Shown here one piece after another: positions 1-58,147 of a stretch of DNA of 58,147 nucleotides. Source of the DNA: an uncultured Thermodesulfovibrio sp. (GTDB taxonomy: Bacteria; Nitrospirota; Thermodesulfovibrionia; Thermodesulfovibrionales; JdFR-85); NCBI GenBank assembly GCA_964542175.1, contig CAZITN010000003.1, positions 4,249 to 62,395 on the forward strand, given 5' to 3'. A model generated the notes under the pieces. That model made no database searches. It saw nothing but the letters and a program-made list of their open reading frames with translations, and had not been told where the DNA came from. The translations under genes were made by a program, and so were the position numbers. How positions within the stretch are numbered: position 1 is the stretch's first letter; each line of letters begins with the position of its first letter.

Positions 1-64
1 GACAGCATAGAGTTCAAACTCCTCAGGGAGGAGGACAGGGAAGAGTCCTGAGAGCCCCGGCGCA

Positions 65-613
65 CTATTTGTTTTCTTCTTCTATACCGGTATCTTTAGT
101 TGTATCCGGCTGTAGCGGTTCTTCCGGGGATATTGCCTCTTGCTGGGATTCCCCGGTCATTTCCGAGGGCTCTTTGACTTCCGGTAGGGGCTCAGTAAGA
201 GGGGCTTCCTTTACAGGAGGATGTGTTTCCTTCACCTCTGGGGATTCTTCAGGGCTCTTAACGGCCTTTACCTCTCTACCGGGTTTTTTCACTCTTGCGA
301 TTATGGGGTCATCAATGAAGGGCCTGTAGCCGCTTATCTTGATCTCAACGATGTCATTCACGCCAACGAGGAGGTCTATCTTGTCGAGATTTTTTCTGAA
401 GGTGGAAAGCATCGCCCCTTCATCCGTATTGATTGTGACGAGGAGTTCCCTGTCCTTTTTCTCCTTTGCCACGACCGTTCCCTCTATATTCCTGAGCGAG
501 CCTCCCATATCTGAGGGCAGGTACTTCCTGATCAGATCCGGGGCGTAGACGGTGATGCCCACACCAAAGGCTATCCCGATGAGTAGTGTGATTAAAAAAG
601 ACAGGAATTTCAT
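65..613 (-). CDS. hypothetical membrane-anchored protein with Pro/Glu-rich tail
   Basis: 182-aa ORF. N-terminal hydrophobic helix FLSFLITLLIGIAFGVGITVY, a beta-rich middle and a low-complexity P/E/K tail. No family recognised. Confidence 0.55.
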   Translation of the reverse strand: MKFLSFLITLLIGIAFGVGITVYAPDLIRKYLPSDMGGSLRNIEGTVVAKEKKDRELLVTINTDEGAMLSTFRKNLDKIDLLVGVNDIVEIKISGYRPFIDDPIIARVKKPGREVKAVKSPEESPEVKETHPPVKEAPLTEPLPEVKEPSEMTGESQQEAISPEEPLQPDTTKDTGIEEENK

Positions 614-695
614 TGCCGTTCTCCTTTCATACGTCTGTATTTGTAACTTCTACCAGAGTTGAGCAATATTCCAGGCTGAATTTTCAGAAATCTTC

Positions 696-886
696 CTGGC
701 AGGCAGGCGGAGGCGGTGAATAATCCCCATTTGAGCAATACCTTACAGTCAGAACATCAACTGCCATTCAGCCACATACAGGGTTAATAACCAATCTCCC
801 TTTAGATCAGATAACCATTGCATTAAACGGGGTTACGAGACACCCCCGCCTGCCTGATTATACGAAATAGCCAAATTCAGGTCCTG
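696..886 (-). repeat. intergenic repeat family C, copy 1 (short form)
   Basis: Fills most of the spacer downstream of nadC. Both ends match 23935-24320 (AACCATTGCATTAAAyGGrTTACGAGAC, AATCyCCATTTsAGCAATACC, AAATTCAGGT). The ends pair as a long imperfect stem, e.g. CAGGCAGGCGG 700-710 with CCGCCTGCCTG 846-856. Confidence 0.75.
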
Positions 887-1732
887 TCAACTGAGTTCCA
901 GACTTATATCCACTGCCCTGGCCGAGTGTGTGATGCTGCCTGTGGATATGAAATCCACGCCCTCTATGGCATAGTCCCTGATATTCTGAAGGGTAATTCC
1001 TCCTGATACTTCAATGGCCGGCCTTTGTCCGGAGTTTATCACCATCTCCACAGCCTGCCTGATCTCTCCTGGCTTGAAGTTGTCGAGCATCACAATATCG
1101 GCGCCTTCCTCTACGGCTGCCTCAAGTTCCTCAAGGTTTCCGACTTCCACTTCAATCTTCATGAGATGGTGAACATTCTCACGCACCCTCCGGATCGCCT
1201 CCCTGATACCACCGGCGGCTGCTATGTGGTTGTCCTTTATCAACACCCCGTCGAAGAGGCCGAATCTGTGGTTTTTGCCGCCACCCATCCGGACTGCATG
1301 CTTTTCCATGAACCGCATACAGGGTGTGGTCTTTCTGGTATCAAGAAGGGTCACGCCGGAGCCTTCAAGTTCCTTTACGAACTTCCTTGTGAGTGTGGCT
1401 ATACCGGAAAGCCTCTGAAGGATGTTCAGGGCCAGGCGTTCCCCGGCGAGTATGTTCACCGTCCTTCCCTTGAGGGTTAACAGTTTCCTGCCTGGCGAGA
1501 CCTCATCACCTTCGTTTACCAGAAGGTCGATCGTGATTTTGCTGTCAAGGATCCTGAAGACCTCTGCAGAAAAGGTGATTCCTGCCACCACAAGGGACTC
1601 CTTTGCAATGATTACCGCTCTGGTCTGAGCATCAGGGGCAACTGTATGAAGGCTCGTAATGTCGCCGGGACCTATATCCTCCGAGAGAGCGGCCTCAAGG
1701 AACTGTCTGACGGCTGGGGGGATTCCGGACAT
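887..1732 (-). CDS. nadC: nicotinate-nucleotide pyrophosphorylase (quinolinate phosphoribosyltransferase)
   Basis: 281-aa ORF with typical NadC length and motifs (LLDTRKTTPCMR, DIVMLDNF, IEVSGGI). Confidence 0.93.
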   Translation of the reverse strand: MSGIPPAVRQFLEAALSEDIGPGDITSLHTVAPDAQTRAVIIAKESLVVAGITFSAEVFRILDSKITIDLLVNEGDEVSPGRKLLTLKGRTVNILAGERLALNILQRLSGIATLTRKFVKELEGSGVTLLDTRKTTPCMRFMEKHAVRMGGGKNHRFGLFDGVLIKDNHIAAAGGIREAIRRVRENVHHLMKIEVEVGNLEELEAAVEEGADIVMLDNFKPGEIRQAVEMVINSGQRPAIEVSGGITLQNIRDYAIEGVDFISTGSITHSARAVDISLELS

Positions 1733-1733
1733 A

Positions 1734-2210
1734 TCAGCGCTTTCTGATCAGGGAAAAGAACCCAACCAGCCCGGTCAGTATCGCACCAAGGGAGAGGGTG
1801 GACTTCCAGTCAAAAAGGGTCTCGATGTTACCTTCCACCTTTCTCGCCAGAAGAAAGAGTGTCCGGGTATTGTCGGCCTTTATACTGTTTCCTGCTGTGA
1901 TAATCGATGCAGAGTTCTTGATTGCCAGCTCTTCCTTGCCTATGACCATGGCATTCAGAGAGGCCTCCACAGAGGAGCGGTTACCATAGGAGATACAAGT
2001 GATCCCCTGCCTGGTCTTTATCTTTTCCCCCCTGATGATACAGGCGGCACTCTGCTCTGCTTCTATCCTTTCTCCGTCTATGCTCAGGGCTCCGACCTGG
2101 TTGAGCTCAATATGCCCGCCTTCCACTGATCTTATCGAACTCTGGGAGACCTTGACAAACTCTGCGTCCACCAGGTTCAACTCCCTGCCGTCAATTTCCG
2201 TTTCTTTCAT
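1734..2210 (-). CDS. hypothetical protein with C-terminal membrane anchor
   Basis: 158-aa ORF packed between valS and nadC with 2-nt and 1-nt gaps. Repetitive beta-strand-like segments and a C-terminal TM (LSLGAILTGLVGFFSLI). No family recognised. Confidence 0.55.
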   Translation of the reverse strand: MKETEIDGRELNLVDAEFVKVSQSSIRSVEGGHIELNQVGALSIDGERIEAEQSAACIIRGEKIKTRQGITCISYGNRSSVEASLNAMVIGKEELAIKNSASIITAGNSIKADNTRTLFLLARKVEGNIETLFDWKSTLSLGAILTGLVGFFSLIRKR

Positions 2211-2212
2211 TA

Positions 2213-5053
2213 TTACTCTCCTCTCAGTTCCTTCAACCTTTCAATGCCTTCCTGGAGTCTCTCCTTTCTGCCCATAAGTTCATTATACTTCATTTTCTCC
2301 TTCTGGACAACCTCTTCAGGTGCCTTCCGGATGAAATCCTCATTAAGGAGCTTTCTGTCAAGGAGTCCGAGCTTGTCGTCTATCTTCCTCAGGTCCTTTT
2401 CAAGCCTCATTATCTCGTTCTCAACATCAAGGAGACCTTCCAGGGGGACATAAACCTCAAGAAGGTTTCTCACAGAGACGGCCATCCCCCTTTCCTTCCG
2501 GAATTCCTGGCTGATCAGGAGTTCCCCGGCCCTTGCCAGCTGTCTGATATAGTGGGCGTTTTGCCGGAGGAGATCCTCCCCTTCCTGATCAAGGGGCCTG
2601 ATCCTTACGCTAAGCTGTGCAGAAGGAGGGATATTCAGCTCTCCCCGGATACTCCTGATGCCGGAGATGGCCTCGATCAGATACTCCATCCTCTCTTCAG
2701 AGGTTTCGTCGACAAGATCGTATTCAGGCCATGACGAGGTCATTATGCTCTCTCCCTGATGTGGAAGGTGCTGCCAGAGTTCCTCTGTAACAAAGGGCAT
2801 GAAGGGATGCAAAAGCCTGAGGGATGACTCAAGGAGGAACAGGAGGCACTTCCTTGTTGCGTCGAGGAGCTCGGGTGATGTGTTTTCTGAGTACAGAACG
2901 GTTTTTGAGAGTTCAATATACCAGTCGCAGAACTCGTGCCAGAGGAACTGGTATATCCCGTTTGCAGCGTCGTTGAACCTGTACTCATCAAGGGAACGGT
3001 TTATATCAACTATGGTTCTGGAGAACCTGCTAAGTATCCACCTGCCCGTTATATCAAGTCTCCCCAGCCATTCCGAGGGCTCTTCAATCCTCCCGGGTGG
3101 GGTCTCACCCATGTTCATCATGATGAATCGGGAGGCATTCCAGATCTTGTTTATGAAATTCTTATACCCCTCCACACGGTCTTCAGAGAACTTTATGTCC
3201 CGTCCCTGAGCGGCAAAGGCCGTCAGGCTGAACCTGAAGGCATCGGCACCGTATTTGTCTATTATGAGCAGGGGATCAACGACGTTACCCTTGGATTTGC
3301 TCATCTTCTGTCCCTCTGCGTCTCTTACGAGGGCATGAATGTAGACATCCCGGAAGGGAACGTCCTTCATGAATCTCAAACCCATCATCATCATCCTTGC
3401 CACCCAGAAAAAGAGGATGTCGAACCCCGTGACCAGAACATCGGTGGGATAGTAGGTTCTGAGGTCCTCTGTATCATCGGGCCATCCGAGTGTTGAGAAG
3501 GGCCAGAGGGCGGAAGAAAACCAGGTATCTAGTACATCAGGGTCCCGGATAAGCTCCTCGCTTCCGCAGTCCGGACATGTCAAGGGGTCTTCCCGCAGAC
3601 ATATGGCCTTAACACTCCTGTCTATGTTTACGGTATTGGCGTGCAGCATTATCTCTTCTGTTGAGAGCCCCCGCAGTCTCAGCTCAGTATATGTGCCCCC
3701 TTTAATAAGTTCGCCTCCCCGGTCAATGGGCTTGAAAAAGGATATTGTGATAAGGTCTCCCTGATGCTGGCCCTCTTCCGTCTTGCAGTAAGGGCAGTAC
3801 CAGACAGGGATCTGGTGTCCCCACCAGATCTGACGGGAGATGCACCAGTCCCTGATGTTTTCCATCCATGCATGAAAGCTGTTCAGCCATGCCTCGGGGA
3901 TTATCCTGATGGAACCGTTGGTTACAGCAGATACGGCCTCATCGGCAAGTTCCTTTACCTTCACGTACCACTGGACAGTGGAAAAGGGTTCAATAATTGT
4001 CTTGCAGCGGTAGCAATGTCCGATGGAATGGGTATGTTTCTGTTCCTTCTCTATCAGGGCGAGTTCCTGAAGGTCCCGGAGCACCTCCTTCCTGCACTCA
4101 TACCTGTCCATACCGGTGTACTTCTTACCGGCAGCCTCCGTCATCCTCCCGCTTTCATCAATAACGGTTATGAAGGGGAGGGGAGGATTCTGGCGCCTTG
4201 CCATCGCCTCGTCATTGAAATCATGGGCTGGTGTAACCTTGACGGCACCTGTACCGAAGGAGGGATCAACCATGTCATCAGCGATTATGGGGATCTTTCT
4301 GTTTATCAGGGGAAGAACCACTCTCTTTCCTGCAAGGTCTCTGTATCTCGGGTCTTCCGGATGAACGGCAACGGCGGTGTCACCGAGCATGGTTTCCGGT
4401 CGGGTGGTTGCAACAACCACATAACCGTTTCCGTCTTCAAGGGGATATCTGATATAGGTGAGTTTTCCTTCCAGTTCTTCATGTTCTACCTCAAGGTCGG
4501 AAAGGGCGGTATGACAACGGGGACACCAGTTTATCAATCTGAGGTCTCTGTAGATCAGCCCCTCTTCAAAGAGCCTAACGAATACCTCTCGCACAGCCCT
4601 GGAGAGTCCCCTGTCAAGAGTGAACCTCTGTCGTGACCAGTCACAGGAGGCTCCGATACGGGTAAGCTGATTTATAATCCGCTGTCCGTACTCTTCTTTC
4701 CATTGCCAGACCCTTTTTATGAACTCTTCCCGTCCCAGGGAATAGCGGTCCGTTCCCTCAGAGGCGAGTTGACGCTCCACCACATTCTGGGTTGCGATTC
4801 CTGCATGGTCAGTTCCTGGAACCCAGAGTGCCCTGAAGCCCTGCATCCTCTTCCACCGGATCATGATATCCTGCAAAGTGGCATTGAGGGCATGTCCCAT
4901 GTGAAGTGAGCCGGTGACGTTAGGAGGGGGAATTACAATGGAATAGGGCTTTCCTCCTGGATTGATTTCAGGCCTGAAGAACCCTTCGTTCTTCCAGTAT
5001 TCATACCACCTCATCTCTTTTGAGTGATCGTAGTTTTTTTCAAGATTGTTCAT
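2213..5053 (-). CDS. valS: valine--tRNA ligase
   Basis: HIGH-type motif PNVTGSLHMGHA, KMSKS motif (GQKMSKSKGNV) and a C-terminal coiled coil. Start placed at ATG 5053 (MNNLEKNY) with GGAG upstream. The longer ORF start at 5086 would run into a hairpin. Confidence 0.96.
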   Translation of the reverse strand: MNNLEKNYDHSKEMRWYEYWKNEGFFRPEINPGGKPYSIVIPPPNVTGSLHMGHALNATLQDIMIRWKRMQGFRALWVPGTDHAGIATQNVVERQLASEGTDRYSLGREEFIKRVWQWKEEYGQRIINQLTRIGASCDWSRQRFTLDRGLSRAVREVFVRLFEEGLIYRDLRLINWCPRCHTALSDLEVEHEELEGKLTYIRYPLEDGNGYVVVATTRPETMLGDTAVAVHPEDPRYRDLAGKRVVLPLINRKIPIIADDMVDPSFGTGAVKVTPAHDFNDEAMARRQNPPLPFITVIDESGRMTEAAGKKYTGMDRYECRKEVLRDLQELALIEKEQKHTHSIGHCYRCKTIIEPFSTVQWYVKVKELADEAVSAVTNGSIRIIPEAWLNSFHAWMENIRDWCISRQIWWGHQIPVWYCPYCKTEEGQHQGDLITISFFKPIDRGGELIKGGTYTELRLRGLSTEEIMLHANTVNIDRSVKAICLREDPLTCPDCGSEELIRDPDVLDTWFSSALWPFSTLGWPDDTEDLRTYYPTDVLVTGFDILFFWVARMMMMGLRFMKDVPFRDVYIHALVRDAEGQKMSKSKGNVVDPLLIIDKYGADAFRFSLTAFAAQGRDIKFSEDRVEGYKNFINKIWNASRFIMMNMGETPPGRIEEPSEWLGRLDITGRWILSRFSRTIVDINRSLDEYRFNDAANGIYQFLWHEFCDWYIELSKTVLYSENTSPELLDATRKCLLFLLESSLRLLHPFMPFVTEELWQHLPHQGESIMTSSWPEYDLVDETSEERMEYLIEAISGIRSIRGELNIPPSAQLSVRIRPLDQEGEDLLRQNAHYIRQLARAGELLISQEFRKERGMAVSVRNLLEVYVPLEGLLDVENEIMRLEKDLRKIDDKLGLLDRKLLNEDFIRKAPEEVVQKEKMKYNELMGRKERLQEGIERLKELRGE

Positions 5054-5074
5054 CGTGACGAGTCTCCTTCTACC

Positions 5075-5102
5075 AAAAAGAAGCAAGCGCCGGGCTTGCT
5101 TC
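5075..5102 (-). terminator. hairpin plus U-tract between the response-regulator gene and valS
   Basis: On the minus strand, GAAGCAAGC-CCGGC-GCTTGCTTC is followed by TTTTTGG. It lies downstream of the 5152 stop and just upstream of the valS RBS, so it could be a terminator or an attenuator. Confidence 0.4.
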
Positions 5103-5151
5103 TCAGAGATTCTGAAGAGTTGTTACAGGAAGATTCCCTGCTCTGGCAGGT

Positions 5152-6324
5152 TCAGAATTCTGCCTTTATGCGTTGTATCTCTTTTGCGATCAGGGTTTCA
5201 GCAAGGTCGGGAACAGTCTCCCAGAGGATCTTTTCCACCTCCTGTCTCAAAGAGGATGAAAGGTCTTCCATCATCGACCTGATAGCGCCTTCTATTTTCT
5301 GGGGTAAATCTGCCTGGATCGCCTGTTCTATCCTTTCCGCGACATGGGATCGGATTGTCTCCTCAAGTAAATTACCGATTTCCAGTCCCGACAGGGCGCG
5401 TTTCACCTCTTCTGCCATCAGATCCTTTGCATCTGAACGAAGAGCCTCCGTATTGATCCCCGAAAGGACATCGGATATCTTCTTTTCAATGGTCTCTTTA
5501 ATCATGGACTCTATCTCAGCAGCTTCAGGGACCGAGATGGCCATTGACGGCTCGGGAGGTTCGCTTTCTGCAGGTGGAGTCTCCCTGGGACTTTCCGCTT
5601 CTTCGACTGGAGCCACTTCGGGCATTGCCTGTGGTGTCTCCTGTACCTCTTCCTCCACAGGTTCAATGAGTTCTATGGTCTCTTCTTCGGGTTTGTCTTC
5701 ACCGAATGAGAGTTCTTCTTCGAGATTCCATACATCCTCATCGGCTGATTCAAAGGGGATTTCTCCCTCTTCAGGTTTGATCTCCTCAGCCTCCGGAACA
5801 GACCCGGCTGTTGCTTCCATCTCCAAGGCCTCTGCTACTTCAAGGGGTTCAGGGACCTCTTCCTGGGCTCCTTCCCCTGTTCCTTCGATACCGGCCACTT
5901 CCGAAACCTCTACGGCCTCTTCGACCGCCTCAGCTCCGGTTTCACCGGATATCTCCTGCTCAGCAAAGATTGCATTCAGTTTACTGATCAGTTCCTGGGA
6001 CTCGAAGGGTTTTACGAGGTGGTCATCAGCATTTACTTCCCTGGCCAGATCTTCATCAATGGGTTCAAAGGCACCGGCAAGCAGAATAACAGGGATATGG
6101 CAGGTCTCCTCATCCTTTTTTACCCGCTCGCACAACTGGTACCCATTCAGAGAAGGCATCTCGATATCGGCTAGAATCACGTCAGGCCTGAACTCCTTGA
6201 CCATATTCCACGCCTCTTCCCCGTCTCCCGAGGCTTTTATTTCATAGTCCTCATCCGCAAGAATGAGTTCAACCACCTTCTGGATGGTTACACTGTCATC
6301 AGCCAGGAGTAATTTTTTGCTCAT
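5152..6324 (-). CDS. response regulator: receiver domain, long acidic linker and helical C-terminal domain of unknown function
   Basis: CheY-like receiver (LLLADDS, DVILADIEMP, HLVKPF). About 150 aa of E/P/A-rich linker. Start placed at ATG 6324 (MSKKLLL) with GGAGAGAGG upstream. Confidence 0.85.
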   Translation of the reverse strand: MSKKLLLADDSVTIQKVVELILADEDYEIKASGDGEEAWNMVKEFRPDVILADIEMPSLNGYQLCERVKKDEETCHIPVILLAGAFEPIDEDLAREVNADDHLVKPFESQELISKLNAIFAEQEISGETGAEAVEEAVEVSEVAGIEGTGEGAQEEVPEPLEVAEALEMEATAGSVPEAEEIKPEEGEIPFESADEDVWNLEEELSFGEDKPEEETIELIEPVEEEVQETPQAMPEVAPVEEAESPRETPPAESEPPEPSMAISVPEAAEIESMIKETIEKKISDVLSGINTEALRSDAKDLMAEEVKRALSGLEIGNLLEETIRSHVAERIEQAIQADLPQKIEGAIRSMMEDLSSSLRQEVEKILWETVPDLAETLIAKEIQRIKAEF

Positions 6325-6502
6325 ATGACACCTCTCTCCAGGGGACACCCCCTAAATTTTGGTTTTTGCTCCAGAAAAAACCTTCAGACAAATTTTATTG
6401 TTATCTGTCAAAAAAGTCAAGTTTTTTGATTGATTCAGCCATTGCATTATATGCTTAATGGGAATTTCTGTTGTATAATGAAATCATTGAGATGCCTATT
6501 TT

Positions 6503-7255
6503 ATGGACAAAAACGAGATTATAAGGATTTTCAGGGCAGTCCAGCGGGGAGAGGTCTCTCCTGAGGATGCATTCAAAAGGATAAGGGATCTTCCCTTTGA
6601 GATGCTGGACTCTTCCCATATAGACCATCACAGGGAGATCAGGCAGGGTATCCCCGAGGTGGTCCTTGCTGAGGGAAAGTCTGTCTCTGAAGTGAAGGAG
6701 ATATCGCAGAGGATTTATGAGAAAAGGGGAAAGGTGTTCATAACAAGGGCCTCTGAAGAAATGTACAGGGCTATCGGGATTGAGGGTGCCCGTTTTCATC
6801 CCCGTTCCCGTATCATAGCTGTCGGTGAATCCGGCAAAGGAGAGGGAAAGGTGCTGGTACTCTCTGCCGGGACTTCAGACCTGCCTGTTGCCGAGGAGGC
6901 GCTCCTTACAGCGAGGTTTCTGGGCAGCAGGGTCAAGGGGATTTTTGATGTTGGAGTTGCGGGGATACACAGGCTTTTTGCTTACAGGGCAGATATAACC
7001 GGTGCTGATGTAATTGTGGTTGTGGCAGGCATGGAAGGGGCCCTTCCCTCGGTCGTCGGCGGGCTTACCGATGCGGTCGTGATCGGCGTTCCCACATCCA
7101 CAGGTTACGGGGCGTCCCTTGGTGGTCTTACCGCCCTTTTTTCCATGCTCAATTCCTGTGTGCCGGGTATTGCTGTCATGAATATAGATAACGGATTCGG
7201 GGCCGGGTGCCTCGCCCACAGGATAAACATGCTCAGATCAGGCAGAAGGGGTTAG
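6503..7255 (+). CDS. larB: LarB-type (PurE-like) nickel-pincer cofactor biosynthesis carboxylase/hydrolase
   Basis: 250 aa. PurE/AIR-carboxylase-like C-terminal half (VLVLSAGTSDLPVAEEA, VVVAGMEGALPSVV) plus the N-terminal extension typical of LarB. Confidence 0.8.
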   Translation: MDKNEIIRIFRAVQRGEVSPEDAFKRIRDLPFEMLDSSHIDHHREIRQGIPEVVLAEGKSVSEVKEISQRIYEKRGKVFITRASEEMYRAIGIEGARFHPRSRIIAVGESGKGEGKVLVLSAGTSDLPVAEEALLTARFLGSRVKGIFDVGVAGIHRLFAYRADITGADVIVVVAGMEGALPSVVGGLTDAVVIGVPTSTGYGASLGGLTALFSMLNSCVPGIAVMNIDNGFGAGCLAHRINMLRSGRRG

Positions 7256-7962
7256 ATGCGGTTTTCAAGGCAGAAGACCTGTCCTGTTATCCCCTTTGTT
7301 GATAAAAAAAAGTTGATGAAAGATGCAGGATTCCGCGGGTCCGAGATGGTTCCTGTCAGGCTGTCCTTTATTGCTGTGGATGTGCCCCTTTCAGAGTCAA
7401 CCCCCATCCCTACGGGAAGGTATCCCGGTACGACCACATTCACATAGACTCCATCAGGTGCAAGTTCCCGGGCAAGACTTTTTGAAAAGCCGATGAGACC
7501 GGCCTTGGCCGCACTGTAGGCTGCCTGGCCCTCGCTGCCTTTAATGCCTGACCAGGATGATATGAATACAATATGTCCGCCACCGGAGCGGATGATGAGG
7601 GGGGCGAGTTCCCTTGCAATAAGGAAGGCGCTTCTCAGGTTTACACGGATCACCTCATCCCAGTCATCAAGGCGGTGTTTTATCAGCAGGGCATCTCTGT
7701 TGATTCCTGCGGAGTGAATGAGAAGGTCGAGCCTGCCGGGATCGGTTGAGATATGGTCAGCGATCATCCGTACCGCCTCAGACTCGCCAAGATCACCTGA
7801 TACAGTGCTCCAGGGACCGGTGAGAGCTGTTGTGATTCTCTGGATTGACTGGGCGTTTCTGTGGTAATGGAGTATGGTATGAATCCCAGCTGAGTTCAGC
7901 TCAGAGGCGATTATCCCTCCCAGCCCTCCGGAGGCTCCTGTTATCAGAGCAACCCTGCTGAT
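7252..7962 (-). CDS. short-chain dehydrogenase/reductase (FabG-like)
   Basis: SDR motifs ITGASGGLGG (Rossmann), NSAG-type HSAGI and YSAAK. The ATG ORF (7767) lacks the Rossmann N-terminus. The frame is open to 7998 with no ATG/GTG/TTG. Best start is ATC 7960-7962, preceded by GGGAGG. Confidence 0.7.
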   Translation of the reverse strand: MSRVALITGASGGLGGIIASELNSAGIHTILHYHRNAQSIQRITTALTGPWSTVSGDLGESEAVRMIADHISTDPGRLDLLIHSAGINRDALLIKHRLDDWDEVIRVNLRSAFLIARELAPLIIRSGGGHIVFISSWSGIKGSEGQAAYSAAKAGLIGFSKSLARELAPDGVYVNVVVPGYLPVGMGVDSERGTSTAIKDSLTGTISDPRNPASFINFFLSTKGITGQVFCLENRI

Positions 7963-9116
7963 AGGGCCTCCCTGAGAGCTTGAAGAAGGGTTTCCAGGTC
8001 ATCCTCCTGATGGCTTGCGGTCACGGTTATCCTCAGCCGGGGTCTCTTCACAGTGGGATATCTTATGGCGGGTGCATATATGCCCCGGCCGGAGAGGAAA
8101 TCCGAGAGTCTTAGGGCAGAGGAGTTGTCGTCAAGCATTAGCGGGATTATAGGGGTCCTGGACCTTCCTGTATCAAGTTTCATATCCATGAGCCCTGAAT
8201 GGAGATACTCTCTGTTCTTCCAGAGTCTTTTTACAAGGTCCGGTGATTTCCTGATAGCCTTGATGTTCCTGAGGGATGTCATAACCGCATGGACAGGGAG
8301 AGCGGTTGTGTAAATCAGAGACCTTGCCCTGTTAACGAGGAGTTTCCTTACCAGTCCTGTGGATGCGACAAACCCGCCTAAGGAGCCTACCGCTTTGGAC
8401 AGCGTTCCCATCTCGATAATGAAGGACTGGTGGCTGATGTTGAACTCAGCCAGTGAGCCTTTGCCGCCACCGAGGACGCCAGTTGCATGGGCATCGTCAA
8501 TATAAAGCAGTGCTTCATGTCTTGAGGCGATCTCTGTGAGCTCATCAACCGGGGCTATGTCTCCGTCCATACTGAAGACGGATTCCGTCACTATGATCTT
8601 TTTCCTTAACGTGGTGTTTGAGAGCATCGACCTGAGATGCTTCATATTGAGATGCCTGTAGATTATCTTCTTTGCACGGCTGATTCTGCAGCCGTCAATG
8701 ATGCTTGCATGATTGAGTTCGTCGCTGAATATGACCGTTTCTTCGTCTGAAAGGGCAGGGATAGCCCCGGTATTGGCAGCATACCCGGAGGTGAAAAGGA
8801 TGGATGCCTCTGTCCCTTTCCAGAGGGCTATCTCCTCTTCCAACCGTGAATGTTCAGTAGTTCCTCCTGAGAGGAGCCGGGAAGCACCGGCACCACCGTG
8901 CCGGTGCTTCTCCCCTGTCCGGTCAGTGCATGGGGCTTCCGAGGCGAGGCCGAGATAGTCATTGGATGAGAAGTTGAGAAGCTCCCTTCCGCCCTTTCTG
9001 ATAACCCTTCCCTGACCGGAATCCCTGTCCTCTATAATCCTGATGAGATCTTCCTTTCCCAGATTTTCAAGAAGGTTCCGGTAACTTTCAAGGAGCGGAT
9101 TATCCATCTGCATCAA
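7944..9116 (-). CDS. bioF: 8-amino-7-oxononanoate synthase
   Basis: 390 aa, class-II aminotransferase. Motifs NFSSNDYLGLA, DDAHATG and a PLP-lysine context GTLSKAVGS. Confidence 0.88.
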   Translation of the reverse strand: MMQMDNPLLESYRNLLENLGKEDLIRIIEDRDSGQGRVIRKGGRELLNFSSNDYLGLASEAPCTDRTGEKHRHGGAGASRLLSGGTTEHSRLEEEIALWKGTEASILFTSGYAANTGAIPALSDEETVIFSDELNHASIIDGCRISRAKKIIYRHLNMKHLRSMLSNTTLRKKIIVTESVFSMDGDIAPVDELTEIASRHEALLYIDDAHATGVLGGGKGSLAEFNISHQSFIIEMGTLSKAVGSLGGFVASTGLVRKLLVNRARSLIYTTALPVHAVMTSLRNIKAIRKSPDLVKRLWKNREYLHSGLMDMKLDTGRSRTPIIPLMLDDNSSALRLSDFLSGRGIYAPAIRYPTVKRPRLRITVTASHQEDDLETLLQALREALSAGLL

Positions 9117-9335
9117 ATACCTCTTTCTCTCGTCAGGTGTCTAAACAGCCGGAGATGGAGGCAGCTGGCCTCCGTAAATTCAGCACAATCGATAATTTTT
9201 TAAAATTTTTTACTAACTAATTGACATAAAACGATAAATATTGATAACATGAATACTGGTATAATATCTTGATGAGGGAGAAATTTTTTTCACTGGTTTC
9301 CAGCCCGGATACACAGTGCCAGCGTCAGTGTTATT

Positions 9336-11792
9336 ATGGCAGATAAGGCGAAATTATTTAAAGAAGCCCAGAAACACATCTCCAAGGGGCAGATAGACAA
9401 GGCAATCCAGTTATGGGAGGACTATGTCCTCCATCACCCGGATGGTAATATCTATAATACGATCGGAGATCTCTACTACCGGAGCGGCAAGAAAGAAAAG
9501 GCGATAGAGTTCTTTCACAAGGCTGCAGACTTCTTTCATGCCGAAGGATTTCTTACCAAGGCACAGGCCCTTTACAAGAAGATACTGAATTACAACCCCC
9601 ATGACCCCCGCGCCCTTCACAACATCGGCCAGATGAATGAGGAGAAGGGCCTTGTCACCGATGCAATAAAGTACTATCTTGCCGCTGCTGACGCCTATGC
9701 CAAGGCCCGGGACAGGGATTCACTCAAGGAGATATCCAGGAAGATCGTGGAACTCTCACCAGGCAACCTCTCCCTCCGGGTGAAACTGGCCCAGTACTTA
9801 CAGAAGGAAGGTTTCATAGAGGATGCCGCCTCGGAATACCTCGACATAGGTAGGGTATGTGAGGAGAGCGGAGACATTGACCAGGCCCGGGAGTTCTATG
9901 AACTCTCCCTTGAACTGTTTCCTCGTTTGAGAGATATTTACGACATCCTTTTCGAATTCTATGTCTCCCAGGAAGAGTATGAGAAGGCAAGGGAACTTCT
10001 CGAGAAGGGTAAGGAACTCTACTCTGACCTTATTGACCTCGATCTGAACCTGGCTGAACTGGAAAGGGCTGAAGGTGCCCTGGAGAGTGCAAAGGAAAAA
10101 CTGCTCAGAATCCTCTCCGAGGTCAGTCTGGTTGATCAAAAGAATCTCTATATCAGGGCAAGCAGACTCCTTGCAGATATATATATAGATGAGGGGAAAC
10201 ATGACCTTGCCTGGGAGAGTTACGGGGTAGTCCTTGATTCAATCATGGAAAAAGGTGCCTTTGACGAGGCGGTCGGAATCCTGGGCAGATTCAGGGAGAG
10301 TCTTCCTGAGGAGACAGCGGAAAAACTGATAGAGATTTACAGAAAGACCGGTGACAACGAACTGCTTGCCTCAGAACTTATCTTGCTTGGTGACAGAAAA
10401 CTTCAGGATGGTGACAAGGAGAAGGCACTCAGATTTTATACTGAGGCGGAGAAGGCATCTCCGGATCACCCGGAAGTCAGAGAAAAGATAAAGTCCCTGG
10501 AGGAAGAACTCGGTTATGAGGAGGAAGAGGTTGAAGAGGAGAAGCCGGAGAAGACTCTGGATGAAAAGTTAGGGGACGCCGATATATTTGTAAGGTACGG
10601 CCTTCTTGATGAGGCCCTGGATGTGCTTGAAAAACTGAAGGTGGACGAGCCGGAGAACCTTGAGGTCCACAGGAGGTTGAAGAATATATACCTCGAAAGG
10701 AACGACAAGGAGTCCGCTGTAACAGAGTGCCTGATCATGGCAAGGCTCTTTGAGCGGGAAGGCAGAATCGAGCATAAGGAACAGGTGCTGAAAGAGGCCT
10801 TTGACATCTACCCTGAAGATCCGCGTCTCCTGGAGCTTGCAAAGTCAGAAGGTGGCATTTCGTCTCAGAAGGAGCTGGAACCTGAATTCCAGGGCAGTGC
10901 CCTTGAGGGGTTTGAGATGATGGAGGAGCCCCAGGCCGCAGAAGAGCCTCCTCAGGGTGGGCTTCCGGAGTATTCGGAGGAACTGGCTGAAGCCGATTTT
11001 TACATACGCCAGGGTCTCTATGAAGATGCCATGGCTATTTACAGGAGGCTTCTCAGGACGTTCCCAGGGAATGAGGAGATAAAGAAGAGGATGGAGGAGA
11101 TTGGCGGTTCTGCTGAGGAAACAGCAGCTTCCCTCTCAGAATCCAGTGAAATGACTCCTCCTGCAGAGGAAGCCGCCTCCGCCCCTGAAGAGGAGGAGGT
11201 TTATGAGGGGGTGACCGAAGAGATTCCCCTTCAGGAGGAGCTGGAGGAGCCGCCTGTTGAGGAGACCCCTGAGCCAAGCCTTGATACAGAGGTGCTCGAG
11301 ATATTTGAGGAGTTCAAGAAGGGGATCTCCGAGGAACTTGAGGAAGAAGACTATGAGACCCATTACAACCTTGGTATTGCTTACAAGGAGATGGGGTTGC
11401 TTGATGATGCCATAAAGGAGTTCCAGATGGCGAGAAACGATCCTGAGCGGAAAATTCATGTCCTGACCATGCTCGGGATCTGTTATATGGAAAAAAAGCT
11501 CTACTCACTGGCGATAGAGGTATTCTCGGATGCCCTTAAGGGGATGACTGAAAGGGATGAGTCCTACTGGGGGCTCAGGTATGACCTTGCCGAGGCCTAT
11601 GAAAAACACGGGGATATAAAGAGTGCATTGAACCACTACATAGAAGTCTATGGCTGGAATTCCTCTTTCCGGAATGTGAATGAACGGGTAAACCAGTTGA
11701 AACAGAATACCGGTGATGCGAAGGATAATGTTGAGGTTGCTGAGGAAGAGGATAACAGGAAACCCAGAAAGGATCGTATCTCCTATATCTGA
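9336..11792 (+). CDS. large TPR-repeat protein with acidic low-complexity inserts
   Basis: 818 aa. Many 34-aa TPR-like units (YNTIGDLYY..GKKEKAIEFFHKA, HYNLGIAYKEMGLLDDAIKEF) and E-rich spacers. Confidence 0.85.
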   Translation: MADKAKLFKEAQKHISKGQIDKAIQLWEDYVLHHPDGNIYNTIGDLYYRSGKKEKAIEFFHKAADFFHAEGFLTKAQALYKKILNYNPHDPRALHNIGQMNEEKGLVTDAIKYYLAAADAYAKARDRDSLKEISRKIVELSPGNLSLRVKLAQYLQKEGFIEDAASEYLDIGRVCEESGDIDQAREFYELSLELFPRLRDIYDILFEFYVSQEEYEKARELLEKGKELYSDLIDLDLNLAELERAEGALESAKEKLLRILSEVSLVDQKNLYIRASRLLADIYIDEGKHDLAWESYGVVLDSIMEKGAFDEAVGILGRFRESLPEETAEKLIEIYRKTGDNELLASELILLGDRKLQDGDKEKALRFYTEAEKASPDHPEVREKIKSLEEELGYEEEEVEEEKPEKTLDEKLGDADIFVRYGLLDEALDVLEKLKVDEPENLEVHRRLKNIYLERNDKESAVTECLIMARLFEREGRIEHKEQVLKEAFDIYPEDPRLLELAKSEGGISSQKELEPEFQGSALEGFEMMEEPQAAEEPPQGGLPEYSEELAEADFYIRQGLYEDAMAIYRRLLRTFPGNEEIKKRMEEIGGSAEETAASLSESSEMTPPAEEAASAPEEEEVYEGVTEEIPLQEELEEPPVEETPEPSLDTEVLEIFEEFKKGISEELEEEDYETHYNLGIAYKEMGLLDDAIKEFQMARNDPERKIHVLTMLGICYMEKKLYSLAIEVFSDALKGMTERDESYWGLRYDLAEAYEKHGDIKSALNHYIEVYGWNSSFRNVNERVNQLKQNTGDAKDNVEVAEEEDNRKPRKDRISYI

Positions 11793-11809
11793 AGATCGCT
11801 ACGATTAAA

Positions 11810-12634
11810 ATGGGATATCTTGAATATTATGATCTCAAGGAACACCCCTTCACCAATGTTGTAGATAACAGGTTTTACTACAACAGTGTCCAGCACTATG
11901 AGGCCCTTCAGAAACTCCGGTATGCCATTGACAGCCGGAGGGGCCTGGCCGTTGTTATAGGGGATATCGGGACCGGGAAGACCACGCTTGCCCGGCGTCT
12001 CCTCGACGAACTGGATGAGGAGCAGTACGAGGCAACTCTCCTTGTGGTGATTCATTCCTCGGTGAGTTCCGACTGGCTCCTAAAGAAGTTTGCCATGCAG
12101 CTCGGCGTTGATGGGATAAAGACCGACAAACTGGAGATTCTGGGGCAGATCTACGAGAGGCTGAGGGAGATCAATGAGGAGGGGAGAAAGGCGGTCATCC
12201 TCCTTGACGAGGTCCAGATGCTCAACTCCCGGGAACTGATGGAGGAATTCAGGGGGCTCCTAAATATGGAGGCACCTGAGGGGAAACTTGCCAATTTTGT
12301 ATTCTTCGGTCTTCCGGAACTGGAAGATGTCCTCTCCCTCGACGAGCCATTAAGACAGAGGGTAGCCGTGAGGATAAAACTCACCTCGCTTACCGAGGAA
12401 AACACCCTTGATTACATCAGGCACAGACTTCATATCGCCGGTGCTGAGAAGGATGTCTTCACGGAAGATGCGATGAGAAGGGTTTACAGGTATTCAAGAG
12501 GGGTTCCAAGGCTGATCAATACACTATGTGACAATGCCCTTCTCGAGGGGTTCCTGCTGAAGCGGAAGGATATAGACGGGGATGTCCTTGATACGGTTGC
12601 GGTTGATCTCGGTCTCGGCTCTGAAGTCGGGTGA
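11810..12634 (+). CDS. ExeA/MshM-like AAA ATPase
   Basis: 274 aa. Walker A GDIGTGKTT and Walker B ILLDEVQ, with the length and layout of the ExeA/GspA family. Starts 18 nt after the TPR gene. Confidence 0.85.
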   Translation: MGYLEYYDLKEHPFTNVVDNRFYYNSVQHYEALQKLRYAIDSRRGLAVVIGDIGTGKTTLARRLLDELDEEQYEATLLVVIHSSVSSDWLLKKFAMQLGVDGIKTDKLEILGQIYERLREINEEGRKAVILLDEVQMLNSRELMEEFRGLLNMEAPEGKLANFVFFGLPELEDVLSLDEPLRQRVAVRIKLTSLTEENTLDYIRHRLHIAGAEKDVFTEDAMRRVYRYSRGVPRLINTLCDNALLEGFLLKRKDIDGDVLDTVAVDLGLGSEVG

Positions 12635-13990
12635 TCACTCCATCCTGAGTATTCCCAGTGCCTGATGTATGTCTTCTACTTCGTGATATTCGGCTGTTTC
12701 ATCCATCTTTGAGAGTTTCCTCTTCTGTCTGGGCATGAGGAAACTTCTGAATCCAGTCTTGATACCCTCCTTTATCCTCTGTTCTGAACTGCTCACATTC
12801 CTTATCTCTCCGGAGAGGCCGATCTCTCCAAAGGCTATCATATCCCGCCTCAGAGGGATATCAAGAAGGGATGAGGCGATAGAGAGGGCTATAGGGAGGT
12901 CTGTGGCAGGTTCGACCACCTTCAGGCCGCCTACGACATTGACATAGATATCGTTCAGACCGAGTTGGAGTCCTCCGATCTTTTCAAGTACCGCTATTAA
13001 GAGGTTTACTCTCTGGTAGTCAACACCGATGGCGGTTCTCCTGGGCATGCCGAATGAGGTGGGAGAGACGAGGGCCTGGATTTCGACTATGAATGGTCTT
13101 GTCCCTTCGAGTGTTGATGTAACCGAAGTGCCTGGCACTTCAGTAGCCTTTTCGCTAAGGAACAACTCCGAGGGGTTAAGGATTTCCGTAAGCCCCCTGT
13201 CGGTCATCTCGAAAATGCCTATCTCATTGGTGGAACCGAACCGGTTCTTCACTGCCCTGAGAATCCGGTAGGTGTGGGACCGGTCACCCTCGAAATAAAG
13301 GACCGTATCAACGAGGTGCTCCAGCACCCGGGGACCGGCTATTGCACCTTCCTTGGTCACATGGCCGATTATCAAGGTAGGAATTTCAAGCCGTTTTGCC
13401 GTCTCCATCAACCTTGCGGCACACTCCCGGACCTGGGCCACCGTCCCTGGTGCAGAGGAGAGTTCTTCACTATGTATGGTCTGGATGGAATCGACTACTG
13501 TAACGGCAGGACCTGTCTCTTCCATGGCTGAAAGGATGTTTTCCAGTGATGTCTCAGGTAGAATAAGAATATTGTCGGAGTCTATATTCATCCTCCCGGC
13601 ACGGAGCTTTATCTGAGGGGCCGATTCCTCGCCGGAGATGTACAGTGCGGAAGAGTTGTTTCCGGAGAGATAGCCATTTACGGCCTGTAGAAGAAGGGTC
13701 GACTTTCCCACACCGGGATCCCCGCCGATGAGTACGAGAGAACCAGGAACAAGTCCTCCACCGAGGACTCTGTCGAGTTCTCCTATCCCCGTTGACCTCC
13801 TCTCGCCGGCGGTAAAGGTAATTTCTCTAAGAGGTACAGGAGTGGCCGAGGGGGACTTTTTCTTCCTTGAGACACTCTCAGCTGCCTCTTCGACAAGGGT
13901 ATTCCATTCATTACAGGCAGGACACCGGCCCAGCCACTTCAGAGACCTCTGGCCGCAGGACTGGCAGACAAAAAAGGTCTTCTGCTTCAT
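12635..13990 (-). CDS. radA: DNA repair protein RadA/Sms
   Basis: N-terminal zinc finger CQSCG..CPAC, Walker A GGDPGVGKST, KNRFG motif and a Lon-like C-terminal domain. Confidence 0.96.
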   Translation of the reverse strand: MKQKTFFVCQSCGQRSLKWLGRCPACNEWNTLVEEAAESVSRKKKSPSATPVPLREITFTAGERRSTGIGELDRVLGGGLVPGSLVLIGGDPGVGKSTLLLQAVNGYLSGNNSSALYISGEESAPQIKLRAGRMNIDSDNILILPETSLENILSAMEETGPAVTVVDSIQTIHSEELSSAPGTVAQVRECAARLMETAKRLEIPTLIIGHVTKEGAIAGPRVLEHLVDTVLYFEGDRSHTYRILRAVKNRFGSTNEIGIFEMTDRGLTEILNPSELFLSEKATEVPGTSVTSTLEGTRPFIVEIQALVSPTSFGMPRRTAIGVDYQRVNLLIAVLEKIGGLQLGLNDIYVNVVGGLKVVEPATDLPIALSIASSLLDIPLRRDMIAFGEIGLSGEIRNVSSSEQRIKEGIKTGFRSFLMPRQKRKLSKMDETAEYHEVEDIHQALGILRME

Positions 13991-13992
13991 TG

Positions 13993-14763
13993 TCAGGTCC
14001 TCAGAATCCCCATGCCCCTTCCAGGGCGGAAGGCCTTCCCGATTGCATCGATCGTCAGTTTTTTTGCGTTCATTGCTGCTTCCATGATCGGTTGTCTAAG
14101 AGCTATGTAAGAGGCAAGGGCGGATGAGAAGAAACAGCCCGTACCGTGATATTCCCCCGGATATCTCCTTCCCTCCATCTCATAAAACCTTCCCTCCATG
14201 TAACATATATCCTGAATGTCCTTCTCCTGACCAAGATGACCTCCCGTTACTATCACCGCACTGGGCCCCCTGCGGGTCAACTCCCTGGCAGCCCTTTTGG
14301 CGTCATCAGTACCGGTTATGGTGATACCCGTCAACAGCTGGGCCTCGTAAATGTTCGGTGTCATAACAGTAACAAAGGGCAGAAGCGGTGTGATTACACC
14401 TTCAATCCCCTCGTCCTCTGTGAGAACCTTCCCTGAAGATGACACGGTTACTGGATCAAGTACAAGGGGGATGGGTGGAAGGCCTTTCAAAGTCTCTGCA
14501 ATGGAAGTGGATATCCCCCTGGAATAAAGCATCCCCGTCTTTATTGCTGAGACCTCCATGTCTTCAAGAAGGGCACTCAACTGGTCTCTTACAGCTTCAG
14601 GGGGTAGAGGCATGATGTCCTTCACGCCGGTTGTGTTCTGGACGGTTATGGCGGTTATTACGGAGAGTCCGTGAAGCCCAAGGGAGTGGAAGACCTTCAG
14701 ATCTGCCTGGATGCCGGCTCCTCCCGTAGGGTCGGAACCGGCTATGGTCAGAATGTTTTTCAT
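13993..14763 (-). CDS. thiD: hydroxymethylpyrimidine/phosphomethylpyrimidine kinase
   Basis: 256 aa. Motifs TIAGSDPTGGAGIQADLK and GTGCFFSSA, typical of ThiD. Confidence 0.93.
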   Translation of the reverse strand: MKNILTIAGSDPTGGAGIQADLKVFHSLGLHGLSVITAITVQNTTGVKDIMPLPPEAVRDQLSALLEDMEVSAIKTGMLYSRGISTSIAETLKGLPPIPLVLDPVTVSSSGKVLTEDEGIEGVITPLLPFVTVMTPNIYEAQLLTGITITGTDDAKRAARELTRRGPSAVIVTGGHLGQEKDIQDICYMEGRFYEMEGRRYPGEYHGTGCFFSSALASYIALRQPIMEAAMNAKKLTIDAIGKAFRPGRGMGILRT

Positions 14764-14767
14764 TCTC

Positions 14768-15730
14768 TCAGAGCTTTATCTCAATGAATTCTCTGCTTCT
14801 CAGTGCCTTCATCCACTGCCTGAACTTCTGGCGGAACTTTCGTTCAGTTAATCTTTCCCGGATCTTGTCCTTGAGGGCATCAAAGGATTTTACCCTGTCC
14901 TCCAGATAAAGTATGTGTAACCCTCGGTCTGTCCAGAAGGCCCGGCTTATCTGCCCGGGCTCAAGCCCATCCAGTGCTTCGAGAAGGGGCTTGGCAAGAC
15001 TTGACTTTTTGATATACCCGAGGTCTCCTCCCTGCTTTGCATTGGCTCCTTCGGAATACCGGATTGCAAGGCTTTCAAAGGATTCCCCGTTCTTAAACTC
15101 ATCGATGATCTCTGCTGCTCGCTTCTCAACCGCCTCTCTCGATCCCCCGGGAGGCTTGAGGAGCAGTATCTGTCTGATACGAAGTTCCTCTTCAGGAGTA
15201 TCGGGATTCTTGCTGCTCCCAATTTCATCCTCTATCTCCTTCTCAGTTACGACAATCCTGCTTCTTATCTCACGGTCAAGGAGTTTTGAGATTATTATCT
15301 GTTCTGCCAGCTTCTTTCTGTACTCCCTCATGGTGAACCCTTCTCTCTTGAGGGTTTCAGTAAATTCATCCATGTCCATTCCGAACCGTTTCCTTATCTC
15401 ATCCACTGCTGCATCGAGTTCGGATCTTGTAACTCCGATGTTCTTTTTTTTCGCCTCATTCAACTGAAGCTTTGTGTCGATAATCTTTTCAAGGTAATCC
15501 TTCTCGTACCGGGAGAGTATCTTGCGTCGTTCCCCCGGTGAGATTCCGCTTAATCTGCCGGCAAATTCGAACTCCATGGACTTGTAGAGTTCACTCCATG
15601 TGACCACCTCCTTGCCGACTACAGCAACTACACGGTCTAGGAGGATGGCCTTTGCCTCCAGAAGGCCGGTCATGGAGAGTAAAAAGGCCAGAACTGAGAG
15701 TATTGACAGGGTAAGTCTGGATATCCTCAT
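14768..15730 (-). CDS. periplasmic chaperone/peptidyl-prolyl isomerase, SurA-like
   Basis: Signal peptide, a SurA N-terminal-like helical region and one parvulin PPIase domain (QGGDLGYI). Confidence 0.82.
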   Translation of the reverse strand: MRISRLTLSILSVLAFLLSMTGLLEAKAILLDRVVAVVGKEVVTWSELYKSMEFEFAGRLSGISPGERRKILSRYEKDYLEKIIDTKLQLNEAKKKNIGVTRSELDAAVDEIRKRFGMDMDEFTETLKREGFTMREYRKKLAEQIIISKLLDREIRSRIVVTEKEIEDEIGSSKNPDTPEEELRIRQILLLKPPGGSREAVEKRAAEIIDEFKNGESFESLAIRYSEGANAKQGGDLGYIKKSSLAKPLLEALDGLEPGQISRAFWTDRGLHILYLEDRVKSFDALKDKIRERLTERKFRQKFRQWMKALRSREFIEIKL

Positions 15731-15822
15731 AGCATCTCCTGTTTTAAAGTGGTATCTTTATTTTTCAACATAAGGTTTCCCCATCCTGTAAATGCTGTTT
15801 CCTGCACGGAGATGCAGGTGGA

Positions 15823-16251
15823 TCAGGCAAGTGTTACATCATCCACTGCAGAGGCAACCACGAATATCCTTCTGTTGTTGCTCTCCTCATCAGCAGGAAT
15901 CATGAAGAAGCCCTTCTTCCCGGAGGTGTTTCCTGAGAGAAAAAATCCCTTTTCCCACGGGATGTTACCTTCCACATAACCAAGAAGGGTTTCCCGGTCC
16001 TTGAACCTTACATAGATGCGCCTCTTTTTTCGATGAAGACCCCTGTAATGCTTCTTTTCCCTGTAATCCGGGTTTCCCTCAAAGGACTTCACAAAGAAGA
16101 TCGCCTTCAACGATCTTATGGGAAGGGTCAAGGTCTTTCCTGTTCCATCCTCAACCAGGGAGATAAGATCGGAAAGTTCTGTGAAATCCTTCAGGTATCC
16201 CTTGATGGTTTTTCCATCAAGCATTCTCAAAACTACCCGTTCGTCGGCCAT
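15823..16251 (-). CDS. hypothetical protein with internal tandem duplication
   Basis: Two roughly 65-aa halves resemble each other (VVLRMLDGKTIKGYL / IYVRFKDRETLLGYV, AIFFVKS / RIFVVAS). Start is ambiguous: ATG 16251 (MADERVV) or TTG 16368. Confidence 0.5.
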   Translation of the reverse strand: MADERVVLRMLDGKTIKGYLKDFTELSDLISLVEDGTGKTLTLPIRSLKAIFFVKSFEGNPDYREKKHYRGLHRKKRRIYVRFKDRETLLGYVEGNIPWEKGFFLSGNTSGKKGFFMIPADEESNNRRIFVVASAVDDVTLA

Positions 16252-16364
16252 TTTTTTAACAGAATACCGGATGAATGCCCCGGTCTTTGACCGGTATGAA
16301 GACCGGCTAATTAAAGTTAATCCAGCTTCCTTGTCTGGAAGATCCGATCTGAAGGCAGGAGTCT

Positions 16365-17267
16365 TCAATTAATGAATTTTTTTATCTCCGCCTTCTTTCT
16401 CTTCTCAGAAATATAATGGGCAATCATTGCCTGACGTTTCCGGGAGAGCAAGAGCTGCCGGATCTGGTCTTTTGCCTCTTCATAAGTCATTACGCGTTCG
16501 GGTTCCCTCTTTTTTACCTTCAGTAAATAGAACCCCTCTGCGCCCTTATAGGGGCCGCCGTATTCTCCTTCCTTGAGTTCCCTCAGGGCATCAGCAATGG
16601 CCCCCCTGAAAAAGTCCGGCCTTGCCCATCCGTAATCGCTTACAACTGCCCGGTTTTCCTTCTTCAACTTCTCGCCAAGGGCATCAAAGTCAAGCCCTTC
16701 CTCCTTCATCTCCTTGATGATCTTTTCCCCTTCTTCCCGGGTGGGGACCTGGATGAGTTTTACATAAACCCTTTCCGGTTTCATCATGGGGGTTGGGCTC
16801 TCTTTATAGTATTTCTTTATATCTTCTTCTTTTATTGAGTCGTCAGATACAAGGCTCTCGATGAATTTATTGATGGTAAGGCGCTCTCTTACCTGCTTTC
16901 TGTGCTCCTCCTGGCTAAGGCCGAGTTTCTTGAGGGTTTCATTGAATCGGTCCTCGCCAAGCCTTTTCTTTATTGATGCTATCTCTTCATCTATCTCCTT
17001 GTCAGCAACATTTATGTTCTTTTCTCTGGCTCCCTGCAGAAGAAGCCTGTTACCGATAATCTCGTCAAGGACTGCATCCTTCAACTTGCTTTCAGCGATA
17101 TCAGCTCCCTGAACCTTATGGGATTCCATTCTCTGTTTCAGCTTCTGGTTGAACTCCTTCAGCGATATCTCTTCACCGTTTACTATTGCGGCAGGTTTTT
17201 TTGAGCAAGAAATTCCGGAAAGACCGAGGAGAAACAGTATTACTACTATCAGGGTAAGCCTATTCAT
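16365..17267 (-). CDS. PrsA/PpiC-type peptidyl-prolyl isomerase lipoprotein
   Basis: Lipobox LSGISC after the signal peptide, SurA-N-like helices and a parvulin-type domain. Confidence 0.82.
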   Translation of the reverse strand: MNRLTLIVVILFLLGLSGISCSKKPAAIVNGEEISLKEFNQKLKQRMESHKVQGADIAESKLKDAVLDEIIGNRLLLQGAREKNINVADKEIDEEIASIKKRLGEDRFNETLKKLGLSQEEHRKQVRERLTINKFIESLVSDDSIKEEDIKKYYKESPTPMMKPERVYVKLIQVPTREEGEKIIKEMKEEGLDFDALGEKLKKENRAVVSDYGWARPDFFRGAIADALRELKEGEYGGPYKGAEGFYLLKVKKREPERVMTYEEAKDQIRQLLLSRKRQAMIAHYISEKRKKAEIKKFIN

Positions 17268-17377
17268 CTGAACCTCCTTGAGCAGAGTTTTCGGTTACTC
17301 ATAATGGGAACTTTGCTGGAACTGGTAATGAAATTTTGACATAATGAAAATGACAAATGCAAGGATTGCCTTCCTGA

Positions 17378-17407
17378 TTGACAACCAACCAGAAGATTCT
17401 CTATACT
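17378..17407 (+). promoter_or_regulatory. sigma70-type promoter of the thi operon
   Basis: TTGACA (17378-83), an 18-nt spacer, then TATACT (17402-07), about 10 nt upstream of the riboswitch P1. Confidence 0.45.
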
Positions 17408-17417
17408 TAAAGAAGAA

Positions 17418-17560
17418 ATCCCTGGGGGAGGCCAGAGCCTGAGAACCCTGTGTTGACCGGATTGGTGGAGCTGGTTTTAACGGCTCTCACCAGAATTGTA
17501 GGGTTGAGACAGGGGACCCCTTGAACCTGAACCGGTTAATGCCGGCGGAGGGAACGGGAT
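17418..17560 (+). promoter_or_regulatory. TPP (THI-box) riboswitch
   Basis: Hallmark ACCCCTTGAACCTGAACCGGTTAATGCCGGCGGAGGGAA, with UGAGA motifs at about 17439 and 17504. P1 is ATCCC (17418-22) paired with GGGAT (17556-60). It sits upstream of thiS-thiG. Confidence 0.8.
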
Positions 17561-17564
17561 GGTG

Positions 17565-17596
17565 GCCGCAATCCATCCGGGGATGCGGCTTTTTTT
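17565..17596 (+). terminator. riboswitch expression-platform terminator
   Basis: GCCGCAATCC / GGATGCGGC stem followed by TTTTTTT. A competing GGATGG/CCATCC hairpin overlaps the P1 3' side. Confidence 0.7.
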
Positions 17597-17833
17597 ATGG
17601 AAAGAGAACCGACCTTGAAGATCAGGCTTAACGGAGATGAATACAGCACTGATGGCCCTCTGAGCGTTGAAGACCTTCTTCGTCGCCTTGAGATCCATCC
17701 TGAGAGGGTTGCAGTAGAGGTAAATCTGAAGATTGTAAAAAAACAGGATTATCAAACGACAATACTCCAGGAGGGAGACCAGGTTGAGGTGGTGAGTTTT
17801 GTGGGAGGAGGCAACGATGGTTGTCTTTGTTAA
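17597..17833 (+). CDS. thiS: sulfur carrier protein ThiS with C-terminal extension
   Basis: Ubiquitin-like ThiS (KIRLNGDEY...VEVVSFVGGG) followed by NDGCLC before the stop. The start may be TTG 17615 (MKIRLNG), because ATG 17597 abuts the terminator U-tract. Confidence 0.85.
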   Translation: MEREPTLKIRLNGDEYSTDGPLSVEDLLRRLEIHPERVAVEVNLKIVKKQDYQTTILQEGDQVEVVSFVGGGNDGCLC

Positions 17834-17872
17834 TCCGTTTTTTGAATATAAACAGACTAAAAAGGAGATGCC

Positions 17873-18646
17873 ATGGAAGACAGATTTGTCATAAAGGGGA
17901 TCGAGTTCAAGTCAAGGCTCTGGATCGGTACCGGCAAGTACAGGGATTTTGAAGAGACCGCGAAGGCCGTTGAGGCCTCTGGCTCAGATGTGGTGACGGT
18001 CTCTGTAAGAAGGGTGAACATATTTGACAGGAAATCCCCAAACCTCCTTGACTACATTGATCCCAGAAAGTACAAGATACTTCCGAACACGGCCGGTTGT
18101 TATACTGTTGAGGACGCCCTGAGGTACGCCCGACTTTCACGGGAGGCCGGGATCTCGGACCTCGTTAAGCTCGAGGTGATAGGAGATCAGAAAACGCTTT
18201 TTCCTGATGTCTGCGGGCTTCTGGAGGCTACGGAGACCCTGGCAAAGGAGGGGTTCATCGTCTTGCCCTATACTAATGATGATCCGATAATTGCCCGGAG
18301 ACTGATTGATGCAGGTGCTGCTGCAGTCATGCCTCTGGGAGCGCCTATAGGCTCCGGTCTGGGTATCAGAAACCCCTATAACATAAAGATCATCCTTGAA
18401 ACCATTGATATACCCGTGATTGTGGATGCCGGGGTGGGCACGGCCTCTGATGCAGCTATTGCGATGGAGCTGGGTTGTGATGCCGTACTCATAAATACGG
18501 GGATTGCCGGTGCTCAGGACCCCATAGCGATGGCAGCTGCCATGAAGCATGCCGTAATCGCCGGGAGGCTTGCCTACAGGGCCGGCAGGATCCCGAAGAA
18601 GCTCTATGCAACGGCAAGCAGCCCCCTTGAAGGGATGCTGCTATGA
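17873..18646 (+). CDS. thiG: thiazole synthase
   Basis: 257 aa with full-length ThiG features ([26 protein letters not shown]). Confidence 0.96.
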
Positions 18647-18718
18647 ATACGCAACAAACACGATAAGCTCAATTAACGCTAAAAACATAATACTATACTG
18701 ACGGGAGGTACAAGGCTT

Positions 18719-19291
18719 ATGGAGGCATACCGGTACCAGGAACTCGCCTACTTGATAGTTCCTGTAACTCTGGGAGTGGAGTTCTTCATGACAGCAAAGA
18801 ATGAAAAGAGGGATAAGCAGGAAACTCCCATAGGTTCCTATGTGCTTGATCTCTGGGGGTTTATATTTTTTGCACTTATTCCGGCAATGTTTGTTTTTAC
18901 AATCTGGGCTATTGAGTCAGGCAGTTTTCCTTTCAGTACCGAGACTCTTGCCAGGCTTGACAGGTACGGGGTCATGTTCTTCTTCATGGGAGGGTGGTGG
19001 CAGGTTTATATAATTACTGCATTGAGGGCAAGAAGGGCTGAAGAGGGACGGGGGATGCTCTATATCTGGGGGCCCTATCTGTTCTTCGGTGTCTTTGTCT
19101 CCCTCATTGTCCTCTGGGTTTCCCCCTGGAACCTGAAATGGATTTCCGTAGGTTGGTTTCTCTTCCTCGCCGGACTTCTCAAGGCCTTGAAGGTGAAACC
19201 AAAGACAATAGAAAAGGTCTTCTGGATTCTTGCGGGGCTGACCTTCGTTGCCGAGAACATCGTCTTTGTCTGGCTGGAAACGGTTGTCTGA
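18719..19291 (+). CDS. hypothetical 5-6 TM membrane protein inside the thi operon
   Basis: 190-aa ORF with about six hydrophobic helices between thiG and thiE. No family recognised. Confidence 0.65.
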   Translation: MEAYRYQELAYLIVPVTLGVEFFMTAKNEKRDKQETPIGSYVLDLWGFIFFALIPAMFVFTIWAIESGSFPFSTETLARLDRYGVMFFFMGGWWQVYIITALRARRAEEGRGMLYIWGPYLFFGVFVSLIVLWVSPWNLKWISVGWFLFLAGLLKALKVKPKTIEKVFWILAGLTFVAENIVFVWLETVV

Positions 19292-19408
19292 ATATGCATA
19301 GTGAGCACTCACTCCGTGGTTTTACCACGGAGTTTAGCGAACGAATGTGATAAGAAAAAACTTCCTTACATATCGAAGACACACTGCGGTCTTGCCGAAG
19401 GGTTCTTC
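19290..19408 (-). repeat. intergenic repeat family A, copy 1 (inverted relative to copies 2 and 3)
   Basis: The reverse complement aligns over about 118 nt with 49817-49935 and 57971-58103. It contains the hairpin ACTCCGTGG-TTTTA-CCACGGAGT (19311-19333). It occupies the entire spacer up to the thiE ATG. Confidence 0.88.
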
Positions 19409-19409
19409 A

Positions 19410-20036
19410 ATGGTCGGCTTCCGTCTGTACCTGATCACGGACAGAAGGCAGGTAAGGAACAGTTCCCTTTCAGAGGCCCTTACGGCTGCCATTGAAGGCG
19501 GCGTGAGGGCGATACAACTCAGGGAGAAGGACCTCCCGGTCAGGGAGTATCTGGACCTTGCAAGGGAAGTTAGGTCGATTACCCTCAGGCACGGGGTAAG
19601 ACTCTTCATAAACGACAGGGTTGATCTGGCACTGATAGTGGGTGCCGATGGTGTTCATCTTGGGCAGGCGGGGATGCCGCCTGAGGCTGTAAGAAAGATA
19701 ATCCCCTCGGAGATGCTGATAGGTGTTTCCACCCACTCACTCAGGGAGGTCAGAGAGGCGGAGAGGGGAGGTGCTGATTTTATCACCTTTGGCCCTCTCT
19801 TCAGCACCCCTTCAAAGGTGAAATATGGACCTCCACTGGGGCTTGATGCCCTGAAAGAGGTGACCAGGGAGGTGAAGATACCCGTTTTCGGTATCGGCGG
19901 GATAAAGAAGGAAAACATAAGGGAAGTGATGGCTTCCGGAGCGGAAGGAATCGCCCTGATTTCAGGCATCCTTGCCGCAGATGATATAAAAAAGGAAAGT
20001 GAAGAATATGTGAGGATGAGTCATGACGATTATTGA
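19410..20036 (+). CDS. thiE: thiamine-phosphate synthase
   Basis: ThiE motifs (LYLITDR, IQLREKD, GADGVHLGQ, GIGGI). Start moved to ATG 19410 because the upstream 63 nt of the ORF is repeat A sequence. Confidence 0.92.
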   Translation: MVGFRLYLITDRRQVRNSSLSEALTAAIEGGVRAIQLREKDLPVREYLDLAREVRSITLRHGVRLFINDRVDLALIVGADGVHLGQAGMPPEAVRKIIPSEMLIGVSTHSLREVREAERGGADFITFGPLFSTPSKVKYGPPLGLDALKEVTREVKIPVFGIGGIKKENIREVMASGAEGIALISGILAADDIKKESEEYVRMSHDDY

Positions 20037-21309
20037 AGAAATCAAAAAGGGCCTTCTGCCTGAATCGGTAAGAGTTGCGGCCCGGGCAGAGGGGGTGGAT
20101 GCTGAGAGCCTTGCCGGGGATATCCTGAAAGGGCAGACCGTGATTACGCGTAACAAGAAACACAGTGTTAATCCCCTTGCGATAGGCAGGGGACTCCGTA
20201 CAAAGATAAACGCCAACATCGGGACATCAAGGGACCATATATCCCTTGATGAGGAAATGGAGAAACTGGATATCCTGGTCAGGTATGGCGCCGATGCCGT
20301 GATGGACCTCTCCACAGGAGGCCCTGTAAGGGATATCAGAACATTGATGCTGAGGAAGTCTCCTGTTCCCGTTGGCACTGTCCCTATCTATGAGGCGGCC
20401 CTTGAGGCTGCGGAGAAGCGGGGCTCCATCGTCAGGATGACCGTCGATGACCTCTTTGATGTGATTGAGAGGCATGGTGAGGAAGGTGTTGATTTCATAA
20501 CTGTTCATTCGGGTCTGACGATGAGGGCGGTTGAGCATCTCAGGGAGGAGACAAGGGTCCTTGATGTGGTAAGCCGGGGTGGTGCCTTCCTTGTGGAATG
20601 GATGATATTCAATGATCGGGAGAACCCGCTATATGAGCATTACGACAGACTCCTTGAGATAGCCGCCCGATATGATATGACGCTGAGCCTCGGTGACGGG
20701 ATGAGGCCGGGCTGTCTCGCCGATGCAACGGACAGGGCCCAGATTGAAGAGCTGGTAACGCTCGGTGAACTCCATGAAAGGGCACTTGAAGCCGGGGTCC
20801 AGAGCATGATAGAGGGTCCTGGGCATGTACCTCTGAACCAGGTTGAACTGAACATCAGGATACAGAAGGAACTCTGTAAGGGGGCACCCTTCTATGTTCT
20901 GGGTCCCCTTGTAACTGATATCGGCATGGGTTACGACCACATTACTGCAGCCATAGGAGGCGCCTTGGCAGCCATGGCAGGGGCTGACTTCCTCTGTTAT
21001 GTAACCCCGGCAGAGCATATAAGGCTTCCGTCCATAGAGGATGTGAAAGAGGGTGTGATCGCCTCGAGAATTGCGGCCCATGCAGCGGACATAGCAAAGG
21101 GAATACCCGGAGCACTCGAGACGGATACCGCAATGGCAATGCACAGGAAAAACCTCAACTGGGAGGGGCAGATCAGTTGCAGCCTTGATCCTGAAAAGGT
21201 GAAGAGATACAGGGCAGAGGTTCCTCCAACTCAGGATGAGGTATGCAGCATGTGCGGGGAGTTCTGTGCCATCAGGACCGTTGAGAGGGCACTCAGGAAG
21301 AAGGATTGA
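20023..21309 (+). CDS. thiC: phosphomethylpyrimidine synthase
   Basis: 428 aa. ThiC core with the C-terminal CSMCGEFC iron-sulfur motif. Overlaps the thiE end by 14 nt. Confidence 0.96.
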   Translation: MTIIEEIKKGLLPESVRVAARAEGVDAESLAGDILKGQTVITRNKKHSVNPLAIGRGLRTKINANIGTSRDHISLDEEMEKLDILVRYGADAVMDLSTGGPVRDIRTLMLRKSPVPVGTVPIYEAALEAAEKRGSIVRMTVDDLFDVIERHGEEGVDFITVHSGLTMRAVEHLREETRVLDVVSRGGAFLVEWMIFNDRENPLYEHYDRLLEIAARYDMTLSLGDGMRPGCLADATDRAQIEELVTLGELHERALEAGVQSMIEGPGHVPLNQVELNIRIQKELCKGAPFYVLGPLVTDIGMGYDHITAAIGGALAAMAGADFLCYVTPAEHIRLPSIEDVKEGVIASRIAAHAADIAKGIPGALETDTAMAMHRKNLNWEGQISCSLDPEKVKRYRAEVPPTQDEVCSMCGEFCAIRTVERALRKKD

Positions 21310-21365
21310 GTCTTTCCTCAGTTGATACAAATTCCACTTGCGAAGTGTGATTTTTTGATTTTAAA

Positions 21366-21440
21366 CTTCGTGTTCTTCGTGGTAGAATTTCCGTCCGGTG
21401 CAGTCTCATAAAGACTCAGAAACCACGAAGATCACGGAAG
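21366..21440. repeat. 18-bp inverted repeat between convergent thiC and the polyprenyl synthase gene
   Basis: CTTCGTGTTCTTCGTGGT (21366-83) and ACCACGAAGATCACGGAAG (21422-40) pair at about 17 of 18 positions around a 38-nt loop. Possible bidirectional terminator or REP-like element. Confidence 0.6.
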
Positions 21441-21461
21441 GGGCTTGTAAGTGATCGAGTA

Positions 21462-22343
21462 TCAGGAAGTCCTGGCAGAGAGATAGTCTGCAATCTCTCC
21501 GAGGTATCTCCCCTTTTCGCCAAGTACAGCGAGGGAGAGTTTTGCCTCATCAATGAGTTCTTGTGCTGCTGCCCTCGACCGCTCAAGGCCGTAAAGGGCC
21601 GGGTAGGTCATCTTTCCCCTTTCCTGATCGGTTCCCGTCTTTTTCCCGAGGTCCTCTTCGTTGCCCGTAACATTAAGGATGTCATCGATTATCTGGAAGG
21701 CAAGGCCGATTTTGTCTCCGTAAAGGGATAGGGCGTCGTGAATCTCTGGAGGGGATCCGGCAAGAAGGGGACCGATCCTGACAGAGGCGGATATGAGGGC
21801 ACCTGTCTTGTGGGTATGTATAAAGTGGACCGTCCTGGGGTCCGGGTCCTTTCCCTCTGAAAGGATGTCTTCTGCCTGACCTCCCACCATTCCCCTTGCT
21901 CCTGCAGCGGTAGCTACTGTTAGCAATGCCTCTTTGAGTGCTGTGGGAGAGAACCGGCTGGACTGCATGAACATGATAAAGGCCTCCGTGAGAAGGGCAT
22001 CACCGGCAAGAATGGCAAGTGCTTCTCCGAACACCTTGTGGTTTGTGGGTTTTCCCCTCCTGAAGTCGTCATCGTCCATTGAAGGGAGGTCGTCATGAAT
22101 CAGTGAGTATGTGTGGATCAGTTCCAGGGCTGATGCCTGGGGGATGACATCTTCAGCTTTCCCTCCACAGGCCTCAAAGGAGGTGATCGCCAGAAGGGGT
22201 CTTATCCGTTTTCCTCCGGCAAAAAGGGAATAGGTGATTGCCTGGAAGAGTCTTTCAGGGGGGAAGGGCTTTGAAGAAAAGTATCCTTTCAGATATTCGT
22301 TTACAAGGAGCCGTCTCTCTTCAAGGTACTCTTTCAGGGACAT
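21462..22343 (-). CDS. polyprenyl (farnesyl/geranylgeranyl) diphosphate synthase
   Basis: First and second Asp-rich motifs (HDDLPSMDDDDFRRG, IIDDILN). 293 aa. Confidence 0.92.
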   Translation of the reverse strand: MSLKEYLEERRLLVNEYLKGYFSSKPFPPERLFQAITYSLFAGGKRIRPLLAITSFEACGGKAEDVIPQASALELIHTYSLIHDDLPSMDDDDFRRGKPTNHKVFGEALAILAGDALLTEAFIMFMQSSRFSPTALKEALLTVATAAGARGMVGGQAEDILSEGKDPDPRTVHFIHTHKTGALISASVRIGPLLAGSPPEIHDALSLYGDKIGLAFQIIDDILNVTGNEEDLGKKTGTDQERGKMTYPALYGLERSRAAAQELIDEAKLSLAVLGEKGRYLGEIADYLSARTS

Positions 22344-22346
22344 GGA

Positions 22347-23885
22347 CTATTCCCATTCTATGGTGCTGGGAGGCTTTGAACTTATGTCATAGACCACCCG
22401 GTTTATACCCTTTACCTCGTTTATTATCCTGTTTGAAATCCTTGCAAGGGTCTTATCAGGGATCTTGGCCCAGTCTGCAGTCATCCCGTCAAGGCTGGTC
22501 ACAGCTCTTACAGCGATGGTGTATTCATAAGTTCGTTCATCACCCATCACACCGACGCTCCTTACCGGGAGCAGCACCGCAAAGGCCTGCCATATCTGCC
22601 TGTAAAGTCCGGCCTTCTTGATCTCTTCAAGGACGATCGCATCGGCTTCTCTCAGGAGTTCAAGTCTTTTCGGGGTTATCTCCCCGAGGCACCTGATGGC
22701 AAGGCCCGGTCCGGGGAACGGATGCCTCCAGCAGATCTCCTCCGGCAATCCCAGTTCCTCTCCGAGTTCCCGGACCTCGTCCTTGAAGAGTTCCCGGAGC
22801 GGCTCAATCAGTCTGAGATTCATTACATCAGGAAGTCCGCCTACATTATGGTGGGATTTTATGGTCGCAGAGGGTCCCTTGAAGGAGACGCTCTCTATTA
22901 CATCAGGGTAGAGAGTGCCCTGGGCAAGAAACTCGGCATCCTCGATCTTGGCCGCCTCTTCTTCAAAGACCTTTATGAACTCGTTGCCTATTATCTTTCT
23001 TTTTTTCTCCGGGTCAGTTACTCCGTTCAACAGGGAGAGGAATCTCTCCCTTGCATCAACGGTCACAAGCTGGATATGAAAGTGCCTCTGGAAGGTGTCC
23101 CGGACCTTCCTGTATTCACCCTTTCTTAGGAGTCCGTTGTCAACGAAGATACAGGTGAGCCTGTCACCTATCGCCCGGTGCACTATGAGTGCGACAACCG
23201 ATGAATCCACCCCACCGCTCAATGCACATATCACCCGCCCGTTACCTACGGTCCTGCGGATATCCTCGGTGGCCCATTCAATGAAGGATGACATATGCCA
23301 GACCGGACTGCAGCCGCATATATCAAGAACAAAGTTCTGGAGTATTCTCTTTCCGTCTTCGGTATGGACCACCTCAGGATGAAACTGGAGGGCATACATT
23401 TTCCTTTCGTGATCTGCCATTGCAGCAATGGGTGAGTTTTCCGTATGGGCAACAGGGTGAAAGCCCGGCGGGCATTTGTCGATCCTGTCTCCATGGCTCA
23501 TCCAGACGGTTGAACGGTCTGTCACCCCCCAGAGAAGGTCCCTGTCATCATCGATGATTATCTCAGCCCTGCCGTACTCCCTCCTTGCCGCCTTGCCCAC
23601 TTCACCGCCCAGGAGGTGGGCCATCAACTGCATCCCGTAACAGATTCCAAGGATGGGAATGCCCAGATCAAATATCCCTCTGTCAGGTATGGGAGCACCT
23701 TCATCAAAGGCGCTCGAGGGGCTTCCGGAGAGGATTATGCCCCTGGGGTTGAAATCACGGATCTTCTCTATGGATGCATTAAAGGGCAGGATTTCCGAAT
23801 ATACACGGCTCTCCCTCACCCTCCTTGCGATCAGCTGGGTGTACTGGGAACCAAAATCCAGAACGAGTATCTTTTCTCTTTCCAT
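22347..23885 (-). CDS. guaA: GMP synthase (glutamine-hydrolysing)
   Basis: GATase domain (ILGICYGMQ), ATP-PPase SGGVDSSV and the C-terminal STIEWE. Confidence 0.97.
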
Positions 23886-23934
23886 CTGTAATTATAACTT
23901 AAATTGAGCGATACTGATTTATCAAAAATATTCT

Positions 23935-24320
23935 TCCGGGGCAGGTGGAGAAGGGGAGTAATCTCCATTTCAGCAATACCGCAATCTCAGAGCATCAACT
24001 TCCTGCCTTCCACCTATCAGATAAATAATATTAATCATTGCCAGTGGTGCCAAAATAACTGATACGGCTGGGAAATGCGGTATGGCGAAGAAAATAAGAA
24101 TGCTCGACACCTTTGAAAATAAGGGTTTCTCATACCACATAGACCTGCCCAGACAGTCAGGTATGACATCTGTTGATTCAGGTTGCTGTCCATAGAATCC
24201 TGTCGGTTGCATTGTATTTTCGGAGCCTTGCCGCCTCTCCATAAACTGTTCTGGACAGATGTGAACCATTGCATTAAATGGATTACGAGACGCCTCCACC
24301 TGCTTCAAATTCAGGTATAA
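23935..24320 (-). repeat. intergenic repeat family C, copy 2 (long form, about 385 nt)
   Basis: The ends match 696-886. Closing stem is GCAGGTGGAG (23941-50) with CTCCACCTGC (24294-303). The internal segment around 24222-24260 reappears at 58101-58147 on the opposite strand. Confidence 0.75.
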
Positions 24321-24336
24321 GAAAGGGGAAACTCCC

Positions 24337-25830
<1,494 letters not shown>

Positions 25831-25874
25831 CTAAAATCATACCATTTTCAGCAGAATGAAGGCAAATTGACCTG

Positions 25875-26000
25875 AACGCTGCTTAAACACAAGGTTTGGC
25901 AGGGGATGAAAACAGGCCGAAGCTGAGAAGACATCGTATATGCGTGAAAGTGTCAATGCGGGAATGCGACAAAGGCAGGAAATAACCAATAACCAATAAA
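25875..26000. repeat. repeat family B, copy 1 (partial)
   Basis: Shares TAAACAyrAGGTTwGGCAGGGGATGAAAACAGGC, a CGTATATGCGTG-like block and the (TAACCAA)n heptamer run with 28649-28762. Lies upstream of guaB on the minus strand. Confidence 0.65.
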
Positions 26001-26015
26001 AGGCTAATGTGGCTG

Positions 26016-26867
26016 TCAGCGAAATGCCTCTATCTCTGCAACCGCCCTTTCCCTGGAAAAGCGTGATTCAACGAGAGGTGTGTCAGTGATGACCGGGATT
26101 TGCTCCTCCAGGGTGGGGCCTTTCCTCCTGTATATAATGCCAAGGGGAATCTTTTCTCCCCACTCCAGAGAGCGGCGGAATGCCTCAATCCGGTCTTTCG
26201 GATCATGCTCTTCACCAAGCCGGTAAACACGCTCACCATACCACTGGTAGGTGTTTATCTTGTTGAAGGTTACACAGGGTTGGAGAATGTCGACGAGGGC
26301 GAAGCCGGGATGCAGGATCGCCTCTTTGATCAGTTCCACAAGGAACTCTCTCTCACCGGCATATCCCCTGGCCACAAAACTGCAGTCAAGGGAGACGGCC
26401 AGTGCAAGGGGGTTCAGTGGTGATGAGATGCTCCCGAAGGGCTGGGTTTTCGAGGGGGTTCCGGCATCCGTGGTGGGTGAGGCCTGTCCCTTGGTGAGCC
26501 CGTAGATCTGGTTGTTGTGGACAAGGAGTGTTATGTCGGGATTCCTCCTGATGGCATGAAGAAGATGATTTCCTCCCTCTCCGTAGCAGTCTCCGTCGCC
26601 TGCCACAGCAATAACCGTCAGCCTGTGGTTAGCCAGCTTTATCCCTGTTGCTACAGGGAGGGTTCTGCCGTGAAGACCGTTGAATGTGTTGGCTCTTGTG
26701 TAGTGGGGTAGTTTTCCTGACTGACCTATGCCGGAGACCAGCACCAGGTCGGAGGGGTGGAGGTCCAGGCCTGTAAAGGCATCCTTCAGCGCCTCCAGGA
26801 TGGGAAAGTTTCCACAGCCCGGGCACCAGGCCGGGGACTGGCCGGTGAATTCATCTCTCGGGTTCAC
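26016..26867 (-). CDS. korB: 2-oxoacid:ferredoxin oxidoreductase, beta (TPP-binding) subunit
   Basis: WCPGCGNF N-terminus and TPP motif VAGDGDCYGEGGNH. 283 aa. 4-nt overlap with the alpha gene. Substrate specificity is not determinable. Confidence 0.88.
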   Translation of the reverse strand: MNPRDEFTGQSPAWCPGCGNFPILEALKDAFTGLDLHPSDLVLVSGIGQSGKLPHYTRANTFNGLHGRTLPVATGIKLANHRLTVIAVAGDGDCYGEGGNHLLHAIRRNPDITLLVHNNQIYGLTKGQASPTTDAGTPSKTQPFGSISSPLNPLALAVSLDCSFVARGYAGEREFLVELIKEAILHPGFALVDILQPCVTFNKINTYQWYGERVYRLGEEHDPKDRIEAFRRSLEWGEKIPLGIIYRRKGPTLEEQIPVITDTPLVESRFSRERAVAEIEAFR

Positions 26868-28600
26868 TCCCTTCCCCCTTCTTTAATTAATTCTTCAATG
26901 GCATCGACAAGATCGTCAAGGATGAAGGGTCTCCCATCGTATTTCCTGATGTGATGGGTGAACTCTATCCCCAGTTCGGCTCTCAGATACCGCTCGAACT
27001 GGCCTGTTGCATTGTTTTCCACGGCGATGGTCAGCCGGGCCTTCCTGAAGGTTTCAAGAAACTCTCCCAGCTTACTGGCAGGGAGGGGATATATCTCGCT
27101 GAAATGAAAGAATCCTCCCCTCATCTCCTCTGGCAGCTCCAGGATCGTATCCTTCATGATACCATAGGTGGAGCCCCATCCAACGAGCAGTAACTCAGGT
27201 TCATCGGGACCTTCGTACAGGGGAGGAGAAAGCTCTTCCATGATCAAAGGGAGTTTTCTGTGGAGCCTTTTTTCAACCATGGCGATTCTTGTTTCAGCAT
27301 CCTCGATCATGTGTCCTTTCTCGTCGTGTTCATCACTGTCCGTTATTACCGGAGTTGTTATTGAGCCCGGAACGGCAAGGGGAGAGACACCGGTCGGGGT
27401 GATACTGTGTCTTTTATAGTTATCTGGACCTGAAAGGTCAGGACTTCTCAACCTGTAGTTATTACAGATCAGGGCATCCCTGTCCAGAGACTCAATGGTC
27501 CATTCCGAGTCAGCCAGATACTGGTCAGAAAGGACAAAGACAGGGACCTGATACTTTTCAGCAAGGTCAAAGGCCCTGTTGGTAAGATAGACCGCCTGTT
27601 CAGGGCTGCCCGGGGCAAAAAGGATGCGGGGGAACTCTCCGTGTCCGGCATGAAGCAGGAAGAGGAGGTCTCCCTGCTCGGTCCTCGTGGGAAGTCCTGT
27701 GGCCGGGCCGGGCCTCTGCACCTCGGCGATTACAATGGGGGTCTCCGTCATTCCGGCAAGGGAGAGCCCCTCAACCATCAGGGCAAAGCCGCCTCCCGAA
27801 CTTCCGGTCATCGCCCTCACGCCTGCAAATGATGCCCCCAGGGCCATGTTTATGGCTGAGATCTCATCTTCGGCCTGCTCAACAATTATCCCGTGCTTGA
27901 GTGCTTTGGAAGCGAGATAGACCATGATCCCGGTAGATGGTGTCATGGGGTAGGCTGCGTAAAAACGGCACCCGCTCACAAGGGCACCGTAGCCTATGGC
28001 CTGGTTACCGTTCAGAATCAGAAGGGGGCGGTTTTTCTCTGCCTCCATGGAAAAGGAACATTCACTGCAGTTTTCCCGGGCATAATCATATCCTGCCCGG
28101 GCTGCTTTTATGTTATCGTCCACCACCTTGCTTCCCTTCTTGCTGAATACTTCCCTGAGTATACCGGTATAAACCTCAAGGTCTATCTGGAGCATTCCAA
28201 GAACGGCCCCGGTTGCCACGGTGTTTGAGAAGATCCTGTTTCCACCTTCTTCAGAGGCGATTTCCTCAAAGGGGATATGCAGGTATCCCGGCTGGTCGTA
28301 ATCCTTCTTTATGAAGTTCCTGTCGTAAATGACCATCCCGGACCGGGTCACGGATCTATGGTGCCTCTCTATTGCTTCTTCATTCAGGGCTATGAGGATA
28401 TCAACCCCTCTCCGGGAGGATGAGACCGGTTTGTCGGAGACCCGTATCTGGTAGAAGTTGTGTCCGCCCCTCACCCTTGACATGTAATCCTGATGAGTAA
28501 AGACATGGAAGCCAGACCTGGAGAAGACCCTCCCTATTGCTGAACCGATAGTCTGGATCCCCTGACCCGCCTCTCCGGCTATCCTGATGGTGTATTCCAT
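26864..28600 (-). CDS. korA: 2-oxoacid:ferredoxin oxidoreductase, alpha subunit (gamma-alpha fusion)
   Basis: 578 aa. N-terminal gamma-like domain (GEAGQGIQT) fused to the pyrimidine-binding alpha domain (YPMTPST). Confidence 0.88.
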   Translation of the reverse strand: MEYTIRIAGEAGQGIQTIGSAIGRVFSRSGFHVFTHQDYMSRVRGGHNFYQIRVSDKPVSSSRRGVDILIALNEEAIERHHRSVTRSGMVIYDRNFIKKDYDQPGYLHIPFEEIASEEGGNRIFSNTVATGAVLGMLQIDLEVYTGILREVFSKKGSKVVDDNIKAARAGYDYARENCSECSFSMEAEKNRPLLILNGNQAIGYGALVSGCRFYAAYPMTPSTGIMVYLASKALKHGIIVEQAEDEISAINMALGASFAGVRAMTGSSGGGFALMVEGLSLAGMTETPIVIAEVQRPGPATGLPTRTEQGDLLFLLHAGHGEFPRILFAPGSPEQAVYLTNRAFDLAEKYQVPVFVLSDQYLADSEWTIESLDRDALICNNYRLRSPDLSGPDNYKRHSITPTGVSPLAVPGSITTPVITDSDEHDEKGHMIEDAETRIAMVEKRLHRKLPLIMEELSPPLYEGPDEPELLLVGWGSTYGIMKDTILELPEEMRGGFFHFSEIYPLPASKLGEFLETFRKARLTIAVENNATGQFERYLRAELGIEFTHHIRKYDGRPFILDDLVDAIEELIKEGGRE

Positions 28601-28606
28601 GGTGTT

Positions 28607-28615
28607 ATTGTATCA
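28607..28615 (-). promoter_or_regulatory. extended -10 element placed for a leaderless korA transcript
   Basis: The minus strand reads TGATACAAT, then 6 nt (AACACC), then the ATG at 28600. No Shine-Dalgarno sequence. Confidence 0.4.
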
Positions 28616-28648
28616 TAAAACAACGCTTTAGCTTGACTTTACCTCAAT

Positions 28649-28832
28649 GTTGCATAAACATGAGGTTAGGCAGGGGATGAAAACAGGCTAAGGTCAAGGC
28701 CGACAGATAAGCATATAGCGTGCAGGGAAATAACCAGTAACCAGTAACCAATAACCAATAACTGGTCTCTTGCCGGAAGGCCTCCTGAGGGCATTTAGTC
28801 GTATCGATCACTCCCTGCCTCCTTATGCAACG
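28649..28832. repeat. repeat family B, copy 2, with terminal inverted repeats (MITE-like)
   Basis: The left end GTTGCATAAacatGAGGttAGGCAGGGGA (28649-77) is inverted at the right end TCCCTGCCTCCTTATGCAACG (28812-32). It contains about 4.5 copies of (TAACCAR) at 28731-28762. Confidence 0.7.
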
Positions 28833-28843
28833 TTAAGGTTAAA

Positions 28844-30601
28844 TCAGGAGTGTCGTCTCAAGATCTCCCTGTTATAGACGGCGATGACATCACCGCGCCT
28901 GAGCATCCCGACTACCTTTCTGGGGTTCTCCCGGGAGACTACGGGTATTTCGTCGATATCCATGGTGGCGAAGTGTCTCATGGCAGTGGTCAGGTTATCA
29001 TCCGGGTAGAGGACGAGTACATCCTCTGTGCAGAGTTCCCCCACTGTGACCACTTCCTTTATGTAGTCTTCAAAAAGGACCTTCCTGACATCCTGGAGTG
29101 AGATTATCCCTACCATCTCACCCCTGGAATCCACCACCGGATAGTAGAACCCCCCGCCTCCCTCAATAACAAGCTCCATGAACTCCTTGAGGTTCACCCT
29201 GTCACGGACTGTTGTGAAGTGCCTTCTCATAACATCATTCACCTTTATGGCACTCAGGAGGGTTACCTCCTTGCCGGCATGGATATTTAATCCCTTTCTG
29301 GCAAGCTCGTAGGTGTCTATGGACTCTCTGAAGAGCCTGTGGGCTACAAAGGTGCCTGTGGTTGTGGCAAACATCATGGGAAGGATGATCTTGTAGTTGC
29401 CTGTCAGTTCAAAGAGCAGAAACATTCCTGTAAGGGGTGCATGGGTTACGGCGGCAAGGAATGCCCCCACACCGACCATTGAGTATGCACCGGGAGAAGA
29501 TATGTATCCTGGCAAGAGGCTGTGAAGGATAGTTCCTACCGCCCCGCCTGTCATGGCACCGATAAAGAGGGCGGGTGCAAAGACACCTCCGGCTCCACCC
29601 GAACCTAGAGTAAAGGATGTAGCCACGATCTTTGCAAAGATCAGGAGAATCATGACTGAAAATACCATATTCCCCCGGAAGGCCTGCTCTATATATTCAT
29701 AGCCGTCACCTAATATCTGGGGAAAGACTATCCCGATGGAACCTACGGTCAAGGCCCCGATGAGGGGCTTCAGGTAAGGGTTGATATTGATCCTGTCAAA
29801 CCAGTCCTTTACCCTGTAAAAAATCCGGATGTAAATAACCGCCACGGGACCTATCACCGCTCCGAGGAGGAGATAGAAGGGGGTTTCAAAGAGATTGACT
29901 ATATCATACTGCGGGACAATAAATGCGGGATTGGAACCGTAATATATCCTCGAGACTACTGTTGCCATGCCTGAGGCTACAACTATCGCACCAAAGGAAG
30001 TAAGTTCGAAATTTCCGAGAAGGACGATCTCCGATGCAAACATCACCCCGGCAATGGGCGCATTGAAAGTGGCGGCTATACCGCCTGCAGCTCCGGCGGC
30101 TATAAGGAGCTTCATCCGGTTCCCGGAGACGTTGAAGAACTGCCCGATAAGGGAGCCGATCCCGCCTCCGATCTGGGCGATGGGGCCCTCGACACCGGCA
30201 GAACCGCCTGAACCGATCGTGATGGAAGGGGCGATGATCTTGAGAAGGATCGTTCTCAGGCGGATGATCCCATCCCTGATATTCACCTTCTCAAGAAATG
30301 AAGGAAAGCCGTAACCGTAAACTTCGCCTGGAAATCTGTAGGCGAGAGGGATAAGCAGGATCGCACCGGTAAGAGGAAGCAGGGGGGTGAGGAGCCGGAA
30401 GGGGAGGCCCTCATTGATTTTAAGGACTGTACCGCCCGATTCAAGGAAGAGTTCCTTGCAGAGCTCGAGGGTTGTCCTGAAGAGCATGTTGGCGCCGCCG
30501 CTCAGGGCACCAATAATGACGGCAAGTGCTATAAGCGACGTATGTTTCCCCAGATGGATAGAGGGAAGCTTTACCTTGAAATTTCTGATAGTTCCTGACA
30601 T
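28844..30601 (-). CDS. ClC-family voltage-gated chloride channel/antiporter with C-terminal CBS pair
   Basis: GSGGSAGVEGP selectivity motif, more than 10 TM helices and two CBS domains at the C-terminus. Confidence 0.92.
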   Translation of the reverse strand: MSGTIRNFKVKLPSIHLGKHTSLIALAVIIGALSGGANMLFRTTLELCKELFLESGGTVLKINEGLPFRLLTPLLPLTGAILLIPLAYRFPGEVYGYGFPSFLEKVNIRDGIIRLRTILLKIIAPSITIGSGGSAGVEGPIAQIGGGIGSLIGQFFNVSGNRMKLLIAAGAAGGIAATFNAPIAGVMFASEIVLLGNFELTSFGAIVVASGMATVVSRIYYGSNPAFIVPQYDIVNLFETPFYLLLGAVIGPVAVIYIRIFYRVKDWFDRININPYLKPLIGALTVGSIGIVFPQILGDGYEYIEQAFRGNMVFSVMILLIFAKIVATSFTLGSGGAGGVFAPALFIGAMTGGAVGTILHSLLPGYISSPGAYSMVGVGAFLAAVTHAPLTGMFLLFELTGNYKIILPMMFATTTGTFVAHRLFRESIDTYELARKGLNIHAGKEVTLLSAIKVNDVMRRHFTTVRDRVNLKEFMELVIEGGGGFYYPVVDSRGEMVGIISLQDVRKVLFEDYIKEVVTVGELCTEDVLVLYPDDNLTTAMRHFATMDIDEIPVVSRENPRKVVGMLRRGDVIAVYNREILRRHS

Positions 30602-30602
30602 G

Positions 30603-31193
30603 CTATTTTATATGTTCATTCAAAAAATGCCGGAGTTTTTTCAGGGCCATTGCCCGATGGCTGATCCTGTTCTTTATCTCTTCTCCAAGCACCCCGAAAC
30701 TGTGCTCATAACCCTCAGGGACAAAGAGGGGGTCGTAACCGAATCCTGATTCTCCTTCAGGCTTTTCAAGGATCCTTCCTCTGACCTCACCCTCGAAAAA
30801 GAGCGGCTTTCCGTCCAGGATCAGACAGAGGACGGATACAAAACGGGCTCTCCTTTTCTCAGGAGGCAGGCCTTTCAGGGCCTGGAGGAGCTTCCTGTTG
30901 TTCTCACTGTCCATAGCATTCTCTCCTGCATATCTGGCTGAGTATATTCCAGGCGCACCCTGAAGGGCCTCGACTTCAAGGCCGGAGTCCTCTGCAAGTG
31001 CAGGGATCGAAGCGATACTATAATAGGTCATTGCCTTCTTGAGTGCATTATCATGAAAGGTTTTTCCGTCCTCGATGACCTCAGGTACCTCTTCAAATGT
31101 GTCAAGTCCCACAAACTCCACGGGAAGATCACTGAAGATTCTGTTGATCTCAGATATCTTTCCTCTGTTCTTAGTTGCGAGCAGTATTTTCAT
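30603..31193 (-). CDS. rdgB: dITP/XTP pyrophosphatase (non-canonical purine NTP pyrophosphatase)
   Basis: 196 aa. Motifs [18 protein letters not shown] and FGYDPLF. Confidence 0.93.
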
Positions 31194-31905
31194 CGAGCAC
31201 TTCCTTCTGGAGTCTTATGAGTTCCCTGATCCCCTTTTCTCCGAGGTCAACGAGAAGGTCAAGACTCTCCCTTGAGAAGGGGACTCCTTCGGCTGTACCC
31301 TGAAGCTCTACAAAGTTTCCCTTGCCGGTCATGACGATGTTCATATCCACGTCAGCCCTGAAGTCTTCGTCATAGCAGAGGTCAAGCATCGGTTCCCCAT
31401 CAACCATCCCCACGCTGATTGCGGCAAGAAAATCATTGACAGGATCACGCTGGATTATTCCGTTCCTGATCCCGAACCGGATTGCATCCACCAGGGCTAT
31501 GTAGGCTCCTGTAATGGATGCGGTCCTCGTTCCGCCGTCTGCCTGGATAACGTCACAATCAAGCCAGATGGTCCTTTCACCAAGCAGCTCGAGGTCAACA
31601 ACACTGCGAAGGCTCCTTCCTATCAGTCTCTGGATCTCCTGGGTTCTGCCACCGATCCTGCCGGAGGACGATTCCCTGATCATCCGTGTATTTGTCGACC
31701 GTGGGAGCATCCCGTATTCCGCTGTTATCCATCCTGTGGCCTTGTCCTTAAGAAAGGATGGGACACGTTCCTCAATCGAGGCTGTGCATATTACCCTGGT
31801 GTTACCCATCTCAATAAGCACCGAACCTTCAGCGGGTGGGATAAAATTCCTGGTGATCTTGACCCGGCGTATCTCGTCGTTACTTCTTCCGTCCTTTCTC
31901 ATCAA
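31171..31905 (-). CDS. rph: ribonuclease PH
   Basis: 244 aa. Motifs [15 protein letters not shown] and [18 protein letters not shown]. Confidence 0.95.
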
Positions 31906-32747
31906 CTACCCCCTTTTGTTAAGTATGTCTCTTCTTCCGGTAAAAAAACCTTTTCTATATTGCTGATTTTCCTGCCGAGAAAATTCTCACCGATTCTCCG
32001 GAATCTTTCAGGCGAATCGGTTACATAGAACCTGTTCTCGGCACTCCCCTCTTCGGGGCACAAGAGTCCTTCATTCTTAAGGGTTTCAGTCACAACTCTG
32101 GCTGTCTCCACTGCCGAATCTATCAGTGATATGTCCTCACCCAGGAATTTTCTGATGGCCTGTTTCAGCAGGGGATAATGGGTGCAACCCAGGACAAGGG
32201 TATCCACATTCTTCTGCTTCAATTCCCTGAGATAGCGCTCTACTATCAGATCAGTAATCGGACCTTCCAGGAGCCCTTCTTCCACAATGGGGACAAACAG
32301 AGGACAGGGGAGACCGAAGACATCAGCGAGGGGATGAAGATCAAGGATGGACTTCTGATAGGCACCGCTCCTGATGGTAGCCTCTGTCCCGATTATCCCG
32401 ATCCTTCCGGATATGGTTGAGTTCACAGCAGCCTGAACGCCTGGGAGCAGTACGCCTATTACCTTTACAGGACTGAGGGATTCGAGCCTCTCAAGCCCAA
32501 TAGCTGATACGGTATTACAGGCCACAACAAGGATTTTAACCCCCTTTTCAAGCAGGAAGAGGGCACTTTCCGTTGCATAACGGACGACGGTTTCCGGAGA
32601 TCTTATGCCATAGGGGACTCGGGCGGTATCACCAAGGTAGAGTATGCTCTCGCCGGGGAGTGTGTTCATTATTTCCCTCGCAACAGTCAGCCCCCCGATT
32701 CCTGAGTCGAATATCCCGATAGGTCTGTCCCTACAGTCTTCTTTCAA
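31902..32747 (-). CDS. murI: glutamate racemase
   Basis: Motifs [21 protein letters not shown] and LGCTHYP. Confidence 0.95.
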
Positions 32748-32760
32748 TGTTCTTGTCTCC

Positions 32761-33318
32761 TTACTGGGTCAGGATTGTTTTAAGAGGGCGGTTGAGAAAG
32801 AAATGGCCGCCAAGGGTTTCCTGCTGTCTGCCGTCTATGAGAATAACAACATCGCTGATATCCTCCACATTTCCCATGATGGTGTCAAGGATGGTTTTCA
32901 GCAGCATGTACTCGTCAATGACATCACCCCGGAAATTCTTCTTGAAGGCCTTGCTGAAGTCTATATAGACAATATTGTCCCTCGAGATATAAATATTGTT
33001 TACACTTGCACCTTCCGGGATCACGCCTGTATCCAGTTGTCTTGATATCTTCAGGTAGGTAGTTATGAGAAGGTCGGCCATTTCAAGCCTTGTGAGGTCT
33101 GAACTTACCTTTTTCTCAAATATTTCGGTCCCTTCCCCCACCGGGTAGAAGATCTTGAGGTTGGTGTAGTTCCTGAGGATTGCATCACTGAGGGGTTCGT
33201 TTATCTTCTCCGGCTCAGGGGTCTGATAAAAGGATACATAAATGTAGAAAACCCCTCCCGCCGCTGAAATGAGGAAAAGAAAGAAGAGTACTATCAAGAG
33301 GAAACTACTCTTTTTCAT
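32761..33318 (-). CDS. GerMN-domain lipoprotein-like protein
   Basis: 185 aa. N-terminal TM/signal and a GerM-like domain (DNIVYIDFSKAF...LLKTILDT). Typical partner downstream of an amidase. Confidence 0.68.
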   Translation of the reverse strand: MKKSSFLLIVLFFLFLISAAGGVFYIYVSFYQTPEPEKINEPLSDAILRNYTNLKIFYPVGEGTEIFEKKVSSDLTRLEMADLLITTYLKISRQLDTGVIPEGASVNNIYISRDNIVYIDFSKAFKKNFRGDVIDEYMLLKTILDTIMGNVEDISDVVILIDGRQQETLGGHFFLNRPLKTILTQ

Positions 33319-34330
33319 AATCGATTATTCCCTCCCATATGGCATTTACTATCTCATTTACAGACTTTCTGGTATAACTGAAAAGATCAGGGGTAGGCAG
33401 TTCAATCAGTATTGCCTTGCAGGCACAGTATGTGAGGAGCGGGAGGGGGTACTCCCTGTATGTTACAACTATATTAAGGTTCTTTCCGAGTGAAGAGCCT
33501 ATGGCAGAACTGATCTTTCTGCTTTCATCGATATAGGGATCCTGTGAATGCCTGGCAAGATATCCTGCCTCAACTGACTGGGGACCCGGGGAGCCGGTAT
33601 GGATAATTACATGATTTGATGATGTTACATGGAGGGAGATGAAGATATCAGGCTTCTTCTTTCTCTGGATCCTGATGCGTCTCCTCAGAGAGACCTTCCT
33701 GTCATTGCTTCTGGTGAGATAGGCCTTAATGCCGGAGCGTGAAAGCTTCCTTCTGAGTACCCTTGCTATCCTGAGAGTAAGGTTCTTTTCATTAAAAGTG
33801 GGGGAGTATAACCCAAGATCTGACCCGCCATGCCCAGGATCTATAAGGATCCTCCCGGGTTTTTTCTGCTGAATTACTTCAGGAAGAGAAGGCTTAGGGG
33901 CAGGTACAGGTGGGGCCGGAGCTGAAGGTTCCTTCTTCCTCAGTGCAATGTCTATAACCAGCCTTGGTGGGTCAGCAAGCCTTAGTACCTTTATATTTTC
34001 CAGGTCTTTCACGTTGAGGAAGATATCATTATCCTTTTTGTTGAATTCAAAACCTTCCACCCTTGCAGGGGCAGTGAAGGAGAAGTCTTCAGGGAATTCA
34101 ACCTTTATGAGGGTATAGGATGATGAGATGTCGGCCTTTCTTATGAAACGGTTGCTGGAGGCTTCAAGCACTATCCTGATGGTTGTCTCCTTGATATCAT
34201 AACGGAGCCTGACTTCCTCGGCTGAGTATGCGGGACCGCCTGCAGCAAGAAAGACCATGGAAATGACGGCCAGCATTAACCATAACAGGGTTGATTTTTC
34301 TTGTAATTTTTTGTCTTTCATATATCGCAC
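33305..34330 (-). CDS. N-acetylmuramoyl-L-alanine amidase with N-terminal AMIN domain (AmiC-like)
   Basis: Signal peptide, an AMIN-like beta domain, a Pro-rich linker and the amidase_3 motif IDPGHGGSD. Confidence 0.87.
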   Translation of the reverse strand: MRYMKDKKLQEKSTLLWLMLAVISMVFLAAGGPAYSAEEVRLRYDIKETTIRIVLEASSNRFIRKADISSSYTLIKVEFPEDFSFTAPARVEGFEFNKKDNDIFLNVKDLENIKVLRLADPPRLVIDIALRKKEPSAPAPPVPAPKPSLPEVIQQKKPGRILIDPGHGGSDLGLYSPTFNEKNLTLRIARVLRRKLSRSGIKAYLTRSNDRKVSLRRRIRIQRKKKPDIFISLHVTSSNHVIIHTGSPGPQSVEAGYLARHSQDPYIDESRKISSAIGSSLGKNLNIVVTYREYPLPLLTYCACKAILIELPTPDLFSYTRKSVNEIVNAIWEGIIDYEKE

Positions 34331-34641
34331 TAAATGCTTTGACCTCGGTCAGACCGGTCTGCAGAGCTTAAAGGCATAACATCAATTTTATCATAAGCCG
34401 GTGAAAGTTTGTAATTATCTTGAAGAACCGGACAAAAGCCGCTGCTGTTACAGATGTGCAGGGATAATGCCCTTCCGCTCCCCGTGGGTTCTATAGTATA
34501 ATAATCAAAATTTTTCCGAATAAGGGGGTGCATGACGGGGAAGAACTTGGAAAATATCTTCCCGGTCTGTTAAAATCTATCCCGGTTGTTCAAATAACCC
34601 GTAAATTAAGTTTTCTGGGATTCAGTAGACAGGAGCAGGCA

Positions 34642-35376
34642 ATGAAGGACCGAGTTGCTATAGTTACAGGTGGAGGAAGAGGCATCGGGAGGGCCATAGC
34701 ACTTGCGATGGCCTCAAGAGGCGCAAACATTGCAGTAGCAGATCTTAATGCTGCTGATGCCGAGGCGGTTTCAAAGGAAGTGGAGAGCCTCGGGATCCGT
34801 TCAATTCCCGTTGTGGTTGATGTCTCCAGGGAGGAGAGTGTGAAGGAACTCTTTGGAAGGGTGAAGGAAGAGTTCGGCGGTGTAGATATCCTTGTCAACA
34901 ATGCGGGTATAACAAGGGATGCCCTTGTTCTAAGGATGAAAGAGGAAGACTGGGACAGCGTGATCAATATCAACCTCAAAAGCGTATTCCTCTGCTCTAA
35001 AGAGGCCGTAAAGATAATGGCGAAAAAGAGGTACGGGAGGATAGTGAACATAGCCTCGGTAGTCGCCTTTATGGGCAATCCCGGCCAGGCCAACTACTCC
35101 GCATCCAAGGCAGGGATTGTAGGACTGACAAAGACCGTTGCGAGGGAGTATGCCTCACGGGGGATTACATCCAATGCCGTTGCCCCCGGTTTCATCCAGA
35201 CTGCCATGACCGACGCCCTTTCTGAGGACGTAAAAGAACAGATGCTCGGCAGTATTCCCCTGGGGAGGTTCGGCTCAGTGGATGATGTTGCCAATGCCGT
35301 GATCTTTCTCGCATCTGAGGCAAGCGGTTATATAACGGGACATGTGATTCACGTAAACGGCGGGATGTTCATGTAG
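34642..35376 (+). CDS. fabG: 3-oxoacyl-ACP reductase
   Basis: Motifs TGGGRGIGRA, NNAGI and YSASKAG. Start at ATG 34642 (MKDRVAIVTGG) with AGGAG 7 nt upstream. Confidence 0.94.
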   Translation: MKDRVAIVTGGGRGIGRAIALAMASRGANIAVADLNAADAEAVSKEVESLGIRSIPVVVDVSREESVKELFGRVKEEFGGVDILVNNAGITRDALVLRMKEEDWDSVININLKSVFLCSKEAVKIMAKKRYGRIVNIASVVAFMGNPGQANYSASKAGIVGLTKTVAREYASRGITSNAVAPGFIQTAMTDALSEDVKEQMLGSIPLGRFGSVDDVANAVIFLASEASGYITGHVIHVNGGMFM

Positions 35377-35530
35377 GATCATGGAAGGGGCAGGACAGAT
35401 TGCCTGACCCCTGCCGGAGACATCAGCCACCGGACCTGTGATATTGAGTTCAAGGTGCTTTGCACCGGTAAGAGAACGAACCGGAATTATATGGCGGTTC
35501 TGATATTAGAGGACAATGGAGGTATCTGGA

Positions 35531-35764
35531 ATGGTAGAAGAAAAAGTAAAAGAACTTATCTCAAAGCAGCTTGGCGTGGATCCATCAAAGGTGGTTCCTG
35601 AGGCATCATTTGTTGAGGACCTTGGTGCGGATTCCCTTGATACTGTTGAACTTGTCATGGCCTTTGAGGAGACCTTCGGGGTCGAAATACCTGATGAGGA
35701 TGCCGAGAAGATCGCAAAAGTCCAGGATGCCATAGATTACATCAAGAAGAAGTCTGGCAATTAA
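35531..35764 (+). CDS. acpP: acyl carrier protein
   Basis: [17 protein letters not shown] phosphopantetheine site. About 77 aa from MVEEKVKEL. Confidence 0.95.
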
Positions 35765-35790
35765 AAGATTTAATGTAACACTTTATGAAA

Positions 35791-35832
35791 AGAGGGTAAC
35801 ATGCTGATTTATTAGCATTATCCCTCTTTTTT
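35791..35832 (+). terminator. hairpin plus T-tract after acpP (partial terminator)
   Basis: AGAGGGTAA...TTATCCCTCT with an inner ATGCT/AGCAT stem, followed by TTTTTT. Located before the fabF RBS. Confidence 0.55.
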
Positions 35833-35848
35833 AAAGAGGTTTTTTTCC

Positions 35849-37108
35849 ATGAAGGGTAAAGAGAACAGGAGAAGGGTAGTCATAACGGGGCTCGGGCTTC
35901 TTACCCCCCTTGGGACAGGTGTCCGGAAATCCTGGATGGCTATCCTTGAGGGACGGTCAGGAATAGGCAGGATCACCGCATTTGATGCGACCGATTTTCC
36001 TGTAAAGATTGCCGGAGAAGTCAATGACTTCAACCCTGAGGATTACATTGAGGAGAAAGAGGTCCGGAAGATGGACAGGTTCATCCATCTTGCAATTGCA
36101 GCCTCCCAGATGGCCTATGATGATTCCGCTCTTGAGATTACAGAGGAAAATGCTGAAAGGGTGGGAGTCATAATCGGCTCTGGTATCGGTGGAATGATCA
36201 CAATCGAGAAATACCACGAGATTCTCCTTGACAAGGGCTACAGGAGGGTTACTCCTTTCTTTATTCCCATGCTCATTATCAACCTTGCCGCTGGCAGGGT
36301 TTCAATGAGATTCGGTGCAAAAGGACCGAACTCGGCAGTCTGTACCGCCTGTGCTACGGGCACGCATTCCATTGGAGATGCCTTCAGGGTTATTCAGAGG
36401 GGGGAAGCCGATGTCATGTTCGCAGGAGGGACAGAGGCGGTTGTGAGTCCCCTTGCTGTGGCAGGCTTTGCCGTAATGAAGGCTCTGTCAAGGAGAAACG
36501 ATGAGCCGCAAAAGGCAAGCCGTCCCTTTGATGCCGACAGGGACGGTTTCGTGATTGCAGAGGGTGCAGGTATAGTCATTCTTGAGGAACTTGAACATGC
36601 CAAAAAGAGGGGTGCGAGGATCTATGCCGAGGTGGTAGGGTATGGGATGACAGGGGATGCCTACCATATAACCGCACCGTCACCTGATGGTGATGGTCCG
36701 GCACGGTGCATGAAGCTGACCCTTGAAGATGCAGGTGTAAGCCCGGAAGATGTGGATTACATTAATGCCCATGGAACTTCCACCAAGTTCAACGATGAAC
36801 TGGAGACAAAGGCGATTAAGAGGGTTTTCGGGGATCATGCCTACAAACTGGCAGTAAGTTCAACGAAATCAATGACAGGACACCAGCTGGGTGCTGCCGG
36901 TGGCGTGGAGGCTGTATTCTCTGCTCTCAGCATCTATGAGGGGATAGTTCCCCCTACCATAAACCTGGACAACCCCGATCCTGAGTGTGATCTGGATTTT
37001 GTCCCTCATAAGGCAAGGAAGATGAACGTGGAATATGCCCTTTCCAACTCCTTCGGTTTCGGTGGAACTAATGCATGCCTCCTATTCAAGAAACATATCC
37101 CTGATTGA
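35849..37108 (+). CDS. fabF: 3-oxoacyl-ACP synthase II
   Basis: 419 aa. Active-site CTACATG, with HGTST and GHQLGAAG motifs. Confidence 0.96.
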
Positions 37109-37799
37109 ACAGGCCCTCGGCTATTCCTTCCATGACAGGAGTCTTCTTCTTGAGGCCCTGACACACAGTTCCTATGCCAATGAACACCCTGAGGAGGGGT
37201 GTGCCCACAACGAGAGGCTCGAATTCCTGGGGGATGCAGTCCTGGGACTTGTGGTCGTTGAGGAGTTGTTCAGGCAGGAGCCGCCCTTTGCCGAGTCAGA
37301 GATGGCGAAGATGAAGTCCTATCTTGTCTCGAGGACCGTGCTTTCGGATATTGCCAGGAAGATAATGATAGGGGAGGCCGTAAGGCTTGGAAAGGGGGAA
37401 GAGGCATCAGGCGGCAGAGAGAAGGACAATATCCTGGCCGATGCGCTGGAGGCGGTCTTTGGTGCAGTATTCCTCGACGGAGGTTTCATCCAGGCCCGTC
37501 AGGTGGTGCTCGGACTCCTGGGTGGTTGTGTCGAAGAAATGCTTCGGACCGGGAAATCCCATGACTATAAGACAGACCTGCAGGAAAAGACCCAGTCCCT
37601 TTTCGGTAGTCTTCCGGAGTACAGACTGGTCCTTGAGGAGGGGGAGGAACATGACAAGAGGTTTACTGTGGAGGTATATGTAGAGGGCAGGATGATGGGC
37701 AGGGGCAGGGGCAGGAGCAAGAAAGAGGCCCAGATGAACGCCGCCGCCGAGGCGCTTGGGCATCTTCTGGATTCAGGAGGTGAGGGAACTGATGCTTGA
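37071..37799 (+). CDS. rnc: ribonuclease III
   Basis: [11 protein letters not shown] signature and a C-terminal dsRBD ([18 protein letters not shown]). The start is uncertain and overlaps the fabF end. Confidence 0.92.
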
Positions 37800-37874
37800 T
37801 CATTATGCTTTTTTCAAGGTCGTTGTTATTTGATCGGGAGCAGGATTATGCAGGCGTCTGGGTCCGGTACAGGT

Positions 37875-39713
37875 TCAATGTCTCTGTCTGATGCTCTGAA
37901 GGAATTCCATCGTCTTTGTTTTTATCTCTGAGATGTTATCGATGGGTGGTGCACAGATGGTAAGGGCACAGAGATAGACGCCTTCCTTCGCCGGTACCCC
38001 CTCTTTCTGCATAGTTTCCCCGTCTTTTACAGGATTGAATATCCTGATGGTCTTTCCAGGAAGAAATTGAGAATTAAGGATGTTCAGAACCATTAACGAA
38101 TCTTTCGCCGAAGACATAACTATTTTTATTTCTATATCGAAATTGAGGATTTGCAATAGCGCCTGTCCATAAGTTCCTGAATAAATCTCGAAACTCTTAT
38201 AAAAGGGACGGAGGTATTCAGCCGTACGGGTAACGATCTCTGTAAGCTCCTCCGGTATGACGGGATCCAGTCTTGAGAGCACAAGTAATGCCGTGAAATT
38301 GTCTCTGATCCACCTGAAATTGTTCATCGCCCCGGCTCGGGCAGGACTTTTGATGCTTTTGCCAGCGTAGAGACGGAAATGCCCGTCTTGATAATAATTT
38401 TTGATAACGTAGGCCAGCAGACTGTCTGCGCTTTCAAGGTAATGATCCTTTCCTGTGTTGTTGTACATGTCAATGAGGGCATTGATTACAAGGATATTAT
38501 CTCTGAGCAGGCCCGGGAGATGGGGGCTGCCGTCCCAGTAGTGATAAATACCCCCCTCAACAGAATAGAGACGTTCCATAAGGGATTGAGTGGCTTCTTC
38601 AGCCCAGCGGAGATAATCAATATCTCCTGTGGCACTGTATGCTGCGGTGAGTGTGGAGATCATCTCTGCAGAGGAATCTGCGTATGATGTCATGTCAACT
38701 GGAGGAGGGGTGAGTCTGCTCCTCTCTGTACTTCGGTAGTAACGCTCATCGGCAGCCTGGGAGCCCTTAAACATCTTTTCCTTGCTGTCATAGAGATATT
38801 TTCTTATATAGGAGATGCTTGTTTCAGCAACCTTGAGGTATCTGGGTATGCTGAAAAGCATATAGGCATGCAGATAGTTTCTGATTATTCTGGCATTTAC
38901 AGAGAGTATCTTTTCAAAATGCGGTGCCGACCAGTCAGGCTTCGTTGAGTACCTGAAGAATCCTCCTTCCCGGCTGTCGAAGATTTTCCCTCCGGCCATC
39001 TCATCGAGAGTCTTTATTACTACATTCATTGCAGATTTCTGCTCTTTCCAGAAGTAATAAGTGAGGAGAAACTCGATCGCACTTGGGTTGGGGAATTTCT
39101 GTCCCAGACCGAAGCCTCCGTGCTCTTTGTCAAAGGAGTCAATGAGAATGGCATTTATCTCTTCAAGATCCCTTTTATCAGGTTTTCCATTGAGGATGGG
39201 GAAGTTGCTGCCGGGAGTATAGGATTTCAATTTTCTTTTCCGCGGGTTCCACCTCTGAGGATAGCGGTTAAGGTTGTATTTCAGCCATTGGAGCATTTCG
39301 TCGGGTCTGAAAAAAGTACCGCCGTCAATGATTTCACCTCCAGGGGTTAGCAGAACCGTTGAAGGCCATCCCCCCTGGTTGTAAATGTTATCGATATCCG
39401 GTCTCTGATCTGCATCAACTCTTACAGGAATCAGGTTTGTGTTAATAAAGGTGATCACCCTTTCATCGGAGTATGTCGTTTCATCCATTACATGACACCA
39501 GTGACACCAGACGGCACTGAGAGAAAGCAGTATTGGTTTTTTTGTTTTTTCCGCTCTCTGAAACACATTTTCATCCCAGTCATTCCACTTGATCTTGCCG
39601 ATTTTCTTCGCTTTTGGCGAAAACCTGAATCCGTAAACCGGCATGGCGGTATTCAGGCAGAAAAGAGTCAGTAAGGTCAGCACCAAGAGTTTTTCTGTCT
39701 TTCTGGTAACCAT
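37875..39713 (-). CDS. secreted thioredoxin-domain (DUF255/YyaL-like) protein with alpha/alpha-toroid C-terminal domain
   Basis: 612 aa. Signal/anchor at the N-terminus, a thioredoxin-fold motif AVWCHWCHVMD and a long helical C-terminal region. Divergent from the sox genes. Confidence 0.83.
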   Translation of the reverse strand: MVTRKTEKLLVLTLLTLFCLNTAMPVYGFRFSPKAKKIGKIKWNDWDENVFQRAEKTKKPILLSLSAVWCHWCHVMDETTYSDERVITFINTNLIPVRVDADQRPDIDNIYNQGGWPSTVLLTPGGEIIDGGTFFRPDEMLQWLKYNLNRYPQRWNPRKRKLKSYTPGSNFPILNGKPDKRDLEEINAILIDSFDKEHGGFGLGQKFPNPSAIEFLLTYYFWKEQKSAMNVVIKTLDEMAGGKIFDSREGGFFRYSTKPDWSAPHFEKILSVNARIIRNYLHAYMLFSIPRYLKVAETSISYIRKYLYDSKEKMFKGSQAADERYYRSTERSRLTPPPVDMTSYADSSAEMISTLTAAYSATGDIDYLRWAEEATQSLMERLYSVEGGIYHYWDGSPHLPGLLRDNILVINALIDMYNNTGKDHYLESADSLLAYVIKNYYQDGHFRLYAGKSIKSPARAGAMNNFRWIRDNFTALLVLSRLDPVIPEELTEIVTRTAEYLRPFYKSFEIYSGTYGQALLQILNFDIEIKIVMSSAKDSLMVLNILNSQFLPGKTIRIFNPVKDGETMQKEGVPAKEGVYLCALTICAPPIDNISEIKTKTMEFLQSIRQRH

Positions 39714-39897
39714 TTATCCTTTTCTTCCCGGTTGGTTTTCTGCCGCTGAAGCAGGACTTGTCACAGAGACGTTCTTAGTTTATCGTATCATTTCATTTAC
39801 CCTGTGATAAACGGTCCTGCCAAACAATCAGATAAGCAATTTGCATGCCCGAAAACATTGTATGCCTTTACTCCCGTGATCTGCCTGAAGGTGCTAT

Positions 39898-39946
39898 CTG
39901 AACAGAAAAGGACATCTTGCGATCAGGAACTGTTCAGAAATGAACA
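39898..39946. promoter_or_regulatory. candidate enhancer (UAS): TGAACAG palindrome plus a third half-site
   Basis: CTGAACAG (39898-905), 24 nt, CTGTTCAG (39930-37), then TGAACA (39941-46). The same heptamer is clustered at 49723-49761. Confidence 0.4.
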
Positions 39947-39999
39947 TTTTTACTCTTGCGATGGCAGTAAGGTGGGGCGTTCTAAAGCCACGGTGCTGC

Positions 40000-40015
40000 A
40001 GGCATGAATGTTGCT
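40000..40015 (+). promoter_or_regulatory. sigma54-type -24/-12 element upstream of the sox cluster
   Basis: AGGCATGAATGTTGCT has GG and GC at the consensus spacing of TGGCACG-N4-TTGCW and is nearly identical in form to 49951-49966. Caveat: it lies only about 15 nt before ATG 40030. Confidence 0.4.
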
Positions 40016-40029
40016 TGTCATACAGGCAA

Positions 40030-40443
40030 ATGAAACTATGTTTGATCAGAAACCGGTCCATAGTGGTCATTGTATTACTGTTCGGGATGTTCAGTGCAGC
40101 CCATGCATACGGCAACGATATTAAGATGCTCTTTTTCTACGAGGATGGTTGCAAGTACTGTGAAAAGATGGATAAAGTACTTGAGGATGCATCAATCCAT
40201 AACATTGTTTCCAAAAACACAAGCATGATCAAGATAAAGATCACCGGCAAGAAGCATGTGGATGATGGTAAAACAGAAGAAGAGCTTGCCCGGGAATATA
40301 ACATAAAGGGTGTCCCCACAATCGTTTTTCTCAGTCCTGGTGGAAAGGAGCTTTTCAGGGTTCCAGGGCTTCTCTCAAAGGAAGATTTTAAAGATATATT
40401 ATGTCATTATGTGAAGGGGATAAAAAGGGGTTGTAAGGACTGA
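40030..40443 (+). CDS. periplasmic thioredoxin-fold protein (SoxW/SoxS-like role)
   Basis: Sec signal MKLCLIRNRSIVVIVLLFGMFSAAHA, CKYC redox motif and cis-Pro context GVPTIVF. The longer ORF start at 39940 lies in the regulatory repeats. Confidence 0.78.
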   Translation: MKLCLIRNRSIVVIVLLFGMFSAAHAYGNDIKMLFFYEDGCKYCEKMDKVLEDASIHNIVSKNTSMIKIKITGKKHVDDGKTEEELAREYNIKGVPTIVFLSPGGKELFRVPGLLSKEDFKDILCHYVKGIKRGCKD

Positions 40444-40515
40444 CCGGCAGTTTGCCGGAGATGTCAATCTAATGAGTCATGTCTGCACAAGGCAGATGTG
40501 CAAAGGGAGGTAACG

Positions 40516-41007
40516 ATGGCGCGGAAAACTTTATTGATGGGGGTGGTGCTGCTTGCACTCTCAGGTTTTATCCTTGGCCCGGGATCAGCCAGGGCTGCTG
40601 ATACTGAGAGAAAGGCGGTCTACCATTGTGATTTCGGCAACCCCAAACGAGTTGATGCGATGCTCCGCAATATCTATAACCTGGTAAACTTTTATACTAC
40701 AAATGGTATTTCCTATGATGTCCGGGTTGTTTCCAATTCAGCTTGTGTCCAGTTTCTGCTGACGGATACCAAGGGTACAAAGTTTGCTTCCAAGAAGATT
40801 CCCCCGAAACTTGCCAAATCCATAAATGAGAGAATGCAGAGTCTTGCGGATGGTTACGATGTCAAGTTCGAACAGTGCAGCATCACTCTTAAGAGGACGA
40901 ATACACCCAAATCAAAACTTAAGCCCTTTGTAGCCATTGTTAATTCAGGTCAGGTAAGGGTGGTAGAACTCCAGGATAAAGGTTATGCCTATATCAAGGT
41001 TAAATGA
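40516..41007 (+). CDS. secreted DsrE/DsrF-like fold protein (COG1416-like)
   Basis: Signal peptide ending ARA-AD, then a beta-alpha-beta pattern (AVYHCDF..., VRVVSNSACVQFL). Start at ATG 40516 behind AGGGAGG. Confidence 0.65.
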   Translation: MARKTLLMGVVLLALSGFILGPGSARAADTERKAVYHCDFGNPKRVDAMLRNIYNLVNFYTTNGISYDVRVVSNSACVQFLLTDTKGTKFASKKIPPKLAKSINERMQSLADGYDVKFEQCSITLKRTNTPKSKLKPFVAIVNSGQVRVVELQDKGYAYIKVK

Positions 41008-41091
41008 GGTTGTGTAGCAGATTATGCTCCATCCGGAGGGGATGGAGGCAACGGCAGCATCAAAATATAAATAAAGGAAGGAGGTGCGAGG

Positions 41092-41490
41092 ATGCAGAAG
41101 GAAAGAAGGAGGATCTCTGTCAAAGTGAGGACTCTGGTATTTGCAGGGTTGTTTCTGCTCTCTATGGTGATCTTTGCAGGTATGGTTTTTGCGGGTAGCA
41201 GTGTAGATGAGGGCAGAAAGATATGCACTACGAGGAAGCTTGGCAATTGTGTTTCCTGCCACTATCTGCCTGATGTAGAGTCTCCCGGAAATGTTGGTCC
41301 CAACCTTGTGGAGTCGATGAAAAACTATACCCCTGAAGACCGTGCTACAGTGAGGCAGTGGATCGAGGATGCTCGGAAGTTCAATCCGGAAACCATTATG
41401 CCTCCATTTGGTGCCAACAAGATACTCAATCAGAAGCAGATTGATGCAATTGTCGACTACCTGTATTCCTTGAAGAAGGGCGGGAAATAG
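41092..41490 (+). CDS. soxX: monoheme cytochrome c SoxX
   Basis: Signal/anchor, a single CVSCH heme motif and PPFG..LNQKQIDAIVDYL, typical of SoxX. Confidence 0.87.
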   Translation: MQKERRRISVKVRTLVFAGLFLLSMVIFAGMVFAGSSVDEGRKICTTRKLGNCVSCHYLPDVESPGNVGPNLVESMKNYTPEDRATVRQWIEDARKFNPETIMPPFGANKILNQKQIDAIVDYLYSLKKGGK

Positions 41491-41536
41491 CACCACGTTC
41501 AATCTGGTAAACATAATTATTTAAGGAGGAGCTTTT

Positions 41537-42034
41537 ATGAAGGAAGGTAGCAAGATATCAAGAAGAGAGTTCATGATGATGGCGGGGCTGGCATGCACTG
41601 CTGTACTTTCCGCCTCTTCTCTGGGGTCGGTCCTGAAACCTTCAATAGCCGAGGCTGCAGAAAAGCCTGATGTGGAGCATATCAACGATGTTCTGAAGAA
41701 TATGTTCGGGAGCAGAAAGATCGAGATGGCTCACGTAAAGCTAAAGACACCCATAATAGCAGAGAATGGAGCGGTTGTGCCTGTCACAGTCATATCAGAT
41801 CTGCCGATGGAAAAGGATAACTATGTGAAGAAAATCTATATTTTCGTCGATGAGAATTATCATCCATTTACGGCCAGTGCCGAGCTTTCTCCAGCCAATG
41901 GTAAGGCAACGCTCGCTCTGAGAATCAAAATGAGAAAGACTTCAAATGTGCGGGCGGTTGTTGAGACAAGCACCGGCAAGCTCTACAGTGCAATAAAGGC
42001 CGTAAAGGTTACGATCGGCGGTTGTGGTGGATAA
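41537..42034 (+). CDS. soxY: sulfur carrier protein SoxY
   Basis: Tat signal SRREFMMMAG and the diagnostic C-terminus VTIGGCGG. Confidence 0.95.
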   Translation: MKEGSKISRREFMMMAGLACTAVLSASSLGSVLKPSIAEAAEKPDVEHINDVLKNMFGSRKIEMAHVKLKTPIIAENGAVVPVTVISDLPMEKDNYVKKIYIFVDENYHPFTASAELSPANGKATLALRIKMRKTSNVRAVVETSTGKLYSAIKAVKVTIGGCGG

Positions 42035-42075
42035 CAGGTAGAGAATGACAAATTAACAACTAAGAAGGAGGAAAC

Positions 42076-42411
42076 ATGCCAAAAGGAATAGGCAAGATTA
42101 AAATCAGGGTTCCCAGGAAGATAAAAAAGGGTGCGGTCATACCTGTGAAGGCGCTGATTACTCACCCCATGGAGACGGGATTCAGAAAGGACAAGAAGAC
42201 AAAAAAGAGAATACCTGCATATTACATCAATGATGTGAATGTCTATTACGGAAACGACCTGATTACACATATGGAATGGACAATTGCCGTTAGTGCAAAC
42301 CCGTTTATGACATTTTATCTGAAGGCGGACAAGGCGGCTCCACTTAAAATCGTATGGAAGGATATTAAAGGTGGTGAGTATGAAAAGACAATCCAGATCA
42401 ATCCCCAATAA
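42076..42411 (+). CDS. soxZ: SoxZ
   Basis: 111 aa immediately after soxY. Motifs IKIRVP...ALITHPMETGFRKD, typical of SoxZ. Confidence 0.9.
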   Translation: MPKGIGKIKIRVPRKIKKGAVIPVKALITHPMETGFRKDKKTKKRIPAYYINDVNVYYGNDLITHMEWTIAVSANPFMTFYLKADKAAPLKIVWKDIKGGEYEKTIQINPQ

Positions 42412-42429
42412 CTCAGAGGAGGTAGGCGG

Positions 42430-43263
42430 ATGTATAAGAATCTCTTTAAAATAGCAGTATGTCTTGCAGTTATCCTCTCACCTTTAATGGCCGTCCATGA
42501 TGTATGGGCCGGAGGGGACTCTGCTTCGATCCAGGAATACGAACAAGGCTGTACGTACGAGGAGTATGAAAAAACATACCTTGAGTTTTATGGCAACTCG
42601 ACAAATGAGATGGCCGAGGAAGGGAATCCCGCTGAGCTGATGCTCGATGACGGAAAGGATCTTTACAACACAGTTGACGGCTCTAAGGGGAAGTCATGTG
42701 CAAGCTGTCATGGCGAGAATGGGGAAAAGCTGGTTGGCGTGGCAGTAAAGTATCCGAAGTATGACCCGGCGATAAAGGGTATAAACACAGTGGCACTCCA
42801 GATTAACAGGTGTCGTGAGAACCAGATGGGTGCAAAACCTCTGAAGTACGAGTCCTACGACCAGCTGGCGCTTACACTGTATGTTAAATCCCTCTCGAAT
42901 GGAATGAAGATAAATGTGAGCATAGACGGTCCGGCGAGAGAATTTTATGAAAAGGGCAAGAAATTCTACTATACCCGTATGGGACAGTGGAACTTCAACT
43001 GTGCGGTATGTCATGTCAAGTATTCCTGTAAGAGAGTCAGGACCAACCTCCTCTCACCGAACAGGCACCATGGCGACCACTGGCCGTCCTACAGGCTCAA
43101 GTGGGGCAAGACAGGTTCGATGCAGAGACGGTTCAGGGGATGTATGAAAAATATGCGTGCAAAACCTCTACCGTATCAGAGTGAAGAGTATCGCAACCTG
43201 GAACTGTATCTGACTTACCAGTCGAATGGCCTCCCCTTAGAGGTCCCTGGCATGAGAATGTGA
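42430..43263 (+). CDS. soxA: diheme cytochrome c SoxA
   Basis: Signal peptide, CASCH and CAVCH heme motifs and a conserved RFRGCM Cys-ligand region. Confidence 0.9.
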   Translation: MYKNLFKIAVCLAVILSPLMAVHDVWAGGDSASIQEYEQGCTYEEYEKTYLEFYGNSTNEMAEEGNPAELMLDDGKDLYNTVDGSKGKSCASCHGENGEKLVGVAVKYPKYDPAIKGINTVALQINRCRENQMGAKPLKYESYDQLALTLYVKSLSNGMKINVSIDGPAREFYEKGKKFYYTRMGQWNFNCAVCHVKYSCKRVRTNLLSPNRHHGDHWPSYRLKWGKTGSMQRRFRGCMKNMRAKPLPYQSEEYRNLELYLTYQSNGLPLEVPGMRM

Positions 43264-43450
43264 AGATACCAGTAAGCCTCGAACTGCTTTGAAAGGAAGG
43301 CGGAACAGCGTGGAGCAGTACACATGATCACATGTGAGTGAGATGTTGAATGCTGTGAGTGTGTTTCACATCCATCACGCCTTTCTTTGGTTTGATCAGA
43401 CTGACAGCGACTTTAGAAAATGAATTACAGAAACTTCAAGGAGGCGCTCA

Positions 43451-45115
43451 ATGAGTATCAGCAGGAGAGAGTTTATAAAGGTTCTGTCACTTGCTGCAGG
43501 TGCATCAACCTTCTTGCCTTCCGGTGTGCTTGCCAAGGCATTGACTGAAAAGAACCTTCTTGAATTCAAGGCAAAGGGAAATCTGACAATACTGCACACC
43601 ACAGACAGCCATGCCCAGATTGTGCCCATATACTACAGAGAACCTGACACAAACATCGGCGTTGGGGTAAACAAGGGGAAACCTCCCCATCTTACAGGGA
43701 AGGAGTTTCTGCGCTATTATGGTATCAAGCCTCAAACACTTGAGGCTTATGCATACACTTCCGATGACTATCTCTCCCTGGCAAGGGAATTCGGCAAGAT
43801 GGGGGGATTTGCTTATATTGCGGCATTAATAAAGCAGATTCGCGCAGAAAGAAATGGTAAAACCCTCTACTTTGACACAGGAGACACACTTCAAGGCTCT
43901 GCCACCAGCCTGTGGACAAAAGGCGAGGACATGGTGAAAGTCCTGAATCTGCTTAAATGTGACGCAATGACAGGACACTGGGAATTCACATACGGCGAGG
44001 AGAGAGTTCAGGAGCTGATTGGAATGATGAACTTTCCCTTCGTAGCCCAGAATGTCCACGAAGCTACATGGGGAGATCAGATATTCAAACCCTATGTCAT
44101 AAAAACAGTAAACGGGATTTCCGTCGGGATAATAGGACAGGCCTTCCCCTATACGCCTATTGCGAACCCCAGAAGGCTGATCCCTAACTGGTCCTTTGGT
44201 ATCAAGGAAGAAAATATGCAGGATGTAGTAGATGAGGTGAGGTCTAAAAAGGTCGACCTTGTTGTTGTCATTTCGCATAATGGTTTTGACGTTGACAAGA
44301 AAATGGTCAGTCGTGTCAAAGGGATTGATGTAATTATGGGTGGCCACACCCATGACGGTCTCCCGAAGCCTGTAATGGTGGGAAAGACGCTTGTAATAGG
44401 CTCTGGCTGTTACGGCAAGTATCTCTCAAGGCTTGACCTCGAAGTGAAGGGAAAGACAATAACAGACTACTCATACAGGCTGATACCGGTTATGTCCGAG
44501 ATGATCCAGCCTGACCCGGAAATGGCAAAGCTGATTGATGAGATAAGGGCTCCATACAGGGAAAAACTGGAAGAGGTAATAGGCCATACTGAGGATGTCC
44601 TTTACAGAAGGGGGAATCTCGATGGAACCTTTGATGAGTTGATCTGCGATGCCCTTGTAGATCACTATGGTGTGGACTTTGCTTTCTCTCCTGGATTCAG
44701 GTGGGGAAGGACCGTTCTTCCCGGACCAATCACGGCTGATGATGTCTACTCACAGACAGCCCTTACCTATCCCAATACATACAAGAGCAAGATGAAGGGG
44801 AAAATGTTAAAGGATATACTTGAGGATATAACAGATAATCTCTTTAATCTTGATCCATATAAACAACAGGGTGGAGACATAGTCAGGACAAAAGGGCTGG
44901 ACTTCAAGATAGTCGTAAAGGAGAAGATGGGCAGCAGGGTTCAGAACCTGACGGTGCGGGGCGAACCTGTTGATCCTGACAAGGAGTATACATTTACCGG
45001 ATGGGCATCCATGGCAGAACAGAGCGGTCCACCTGTATATGATATTGTGCTGGATTATATAAGGAAGAAGAAAAAAGTCAAGGTTTCGCTCACAAGACCG
45101 ACGATAGTCTTATAG
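43451..45115 (+). CDS. soxB: thiosulfohydrolase SoxB
   Basis: Tat signal SRREFIKVL, metallophosphoesterase motifs (HTTDSH, GDT, GHWEF, GGHTHD) and a 5'-nucleotidase-like C-terminus. Confidence 0.94.
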   Translation: MSISRREFIKVLSLAAGASTFLPSGVLAKALTEKNLLEFKAKGNLTILHTTDSHAQIVPIYYREPDTNIGVGVNKGKPPHLTGKEFLRYYGIKPQTLEAYAYTSDDYLSLAREFGKMGGFAYIAALIKQIRAERNGKTLYFDTGDTLQGSATSLWTKGEDMVKVLNLLKCDAMTGHWEFTYGEERVQELIGMMNFPFVAQNVHEATWGDQIFKPYVIKTVNGISVGIIGQAFPYTPIANPRRLIPNWSFGIKEENMQDVVDEVRSKKVDLVVVISHNGFDVDKKMVSRVKGIDVIMGGHTHDGLPKPVMVGKTLVIGSGCYGKYLSRLDLEVKGKTITDYSYRLIPVMSEMIQPDPEMAKLIDEIRAPYREKLEEVIGHTEDVLYRRGNLDGTFDELICDALVDHYGVDFAFSPGFRWGRTVLPGPITADDVYSQTALTYPNTYKSKMKGKMLKDILEDITDNLFNLDPYKQQGGDIVRTKGLDFKIVVKEKMGSRVQNLTVRGEPVDPDKEYTFTGWASMAEQSGPPVYDIVLDYIRKKKKVKVSLTRPTIVL

Positions 45116-45135
45116 ATGACCCTCCCCGATGGTTA

Positions 45136-45181
45136 AGGTATCCCTTTGAAGCTCTTCATAGGGATACCTCTTTTTATTTTT
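45136..45181 (+). terminator. intrinsic terminator after soxB
   Basis: AGGTATCCCT (45136-45) pairs with AGGGATACCT (45160-69), followed by CTTTTTATTTTT. Confidence 0.75.
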
Positions 45182-45268
45182 CTCCCTGATTGGCATGGGA
45201 GGCAGTCGTTGCGAATTGAAACCAGTGTATTCTATACAGATGCCGGACGGTTAAAGTAAAATATAAAT

Positions 45269-46822
45269 ATGCTCCATAAAAAAATTCGAGTCTTGAACGC
45301 CATTGCAACAGTTCTTGTTCTGCTCCTTTTCACTTTCTTCCTGCCAGAGACGTGGGCTGAGGAGGAACCTGCCAGAGAGGTGCTGAGGATGATGCTGATC
45401 CCACTTGAATCCCCTTCTGAGATGTACAGGAAATTCCTGCCTGTTAAGCGTTACCTTCAGGACCGGTTGAATCGCGGTATATCGTTAAAAGTCGCCAGGA
45501 ACAGCTCTGATATATTGACCCTTTTTAAAAAAGACAAGATTGACGTTGCCTTTGTCTGTCCAACGCTCTACTGTGAAATAGCAGCAGAAACGGGTATTGA
45601 ACCTCTCGTGAAGTTGCAGATCAACGGGAGTGATGAGTACAGGAGTGTGCTTGTAGTGAGAGACGATGCAGATATCCGTAAAATTTCCGATCTTTATGAC
45701 ACTACAATGGTTTATGGCAGATACAGATGCCCCGGGTCTGGCCTCCTTCCTGACATAATGCTTGGCAGGATTGGAATGGAAAGGGACGACTTCTTTGATA
45801 TAGTAAGACTTGGATCTGATGAAAGTGCAATGCTGGCTGTAATGGCGAGGATGTTTGATGTAACCGGCGTCCCGGAAATGTCCGTAAGGCAGTATTTGGG
45901 CAGGGGCCTCAGAATTCTGAGATATTCCTATCCGATTCCTCAGTATCTTTTTGTTGCGAGGAAGGGCCTGGGAGACGGGTTGATTGCGGATTTAAGGAAG
46001 GCATTGCTGGATGTTAACGTGCTTCCTGGAAAAGAGGCTGTGTTAGGCAGGATAGAAGAGGGTATCTCCGGGTTCACTGAAGCAAAGGACAGCGATTACG
46101 ATATTGTAAGACTGCTGATGAGGAGCTCTGGTGAGGCAATCAGGTCGAGAAACGGCAGCAACGGAACCATTCTGCTAGTAGAGCCTGTAATATATGCCCC
46201 TGATATGTTCAGGAAAACAAAAAGGCTGAAGAATTGTCTCGAAAAGAGCCTGGAAAGAAAAATAGATATCTTGATTCCTCAAAACAACCAGGCATTCGTT
46301 GCAATGAAGCAGAAGATCAAAAACCTTGTTATCCTTCAGGAAAATTCCCTCTATAGAACAAAGAGGGCTCCGGGAGAGAGATTTGTCTCCAGATACGATT
46401 TGCTGCGTTATGAGAAGGGACTGGTGATTACACTGAAGAGCAGCAAGATTAACAGCCTGACCGACCTGAAGAACAGAAGTGTCGGTGTTATATCATTTGA
46501 TTCGGAAGGAGGGTATCTCTCGCAGGCGAGGCTTCTGGACCGCGAGGGGATACGTTTAAAGAAGGAACAGTTTTCTCTGTTTGGTACATATGAAAATGTC
46601 GTTATGGCGGTCTACAGAAAAGAGGTTGATGCCGGCTTCGTCAGCTCTGCTTCTTTTGAGGAGATTCAAAAGGATATTGATCTTGGAAAGATAAAAATCA
46701 TGGTAAGCACGCCTCCCCTTGAGGATTGGGTGTTCTCTGTAAAGGGGCTTTCCTCAGTGCAGTGGGGGATTATAAAAGACCAGGTGAACAGGTGTCATGA
46801 AGTTACTGGAAAACTTCAATAA
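45269..46822 (+). CDS. secreted protein with two tandem PhnD-like (type-2 periplasmic binding) modules
   Basis: Signal peptide. Module 1 covers about aa 35-290 (LRMMLIPLESP...YRSVLVVRDD...) and module 2 about aa 295-510 (GVISFDSEGGYL...DAGFVSS...). No ABC permease or ATPase nearby. Confidence 0.78.
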   Translation: MLHKKIRVLNAIATVLVLLLFTFFLPETWAEEEPAREVLRMMLIPLESPSEMYRKFLPVKRYLQDRLNRGISLKVARNSSDILTLFKKDKIDVAFVCPTLYCEIAAETGIEPLVKLQINGSDEYRSVLVVRDDADIRKISDLYDTTMVYGRYRCPGSGLLPDIMLGRIGMERDDFFDIVRLGSDESAMLAVMARMFDVTGVPEMSVRQYLGRGLRILRYSYPIPQYLFVARKGLGDGLIADLRKALLDVNVLPGKEAVLGRIEEGISGFTEAKDSDYDIVRLLMRSSGEAIRSRNGSNGTILLVEPVIYAPDMFRKTKRLKNCLEKSLERKIDILIPQNNQAFVAMKQKIKNLVILQENSLYRTKRAPGERFVSRYDLLRYEKGLVITLKSSKINSLTDLKNRSVGVISFDSEGGYLSQARLLDREGIRLKKEQFSLFGTYENVVMAVYRKEVDAGFVSSASFEEIQKDIDLGKIKIMVSTPPLEDWVFSVKGLSSVQWGIIKDQVNRCHEVTGKLQ

Positions 46823-48260
46823 TAAAATCAGTATTAAGACAAAAGGAATAATATATGTAGTAATACTCATAGGATTCATCTACATATCCATAAGCATCAT
46901 AGTCCTCTCTGTTGCCAGAAGAAACATTGTTTCACAGATGAAGAATTTCCATAATTCAATTGCCAGGAAACTCGTTCTCACGGCTGCTGATTCACTGGTA
47001 TCGGAGAATTATTCATATCTCATGCAGCAGGTCAGACAGCTACAGGCGACGGAGCAGGTAAAGGCTGTAAGGGTGATTGACAGCAGGGGGATCATAGTGG
47101 CTTCGGATAAAATACAGGAGATAGGAAGGACAGACAGGCAGCTACAGGACATCATGCTATCCCGCAAGAGCCTGAATGAATCCGGCCTTGATATCATGAT
47201 GCCCGTGACGATTGATGGGGATATCCTGGGTGCGGTCAGGATAGGCTTTGACTGGGATGCAGAGCAGGAGCTGATCAGAGGAGAATTCTATAAAATCAAG
47301 ATGAGGTTGTTCTACCTTGCCTTGGTTATTTTTGTGATCGGTGTGGGTGGGGCTTTTGTAGTATCAAGGAAGCTGACCAGACCCATAATAGAGCTCCTTA
47401 AGGAGATAGAGGAATTTGACAAGGAAATCTATCAGTCAGGCGAGGATCATTCACGATCATCCTATGGTGATGAGACCGTCCAGTTGAGTCATGCCTTTCA
47501 TCAGATGCTCCGGAACCTGAGAAAATATCTTAAGGAGTTCATAAGGATGTCTGAAGAGAAGGAGAAACTCTCCTGCATGGCCACCGTTGGCCAGATGTCA
47601 GCACAGATTGCCCATGAGATAAGAAACAGCCTTTACGCAATCAGTGGTGCAATTTCCGGTCTTGAGGCCGTGGGCAACAGAAATGATATGATAGAATATA
47701 TTGAAATCGTCCGGGATGAGGTAAGGGAGATGACAATGGTGACGGAAAGGTTTCTGAGGTTTGCCAGGATGCCTGAACCATCACCTGTCAAATGCAATAT
47801 TGAAGATATAATAAGGAAGGTGAACGATCTCCTTGAACCAGACCTTGAAGAATCCGGTATAAAAGTTACCGTTGAGGGTGAGAGACCACCGGATACAATA
47901 GCCGATCCCACTCTTCTCAAACAGGCATTCATGAATATCATGATGAACTCCGTGCAGGCGATAGAAAAGGATGGGGAGATTAACATCAGTATGGATACAT
48001 CTTCCGGCTATATAGCTGTTACAATTGAAGACAGCGGCCCCGGGATACCAAGTGAGATTGCAGAAATGATATTCAGACCTTTCTTCACGACAAAACATGA
48101 CGGAACCGGACTCGGGCTGGCTATAGTGTATAAAATAATTCTGTCTCATCATGGAGAGGTTTTTTTTGAAAATACGAAAAATGGAGCGTGTTTTACTGTC
48201 AGAATTCCAGTGCGGCATGCAGGTAACAGCCAGGCAGATATCATGGTAAAGAAATTTTGA
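46797..48260 (+). CDS. sensor histidine kinase (2 TM, periplasmic loop, HAMP, HisKA, HATPase)
   Basis: TM1 IIYVVILIGFIYISISIIVLSV, a roughly 130-aa loop, TM2, HAMP, H-box AHEIRNSL and G-boxes DSGPGIP/GTGLGLA. Overlaps the upstream gene by 26 nt. Confidence 0.9.
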   Translation: MKLLENFNNKISIKTKGIIYVVILIGFIYISISIIVLSVARRNIVSQMKNFHNSIARKLVLTAADSLVSENYSYLMQQVRQLQATEQVKAVRVIDSRGIIVASDKIQEIGRTDRQLQDIMLSRKSLNESGLDIMMPVTIDGDILGAVRIGFDWDAEQELIRGEFYKIKMRLFYLALVIFVIGVGGAFVVSRKLTRPIIELLKEIEEFDKEIYQSGEDHSRSSYGDETVQLSHAFHQMLRNLRKYLKEFIRMSEEKEKLSCMATVGQMSAQIAHEIRNSLYAISGAISGLEAVGNRNDMIEYIEIVRDEVREMTMVTERFLRFARMPEPSPVKCNIEDIIRKVNDLLEPDLEESGIKVTVEGERPPDTIADPTLLKQAFMNIMMNSVQAIEKDGEINISMDTSSGYIAVTIEDSGPGIPSEIAEMIFRPFFTTKHDGTGLGLAIVYKIILSHHGEVFFENTKNGACFTVRIPVRHAGNSQADIMVKKF

Positions 48261-48285
48261 TTTACCAGATTCGAAGGTGATTTCC

Positions 48286-49626
48286 ATGGAGAAGATTCTA
48301 ATAGTAGATGATGAGAAAAACATCAGGAAGGTAATAACGAGATACCTCAGACAGGAAGGCTATTTTGCCGATGCAGTAATGGATTATGAAGATGCCCAGA
48401 CCAGGCTTCTTGATGAGAAATACGATCTAATACTTCTGGACTTGAAACTCCCCGGCAAATCAGGGCTTGAACTGTTGAAATGGGTGAAGAAAACAATACC
48501 CTCCATACCGGTAATCATGATAACTGCTTATGGCAGCATTGAAAACGCTGTCGAAGCCATAAAGATTGGGGCATCCAACTATCTTACGAAACCTGTTGAC
48601 ATGAAGGATATGGTTGCAATTATCAGGCATACGCTGCTCAGGGAACAACACTTCATAGAGGGCGAGGAAGACAGCTCTCATATGAATGATGAACACGGAA
48701 TAATAGGCCGAAGCAAAAAAATCAGGGATGTCCTTTCCACAATAGATGTTGTTGCCTCCAGCAAGGCGAATATCCTGATATGCGGTGAGTCGGGAACCGG
48801 CAAGGAACTGGTTGCCCGAGCCATGCACAAGGCTTCCTCACGAAGGGACGGCCCTTTTATTGCCATTAATTGTGCTGCTGTGCCAGCCGAGCTTATTGAG
48901 AATGAACTGTTCGGGCACGAACAGGGTGCTTATACAGGTGCAACCACCAGGGAGGTTGGAAAGGTGGAACTTGCTGATGGCGGGACACTGTTTCTCGATG
49001 AGATAGGAGACATGTCTCTGAACATGCAGGTCAAACTGTTGAGATTCATTCAGGAGAGGGAGTTCTTCAGGATCGGTGGGACCAGACCTGTAATGTCCGA
49101 TTGCCGGATAATAGCTGCCACCAACAGGGATCTTGAAGAGGATATTGCTTCTGGCAGGTTCCGGGAAGAGTTATACTACAGAATAAACGTCATACAGATT
49201 GATGTTCCTCCCCTGAGGGAGAGACGGGAGGATATTGAACTTCTTGCCGAGCATTTTCTGAGAATATTTGCAGAAGAGAACAAAAAGTATGTAACGCGTA
49301 TCTCACCGCTGGCCTTGGAGGCGCTGAGCAGGTATGACTGGCCGGGAAATGTCAGGGAATTACAGAATATAATCGAGAGGGCCATAGTAATGACAAGGAG
49401 TGATATCATATCTCTCGAGGACCTCCCGCAAAAGATAAGCAAACTTCACAGAATTGAACCGTCTGAGATTGATGAGTTGCCGGATATGTCTCTTTCGGAG
49501 ATTGAAAAACTCGCCGTAATCAAGGCACTCAGGGCGGAGAAATGGAATCAGACAAGAGCCGCTAAACGGCTTGGAATCACAAGAAGACAGCTTCGAACGA
49601 AGATGGAAAAATACGATCTCCTCTGA
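48286..49626 (+). CDS. sigma54-dependent response regulator (NtrC family)
   Basis: Receiver (ILIVDDE, DLILLDLKLPG), AAA+ domain (GESGTGKE, GAYTGA, ELYYRI) and a C-terminal Fis-type HTH. Start at ATG 48286 behind GAAGG. Confidence 0.95.
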   Translation: MEKILIVDDEKNIRKVITRYLRQEGYFADAVMDYEDAQTRLLDEKYDLILLDLKLPGKSGLELLKWVKKTIPSIPVIMITAYGSIENAVEAIKIGASNYLTKPVDMKDMVAIIRHTLLREQHFIEGEEDSSHMNDEHGIIGRSKKIRDVLSTIDVVASSKANILICGESGTGKELVARAMHKASSRRDGPFIAINCAAVPAELIENELFGHEQGAYTGATTREVGKVELADGGTLFLDEIGDMSLNMQVKLLRFIQEREFFRIGGTRPVMSDCRIIAATNRDLEEDIASGRFREELYYRINVIQIDVPPLRERREDIELLAEHFLRIFAEENKKYVTRISPLALEALSRYDWPGNVRELQNIIERAIVMTRSDIISLEDLPQKISKLHRIEPSEIDELPDMSLSEIEKLAVIKALRAEKWNQTRAAKRLGITRRQLRTKMEKYDLL

Positions 49627-49722
49627 CAACTGCCTGGCAGCCTGCCATAAGTTTCATTTCTAATTTGATTGGATGCTCTCTGACCTTGATACCTTCCCCG
49701 CGAGCAGGATTTTGATCGTCTA

Positions 49723-49761
49723 TGAACAGCAGAATCGTCCTGTCTGAACAAAAATGAACAG
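49723..49761 (+). promoter_or_regulatory. candidate enhancer: three direct TGAACA(G) repeats
   Basis: TGAACAG (49723-29), TGAACA (49745-50) and TGAACAG (49755-61), about 190-230 nt upstream of the sigma54 element. The heptamer is shared with 39898-39946. Confidence 0.35.
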
Positions 49762-49816
49762 TTTGGATTTATGGCCTGATGGAATCTCCAGAAGTTAAAA
49801 GAAAAAATTTCTCAAT

Positions 49817-49935
49817 GAAGAACCCTGCGGCAAGCCGCAGGGTATCTACGATATGTAAGGAAAGTTTTTGATTTTATTTCATTCGCTCGCTTACCCCGTG
49901 GAAGACCACGGGGAATGCGCTCGTTGTGCATATTC
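49817..49935 (+). repeat. intergenic repeat family A, copy 2
   Basis: Hairpins CCCTGCGG-CAAG-CCGCAGGG (49823-42) and CCCCGTGG-AAGA-CCACGGGG (49894-913). Aligns with 57971-58103 and the reverse complement of 19290-19408. Confidence 0.88.
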
Positions 49936-49950
49936 AATCGTTTGCTGTTC

Positions 49951-49966
49951 TGGCATGCTCCTTGCT
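49951..49966 (+). promoter_or_regulatory. sigma54 -24/-12 promoter of the YeeE-DUF302-TusA operon
   Basis: TGGCATGCTCCTTGCT matches TGGCACG-N4-TTGCW in sequence and spacing. It lies about 115 nt upstream of the yeeE-like start and directly downstream of an NtrC-family activator gene. Confidence 0.68.
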
Positions 49967-50079
49967 TTAAATACTGTAAATCAGCAACGTCTAATACATG
50001 ATAATCATGTTGATTGCTGAATGCTGATAACTGCTTGTACAGGCTACCTTTAAATCTTTAATGCTCTGGAGGTGAGACG

Positions 50080-51312
50080 TTGAAACAGAAAATCAGGGAA
50101 GGCATTGTTTTGTTGCTTATTGTTGCAGGATTCATGGCAACTCTGGTTCTGATATTCAAAATAAGGAGATATCTGAGCATAGATCCTGATACACTTTCCG
50201 ATGAGGATCTGGCGGCTATAAAACAATCGATCAAGACAACGGTAATAGTTTCAGGATTCATAATCGGAGGCCTGATGGGCGCGATTGTGCAGAGAAGCAA
50301 GTTCTGTATTGCAGCCGCATGTCACAGTATTGTTACAATACGCGAGTTGACCCAGTCACGGGCGTATGCGATGGCACTTTTTGTTGCAATCCTTGGGACC
50401 CAGGTCCTTTACAGGATGGGTGATGTTGATATCACGAGAAGTATATATGTTTCTTCACCATTCACCTGGTTGAGTTATGTGGTCGGTGGGTTCATATTCG
50501 GTGTCGGTATAGTCTATGCCGGAGGGTGTGCGAGCAGGATCCTCGTGAGGTCCTCAGAGGGCAACCTTGGTGGACTGGTCAGTGTTCTGGCTTTCATCTT
50601 TTCATCAGGTGCAACCTTGTGGGGTATTACTGCCCATCTGAGAGTGGATGTTTTCAACAGTGTGACCGCGGAAATGCAGACCCAGTATATTCCCGACATC
50701 TTAGGTGGTACTGTGCCTTACTATATCGTGATAGCCGTTGTGGAGGTTGTATTGCTTGTGTTCATGCTTACTGCTTCAAGGGATTCTGAATGGTGGAACT
50801 GGCGCTGGCCTGTTGCAGGGATAGGCATAGGACTTACCATAGTTTTTGCCTGGTGGATAAACGGGATAGCTTACAAAGTCCTGCCCTACCTGGATTCTTT
50901 CTCTTATACAGGTCCTGATGACCCGACGTTGCTTCAGTTCTGGCGGCCGAAGAGTCTGACTTTTGCACTTGCCGATGCCCAGACCTTCAGGTACATTATT
51001 CTCTGGACGGGAGAATCGATAAATTTTGCCATAGCATCAGTTCTTGGAGTTATAGCCGGAGCGTTGGTGGCTGCCGTCATAAGCGGGAGTTTCACATGGG
51101 TTGCGCCGCCTCTTCAGCAGTTCAAATATAATCTTGTAGGCGGACTATTGATGGGCTTTGGTGCAGTTCTTGCCCTCGGTTGTAATATTGGACAGGGACT
51201 GAGTGGATTTTCTACACTGTCTATTGGGAGTATTCTGACGATGTCATTCATTTTCCTGGGAGCTATTTCCGGGGCCAAGTACATGAACTGGCGGCTGATG
51301 AGAGAACTGTGA
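50080..51312 (+). CDS. YeeE/YedE-family sulfur-compound (thiosulfate) transporter
   Basis: 410 aa and polytopic. Two halves with conserved Cys contexts (QRSKFCIAA, YAGGCASR, LALGCNIGQG). TTG start behind GGAGGTGAG. Confidence 0.88.
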   Translation: MKQKIREGIVLLLIVAGFMATLVLIFKIRRYLSIDPDTLSDEDLAAIKQSIKTTVIVSGFIIGGLMGAIVQRSKFCIAAACHSIVTIRELTQSRAYAMALFVAILGTQVLYRMGDVDITRSIYVSSPFTWLSYVVGGFIFGVGIVYAGGCASRILVRSSEGNLGGLVSVLAFIFSSGATLWGITAHLRVDVFNSVTAEMQTQYIPDILGGTVPYYIVIAVVEVVLLVFMLTASRDSEWWNWRWPVAGIGIGLTIVFAWWINGIAYKVLPYLDSFSYTGPDDPTLLQFWRPKSLTFALADAQTFRYIILWTGESINFAIASVLGVIAGALVAAVISGSFTWVAPPLQQFKYNLVGGLLMGFGAVLALGCNIGQGLSGFSTLSIGSILTMSFIFLGAISGAKYMNWRLMREL

Positions 51313-51319
51313 AAATATT

Positions 51320-51871
51320 ATGATGAGGCCGGGTATTTATAGGAAAATAACCAGAGGTTTGCCTGCCCTTTTTGTCATGTTAATATTATCAGGCTGTGCG
51401 TTTAACGGAAAGGCAGAGAGGGCTGCGTCTACCCTCTCTTCTGCTTACTGTAGAGATCCTGTTGTTATCAACAAGATCAATGGTGACTATGACGAGGTAT
51501 GGGAAGACTTGAAAATGGCTCTGAATGACAGAGGGCTGGTTATTTCAAGCGTTTCCCATGTTGGTGAAATGCTTGAACGTACAGGCAAGGCACTGGGAAG
51601 GACAAGAAAGATATATGAGAGGGCGAAGGTAATGGAGTTTTGCAGTGCCGTTGTATCAAGGGACATGCTGGAGGTTAACCCCCATTATATCTCATTCTGC
51701 CCTTATCAAATAATGGTTTATTCCCTCCCCGGCAAGCCTGATGAAATTTATATTTCCTACAGGCATCTTATCTGGAAGGATGATGATCGTGACAAGGTTC
51801 TGGATGAGGTGGAAGAGCTTCTGAAGGATATAATAAACGATGTGCGGGAACTGCACAAGGAATATGAGTGA
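51320..51871 (+). CDS. DUF302-domain lipoprotein
   Basis: Lipobox LSGC. DUF302-like core (EFCSAVVSRDMLEVNPHYISFCPYQIMVY). Confidence 0.7.
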   Translation: MMRPGIYRKITRGLPALFVMLILSGCAFNGKAERAASTLSSAYCRDPVVINKINGDYDEVWEDLKMALNDRGLVISSVSHVGEMLERTGKALGRTRKIYERAKVMEFCSAVVSRDMLEVNPHYISFCPYQIMVYSLPGKPDEIYISYRHLIWKDDDRDKVLDEVEELLKDIINDVRELHKEYE

Positions 51872-51900
51872 ACATATCAACAGGAGAAGGAGGAGAAGTC

Positions 51901-52137
51901 ATGTCTGAAACAAGCGTAGCCCAGAGGATTGATTTGAGTGGCCAGAACTGTCCCATGCCGGTTCTTAAGACAAAGAAACATCTGGATGCAATGCAGTCAG
52001 GAGAGGTGCTTGAGGTTATTACAACCGATCCTGGCTCAAAGTCCGACATCCCTGCACTCATCAAGAGACTCGGAAGTGAACTGATAGAGTTGAAGGAAAA
52101 CGGCGGGGAATTTACATTCCTGATCAAAAAGGGCTGA
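51901..52137 (+). CDS. TusA/YeeD-family sulfurtransferase
   Basis: CPMP active-site motif (LSGQNCPMPVLKTKK). About 78 aa from ATG 51901 behind GGAGGAG. Confidence 0.9.
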   Translation: MSETSVAQRIDLSGQNCPMPVLKTKKHLDAMQSGEVLEVITTDPGSKSDIPALIKRLGSELIELKENGGEFTFLIKKG

Positions 52138-52156
52138 GCATAATATCAAAACAGTC

Positions 52157-52184
52157 CAGGAGGGGACGGCACCATCCCCTCCTG
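52157..52184. terminator. GC-rich hairpin between the convergent tusA-like and MFS genes
   Basis: CAGGAGGGGA-CGGCACCA-TCCCCTCCTG. There is only a weak T-run, on the minus-strand side. Confidence 0.45.
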
Positions 52185-52214
52185 TAACATATCATACATA
52201 TTTGCCTGACTTGA

Positions 52215-53405
52215 TCAACGGTTTGCAGTATGCAGTACGGCTGCCACAAGGCATAATATTCCTGATATGACAAGCATCTGCGATGTACCCATGTATTCTG
52301 CAAGATAACCAAGCGTGAAACTCCCGATCGGGACCATCCCGAGAAACAGAAAGGAAAAGACACTCATCACCCTCCCTCTGAGTTCATCGGGCACCTTTAA
52401 TTGAATGAAACTGTTTGAGGTAGCAAGGAGGCTTACAAGGGAAAAACCGGCAACAGTGAGAAAAAAGATTCCCAGAAGGAAGTTTTTTGTAACTGCAAAT
52501 GAAATCAGGGCAAAGGGGAATATAAGTGATGCAATTATGATGTATCTTCTCTTGTTCTTTATATCTCCCTTTATGGCGAGGGTGAGTGCGGCAAGCAACG
52601 CACCTGTGCCTCCGCCTCCCATGAGAAGACCGAGTCCCCGGGCGCCTTTATGAAAGACATCTTCGGCAAAGTAGGGCAGAAAGTGATTGTAGGGCATCCC
52701 GAATATGCTGAAGATCATTATGGTAAAGAGCAGGCGTCTTATCACCCTGTTGTGCCGGATGAATCCCAGCCCCTCTCTGAAATCAGAAAGAATATCCTTT
52801 GACTTTCGCATCCTCTCGGTTATGTCCATCTTCCGCAGGACAACCACAACAGGAATGAAACTCAATGCGTTTATGAGAAAGCAGTATGGGAGGCCGATTG
52901 AAGATATGAGCAGACCTGCAATTACGGGACCCAGCATCCTTGAGCCGTGAAAGGAGGCAGAGTGCAGAGCGATTGCATTCAGAAGATACCCCCGGCCTAC
53001 CATCTCGATCAGGAATGATTGCCTGGCCGGGATGTCTATTGAGTTTATGCTTCCCATCATGAAGGCCACGAGAAGAACCTGCCACACGGAGATTGTATGG
53101 CTCAGTGTTAGAATACCTAGTAGGAGGGGAGGAAAGATGCTCAGAAACTGTGTTAGGATGAGTATGGACTGTTTGGGAAAACGGTCTGCCAGGATGCCAC
53201 CGAAGAGTGTGAACAGGAGGATGGGGAGTGATAATACCGCACCCGTGTAACCAAGGTAAAGGGGTGAATGCGTAAGGTCGTAGACCAGCCAGCTCTGCGC
53301 TGCCTGATGCATCCAGGTGCCTGTAAGCGAGATCACCTGGGCTGTCAGAAAGTAGCGGTAGTTTCTGACTGTCAGTGCAGCAAAGGGTGTCTTTCTCTCT
53401 TCCAA
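52215..53405 (-). CDS. MFS transporter (EntS/MFS_3-like exporter)
   Basis: 396 aa with 12 predicted TM helices and the N-terminal pattern RNYRYFLTAQVISLTGTWM. TTG start with AGGAG 8 nt upstream. Confidence 0.87.
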   Translation of the reverse strand: MEERKTPFAALTVRNYRYFLTAQVISLTGTWMHQAAQSWLVYDLTHSPLYLGYTGAVLSLPILLFTLFGGILADRFPKQSILILTQFLSIFPPLLLGILTLSHTISVWQVLLVAFMMGSINSIDIPARQSFLIEMVGRGYLLNAIALHSASFHGSRMLGPVIAGLLISSIGLPYCFLINALSFIPVVVVLRKMDITERMRKSKDILSDFREGLGFIRHNRVIRRLLFTIMIFSIFGMPYNHFLPYFAEDVFHKGARGLGLLMGGGGTGALLAALTLAIKGDIKNKRRYIIIASLIFPFALISFAVTKNFLLGIFFLTVAGFSLVSLLATSNSFIQLKVPDELRGRVMSVFSFLFLGMVPIGSFTLGYLAEYMGTSQMLVISGILCLVAAVLHTANR

Positions 53406-53428
53406 TGGGCGTCTCCTTTCCGGACATG

Positions 53429-53456
53429 TTGGACAGAAACAAAATTATAGTATAAT
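53429..53456 (+). promoter_or_regulatory. sigma70 promoter positioned for a leaderless rSAM transcript
   Basis: TTGGAC (53429-34), a 16-nt spacer, TATAAT (53451-56), then 6 nt and ATG 53463. No Shine-Dalgarno sequence. Confidence 0.45.
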
Positions 53457-53462
53457 CAAAGT

Positions 53463-55049
53463 ATGAAAGATGCAGAAAGATATCCTGGGGGAAAGCTTAC
53501 TGTCACGGCAAAAGTCCTCCGTTCTCTCGGGCATGATATTGGTGAGAGCATTGTGGAAGGCCCTGAGGGATTGCTGAATCTCCTTGCGGGAATATTTGAC
53601 CCGGAGGGAGAATATGGCTACATCCCGGATCTTGCCCTTCTTGAGTTGAAAGTCAGAGAGGTTGAGAAAACAGACTTGCCCGATTTCGATGAGTGTAATG
53701 GATACTGGATAAATCCGTCACTTAACGTAATAAGGACAGGCTGGAGAGGACTTACGGGATTTTTCAGGGAAGGGGAGGATGTCGTGCCTGCTCCTGGAGA
53801 GTGTCTGGTCCTGATGTGGAAGGACCGGAGGGGTGGGATTCACATCGAAGAGCAGAGGAATGACCTGATTCTTGCCCTGAAGATTGCCGCAGAGAACCTT
53901 GATCTGAGGAGACTCTCTGAAGATACGGGCAGGGGTGTTCCGTCTTTAAGGGGACTCCTGTACAGTGCGGAGGAATCAGGAATTCTTAAACGTCCTACAT
54001 CAAGGGTCAGACGCAACTATGACCGTATTGATTCGAATATTTTTCCTGACAACAAGTTCCTCGCAGCCGAGACCTTCACTCTCCAGTGGCATATCACACA
54101 GGCCTGTGACCTTCATTGCAAGCACTGCTACGACAGGTCGAACCGGGAATACCTGACCTTTGAGAAGGCCCTTTACGTGCTTGATCAGTTCTATGAATTC
54201 TGTATAGAAAAAGGAGTTTCCGGCCAGGTCTCCTTCTCCGGCGGGAACCCTTTCCTCCATTCTTCATTCTTCAGGATCTATGAAGAGGCGGTAAAGAGGG
54301 GGTTCGTTGTAGCAGTTCTGGGTAATCCGGTAACTGAAGAGCGGTTAAGGGAACTTCTCTCAATCAGAAAACCCTCCTTTTACCAGGTGAGCCTTGAAGG
54401 GCTGAAGGACCGGAACGACTGGGTGAGAGGCGAGGGACATTTTGAGAGGACTCTCGATTTTCTCTCCCTTCTGGGAAGGTTTGGGATTTACAGGATGGTG
54501 ATGCTAACGCTGACGGAATCAAATTTCAGAGACGTGATTCCCCTAGCGGAACAGCTCAGGAGGCTTGCAGATACCTTTACCTTCAACAGGCTCTCAATGG
54601 TGGGAGAAGGAGAGAACCTGAGATTGCCTCCTCAAGGTGAATTCAGAATCTTTCTGGAAGAATATCTTGCAGCCTGCAATGACAATGTATCCCTCAGTCT
54701 GAAGGATAATTTTTTCAACATCCTGAGAGTCGGAAAAGGTGAGCCCCCTATAGGTGGATGCACCGGATACGGTTGTGGCGCAGCCTTCAACTTTGTCTCC
54801 GTACTTCCCGACGGCGAGGTCCATGCCTGCAGGAAGTTTCCTTCACTGATAGGGAATATTTACGAAGACAGTCTGCTTGAGATTTACGACTCACCCATTG
54901 CAGATAGATACCGGGAGGGGCCGTCGGAATGCAGGGACTGCAGCCTCCGTCTGGTCTGCAGGGGCTGTCTGGCAGTGGCCTACAGTCATAAACTCGATCC
55001 TTTCAAGGATAAAGACCCCTATTGTTTTATCCAGGACCCAGACCGGTAA
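53463..55049 (+). CDS. radical SAM enzyme with C-terminal SPASM-type domain and a roughly 205-aa unknown N-terminal domain
   Basis: CDLHCKHCY (CxxxCxxC) at about aa 215. C-terminal Cys cluster GGCTGYGCGA..HACRKF..CRDCSLRLVCRGC. The N-terminal third has no motif I recognise. Confidence 0.88.
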   Translation: MKDAERYPGGKLTVTAKVLRSLGHDIGESIVEGPEGLLNLLAGIFDPEGEYGYIPDLALLELKVREVEKTDLPDFDECNGYWINPSLNVIRTGWRGLTGFFREGEDVVPAPGECLVLMWKDRRGGIHIEEQRNDLILALKIAAENLDLRRLSEDTGRGVPSLRGLLYSAEESGILKRPTSRVRRNYDRIDSNIFPDNKFLAAETFTLQWHITQACDLHCKHCYDRSNREYLTFEKALYVLDQFYEFCIEKGVSGQVSFSGGNPFLHSSFFRIYEEAVKRGFVVAVLGNPVTEERLRELLSIRKPSFYQVSLEGLKDRNDWVRGEGHFERTLDFLSLLGRFGIYRMVMLTLTESNFRDVIPLAEQLRRLADTFTFNRLSMVGEGENLRLPPQGEFRIFLEEYLAACNDNVSLSLKDNFFNILRVGKGEPPIGGCTGYGCGAAFNFVSVLPDGEVHACRKFPSLIGNIYEDSLLEIYDSPIADRYREGPSECRDCSLRLVCRGCLAVAYSHKLDPFKDKDPYCFIQDPDR

Positions 55050-55459
55050 TGGACAGCACCTTTATGAAAATAGGGAAGCTTGCAGAAGAGGCGGGTGTAA
55101 GCATAGATACCATCAGGTATTACGAGAAAAGGGGAATCCTCCCGCCTCCTGTAAGATCTGCCTCCGGATACAGACTCTATACTGAAGAGACAGTGGATAT
55201 GCTCAGGTTCGTAAGAAAGGCAAAGGGTCTTGGGTTCAGACTGGATGAGATCCGGCAGCTTGCAAGGCTCAGGTACAGCCCCTGCGACGACAGGTGTGTA
55301 AGTGTCAGAAAGATTGCTGAAGAAAAGATGAAAGAGGTTTCCGAAAGGATCAATGATCTCCTTGAGCTCCAGAAGATGCTCGACAGTTTCATTGATTCAT
55401 GCAGGAGAAACAGGACCCTCAGTAAATGTCCCTTCCTTGAAGAACTCGGAAAGGACTAA
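55049..55459 (+). CDS. merR: MerR-family Hg(II)-type transcriptional regulator
   Basis: HTH IGKLAEEAGVSIDTIRYYEKRGIL. Cys pattern SPCDDRC...DSC-x8-CP mirrors MerR Cys82/117/126. The ATG overlaps the rSAM stop (TAATG). An alternative start is at 55064. Confidence 0.85.
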   Translation: MDSTFMKIGKLAEEAGVSIDTIRYYEKRGILPPPVRSASGYRLYTEETVDMLRFVRKAKGLGFRLDEIRQLARLRYSPCDDRCVSVRKIAEEKMKEVSERINDLLELQKMLDSFIDSCRRNRTLSKCPFLEELGKD

Positions 55460-55496
55460 TGGATTAATCATTTTTCACTCCTTGCAGTTTTTTTTC

Positions 55497-55528
55497 TTGA
55501 CTCTTGAGTATACTCCAGGGTTTATAAT
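55497..55528 (+). promoter_or_regulatory. MerR-type promoter/operator (long spacer with dyad)
   Basis: TTGACT (55497-502), a 20-nt spacer containing the dyad CTTGAGTATACTCCAG (55503-18, 14 of 16 positions symmetric), then TATAAT (55523-28). Confidence 0.72.
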
Positions 55529-55547
55529 ATAACAAACGGGAGGTAAT

Positions 55548-56072
55548 GTGAAGAGGTTGTCTGTAATAATAGCTGTATTCTTCTGTTTTGTCTCAAGTTC
55601 GGTTCTCCTTTTCGCCGGAGAGAAGGATATTTTTCTCATCCATCTGAAGACGGCACTGAAAAAGGACGATGCCCAGATATGCGTGGCCTACAACATGATC
55701 TGGGCTGCCCTTGAAGAGGGTTTTCAGGTAAAGGTGCTTGTGGATGCCAGTGCAATTGATACCTTCAAGATCGGGTGGCTGAGCAAGAAGGATGATATTG
55801 AGGACTATAGGATCCCGGACAATCTGAGAGAGGCCCTTTCTGTTCAGTTCAGCAAACCCCTGGAGAAGATCCCTGAGACCTATGGTGATTTGCTGAGGAT
55901 GCTTCACGACCTGGGAGCAGAGTTCTATGTGAACACAGGATATCTCATAGTCTCAAAGTCAGGAACACCGGAGGCCCCCCTTGATAGGATTTCTGTAAAG
56001 TTCTTCAAGCCTGTGAGTCTGAGAGAGATGGTAAGGTTGAGAAAAGAAGCAAAGTACTACATGGCCTATTAG
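55548..56072 (+). CDS. secreted hypothetical protein, possible DsrE/DsrF-like fold
   Basis: GTG start behind GGGAGG and a signal peptide. A beta-alpha-beta pattern (IFLIHLKT..., VKVLVDASAIDTF) resembles the 40516 protein. There is one Cys in the mature part. Confidence 0.6.
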   Translation: MKRLSVIIAVFFCFVSSSVLLFAGEKDIFLIHLKTALKKDDAQICVAYNMIWAALEEGFQVKVLVDASAIDTFKIGWLSKKDDIEDYRIPDNLREALSVQFSKPLEKIPETYGDLLRMLHDLGAEFYVNTGYLIVSKSGTPEAPLDRISVKFFKPVSLREMVRLRKEAKYYMAY

Positions 56073-56084
56073 GGGAGGATTTGT

Positions 56085-56420
56085 ATGTCTAAAACCAAAT
56101 ACACAGGGCTTGGAAGCATAATCGCCTCGTTTCTTGCAGCCTCGTGCTGCGTGGGACCTGCAATCTTTGTGATCTTTGGCACATCGGCAGGTTTTTTCAG
56201 CAAACTCACCTTCCTGGATAAATACCGCCCCTATCTCTTAGGAGCGGCCTTCCTTATGCTTGGCTATTCCTTTGTTAATCTCTACATCAGGAAACCATCC
56301 TGCGACTGTGCTGAAGACATAAGAAACAGAAAGATTGCCAAGGGGATATTCTGGGTGGGCCTTGTGGCGGTTGTCTTTTCGCTCACCTTCAGGAAAATAC
56401 TGCTCTGGCTTTACAGTTAG
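56085..56420 (+). CDS. merT: mercuric ion transporter MerT
   Basis: Three TM helices, CCVGP in TM1, LDKYRPYLLGAA and a second Cys pair (SCDC) in the TM2-TM3 loop. Collinear with Tn501 MerT. Confidence 0.88.
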   Translation: MSKTKYTGLGSIIASFLAASCCVGPAIFVIFGTSAGFFSKLTFLDKYRPYLLGAAFLMLGYSFVNLYIRKPSCDCAEDIRNRKIAKGIFWVGLVAVVFSLTFRKILLWLYS

Positions 56421-56432
56421 GATCCATGAACA

Positions 56433-57839
56433 ATGGAATATGAACTCATAATCATTGGTGCCGGTGCTGCGGGGTTTGCCGCAGCCTTCAAGGCAGAGGA
56501 GCTTGGTGTAAAAACCCTGATGATAAACGACAGCACCCATCTGCCCCTCGGTGGCACATGTGTGAATGTCGGCTGTATCCCCTCCAAGATACTGCTTCAT
56601 CAGGCTGGTCTTTACTACCAGAGTCTGAAGAGCCACTTTAGTGCCCTTTCCCTGTCGGGCAGCATAGATTTCCTGGAGGCTCTCAAAGAGACCCGCGAGA
56701 TGGTGTCAGAGTTTCAGGAAGGCAACTATAGGGATAACCTGAAGGGGCTTCAATACATCCGTTTAATAGAAGGAAGAGGAAGGCTTCTTGATGCAAACAC
56801 TGTTGAGACCGGTAAGGAGAGATTCAAGGGGAAATATATCCTCATTTCAACAGGGGCTTCCACATTCATCCCGCCAGTAAGGGGGATCAGGGATGTTGAC
56901 TTTCTCACCAACCGGACAATCTTCAGCCTTGAAGAAAGACCCCGGTCTATTGTCATACTTGGTGGAGGACCTGAGGCGGTGGAGTTTGCACAGATATTTC
57001 ACCGTTTCGGGATAAAAACAAGTCTTATACAGCGCTCCGACAGGATACTTACAAAATTTGAAGGCACCCTTGCCGGAAGACTCCAGGCAATCCTTGAAGA
57101 AGAGGGAATAGAGATTCATACCGGCACAAGGCTTCTTGAGGTAAGCAGGAACAACGGCCACGTGGAGGTGAGGTTCAATAAGGCAGGTGAAGACACCATG
57201 ACGGTAAGGGCTGAAAAACTCCTTGTGGCAACGGGGCTCAGGGGAAATACAAATGGACTTGGCCTTCCAGATGCGGGTGTTGAGACAATGGGGATGGGCT
57301 TTGTGAGGACCAACGATTATATGCAAAGCAGCCAGCCTCACATTTATGCTGCAGGTGACGTAGCAGGCACCATCGCCCTTGAGACCGTGGCGGCAAGAGA
57401 GGGAAGGGTTGCAGTGGAGAATATGTTTGAAGGTCGCAAAAGTGTGATTGAATACGAGATTGTGCCACGGGCAGTATTTACTGATCCGGAACTTGCCTCA
57501 GTGGGTACAACTGAGGAGGAGTACAGCAGGAAGTACGGAAGGTGTCTCTGTAGCAGCCTTGAGCTGAAGCACCTCGAACGGGCGGCCCTTGAGAGGAGGA
57601 CCGATGGATTGATTAACATGGTTATTCATCCTGATACCAGAGTTGTCTTGGGGGTTCATATGGTTGGCGCCAGGGCCTCTGAGGTGATCACTGCTGCCAC
57701 CTATGCTGTCAAGAACCGTATGAGCATCTATCAGATACGTGAAACAGTGCACATCTTCCCCACCATGGGTGAGGCCCTGAAAAAGGTGGCCCAGAGTTTT
57801 GACAGGGATCCCGGTAAGATGCCATGCTGTATAGAGTGA
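56433..57839 (+). CDS. merA: mercuric reductase (core MerA without NmerA domain)
   Basis: GGTCVNVGCIPSK redox disulfide, FAD/NAD folds and the C-terminal vicinal Cys pair in AQSFDRDPGKMPCCIE, as in MerA. Confidence 0.88.
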   Translation: MEYELIIIGAGAAGFAAAFKAEELGVKTLMINDSTHLPLGGTCVNVGCIPSKILLHQAGLYYQSLKSHFSALSLSGSIDFLEALKETREMVSEFQEGNYRDNLKGLQYIRLIEGRGRLLDANTVETGKERFKGKYILISTGASTFIPPVRGIRDVDFLTNRTIFSLEERPRSIVILGGGPEAVEFAQIFHRFGIKTSLIQRSDRILTKFEGTLAGRLQAILEEEGIEIHTGTRLLEVSRNNGHVEVRFNKAGEDTMTVRAEKLLVATGLRGNTNGLGLPDAGVETMGMGFVRTNDYMQSSQPHIYAAGDVAGTIALETVAAREGRVAVENMFEGRKSVIEYEIVPRAVFTDPELASVGTTEEEYSRKYGRCLCSSLELKHLERAALERRTDGLINMVIHPDTRVVLGVHMVGARASEVITAATYAVKNRMSIYQIRETVHIFPTMGEALKKVAQSFDRDPGKMPCCIE

Positions 57840-57970
57840 AGACGGGCAATAGGCAAAAGGCGATAGGCTATAGGTTTAGATGGTGAAGCGGAGAAGGGAA
57901 AAGACAGGGAGTAGGGTGTAAAATCCTAAACACGAATATCGAAATCCTAAACAACATTAAGGAATATAAT

Positions 57971-58103
57971 GAAGAAGCCTGCGGCAAGACCGCAAGGTAT
58001 CTTCGATATGTAAGGAAGTTTTATCTTATTACATTCGCTCGCTAACCCCGTGGCAAGACCACGGGGATCGATACGATTAAAAATGCGCTCGCTGCCACAT
58101 CTG
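57971..58103 (+). repeat. intergenic repeat family A, copy 3
   Basis: Aligns with 49817-49935. Hairpin CCCCGTGG-CAAGA-CCACGGGG (58046-66). It has a 14-nt insertion before the AATGCGCTCG block. Confidence 0.88.
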
Positions 58104-58147
58104 TACAAAATAATTTTATGGAGAGGCGGCAAGGCTCCAAGAATACA
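58101..58147 (+). repeat. partial copy of the internal segment of repeat family C, truncated by the window edge
   Basis: CTGTACAAAATAATTTTATGGAGAGGCGGCAAGGCTCCAAGAATACA matches the reverse complement of about 24214-24260, with a 23-nt identical core. Confidence 0.6.

Follow-up and report, generated by a model that had tools for sequence, protein, structure and literature searches.

A putative AioXSR-type three-component system with a remodelled PhnD-fold binding protein between sox and yeeE–tusA operons

Gene content and layout of the locus

The window, a 58,147-nucleotide stretch of DNA from an uncultured Thermodesulfovibrio sp., carries a trio of genes for an orphan periplasmic tandem PhnD-fold binding protein, for a histidine kinase and for a response regulator, flanked by a sox operon and a yeeE operon (Table 1). 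The domains, sequence motifs, 26-nt overlap and missing ABC transporter described in the initial annotation were all found at these coordinates, with the kinase start lying inside the binding-protein gene. No ABC permease or ATPase was present among open reading frames (ORFs) of at least 130 aa before 38 kb (counting those free of overlap with a longer one) or among gene-like ORFs beyond it, and a combined Walker-A and LSGGQ scan, applied to ORFs of 150 aa or longer, returned none in the whole window. The window also lacks soxCD.

Table 1 Features of the locus (window coordinates)
Feature	Position	Strand	Details
Tandem PhnD-fold binding protein, 517 aa	45269..46822	+	Profile searches, AlphaFold2 model, alignments; N-terminal module ~aa 36-290 with C97, C154, D184, Y226; C-terminal module ~aa 300-495
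TspS-like sensor histidine kinase, 487 aa	46797..48260	+	TM1, sCache_3_2, TM2, HAMP, HisKA, HATPase_c
TspR-like sigma-54-dependent response regulator	48277..49626	+	REC, AAA+, HTH_8
Target operon 1 (sox)	40030..45115	+	Profile searches
Secreted thioredoxin-like protein, operon 1	40030-40443	+	
Unknown secreted protein, operon 1	40498-41007	+	
Cytochrome c, SoxX-like, operon 1	41092-41490	+	
SoxY, operon 1	41537-42034	+	
SoxZ, operon 1	42076-42411	+	
SoxA, operon 1	42430-43263	+	
SoxB, operon 1	43451-45115	+	TIGR04486, 817 bits
Terminator-like hairpin after soxB	45137..45181	+	GGTATCCCT-N14-AGGGATACC then TCTTTTTATTTTT; read directly
Target operon 2	50080..52137	+	Profile searches, synteny
YeeE/SoxT-type sulfur transporter, operon 2	50080-51312	+	
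DUF302 protein, operon 2	51320-51871	+	
TusA-family sulfurtransferase, operon 2	51868-52137	+	
Sigma-54 (-24/-12) promoter of sox operon	40000..40015	+	AGGCATgaatgTTGCT; 9/11 positions
Distal activator site, sox promoter	39899..39914		TGAACAGAAAAGGACA; one mismatch to TGTNC-N6-GNACA
Proximal activator site, sox promoter	39931..39946		TGTTCAGAAATGAACA; perfect palindrome, 32 bp from distal
Possible divergent sigma-54 promoter	39835..39850	-	GGGCATgcaaaTTGCT; 9/11, low confidence; upstream of DUF255/thioredoxin-domain gene 39713-37875
Sigma-54 promoter of yeeE operon	49951..49966	+	TGGCATgctccTTGCT
Distal activator site, yeeE promoter	49713..49728		TGATCGTCTATGAACA; one mismatch
Proximal activator site, yeeE promoter	49745..49760		TGAACAAAAATGAACA; one mismatch, 32 bp from distal
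Hairpin-bearing repeat, ~119 bp	49807..49925		Between yeeE activator sites and promoter; missing from near-identical locus L001

Profile searches recovered the PF12974, HisKA and Sigma54_activat domains that had been proposed, as well as a clear HATPase_c, whereas the proposed HAMP domain matched only weakly and fell under its cut-off (17.6 bits). The ~130-aa periplasmic loop of the kinase, bounded by transmembrane helices at about aa 17–38 and 169–190 (judged by eye), matches sCache_3_2 (32.8 bits versus a cut-off of 28.4), a domain that the initial annotation did not name. The regulator combines REC, Sigma54_activat, AAA_lid_14 and HTH_8 domains with the motifs GESGTGKE and GAYTGA; translation probably begins at the ATG at 48286, judging by the 446-aa length of the database copy. 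The hairpin 3' of soxB has a 9-bp stem followed by a T-tract and was missed by a consensus scan since its loop exceeds 8 nt. This terminator-like structure, together with the lack of any sigma-54 site ahead of the binding-protein gene, suggests that the trio and its target operons are transcribed separately.

Predicted promoters and activator sites

The yeeE promoter was the sole match to TGGCAY-N5-TTGCW in the 58 kb (0.13 expected), and just 10 sites on both strands of the window scored 9/11 or better. In 27 related loci, a site equivalent to the sox promoter preceded the first gene of the sox operon; of the 28 sequences (these loci plus the window), 21 place the start codon 11–14 nt past the 16-mer. 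The yeeE promoter was kept upstream of yeeE in most of the 24 related loci listed, a few of the 24 picks being weak 8/11 matches. Each promoter is preceded by paired TGTNC-N6-GNACA repeats 32–33 bp apart, an arrangement kept across loci at stereotyped positions. Within 260 bp upstream of the promoters the motif reached a density of 7.4 per kb, versus 0.29 per kb elsewhere (26-fold), and the window held two perfect matches against 0.39 expected. The earlier proposal of sigma-54 promoters on both flanks was thus upheld by their retention in relatives, each with its paired sites. We predict that the palindromes are the regulator's binding sites and that the sox and yeeE operons together would constitute its regulon.

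Several features were counted against regulation of both operons by the trio: the sox promoter scores only 9/11, the yeeE activator sites carry one mismatch each and lie 206–238 nt from their promoter, across an inserted repeat, and rpoN is absent from the window. The repeat is not part of the system, yet it alters its geometry, as the site-to-promoter distance is 206 nt with it and 89 nt without it. The possible divergent promoter is the sox promoter's counterpart on the other side of the activator-site pair; the DUF255/thioredoxin-domain gene behind it is not syntenic in relatives.

Conservation in relatives and the binding-protein pocket

The order sox, binding protein, kinase, regulator, yeeE/DUF302/tusA was kept across 39 loci (genomes) of Nitrospirota (Thermodesulfovibrionia, Ca. 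Sulfobium) and Desulfobacterota (Desulfobulbia). Leaving out L001 (94–98%), identity to the window was 42–49% for most full-length binding proteins, 45–53% for kinases and 55–64% for regulators. The suggested tie between a split three-component sensor and sulfur genes was borne out: soxB lay immediately upstream of the trio in 34 of 34 loci with upstream sequence (33 by automatic scoring, L034 failing the distance cut-off alone) and yeeE immediately downstream in 24 of 29 (our own reading; the script counted 23). The gap from binding-protein stop to kinase start was at most 21 nt in 29 of 35 loci. Similar coupling extends to Aquificota; beside sox in Persephonella we found a single-module binding protein, a kinase 30% identical end to end and a regulator 48% identical, with TGTCCCAAATGGAACA, TGTCCCTTAAGGGACA and a perfect TGGCAC-N5-TTGCA in the regulator–sox gap. 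Together, these comparisons strongly support the predicted wiring of the trio with the sox and yeeE operons and suggest that it very probably switches on the neighbouring sulfur-oxidation and sulfur-import genes.

PF12974 (Phosphonate-bd) matched the binding protein over two stretches (1.1e-70, Pfam), strongly in the N-terminal module (aa 42–277) and weakly in the C-terminal one, which had weak matches to NMT1 (2e-08), TAXI, SsuA and TtrS (5.8e-4). The TtrS match, at 18.5 bits against a cut-off of 750, was the sole detectable similarity to TtrS or ThsS. In an AlphaFold2 model (pLDDT 88, pTM 0.82), an N-terminal helix (aa 2–23), which reads as a signal peptide ending TWA/EEE, is followed by two alpha/beta binding modules. 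Foldseek matched this model to PtxB (E 4e-22), ArrX (TM 0.85, the best structural match) and AioX, and over more than 500 columns to the tandem GlnPQ SBD1–SBD2 and transferrins. Since single-module versions occur in the same gene context (L034, L037, L041 and the Aquificota loci), the C-terminal module is predicted to be accessory and the tandem architecture not essential.

Public annotation treats the protein as a phosphonate/phosphite ABC-transporter binding protein, which would make its neighbouring two-component system a chance association. The subfamily model TIGR01098 does pass on it (156 versus 112 bits), and its nearest solved relatives by sequence are PtxB proteins; however, the PhnD equivalog model fails (128 versus 261 bits), no phnCE or ptxAC occurs in the window or relatives, and the trio travels with sox and yeeE, never beside phn/ptx transport genes. 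A lone ABC-type ATPase ORF turned up among 42 related loci, ~9 kb from the trio, leaving 41 without an ABC partner. The residues that contact phosphite or phosphonate are also replaced: Ser-Thr-Ser by Cys-Pro-Gly, His by Asp and the Asp cap by Leu or Met. As far as sequence allows, the transporter reading is refuted, and we consider it extremely improbable.

In alignments, the N-terminal pocket carries near-invariant C97 and C154 and an Asp where transport-type relatives have Gly, Ser and His. Both cysteines were kept in 56 of 57 family members and in all three Aquificota proteins; the exception (P0057), the only checked member outside a sox context, adjoins a PEP-synthase-like gene. Such a remodelled pocket looks new, and the unusual conserved cysteine pair makes the protein a testable candidate receptor for extracellular reduced sulfur. 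The earlier idea of a receptor for sulfur oxyanions is tentative: the N-terminal pocket lacks the Ser-Thr-Ser loop and the His with which PhnD, PtxB and AioX bind oxyanions. Because of their loss, binding of thiosulfate in the PhnD/AioX manner appears doubtful, and thiol-reactive sulfur species are as plausible a signal as thiosulfate.

C97 aligns with arsenite-binding AioX Cys106, the cysteine that marks the AioX/ArrX sensor subfamily, and a pair of cysteines with an Asp would be a suitable site for As(III) or a soft metal. With ArrX as top structural match, an AioX-like sensor of arsenite or another thiophilic metalloid or metal could be envisaged, but this seems very improbable given that promoter and activator-site architecture points to sox and yeeE–tusA as targets in every genome, and that no aio, arx, arr or ars gene is among the annotated neighbours in the window or relatives.

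Paired reactive cysteines are also typical of sulfur carriers, and two of the three examined Aquificota loci have the binding-protein gene behind DsrE-family genes in one operon. The protein, for which there are candidate ligands only, might then deliver sulfur to Sox enzymes or YeeE/SoxT and merely be co-transcribed with the regulators. We regard this as improbable: its gene pairs in every case with the kinase gene, not with yeeE or sox structural genes, and lies outside both sigma-54 target operons, and a distant trio of the same order sits beside non-sulfur genes, which argues that the layout is a signalling module.

Proposed mechanism and comparison with known systems

We favour, at a probability of about 0.7, a three-component system of AioX/AioS/AioR architecture whose kinase and regulator are TspS/TspR counterparts and which controls the sox and yeeE operons. 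The orphan secreted PhnD-fold protein would be the primary receptor or a co-receptor, its N-terminal module binding a periplasmic reduced-sulfur signal in a pocket formed by Cys97, Cys154, Asp184 and Tyr226. The closed, liganded protein would dock on the kinase at its sCache-like periplasmic domain, and the kinase would then phosphorylate the regulator and so activate both sigma-54 promoters, one predicted to drive thioredoxin–soxXYZAB and the other yeeE(soxT)–DUF302–tusA. SoxYZ-based thiosulfate oxidation and cytoplasmic sulfur import would thereby be induced together.

Alternatively, the kinase may sense thiosulfate directly through sCache, as assumed for TspS, with the binding protein a mere modulator; it might, for instance, be a TorT-like partner keeping the kinase inactive or adjusting how sensitive or specific it is. 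The sCache_3_2 match passes the Pfam cut-off, published accounts present TspS/TspR as a two-component system with such a sensor, and SulS of Sulfurimonas reportedly senses thiosulfate on its own; that TspS and SulS are described as thiosulfate sensors without a binding protein, so that the kinase sCache could be the receptor, was counted against our preferred reading. We nevertheless consider direct sensing rather unlikely, as three phyla retain the binding-protein gene right upstream of the kinase gene, the protein's near-invariant pocket residues argue for ligand binding and all three genes are essential in AioXSR.

TtrS/TtrR and ThsS/ThsR, which respond to tetrathionate and thiosulfate, likewise detect a sulfur oxyanion with a PhnD-like periplasmic domain and relay the signal to a histidine kinase, but there kinase and binding domain form one fused protein and the regulators are not known to depend on sigma-54. 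Free periplasmic binding proteins dock on kinase sensor domains in TorT/TorS, LuxP/LuxQ, HptA/HptS and ChvE/VirA, systems that differ from the trio in binding-protein family, ligand, regulator and target; LuxQ and HptS have Cache-like domains (PMC8050422). Control of sox by sulfur compounds is also exerted by SoxR (ArsR type), SulRS (OmpR type), the CsoR-like TTHA1953 and Alvin_2165/2166, all of unrelated families and mechanisms and none with a periplasmic binding protein (PMC12936845).

The initial annotation's view that no characterised regulator has this architecture was overstated, as AioXSR has the architecture and TspS/TspR regulates a truncated Sox cluster. The layout is thus already known from AioX/AioS/AioR, in which a PF12974 binding protein is combined with an sCache-like kinase and a sigma-54 regulator (PMC5908839, PMC8050422). 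Like AioXSR and ArxXSR, the trio encodes an orphan periplasmic PF12974 protein with a two-TM sCache-like kinase and an AtoC/NtrC-type sigma-54 regulator, and it shares with AioXSR an RpoN promoter and regulator site upstream of a periplasmic oxidation system and a pocket cysteine at the same aligned position. It differs in targeting sox and yeeE–tusA rather than aioBA, in sequence (identity only ~20%), in having C154 in place of AioX Ser161 and Asp in place of His192, in its tandem double module and in its DNA motif.

TspS/TspR is the characterised sigma-54 system for the truncated sox-II cluster of Acidithiobacillus caldus (PMC6335251, PMC12194929). Compared by domain set, it matches the trio in both its kinase (sCache_3_2, HAMP, HisKA, HATPase_c) and its regulator (REC, sigma-54, HTH_8). 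It likewise adjoins soxXYZAB without soxCD and pairs a sigma-54 promoter with an upstream palindrome of the TGTCC-N6-GGACA type, the published TspR site (TGTCCCAAATGGGACA) matching the trio motif. Published descriptions of TspS/TspR, however, name two components and propose a direct action of thiosulfate on TspS, whereas the trio and its Persephonella relative have a PhnD-fold protein gene coupled to the kinase gene, and the trio's predicted regulon also takes in yeeE–DUF302–tusA. A Sox regulator with a binding-protein partner, recurring in a like arrangement beside sox in Persephonella, looks new.

A conserved gene trio between soxB and yeeE

Three co-directional genes separate soxB (TIGR04486, 817 bits) from yeeE, the first of which encodes a 517-aa protein with a signal-peptide-like N terminus (MLHKKIRVLNAIATVLVLLLFTFFLPETWA/EEE). 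Pfam Phosphonate-bd (PF12974; 1.1e-70) matched two stretches of this protein, strongly in the N-terminal module (aa 42–277) and weakly in the C-terminal module, and an AlphaFold2 model built with 20 homologues (pLDDT 88, pTM 0.82) contained two alpha/beta binding modules. Foldseek matched the model to PtxB (E 4e-22, TM 0.78), AioX, PhnD (3p7i) and HtxB, with ArrX giving the best target TM-score (0.85), and aligned both modules with the tandem SBD1–SBD2 of GlnPQ and with transferrins. These matches identify a type-2 PhnD fold and confirm the tandem PhnD-type secreted protein described in the initial annotation. The C-terminal module also resembled NMT1, TAXI and SsuA in profile searches, and in isolation it matched PtxB at an E value of only 0.017. 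A recent internal duplication was rejected because BLASTP detected no similarity between the modules (E 1.1); if the tandem arose by duplication, the event was ancient, and otherwise the C-terminal module was recruited separately.

The second gene, which overlaps the first by 26 nt, specifies a kinase with two TM helices; its ~130-aa periplasmic loop matches sCache_3_2 (aa 40–161; 32.8 bits against a Pfam cut-off of 28.4) and is followed by HAMP, HisKA and HATPase_c. The third encodes a REC–AAA+–HTH_8 sigma-54 activator with GESGTGKE and GAYTGA motifs. The domains, motifs and overlap first read from the sequence alone for a HAMP kinase and its activator were all recovered, the HAMP match being weak. 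soxCD was absent from the window and no rpoN was seen there. Elsewhere in the window, a secreted protein without a Pfam match is encoded between the thioredoxin-like and SoxX-like cytochrome genes and has a counterpart in about a third of related sox loci, and a separate gene set resembles mercury resistance determinants.

Coordinates of features in the window
Feature	Position	Strand	Remark
Binding-protein gene	45269–46822		first gene of the trio
Histidine kinase gene	46797–48260		second gene
Regulator gene	48277–49626		third gene; probable start ATG at 48286
soxB	43451–45115		
yeeE	50080–51312		
Start of first sox-operon gene	40030		ATG; ORF start 39940
Secreted protein gene	40498–41007		169 aa
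DUF255/thioredoxin-domain gene	39713–37875		612 aa
Mercury-resistance-like set	55022–57839		MerR-family regulator, unknown 174-aa ORF, MerT-like membrane protein, MerA-like pyridine-nucleotide disulfide oxidoreductase
Sigma-54-type site, sox	40000		AGGCATgaatgTTGCT
Sigma-54-type site, yeeE	49951		TGGCATgctccTTGCT
Sigma-54-like site, divergent gene	39835–39850	−	GGGCATgcaaaTTGCT
Activator-site pair, sox	39899/39931		paired palindromes
Activator-site pair, yeeE	49713/49745		paired palindromes
Palindrome inside regulator gene	48908–48923		TGTTCGGGCACGAACA
Terminator-like hairpin	45137–45181		after soxB
~119-bp repeat, first copy	49807–49925		hairpins CCCTGCGG..CCGCAGGG and CCCCGTGG..CCACGGGG
~119-bp repeat, second copy	57968–58067		89% identical
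~119-bp repeat, third copy	19362–19409	−	partial

A collection of 5.8 billion proteins held 57 relatives of the binding protein, nearly all ~515 aa long and 41–49% identical to it. Scanning one genome per species yielded 39 loci from Nitrospirota (Thermodesulfovibrionia and Ca. Sulfobium) and Desulfobacterota (Desulfobulbia), in all of which the binding-protein, kinase and regulator genes remained adjacent and co-directional; one locus, L001 from a Nitrospirae MAG, was 94–100% identical to the window. When synteny was scored by tblastn with the window proteins as probes, soxB was the immediate 5' neighbour of the binding-protein gene in 34/34 loci with upstream sequence (33 by script, as L034 fell outside the distance cut-off only), and the kinase and regulator genes lay downstream in every locus reaching that far. 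yeeE followed the regulator gene in 24 of 29 loci by manual reading (23 by script), with DUF302 and tusA after it in most of these. No more than 21 nt separated the binding-protein stop codon from the kinase start in 29 of 35 loci, and the two genes overlapped in nine. Three Nitrospirota loci (L002, L006 and L009) carry a gene of ~1 kb, unlike the window yeeE, between the regulator gene and DUF302, which may encode a different or very divergent transporter.

Predicted promoters, activator sites and Aquificota counterparts

The site upstream of yeeE was the sole match to TGGCAY-N5-TTGCW in the window (0.13 expected), and the site upstream of the sox operon matched the sigma-54 consensus at 9 of 11 positions. 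Sigma-54-type sites also lay directly 5' of the first sox-operon gene in 27 related loci and 5' of yeeE in most of 24, scoring 9–11/11 in nearly all cases, so that the sigma-54 promoters initially proposed for both flanks have predicted equivalents conserved in relatives. The first sox-operon gene encodes a secreted thioredoxin-like protein. In 21 of 28 sequences, comprising the window (interval 40000–40032) and 27 related loci, the sigma-54 16-mer ends 11–14 nt before its start codon, which predicts a transcript with little or no leader (5' UTR ~0–4 nt); the Persephonella sox leader is instead 35 nt long and has GGAGG.

An inverted repeat, TGTNC-N6-GNACA (TGTTCAGAAATGAACA in the window), occurs in pairs 32–33 bp apart 5' of these promoters, the proximal copy usually beginning 43–46 nt ahead of the promoter. 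Within 260 bp 5' of the promoters the repeat occurred at 7.4 per kb, versus 0.29 per kb across the other 669 kb of the loci (26-fold). Together, the conserved promoters and paired repeats imply that the regulator has a recognisable, conserved regulon of two predicted operons, thioredoxin-soxXYZAB and yeeE-DUF302-tusA. No sigma-54 site precedes the binding-protein gene in the window, and among related loci one was present only in L003 and L039. Given this and the terminator-like hairpin, read directly from the sequence, that precedes the gene, the sensor genes appear to be expressed separately from their putative target operons. Scans for sigma-70 and terminator consensus sequences gave counts no different from those in shuffled sequence.

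Further sites and repeats were seen near these regions. On the minus strand, a sigma-54-like site (9/11) upstream of the DUF255/thioredoxin-domain gene mirrors the sox promoter across the shared palindrome pair, making this gene a candidate that may be a third, divergent target; it is not syntenic in relatives. A perfect activator palindrome within the regulator coding region is followed by no sigma-54 site and may be due to chance. Between the yeeE activator sites and promoter sits a ~119-bp repeat with two GC-rich hairpins, which is absent from the near-identical L001 locus and lengthens the distance between activator sites and promoter from 89 nt to 206 nt. The repeat, which has two further copies, resembles a small mobile or REP-like element.

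The next tier of regulator relatives (48–51% identity, among the best 120 of 7995 matches) includes Aquificota. Persephonella (locus L044) has a DsrE–DsrE–binding protein–kinase operon divergent from the regulator gene, which is followed by TGTCCCAAATGGAACA, 32 bp on by TGTCCCTTAAGGGACA, then by a perfect TGGCACacctgTTGCA and the sox operon. Its kinase aligned end to end with the window kinase at 30% identity, and its binding protein is a single module of 272 aa. The same trio is found in Sulfurihydrogenibium (L043) and in L045, and the arrangement predates the window's clade. As single-module binding proteins in a sox context also occur within Nitrospirota (L034, L037 and L041), the C-terminal module is accessory. 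Of the three Aquificota loci examined, two (L044 7068–8877 and L045 7512–8850) have an operon in which the genes for the binding protein and kinase come after one or two genes of the DsrE family, which hints that the sensor is linked to sulfur-transfer proteins.

The ligand pocket and its candidate signal

The N-terminal pocket was aligned to PtxB and ArrX at 20–25% identity, anchored by ungapped flanking motifs, with residue roles taken from the AioX and PtxB papers. C97 aligned with the Cys of the ArrX 'FICT' motif and the Gly of the PtxB 'FGP' motif, and would be the pocket cysteine of the ArrX/AioX subfamily (AioX Cys106, an arsenite-bonding residue also conserved in ArrX), a position occupied by Gly in PhnD (Gly65) and PtxB. 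C154-P155-G156 takes the place of the Ser-Thr-Ser anion loop (AioX Ser161 to Ser163), D184 that of a conserved His (AioX His192, Te_PtxB H160) and Leu or Met at 46 that of the phosphite-specific Asp cap (Te_PtxB D22). Among the ligand residues of PhnD, PtxB and HtxB, only the Tyr cap is retained, as Y226 (Te_PtxB Y208).

These substitutions bear on a role in phosphonate or phosphite transport, the reading given by public annotation. The binding protein scored 128 bits against the PhnD equivalog model TIGR03431 (cut-off 261), and no permease or ATPase (phnCE or ptxAC) is encoded alongside it. Pfam scans of gene-like ORFs and a motif scan found no ABC permease or ATPase in the window, in agreement with the initial annotation, and 41 of 42 related loci had no ABC genes, the exception being a single ABC-type ATPase ORF ~9 kb away in L031. 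In relatives the recurrent neighbours are soxB, kinase, regulator and yeeE; the adjacency to phn/ptx genes that the initial annotation had named as grounds for rejecting its proposal was not seen. Phosphonate transport is effectively excluded. The label 'phosphonate ABC transporter substrate-binding protein' is thus a systematic mis-annotation of these proteins, here corrected.

Each of C97, C154 and D184 is found in 56 of the 57 family members. The outlier, P0057, is a distant tandem PhnD-fold protein (28% identity) with a canonical Ser-rich loop and no Cys pair, and was the only member checked that lies outside a sox context. It heads an identical trio of binding protein, sCache kinase and sigma-54 regulator beside a PEP-synthase/PPDK-like gene (L040 1107–7998), and the layout is therefore a general signalling module that has been reused for non-sulfur signals. 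The Asp and the Cys pair are likewise present in each of the three proteins from Aquificota. When 1.84 billion representatives were searched exhaustively with HMMER, 2449 relatives reached E ≤0.001 and just 16 reached ≤1e-30. In a set made up of the 150 best representatives plus the three from Aquificota, both cysteines occurred in 13 sequences including that of the window, the first alone in one and the second alone in none, the usual pattern being Gly or Thr with Ser; four more distant Cys-Cys representatives (P0200, P0204, P0210 and P0218) lie on contigs shorter than 3 kb, whose neighbourhoods are uninformative. Judged from these alignments, the Cys-pair proteins form a distinct sensor subfamily whose pocket seems ill suited to capturing an oxyanion through hydrogen bonds, and we infer that thiosulfate is no more plausible than a thiol-reactive ligand or a redox switch.

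In the proposed mechanism, the periplasmic Cys-pair protein would report a reduced-sulfur signal to the kinase, and the regulator would then switch on the Sox and YeeE/TusA operons through their sigma-54 promoters. One specific version, which we consider rather unlikely, is that the protein is a thiol-based, possibly covalent receptor in which Cys97 and Cys154, on opposite lobes and beside Asp184 and Tyr226, capture sulfane sulfur, sulfide, polysulfide or sulfite; a Cys-Sn-Cys bridge, or opening of a Cys-Cys disulfide, would latch or unlatch the lobes and so switch the TspS-like kinase. If so, a 'Cys-Cys-Asp' PhnD-fold sensor subfamily would exist beside sox in Nitrospirota and Desulfobacterota as well as in one or more Aquificota genomes, and no earlier example would be known of a periplasmic protein that receives reduced sulfur species and signals to a two-component system. 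Two rival readings are much less likely: that the protein is a sulfur carrier, a class in which paired reactive cysteines are typical, against which stands the coupling of its gene to that of the kinase; or that it is a metalloid sensor, given the arsenite-bonding counterpart of C97 in AioX, against which stand the predicted target operons, sox and yeeE-tusA.

Relation to known sensory systems

We put at roughly 0.7 the probability that the trio is a TspSR-type system of AioXSR architecture wired to the Sox and YeeE/TusA sigma-54 promoters; confidence in the binding protein's part is lower than in this wiring, and low for any particular ligand. Sensing of external sulfur by regulators is poorly understood (PMC11582611), and perception of extracytoplasmic sulfur compounds by sulfur oxidisers is an acknowledged gap for which the locus offers a concrete, widely conserved candidate: a soluble periplasmic Cys-pair protein, a defined kinase and regulator, two sigma-54 promoters and a DNA site. 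It also predicts joint induction of Sox enzymes and the YeeE/SoxT–TusA import route in Thermodesulfovibrionia and Desulfobulbia, two groups whose Sox clusters were recognised only recently (PMC13500833). Periplasmic sulfur sensing becomes directly testable at this locus, which also suggests that TspSR-type regulation may generally have a third component and joins the separate literatures on AioXSR arsenic sensing and TspSR Sox regulation. In the literature searched, no Sox regulator used a binding protein, those known being SoxR, Alvin_2165/6, TspSR, a CsoR-like repressor and SulRS (PMC12936845).

The initial claim that this architecture is without a characterised example was incorrect, because AioX/AioS/AioR shares it: a PF12974 periplasmic sensor, an sCache-like kinase and a sigma-54 regulator of AtoC type that works at an RpoN promoter (PMC5908839, PMC8050422). 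As in AioXSR, the window encodes an orphan periplasmic PF12974 protein without an ABC transporter, a kinase with an sCache-like periplasmic domain (that of AioS; PMC8050422) and a putative AtoC/NtrC-type regulator with an RpoN promoter preceded by an upstream site. Unlike AioXSR, the system has sox and yeeE-tusA, not aio, arx or arr, as its predicted targets in every locus examined. TtrS and ThsS differ in that binding domain and kinase form one polypeptide, whereas here they are on separate genes; against the TtrS model NF040750 (cut-off 750) the binding protein scored 18.5 bits and the kinase core 80.8 bits.

In Acidithiobacillus caldus, TspS and the sigma-54 response regulator TspR control a sox-II cluster lacking soxCD, and the published TspR activator site is TGTCCCAAATGGGACA (PMC6335251). 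The window similarly has an sCache_3_2–HAMP–HisKA–HATPase_c kinase and a REC–sigma-54–HTH_8 regulator adjoining a sox cluster that, within the window, lacks soxCD, and a TGTCCCAAATGGGACA-type palindrome lies 5' of a sigma-54 promoter both here and in Persephonella. Because the palindromes match and TspS is reported to contain sCache_3_2 (PMC12194929), kinase and regulator can be classed as TspS/TspR-like, by likeness of site and domain and not by sequence orthology. No Acidithiobacillus protein was among the best 120 of 7995 regulator matches, and a word-indexed search with the kinase sensor region returned 20 proteins, all from the same clade. Two reviews on Acidithiobacillus mention no binding protein, and TspSR is described as a two-component system in which the kinase is proposed to be the direct sensor. 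Direct sensing by the window kinase, with the binding protein as a modulator, is a less likely rival suggested by that parallel, and is to be set against the coupling of binding-protein and kinase genes here and in Aquificota, a feature that distinguishes these loci from TspSR as described. Were the binding protein a thiol receptor as proposed, TspS/TspR-type Sox regulation would generally be three-component; on present comparisons, it may generally include this third component.

Follow-up and report, generated by a model that had tools for sequence, protein, structure and literature searches.

SbtM-family radical SAM/SPASM maturases build thio- or seleno-oxazole rings from Cys or Sec residues of small exported peptides. 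SAM-derived radical chemistry takes place in two rounds on the beta-carbon of Cys/Sec within Gly-(Cys/Sec)-Gly, and a 5-thio- or 5-seleno-oxazole is formed from this residue and the preceding carbonyl (PMC9204691). A short synthetic peptide is also reported as an accepted substrate, and ring formation (-4 Da and an absorbance close to 304 nm) is known solely for the enzyme of Geobacter (PMC9204691). The precursor, SbtA, is recognizable in the loci of relatives as a multi-Sec, Lys/Glu-rich exported peptide with 2-5 GSG(U/C)G motifs, a signal-peptide-like N-terminus and a conserved leader (M..KELKKLLAGxGxAGLL). It is encoded next to sbtM in ~30 related loci (43-59% identity; 33 copies with 22 distinct leaders) and is matched by TIGR04081 at 41-47 bits vs. 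a cutoff of 30.5. The gene analyzed here, located in a window of 58,147 nucleotides (the whole stretch of DNA under analysis), belongs to this already known family; what is unusual is that the precursor gene is not nearby and that the gene overlaps, end to start, the mer regulator gene merR. Its parts are as follows.

53463..55049, + strand: sbtM, 528 aa from an ATG start, putative thio(seleno)oxazole-forming radical SAM/SPASM maturase (assigned by TIGR04082, invariant residues and dN/dS)
53463..54077, + strand: SbtM N-terminal domain (aa 1-205), presumed leader-peptide-binding module, DUF2063/PME1-like with RRE
54078..54752, + strand: radical SAM core (aa 206-430; PF04055 at residues 211-358)
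54105-54128, + strand: CX3CX2C motif CDLHCKHCY (Cys215, Cys219, Cys222)
54753..55028, + strand: SPASM domain (aa 431-522; PF13186 at residues 438-493, TIGR04085) with Cys ligands for two auxiliary clusters

A profile search of the 528-aa protein returned the NCBIfam equivalog TIGR04082 (SbtM) at 632.1 bits vs. a cutoff of 350, aligning protein residues 31-522 with positions 22-516 of the 516-position profile; the runner-up family (ACGX rSAM) reached 167 bits, under its own cutoff. All 100+ family-invariant residues are kept in an alignment of 38 sequences. By profile and alignment, the protein is an ordinary full-length SbtM whose identity is settled, and the chemistry outlined above is putatively assigned to it by family membership. 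An earlier sequence-only reading of this locus had named SbtM as one of the known SPASM maturases and suggested the profile search that yielded this match, and its division of the 528-aa ORF into an N-terminal region of ~205 aa, a radical SAM core and a Cys-rich SPASM tail is confirmed throughout. The view that the N-terminal region carries no recognized motif holds insofar as no significant Pfam match is found (the top one, an unrelated DUF, has E 0.016) but not insofar as the region belongs to the TIGR04082 model; since the match covers nearly the whole profile, this seemingly unknown domain is typical of the SbtM family.

The CX3CX2C motif and the Cys residues of the SPASM tail (433, 438, 456, 490, 493, 499, 502 and 521) all occupy invariant or near-invariant columns of the alignment, and the nearest structures to the full-length predicted model (pLDDT 86) are CteB, SuiB, SkfB and anSME. 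Comparison with a close relative, L022 (88% identity), gave dN/dS values of 0.36 for the whole gene, 0.22 for the core and 0.38 for the N-terminal domain, with a very uneven dS (0.44 for the N-terminal domain vs. 0.07 for the core) that is suggestive of recombination. Each of the seven contigs with this ORF has it intact, and base composition reveals no island signature. By these sequence measures, sbtM is a genuine, selectively maintained gene.

A search for an RRE-like fold in the N-terminal domain was proposed in the earlier reading. The AF2 model of this domain (pLDDT 84) has three helices first, then a sheet of three strands with three further helices (aa 88-172); Foldseek placed it closest to 3DEE (NGO1945; E 9.7e-6, prob 1.0, TM 0.52 over 160 columns), with TglHI chain A as a second match (E 1e-3). 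The model thus suggests that the domain is closest to the DUF2063/PME1 fold. PF09836 (DUF2063) has no sequence match in the 528-aa protein, a profile search of PDB sequences with the domain came back empty, and the DUF2063 family of Pfam is reached weakly (E 0.02) by two of 18 SbtM-family N-terminal domains; a statement of the SbtM/PME1 resemblance was not found in the searchable literature. The SbtM-family invariants of this region (L57, E61, N84, L137, L139, K140, E144 and R184) are all present. At the same time, no other part of the protein has diverged as far (25% identity with canonical SbtMs vs. 47% overall), within-lineage identity of the domain being 75% vs. 96%. The domain may recognize a different leader.

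The neighbourhood of sbtM has the following layout, in agreement with the earlier reading as to a divergent MFS gene and merR as direct neighbours; the 174-aa ORF, merT and merA come after merR.

52215..53405, - strand: MFS_3/EntS-like transporter, divergent from sbtM
53429..53456, + strand: putative sbtM promoter (weak -35 TTGGAC at 53429-53434, 16-nt spacer, TATAAT at 53451-53456)
55047..55051, + strand: TAATG overlap of the sbtM TAA (55047-55049) and the merR ATG (55049-55051)
55049..55459, + strand: merR-family metal-sensing regulator, 136 aa from the ATG at 55049
55497..55528, + strand: predicted MerR-type promoter/operator (TTGACT, 20-nt spacer, TATAAT), conserved in L002 and L022
55548..56072, + strand: 174-aa secreted protein, no Pfam/NCBIfam match, not among the conserved genes of the locus
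56085..56420, + strand: merT-like mercuric ion transporter (NF010314 63.6 bits, cutoff 150; Pfam MerT recorded)
56433..57839, + strand: merA, mercuric reductase, short form with a C-terminal CC (TIGR02053 479.5 bits vs. a cutoff of 454.45)

An in-frame TAG at 53448-53450 makes an earlier start of sbtM impossible. The bases that separate TATAAT from the ATG (caaagt) leave a distance of 6 nt and contain no Shine-Dalgarno sequence, just as the sequence-only reading had it, and TAGTATAAT followed by 5-6 nt and an ATG is kept in L022 (88% identity) as well as in L001 (60% identity). An automated promoter scan gave no call for this putative promoter because its -35 element is weak. Its geometry fits a leaderless mRNA. 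The stop-start overlap with merR, likewise noted earlier and verified at 55047-55051, is also called in L019 and L022, and sbtM and merR probably form a short leaderless bicistron; given the overlap, synthesis of merR would ride on expression of sbtM. For merR, a further in-frame ATG is present at 55064, and both starts have been used by gene callers. An apparent second MerR operator 5' of sbtM was discarded: the resemblance extends to just 11 of 14 positions, overlaps the -10 box and is within chance expectation.

The mer operon features include a MerA above its cutoff, MerT and MerR below theirs, and a promoter with a 20-nt spacer and a dyad. For MerR, TIGR02051 gave 121.7 bits (cutoff 150.85), and the CadR and ZntR models score about equally. 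The Cys residues of the regulator coincide with what we take to be, by comparison with Tn501 MerR, the positions of the three Hg ligands. The dyad at 55503-55518, with arms cTTGAGTA and TACTCcAG inside the 20-nt spacer, was read by eye, an inverted-repeat search of two intergenic regions having come back empty because the arms are shorter than the seed; no other exact match occurs in the window. This predicted MerR-type promoter 3' of merR is the one that drives the 174-aa ORF, merT and merA, so the earlier statement that the radical SAM gene heads the merR transcription unit is upheld for merR itself but not for the structural genes, which have this promoter of their own. The 174-aa gene is absent from both closest relatives, L002 and L022, which keep sbtM-merR-merT-merA.

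Just past merA, two TGA-readthrough ORFs match (seleno)protein families below cutoffs. The MerP-like gene, 0.6 kb beyond merA, carries a CxxU motif (CQLU) and is an apparent selenoprotein. Stability of the hairpin that follows the UGA does not exceed that of shuffled sequence, and the window contains no tRNA-Sec and no sel genes. From these ORFs, the host may use selenocysteine. On the other side of sbtM, the MFS protein is 80% identical to the one adjoining sbtM in L001, and its orthologues (59-60% identity) occur in fabG-acpP-fabF-rnc synteny in other Nitrospirota, without an adjoining sbtM; in the window the gene is separated from these usual rnc-fab neighbours. It is probably a widely conserved Nitrospirota gene, not a dedicated exporter.

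Precursor genes were sought with two local HMMs of SbtA across all six frames, reading through TGA, and additionally by GSG(U/C)G and the leader motif in six-frame translations that took TGA as Sec or Cys. No sbtA was found in the window, in L019 (which extends 7 kb further downstream) or in L001, L002 and L022, the top score being 4.3 bits, a value obtained in the window; the motif and HMM searches of the window yielded just out-of-frame noise inside other genes. The sbtA-free span reaches from 53 kb upstream of sbtM to 10 kb downstream of it (~65 kb examined), which bears out the earlier observation that no short precursor-like ORF flanks the gene. A few other sbtM loci are also devoid of sbtA, namely L012 and the two N-domain-less loci L043 and L044. 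Linkage of sbtM to mer genes is limited to sequences at least 88% identical to SbtM of the window (100, 97 and 88%), and no mer genes occur within 8 kb in ~30 other sbtM loci; a metagenome scan for more members of the close clade returned only relatives of 40-59% identity. The conservation check of rSAM-merR neighbourhoods suggested in the earlier reading thus revealed a link confined to a narrow lineage; a radical SAM enzyme is not a conserved mer component across sbtM loci. The sbtM-mer arrangement is of recent origin and does not extend beyond this Nitrospirota lineage.

Overall, we consider it rather probable that a genuine, maintained sbtM acts on an SbtA-type substrate encoded elsewhere and not on a mer protein, that it forms a bicistron with merR while the mer genes use their own promoter, and that the whole arrangement is lineage-confined. 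The enzyme would carry out two rounds of SAM-derived radical chemistry on Gly-(Cys/Sec)-Gly to give a 5-thio- or 5-seleno-oxazole, as expected from its family. Its DUF2063/RRE-like N-terminal domain, by its predicted fold, would bind the conserved SbtA leader; since sbtA does not lie beside sbtM in this Nitrospirota lineage, the target would be an SbtA-type peptide from elsewhere in the genome. MerR would be made from the sbtM-merR bicistron, dependent on sbtM expression, with the mer structural genes transcribed separately from the MerR-type promoter just 3' of merR. Of the three options raised in the sequence-only reading, the unlinked or Sec-containing peptide comes closest to the evidence, SbtA being a multi-Sec peptide absent from ~65 kb, while its export by the MFS protein is weakened by the rnc-fab synteny of orthologues without sbtM and by the signal-like N-terminus of SbtA itself.

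Another reading has SbtM modify a product of the neighbouring operon, namely the secreted 174-aa protein, the Cys pairs of MerT or the MerP-like protein with its apparent Sec. In its favour are only the adjacency and the lack of a nearby precursor, together with the reported acceptance of a short synthetic peptide (PMC9204691). This proposal, made in the earlier reading for the 174-aa protein and MerT, is not supported and seems to us highly improbable. The 174-aa protein has neither the motif nor any family match, and its gene is missing from L002 and L022 despite their sbtM-merR-merT-merA. No frame of the mer genes contains G-(C/U)-G or GSG(C/U)G; CC and CDC (MerT), CQLU (MerP-like) and CC (MerA) are found instead, and the SbtA leader occurs in none of the mer-locus proteins, so that MerT, MerA and the MerP-like protein were rejected as substrates as well. 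Alteration of the metal-ligand Cys residues of MerT is more likely to harm than to help its known mechanism. Accidental adjacency of an orphan sbtM, decaying or kept for an unrelated reason after a rearrangement in which the precursor was lost, would account for the missing sbtA, here as in L012, L043 and L044, for the rearrangement-prone site at which the MFS gene is parted from its rnc-fab neighbours, and for the uneven dS suggestive of recombination. Nevertheless, dN/dS is under 0.4 for the N-terminal domain and the core alike, no invariant residue has been lost (the cluster Cys are all there), the ORF is intact in 7/7 contigs and the promoter-ATG geometry is retained down to 60% identity. 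Orphan status is, in our estimate, distinctly unlikely; the fortuitous adjacency suggested earlier is compatible with the confinement of the mer link to a narrow lineage.

A functional link to mercury, in which the product of SbtM is a thiol- or selenol-oxazole peptide with affinity for Hg(II) or other soft metals and the enzyme is an accessory of the mer system, would cast SbtM as the radical SAM counterpart of MNIO-PME1 pairs that produce copper-binding 5-thiooxazole peptides (bufferins, captophorins). Binding of Cu by such peptides and a connection with metal stress are documented (PMC12668002, PMC12538549), and SbtA resembles their precursors in its signal-like N-terminus, repeated X-Cys/Sec-Gly and Lys/Glu-rich spacers. 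The sbtM/merR overlap is kept in three distinct sequences (100, 97 and 88%), the MerP-like CxxU protein is encoded at the same locus, and a canonical sbtA-sbtM locus (L024) adjoins CDF efflux and ChrB genes. Against this, the three mer-linked sequences represent one narrow lineage and therefore count as a single evolutionary event, mer genes are missing around ~30 other sbtM loci, the locus is without a precursor gene, and with the MerR operator located 3' of merR, MerR control of sbtM is not apparent. We hold this link to be tentative and on balance doubtful. Its fullest version, a mercury- or soft-metal-binding mer accessory that is an anaerobic captophorin counterpart, with the SbtM N-terminal domain a true PME1 homologue, appears a shade more doubtful; if true, it would mean that two unrelated oxidases recruited the same leader-binding module for the same heterocycle. 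An sbtM welded to merR near apparently Sec-containing metal-binding proteins is a concrete, testable hint that SbtM peptides may handle soft metals.

Compared with canonical mer operons (Tn501 merR/merTPAD; Bacillus RC607, merR-first), the locus likewise has a MerR-family regulator, MerT and MerA, and a promoter with an over-long 20-nt spacer and central dyad. It differs in that merR is placed 3' of a radical SAM gene with which it overlaps, in that the operator follows merR instead of preceding it or being divergent from it, and in that the MerP-like gene is placed past merA as an apparent CxxU selenoprotein. The RRE-containing SPASM maturases CteB, SuiB and SkfB, together with anSME, are the best structural matches to the whole SbtM model, with a common radical SAM core and SPASM domain with auxiliary clusters, and anSME also oxidizes the beta-carbon of Cys; unlike SbtM, they yield thioethers, Lys-Trp crosslinks and formylglycine, their N-terminal domains span ~100 aa vs. 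~200 aa in SbtM, and identity is just 16-21%. The SbtM/SbtA system of Geobacter and Desulfobacterota (TIGR04082/TIGR04081, PF27804; Lewis et al., 2021, as summarized in PMC9204691) shares the full-length architecture and all invariants, and a selenocysteine-using host may be a further common trait, whereas sbtM of the window lacks an adjoining sbtA, is flanked by an MFS gene, overlaps merR and has a diverged N-terminal domain (~25% identity). The MNIO (DUF692) and PME1 (DUF2063) systems (bufferins and captophorins; 3DEE; TglHI) form the same heterocycle on Cys within repeated X-Cys-Gly of exported peptides, and their leader-binding partner, PME1, is nearest to the predicted fold of the SbtM N-terminal domain, with a marginal resemblance in sequence. 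In contrast to the non-haem iron oxidases of these systems, SbtM is a radical SAM/SPASM enzyme and thus needs no oxygen, and it carries the presumed leader-binding module within its own polypeptide, whereas PME1 is a separate subunit. The predicted fold suggests that the radical SAM and MNIO routes to one heterocycle share a substrate-recognition module, which would aid precursor prediction and engineering.

A search of the NCBIfam SPASM profiles, suggested by the sequence-only reading of this locus, identifies the protein encoded upstream of merR as SbtM: with TIGR04082, the equivalog model "thio(seleno)oxazole modification radical SAM maturase SbtM", it scores 632 bits (cutoff 350) over residues 31–522 and profile positions 22–516 of 516, and the runner-up family reaches 167 bits, under its own cutoff. 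All residues invariant in a 38-sequence alignment are retained (eight in the N-terminal domain, CX3CX2C and all SPASM cysteines), and dN/dS against the 88% identical relative L022 (0.38 for the N-domain, 0.22 for the core) indicates purifying selection, so that an intact SbtM under selection is well supported. The alternative of a decaying orphan gene fits poorly with such selection and is improbable. The family is large (its members are named "selenobiotic family peptide radical SAM maturase" or SbtM in databases), known and biochemically characterised, here in an atypical genomic setting. Acting on its peptide precursor, SbtM takes 4 Da off a Gly-Cys/Sec-Gly motif, with H abstraction at the Cys beta-carbon and a thio- or seleno-oxazole product absorbing near 304 nm; the Fe/S content of the purified enzyme is sufficient for ~3 clusters (Bandarian perspective, PMC9204691). 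Synonymous divergence from L022 is very uneven along sbtM (window 53463–55049 vs. L022 74–1657; dS 0.44 for the N-domain, 0.07 for the core) and over the locus (merR 0.37, merT 0.13, merA 0.26), which suggests recombination among close lineages.

The initially described layout, i.e., the ORF, a TATAAT box before its ATG, no Shine-Dalgarno sequence ahead of that ATG, and a stop (TAA, 55047–55049) overlapping the merR ATG (55049–55051), is borne out by the sequence:

53463–55049, + strand: sbtM open reading frame, 528 aa
53451–53456, + strand: TATAAT box of sbtM, 6 nt ahead of the ATG

Because of an in-frame TAG (53448–53450), ATG 53463 is the sole possible start upstream of residue 31, and it is required by the family-conserved N-terminus (a Y-P motif at residues 7–8; tblastn alignments to the related loci L003 and L009 starting at residues 5–6). 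The candidate -35 element (TTGGAC, 16-nt spacer) is weak and not called by a consensus promoter scan. Since TAGTATAAT followed by 5–6 nt and ATG recurs in L022 and in L001 (a 60% relative), we consider it a reasonable inference that the sbtM mRNA would be leaderless. Missing Shine-Dalgarno sequences are not rare within the window (~19 of 50 ORFs by a crude count), several of these ORFs having a -10-like box right before the ATG. Such hexamers, 5–7 nt before an ATG devoid of a Shine-Dalgarno, precede the genes at 22347–23885 (-), 28844–30601 (-) and 45269–46822 (+), and leaderless starts may be common in the source organism. For the divergent MFS gene, the sole promoter-like match (53477–53506, -) falls inside the sbtM CDS, within its initial 45 nt, suggesting that the 57-bp intergenic region may hold overlapping divergent promoters.

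The proposal that sbtM heads the merR transcription unit stands for an sbtM-merR bicistron and not for the mer structural genes, which are served, with good support, by a predicted metal-responsive promoter of their own:

55497–55528, + strand: MerR-type promoter downstream of merR (TTGACT 55497–55502, 20-nt spacer, TATAAT 55523–55528)

Its spacer contains the dyad cTTGAGTA|TACTCcAG, and beyond the promoter come a GGGAGG Shine-Dalgarno and the GTG at which the 174-aa ORF begins. It is conserved in L022 and in L002 (a 97% relative), with the two imperfect dyad positions swapped (CTGGAGTATACTCAAG), and is probably much like the E. coli zntA promoter in sequence. Nothing resembling a terminator is found between the two units, so read-through from sbtM-merR into the structural genes is possible; no convincing MerR operator is found ahead of sbtM. 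Conservation of this neighbourhood, which the sequence-only reading proposed to check, is confined to close relatives: the order sbtM-merR(overlap)-merT-merA occurs only in the window's own contigs, L002 and L022, and within 8 kb of sbtM no merR, merT or merA is present at any of ~30 loci of 43–59% identity. In L045 (59% identity, C-terminal half) the downstream genes are unrelated; the L001 contig stops inside sbtM. Restriction of the mer linkage to this lineage is well supported.

As to the substrate, modification of the 174-aa protein or MerT had been suggested. The former (55548–56072) has a signal peptide and no family match, and its gene is an insertion that sets merT apart from the mer promoter, L002 and L022 having ~190 nt of non-coding sequence there instead; MerT, MerA and the MerP-like protein carry neither the target motif nor an SbtA leader. 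SbtM modification of mer proteins is therefore unlikely. A further proposal combined an unlinked peptide with export by the MFS protein. The exporter part is disfavoured: the MFS is 80% identical to that divergent from sbtM in L001, there adjoining fabG-acpP-fabF-rnc, and orthologues (59–60% identity) share the fab-rnc synteny in other Nitrospirota, with a dapB or GntR gene in place of sbtM, so that it is more readily seen as a conserved gene of the site, next to which sbtM arrived, than as a dedicated exporter. Directly upstream (50080–52137) lie genes for a YeeE/TsuA-like transporter, a DUF302 lipoprotein-like ORF and a TusA/YedF-like sulfurtransferase, a putative sulfur- or selenium-trafficking set with every score under the family cutoff.

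The unlinked-peptide part fares better. In ~30 loci of Desulfobacterota and other Nitrospirota (33 copies, 22 distinct leaders), the precursor SbtA (70–150 aa) directly adjoins sbtM and combines a conserved N-terminus (M..KELKKLLAGxGxAGLL, at times followed by a lipobox-like Cys) with Lys/Glu-rich spacers that hold 2–5 GSG(U/C)G motifs; both copies tested pass TIGR04081 (41 and 47 bits, cutoff 30.5), and PF27804 marks truncated gene calls. Two SbtA HMMs find nothing (best 4.3 bits) in the window (53 kb upstream), its contig L019 (reaching 7 kb beyond), L001, L002 or L022, and no GSG(C/U)G occurs in a plausible frame in the window, in agreement with the earlier failure to see a short precursor ORF. 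That no canonical sbtA lies near sbtM is well supported, and we infer that SbtM here would act on an SbtA-type peptide encoded elsewhere. Among related loci, L043 (5583–6689) and L044 encode 368-aa SbtM-like proteins devoid of the N-terminal domain, with no sbtA nearby; in L012, an sbtM without sbtA has an ORF for a putative SAM hydroxide adenosyltransferase ahead of it and an MFS gene behind it. An HFCD-type flavoprotein or Peptidase_MA_2 protein repeatedly adjoins canonical sbtA-sbtM (L026 7006–7623, L023 7752–8714, L024 9627–10682) and could be a tailoring or processing enzyme; CDF efflux and ChrB genes are near the L024 pair.

A functional tie of sbtM to soft-metal handling is plausible by analogy, since captophorins bind copper via the same heterocycle and the locus is rich in thiol/selenol metal ligands; we nevertheless regard it as rather improbable, because the mer linkage represents a single evolutionary event. 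Just past the window (L019 14957–15266, ~0.27–0.58 kb beyond its right end) lies an ORF for a MerP-like periplasmic HMA protein with the metal motif GMTCQLU and an in-frame TGA (Pfam HMA, 3e-12; NCBIfam "UxxU metal-binding (seleno)protein", 73 bits, and MerP, 69.5 bits, both below cutoffs); the stability of the hairpin after its UGA does not exceed that of shuffled sequence. With TGA read through, residues 7–96 of a thioredoxin-like ORF (L019 15274–15600) align with NF049942 "DF family (seleno)protein" (55.9 bits, cutoff 70); it would be a second likely selenoprotein beside the mer genes.

Overall, what merits further attention is the coupling of sbtM to mer and a PME1-like N-domain. Pfam recognises only Radical_SAM (residues 211–358) and SPASM (438–493) and returns no significant match for the N-terminal 205 aa; this part, initially called unknown, is nonetheless integral to the SbtM model TIGR04082. 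It is the fastest-evolving part of SbtM (~25% identity to canonical SbtMs, with which the full-length protein shares 47%; among members of the lineage, 75% vs. 96% for the core). An AlphaFold2 model of the whole protein (pLDDT 86) is closest to CteB and SuiB, RRE-bearing SPASM maturases, then to SkfB and anSME. Fold prediction for the N-domain alone, proposed earlier with an RRE/PqqD-like fold in mind, yields a first set of three helices and, after it, a three-strand sheet with three more helices (pLDDT 84), and the model's top PDB match is 3DEE (NGO1945; E 9.7e-6, probability 1.0, TM 0.52 over 160 columns), ahead of TglHI chain A. 3DEE is a DUF2063 "PME1" partner that, paired with an MNIO enzyme, introduces the 5-thiooxazoles of copper-binding peptides, and an RRE is predicted within PME1 proteins (PMC12668002, PMC12538549). 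A profile search of PDB sequences with the N-domain returned nothing, and a literature search for DUF2063 and radical SAM found no paper linking the two. With marginal support from sequence (Pfam DUF2063 matches 2 of 18 SbtM N-domains, E 0.02), the modelled SbtM N-domain finds its nearest match in the PME1 fold of MNIO-PME1 (DUF2063) systems.
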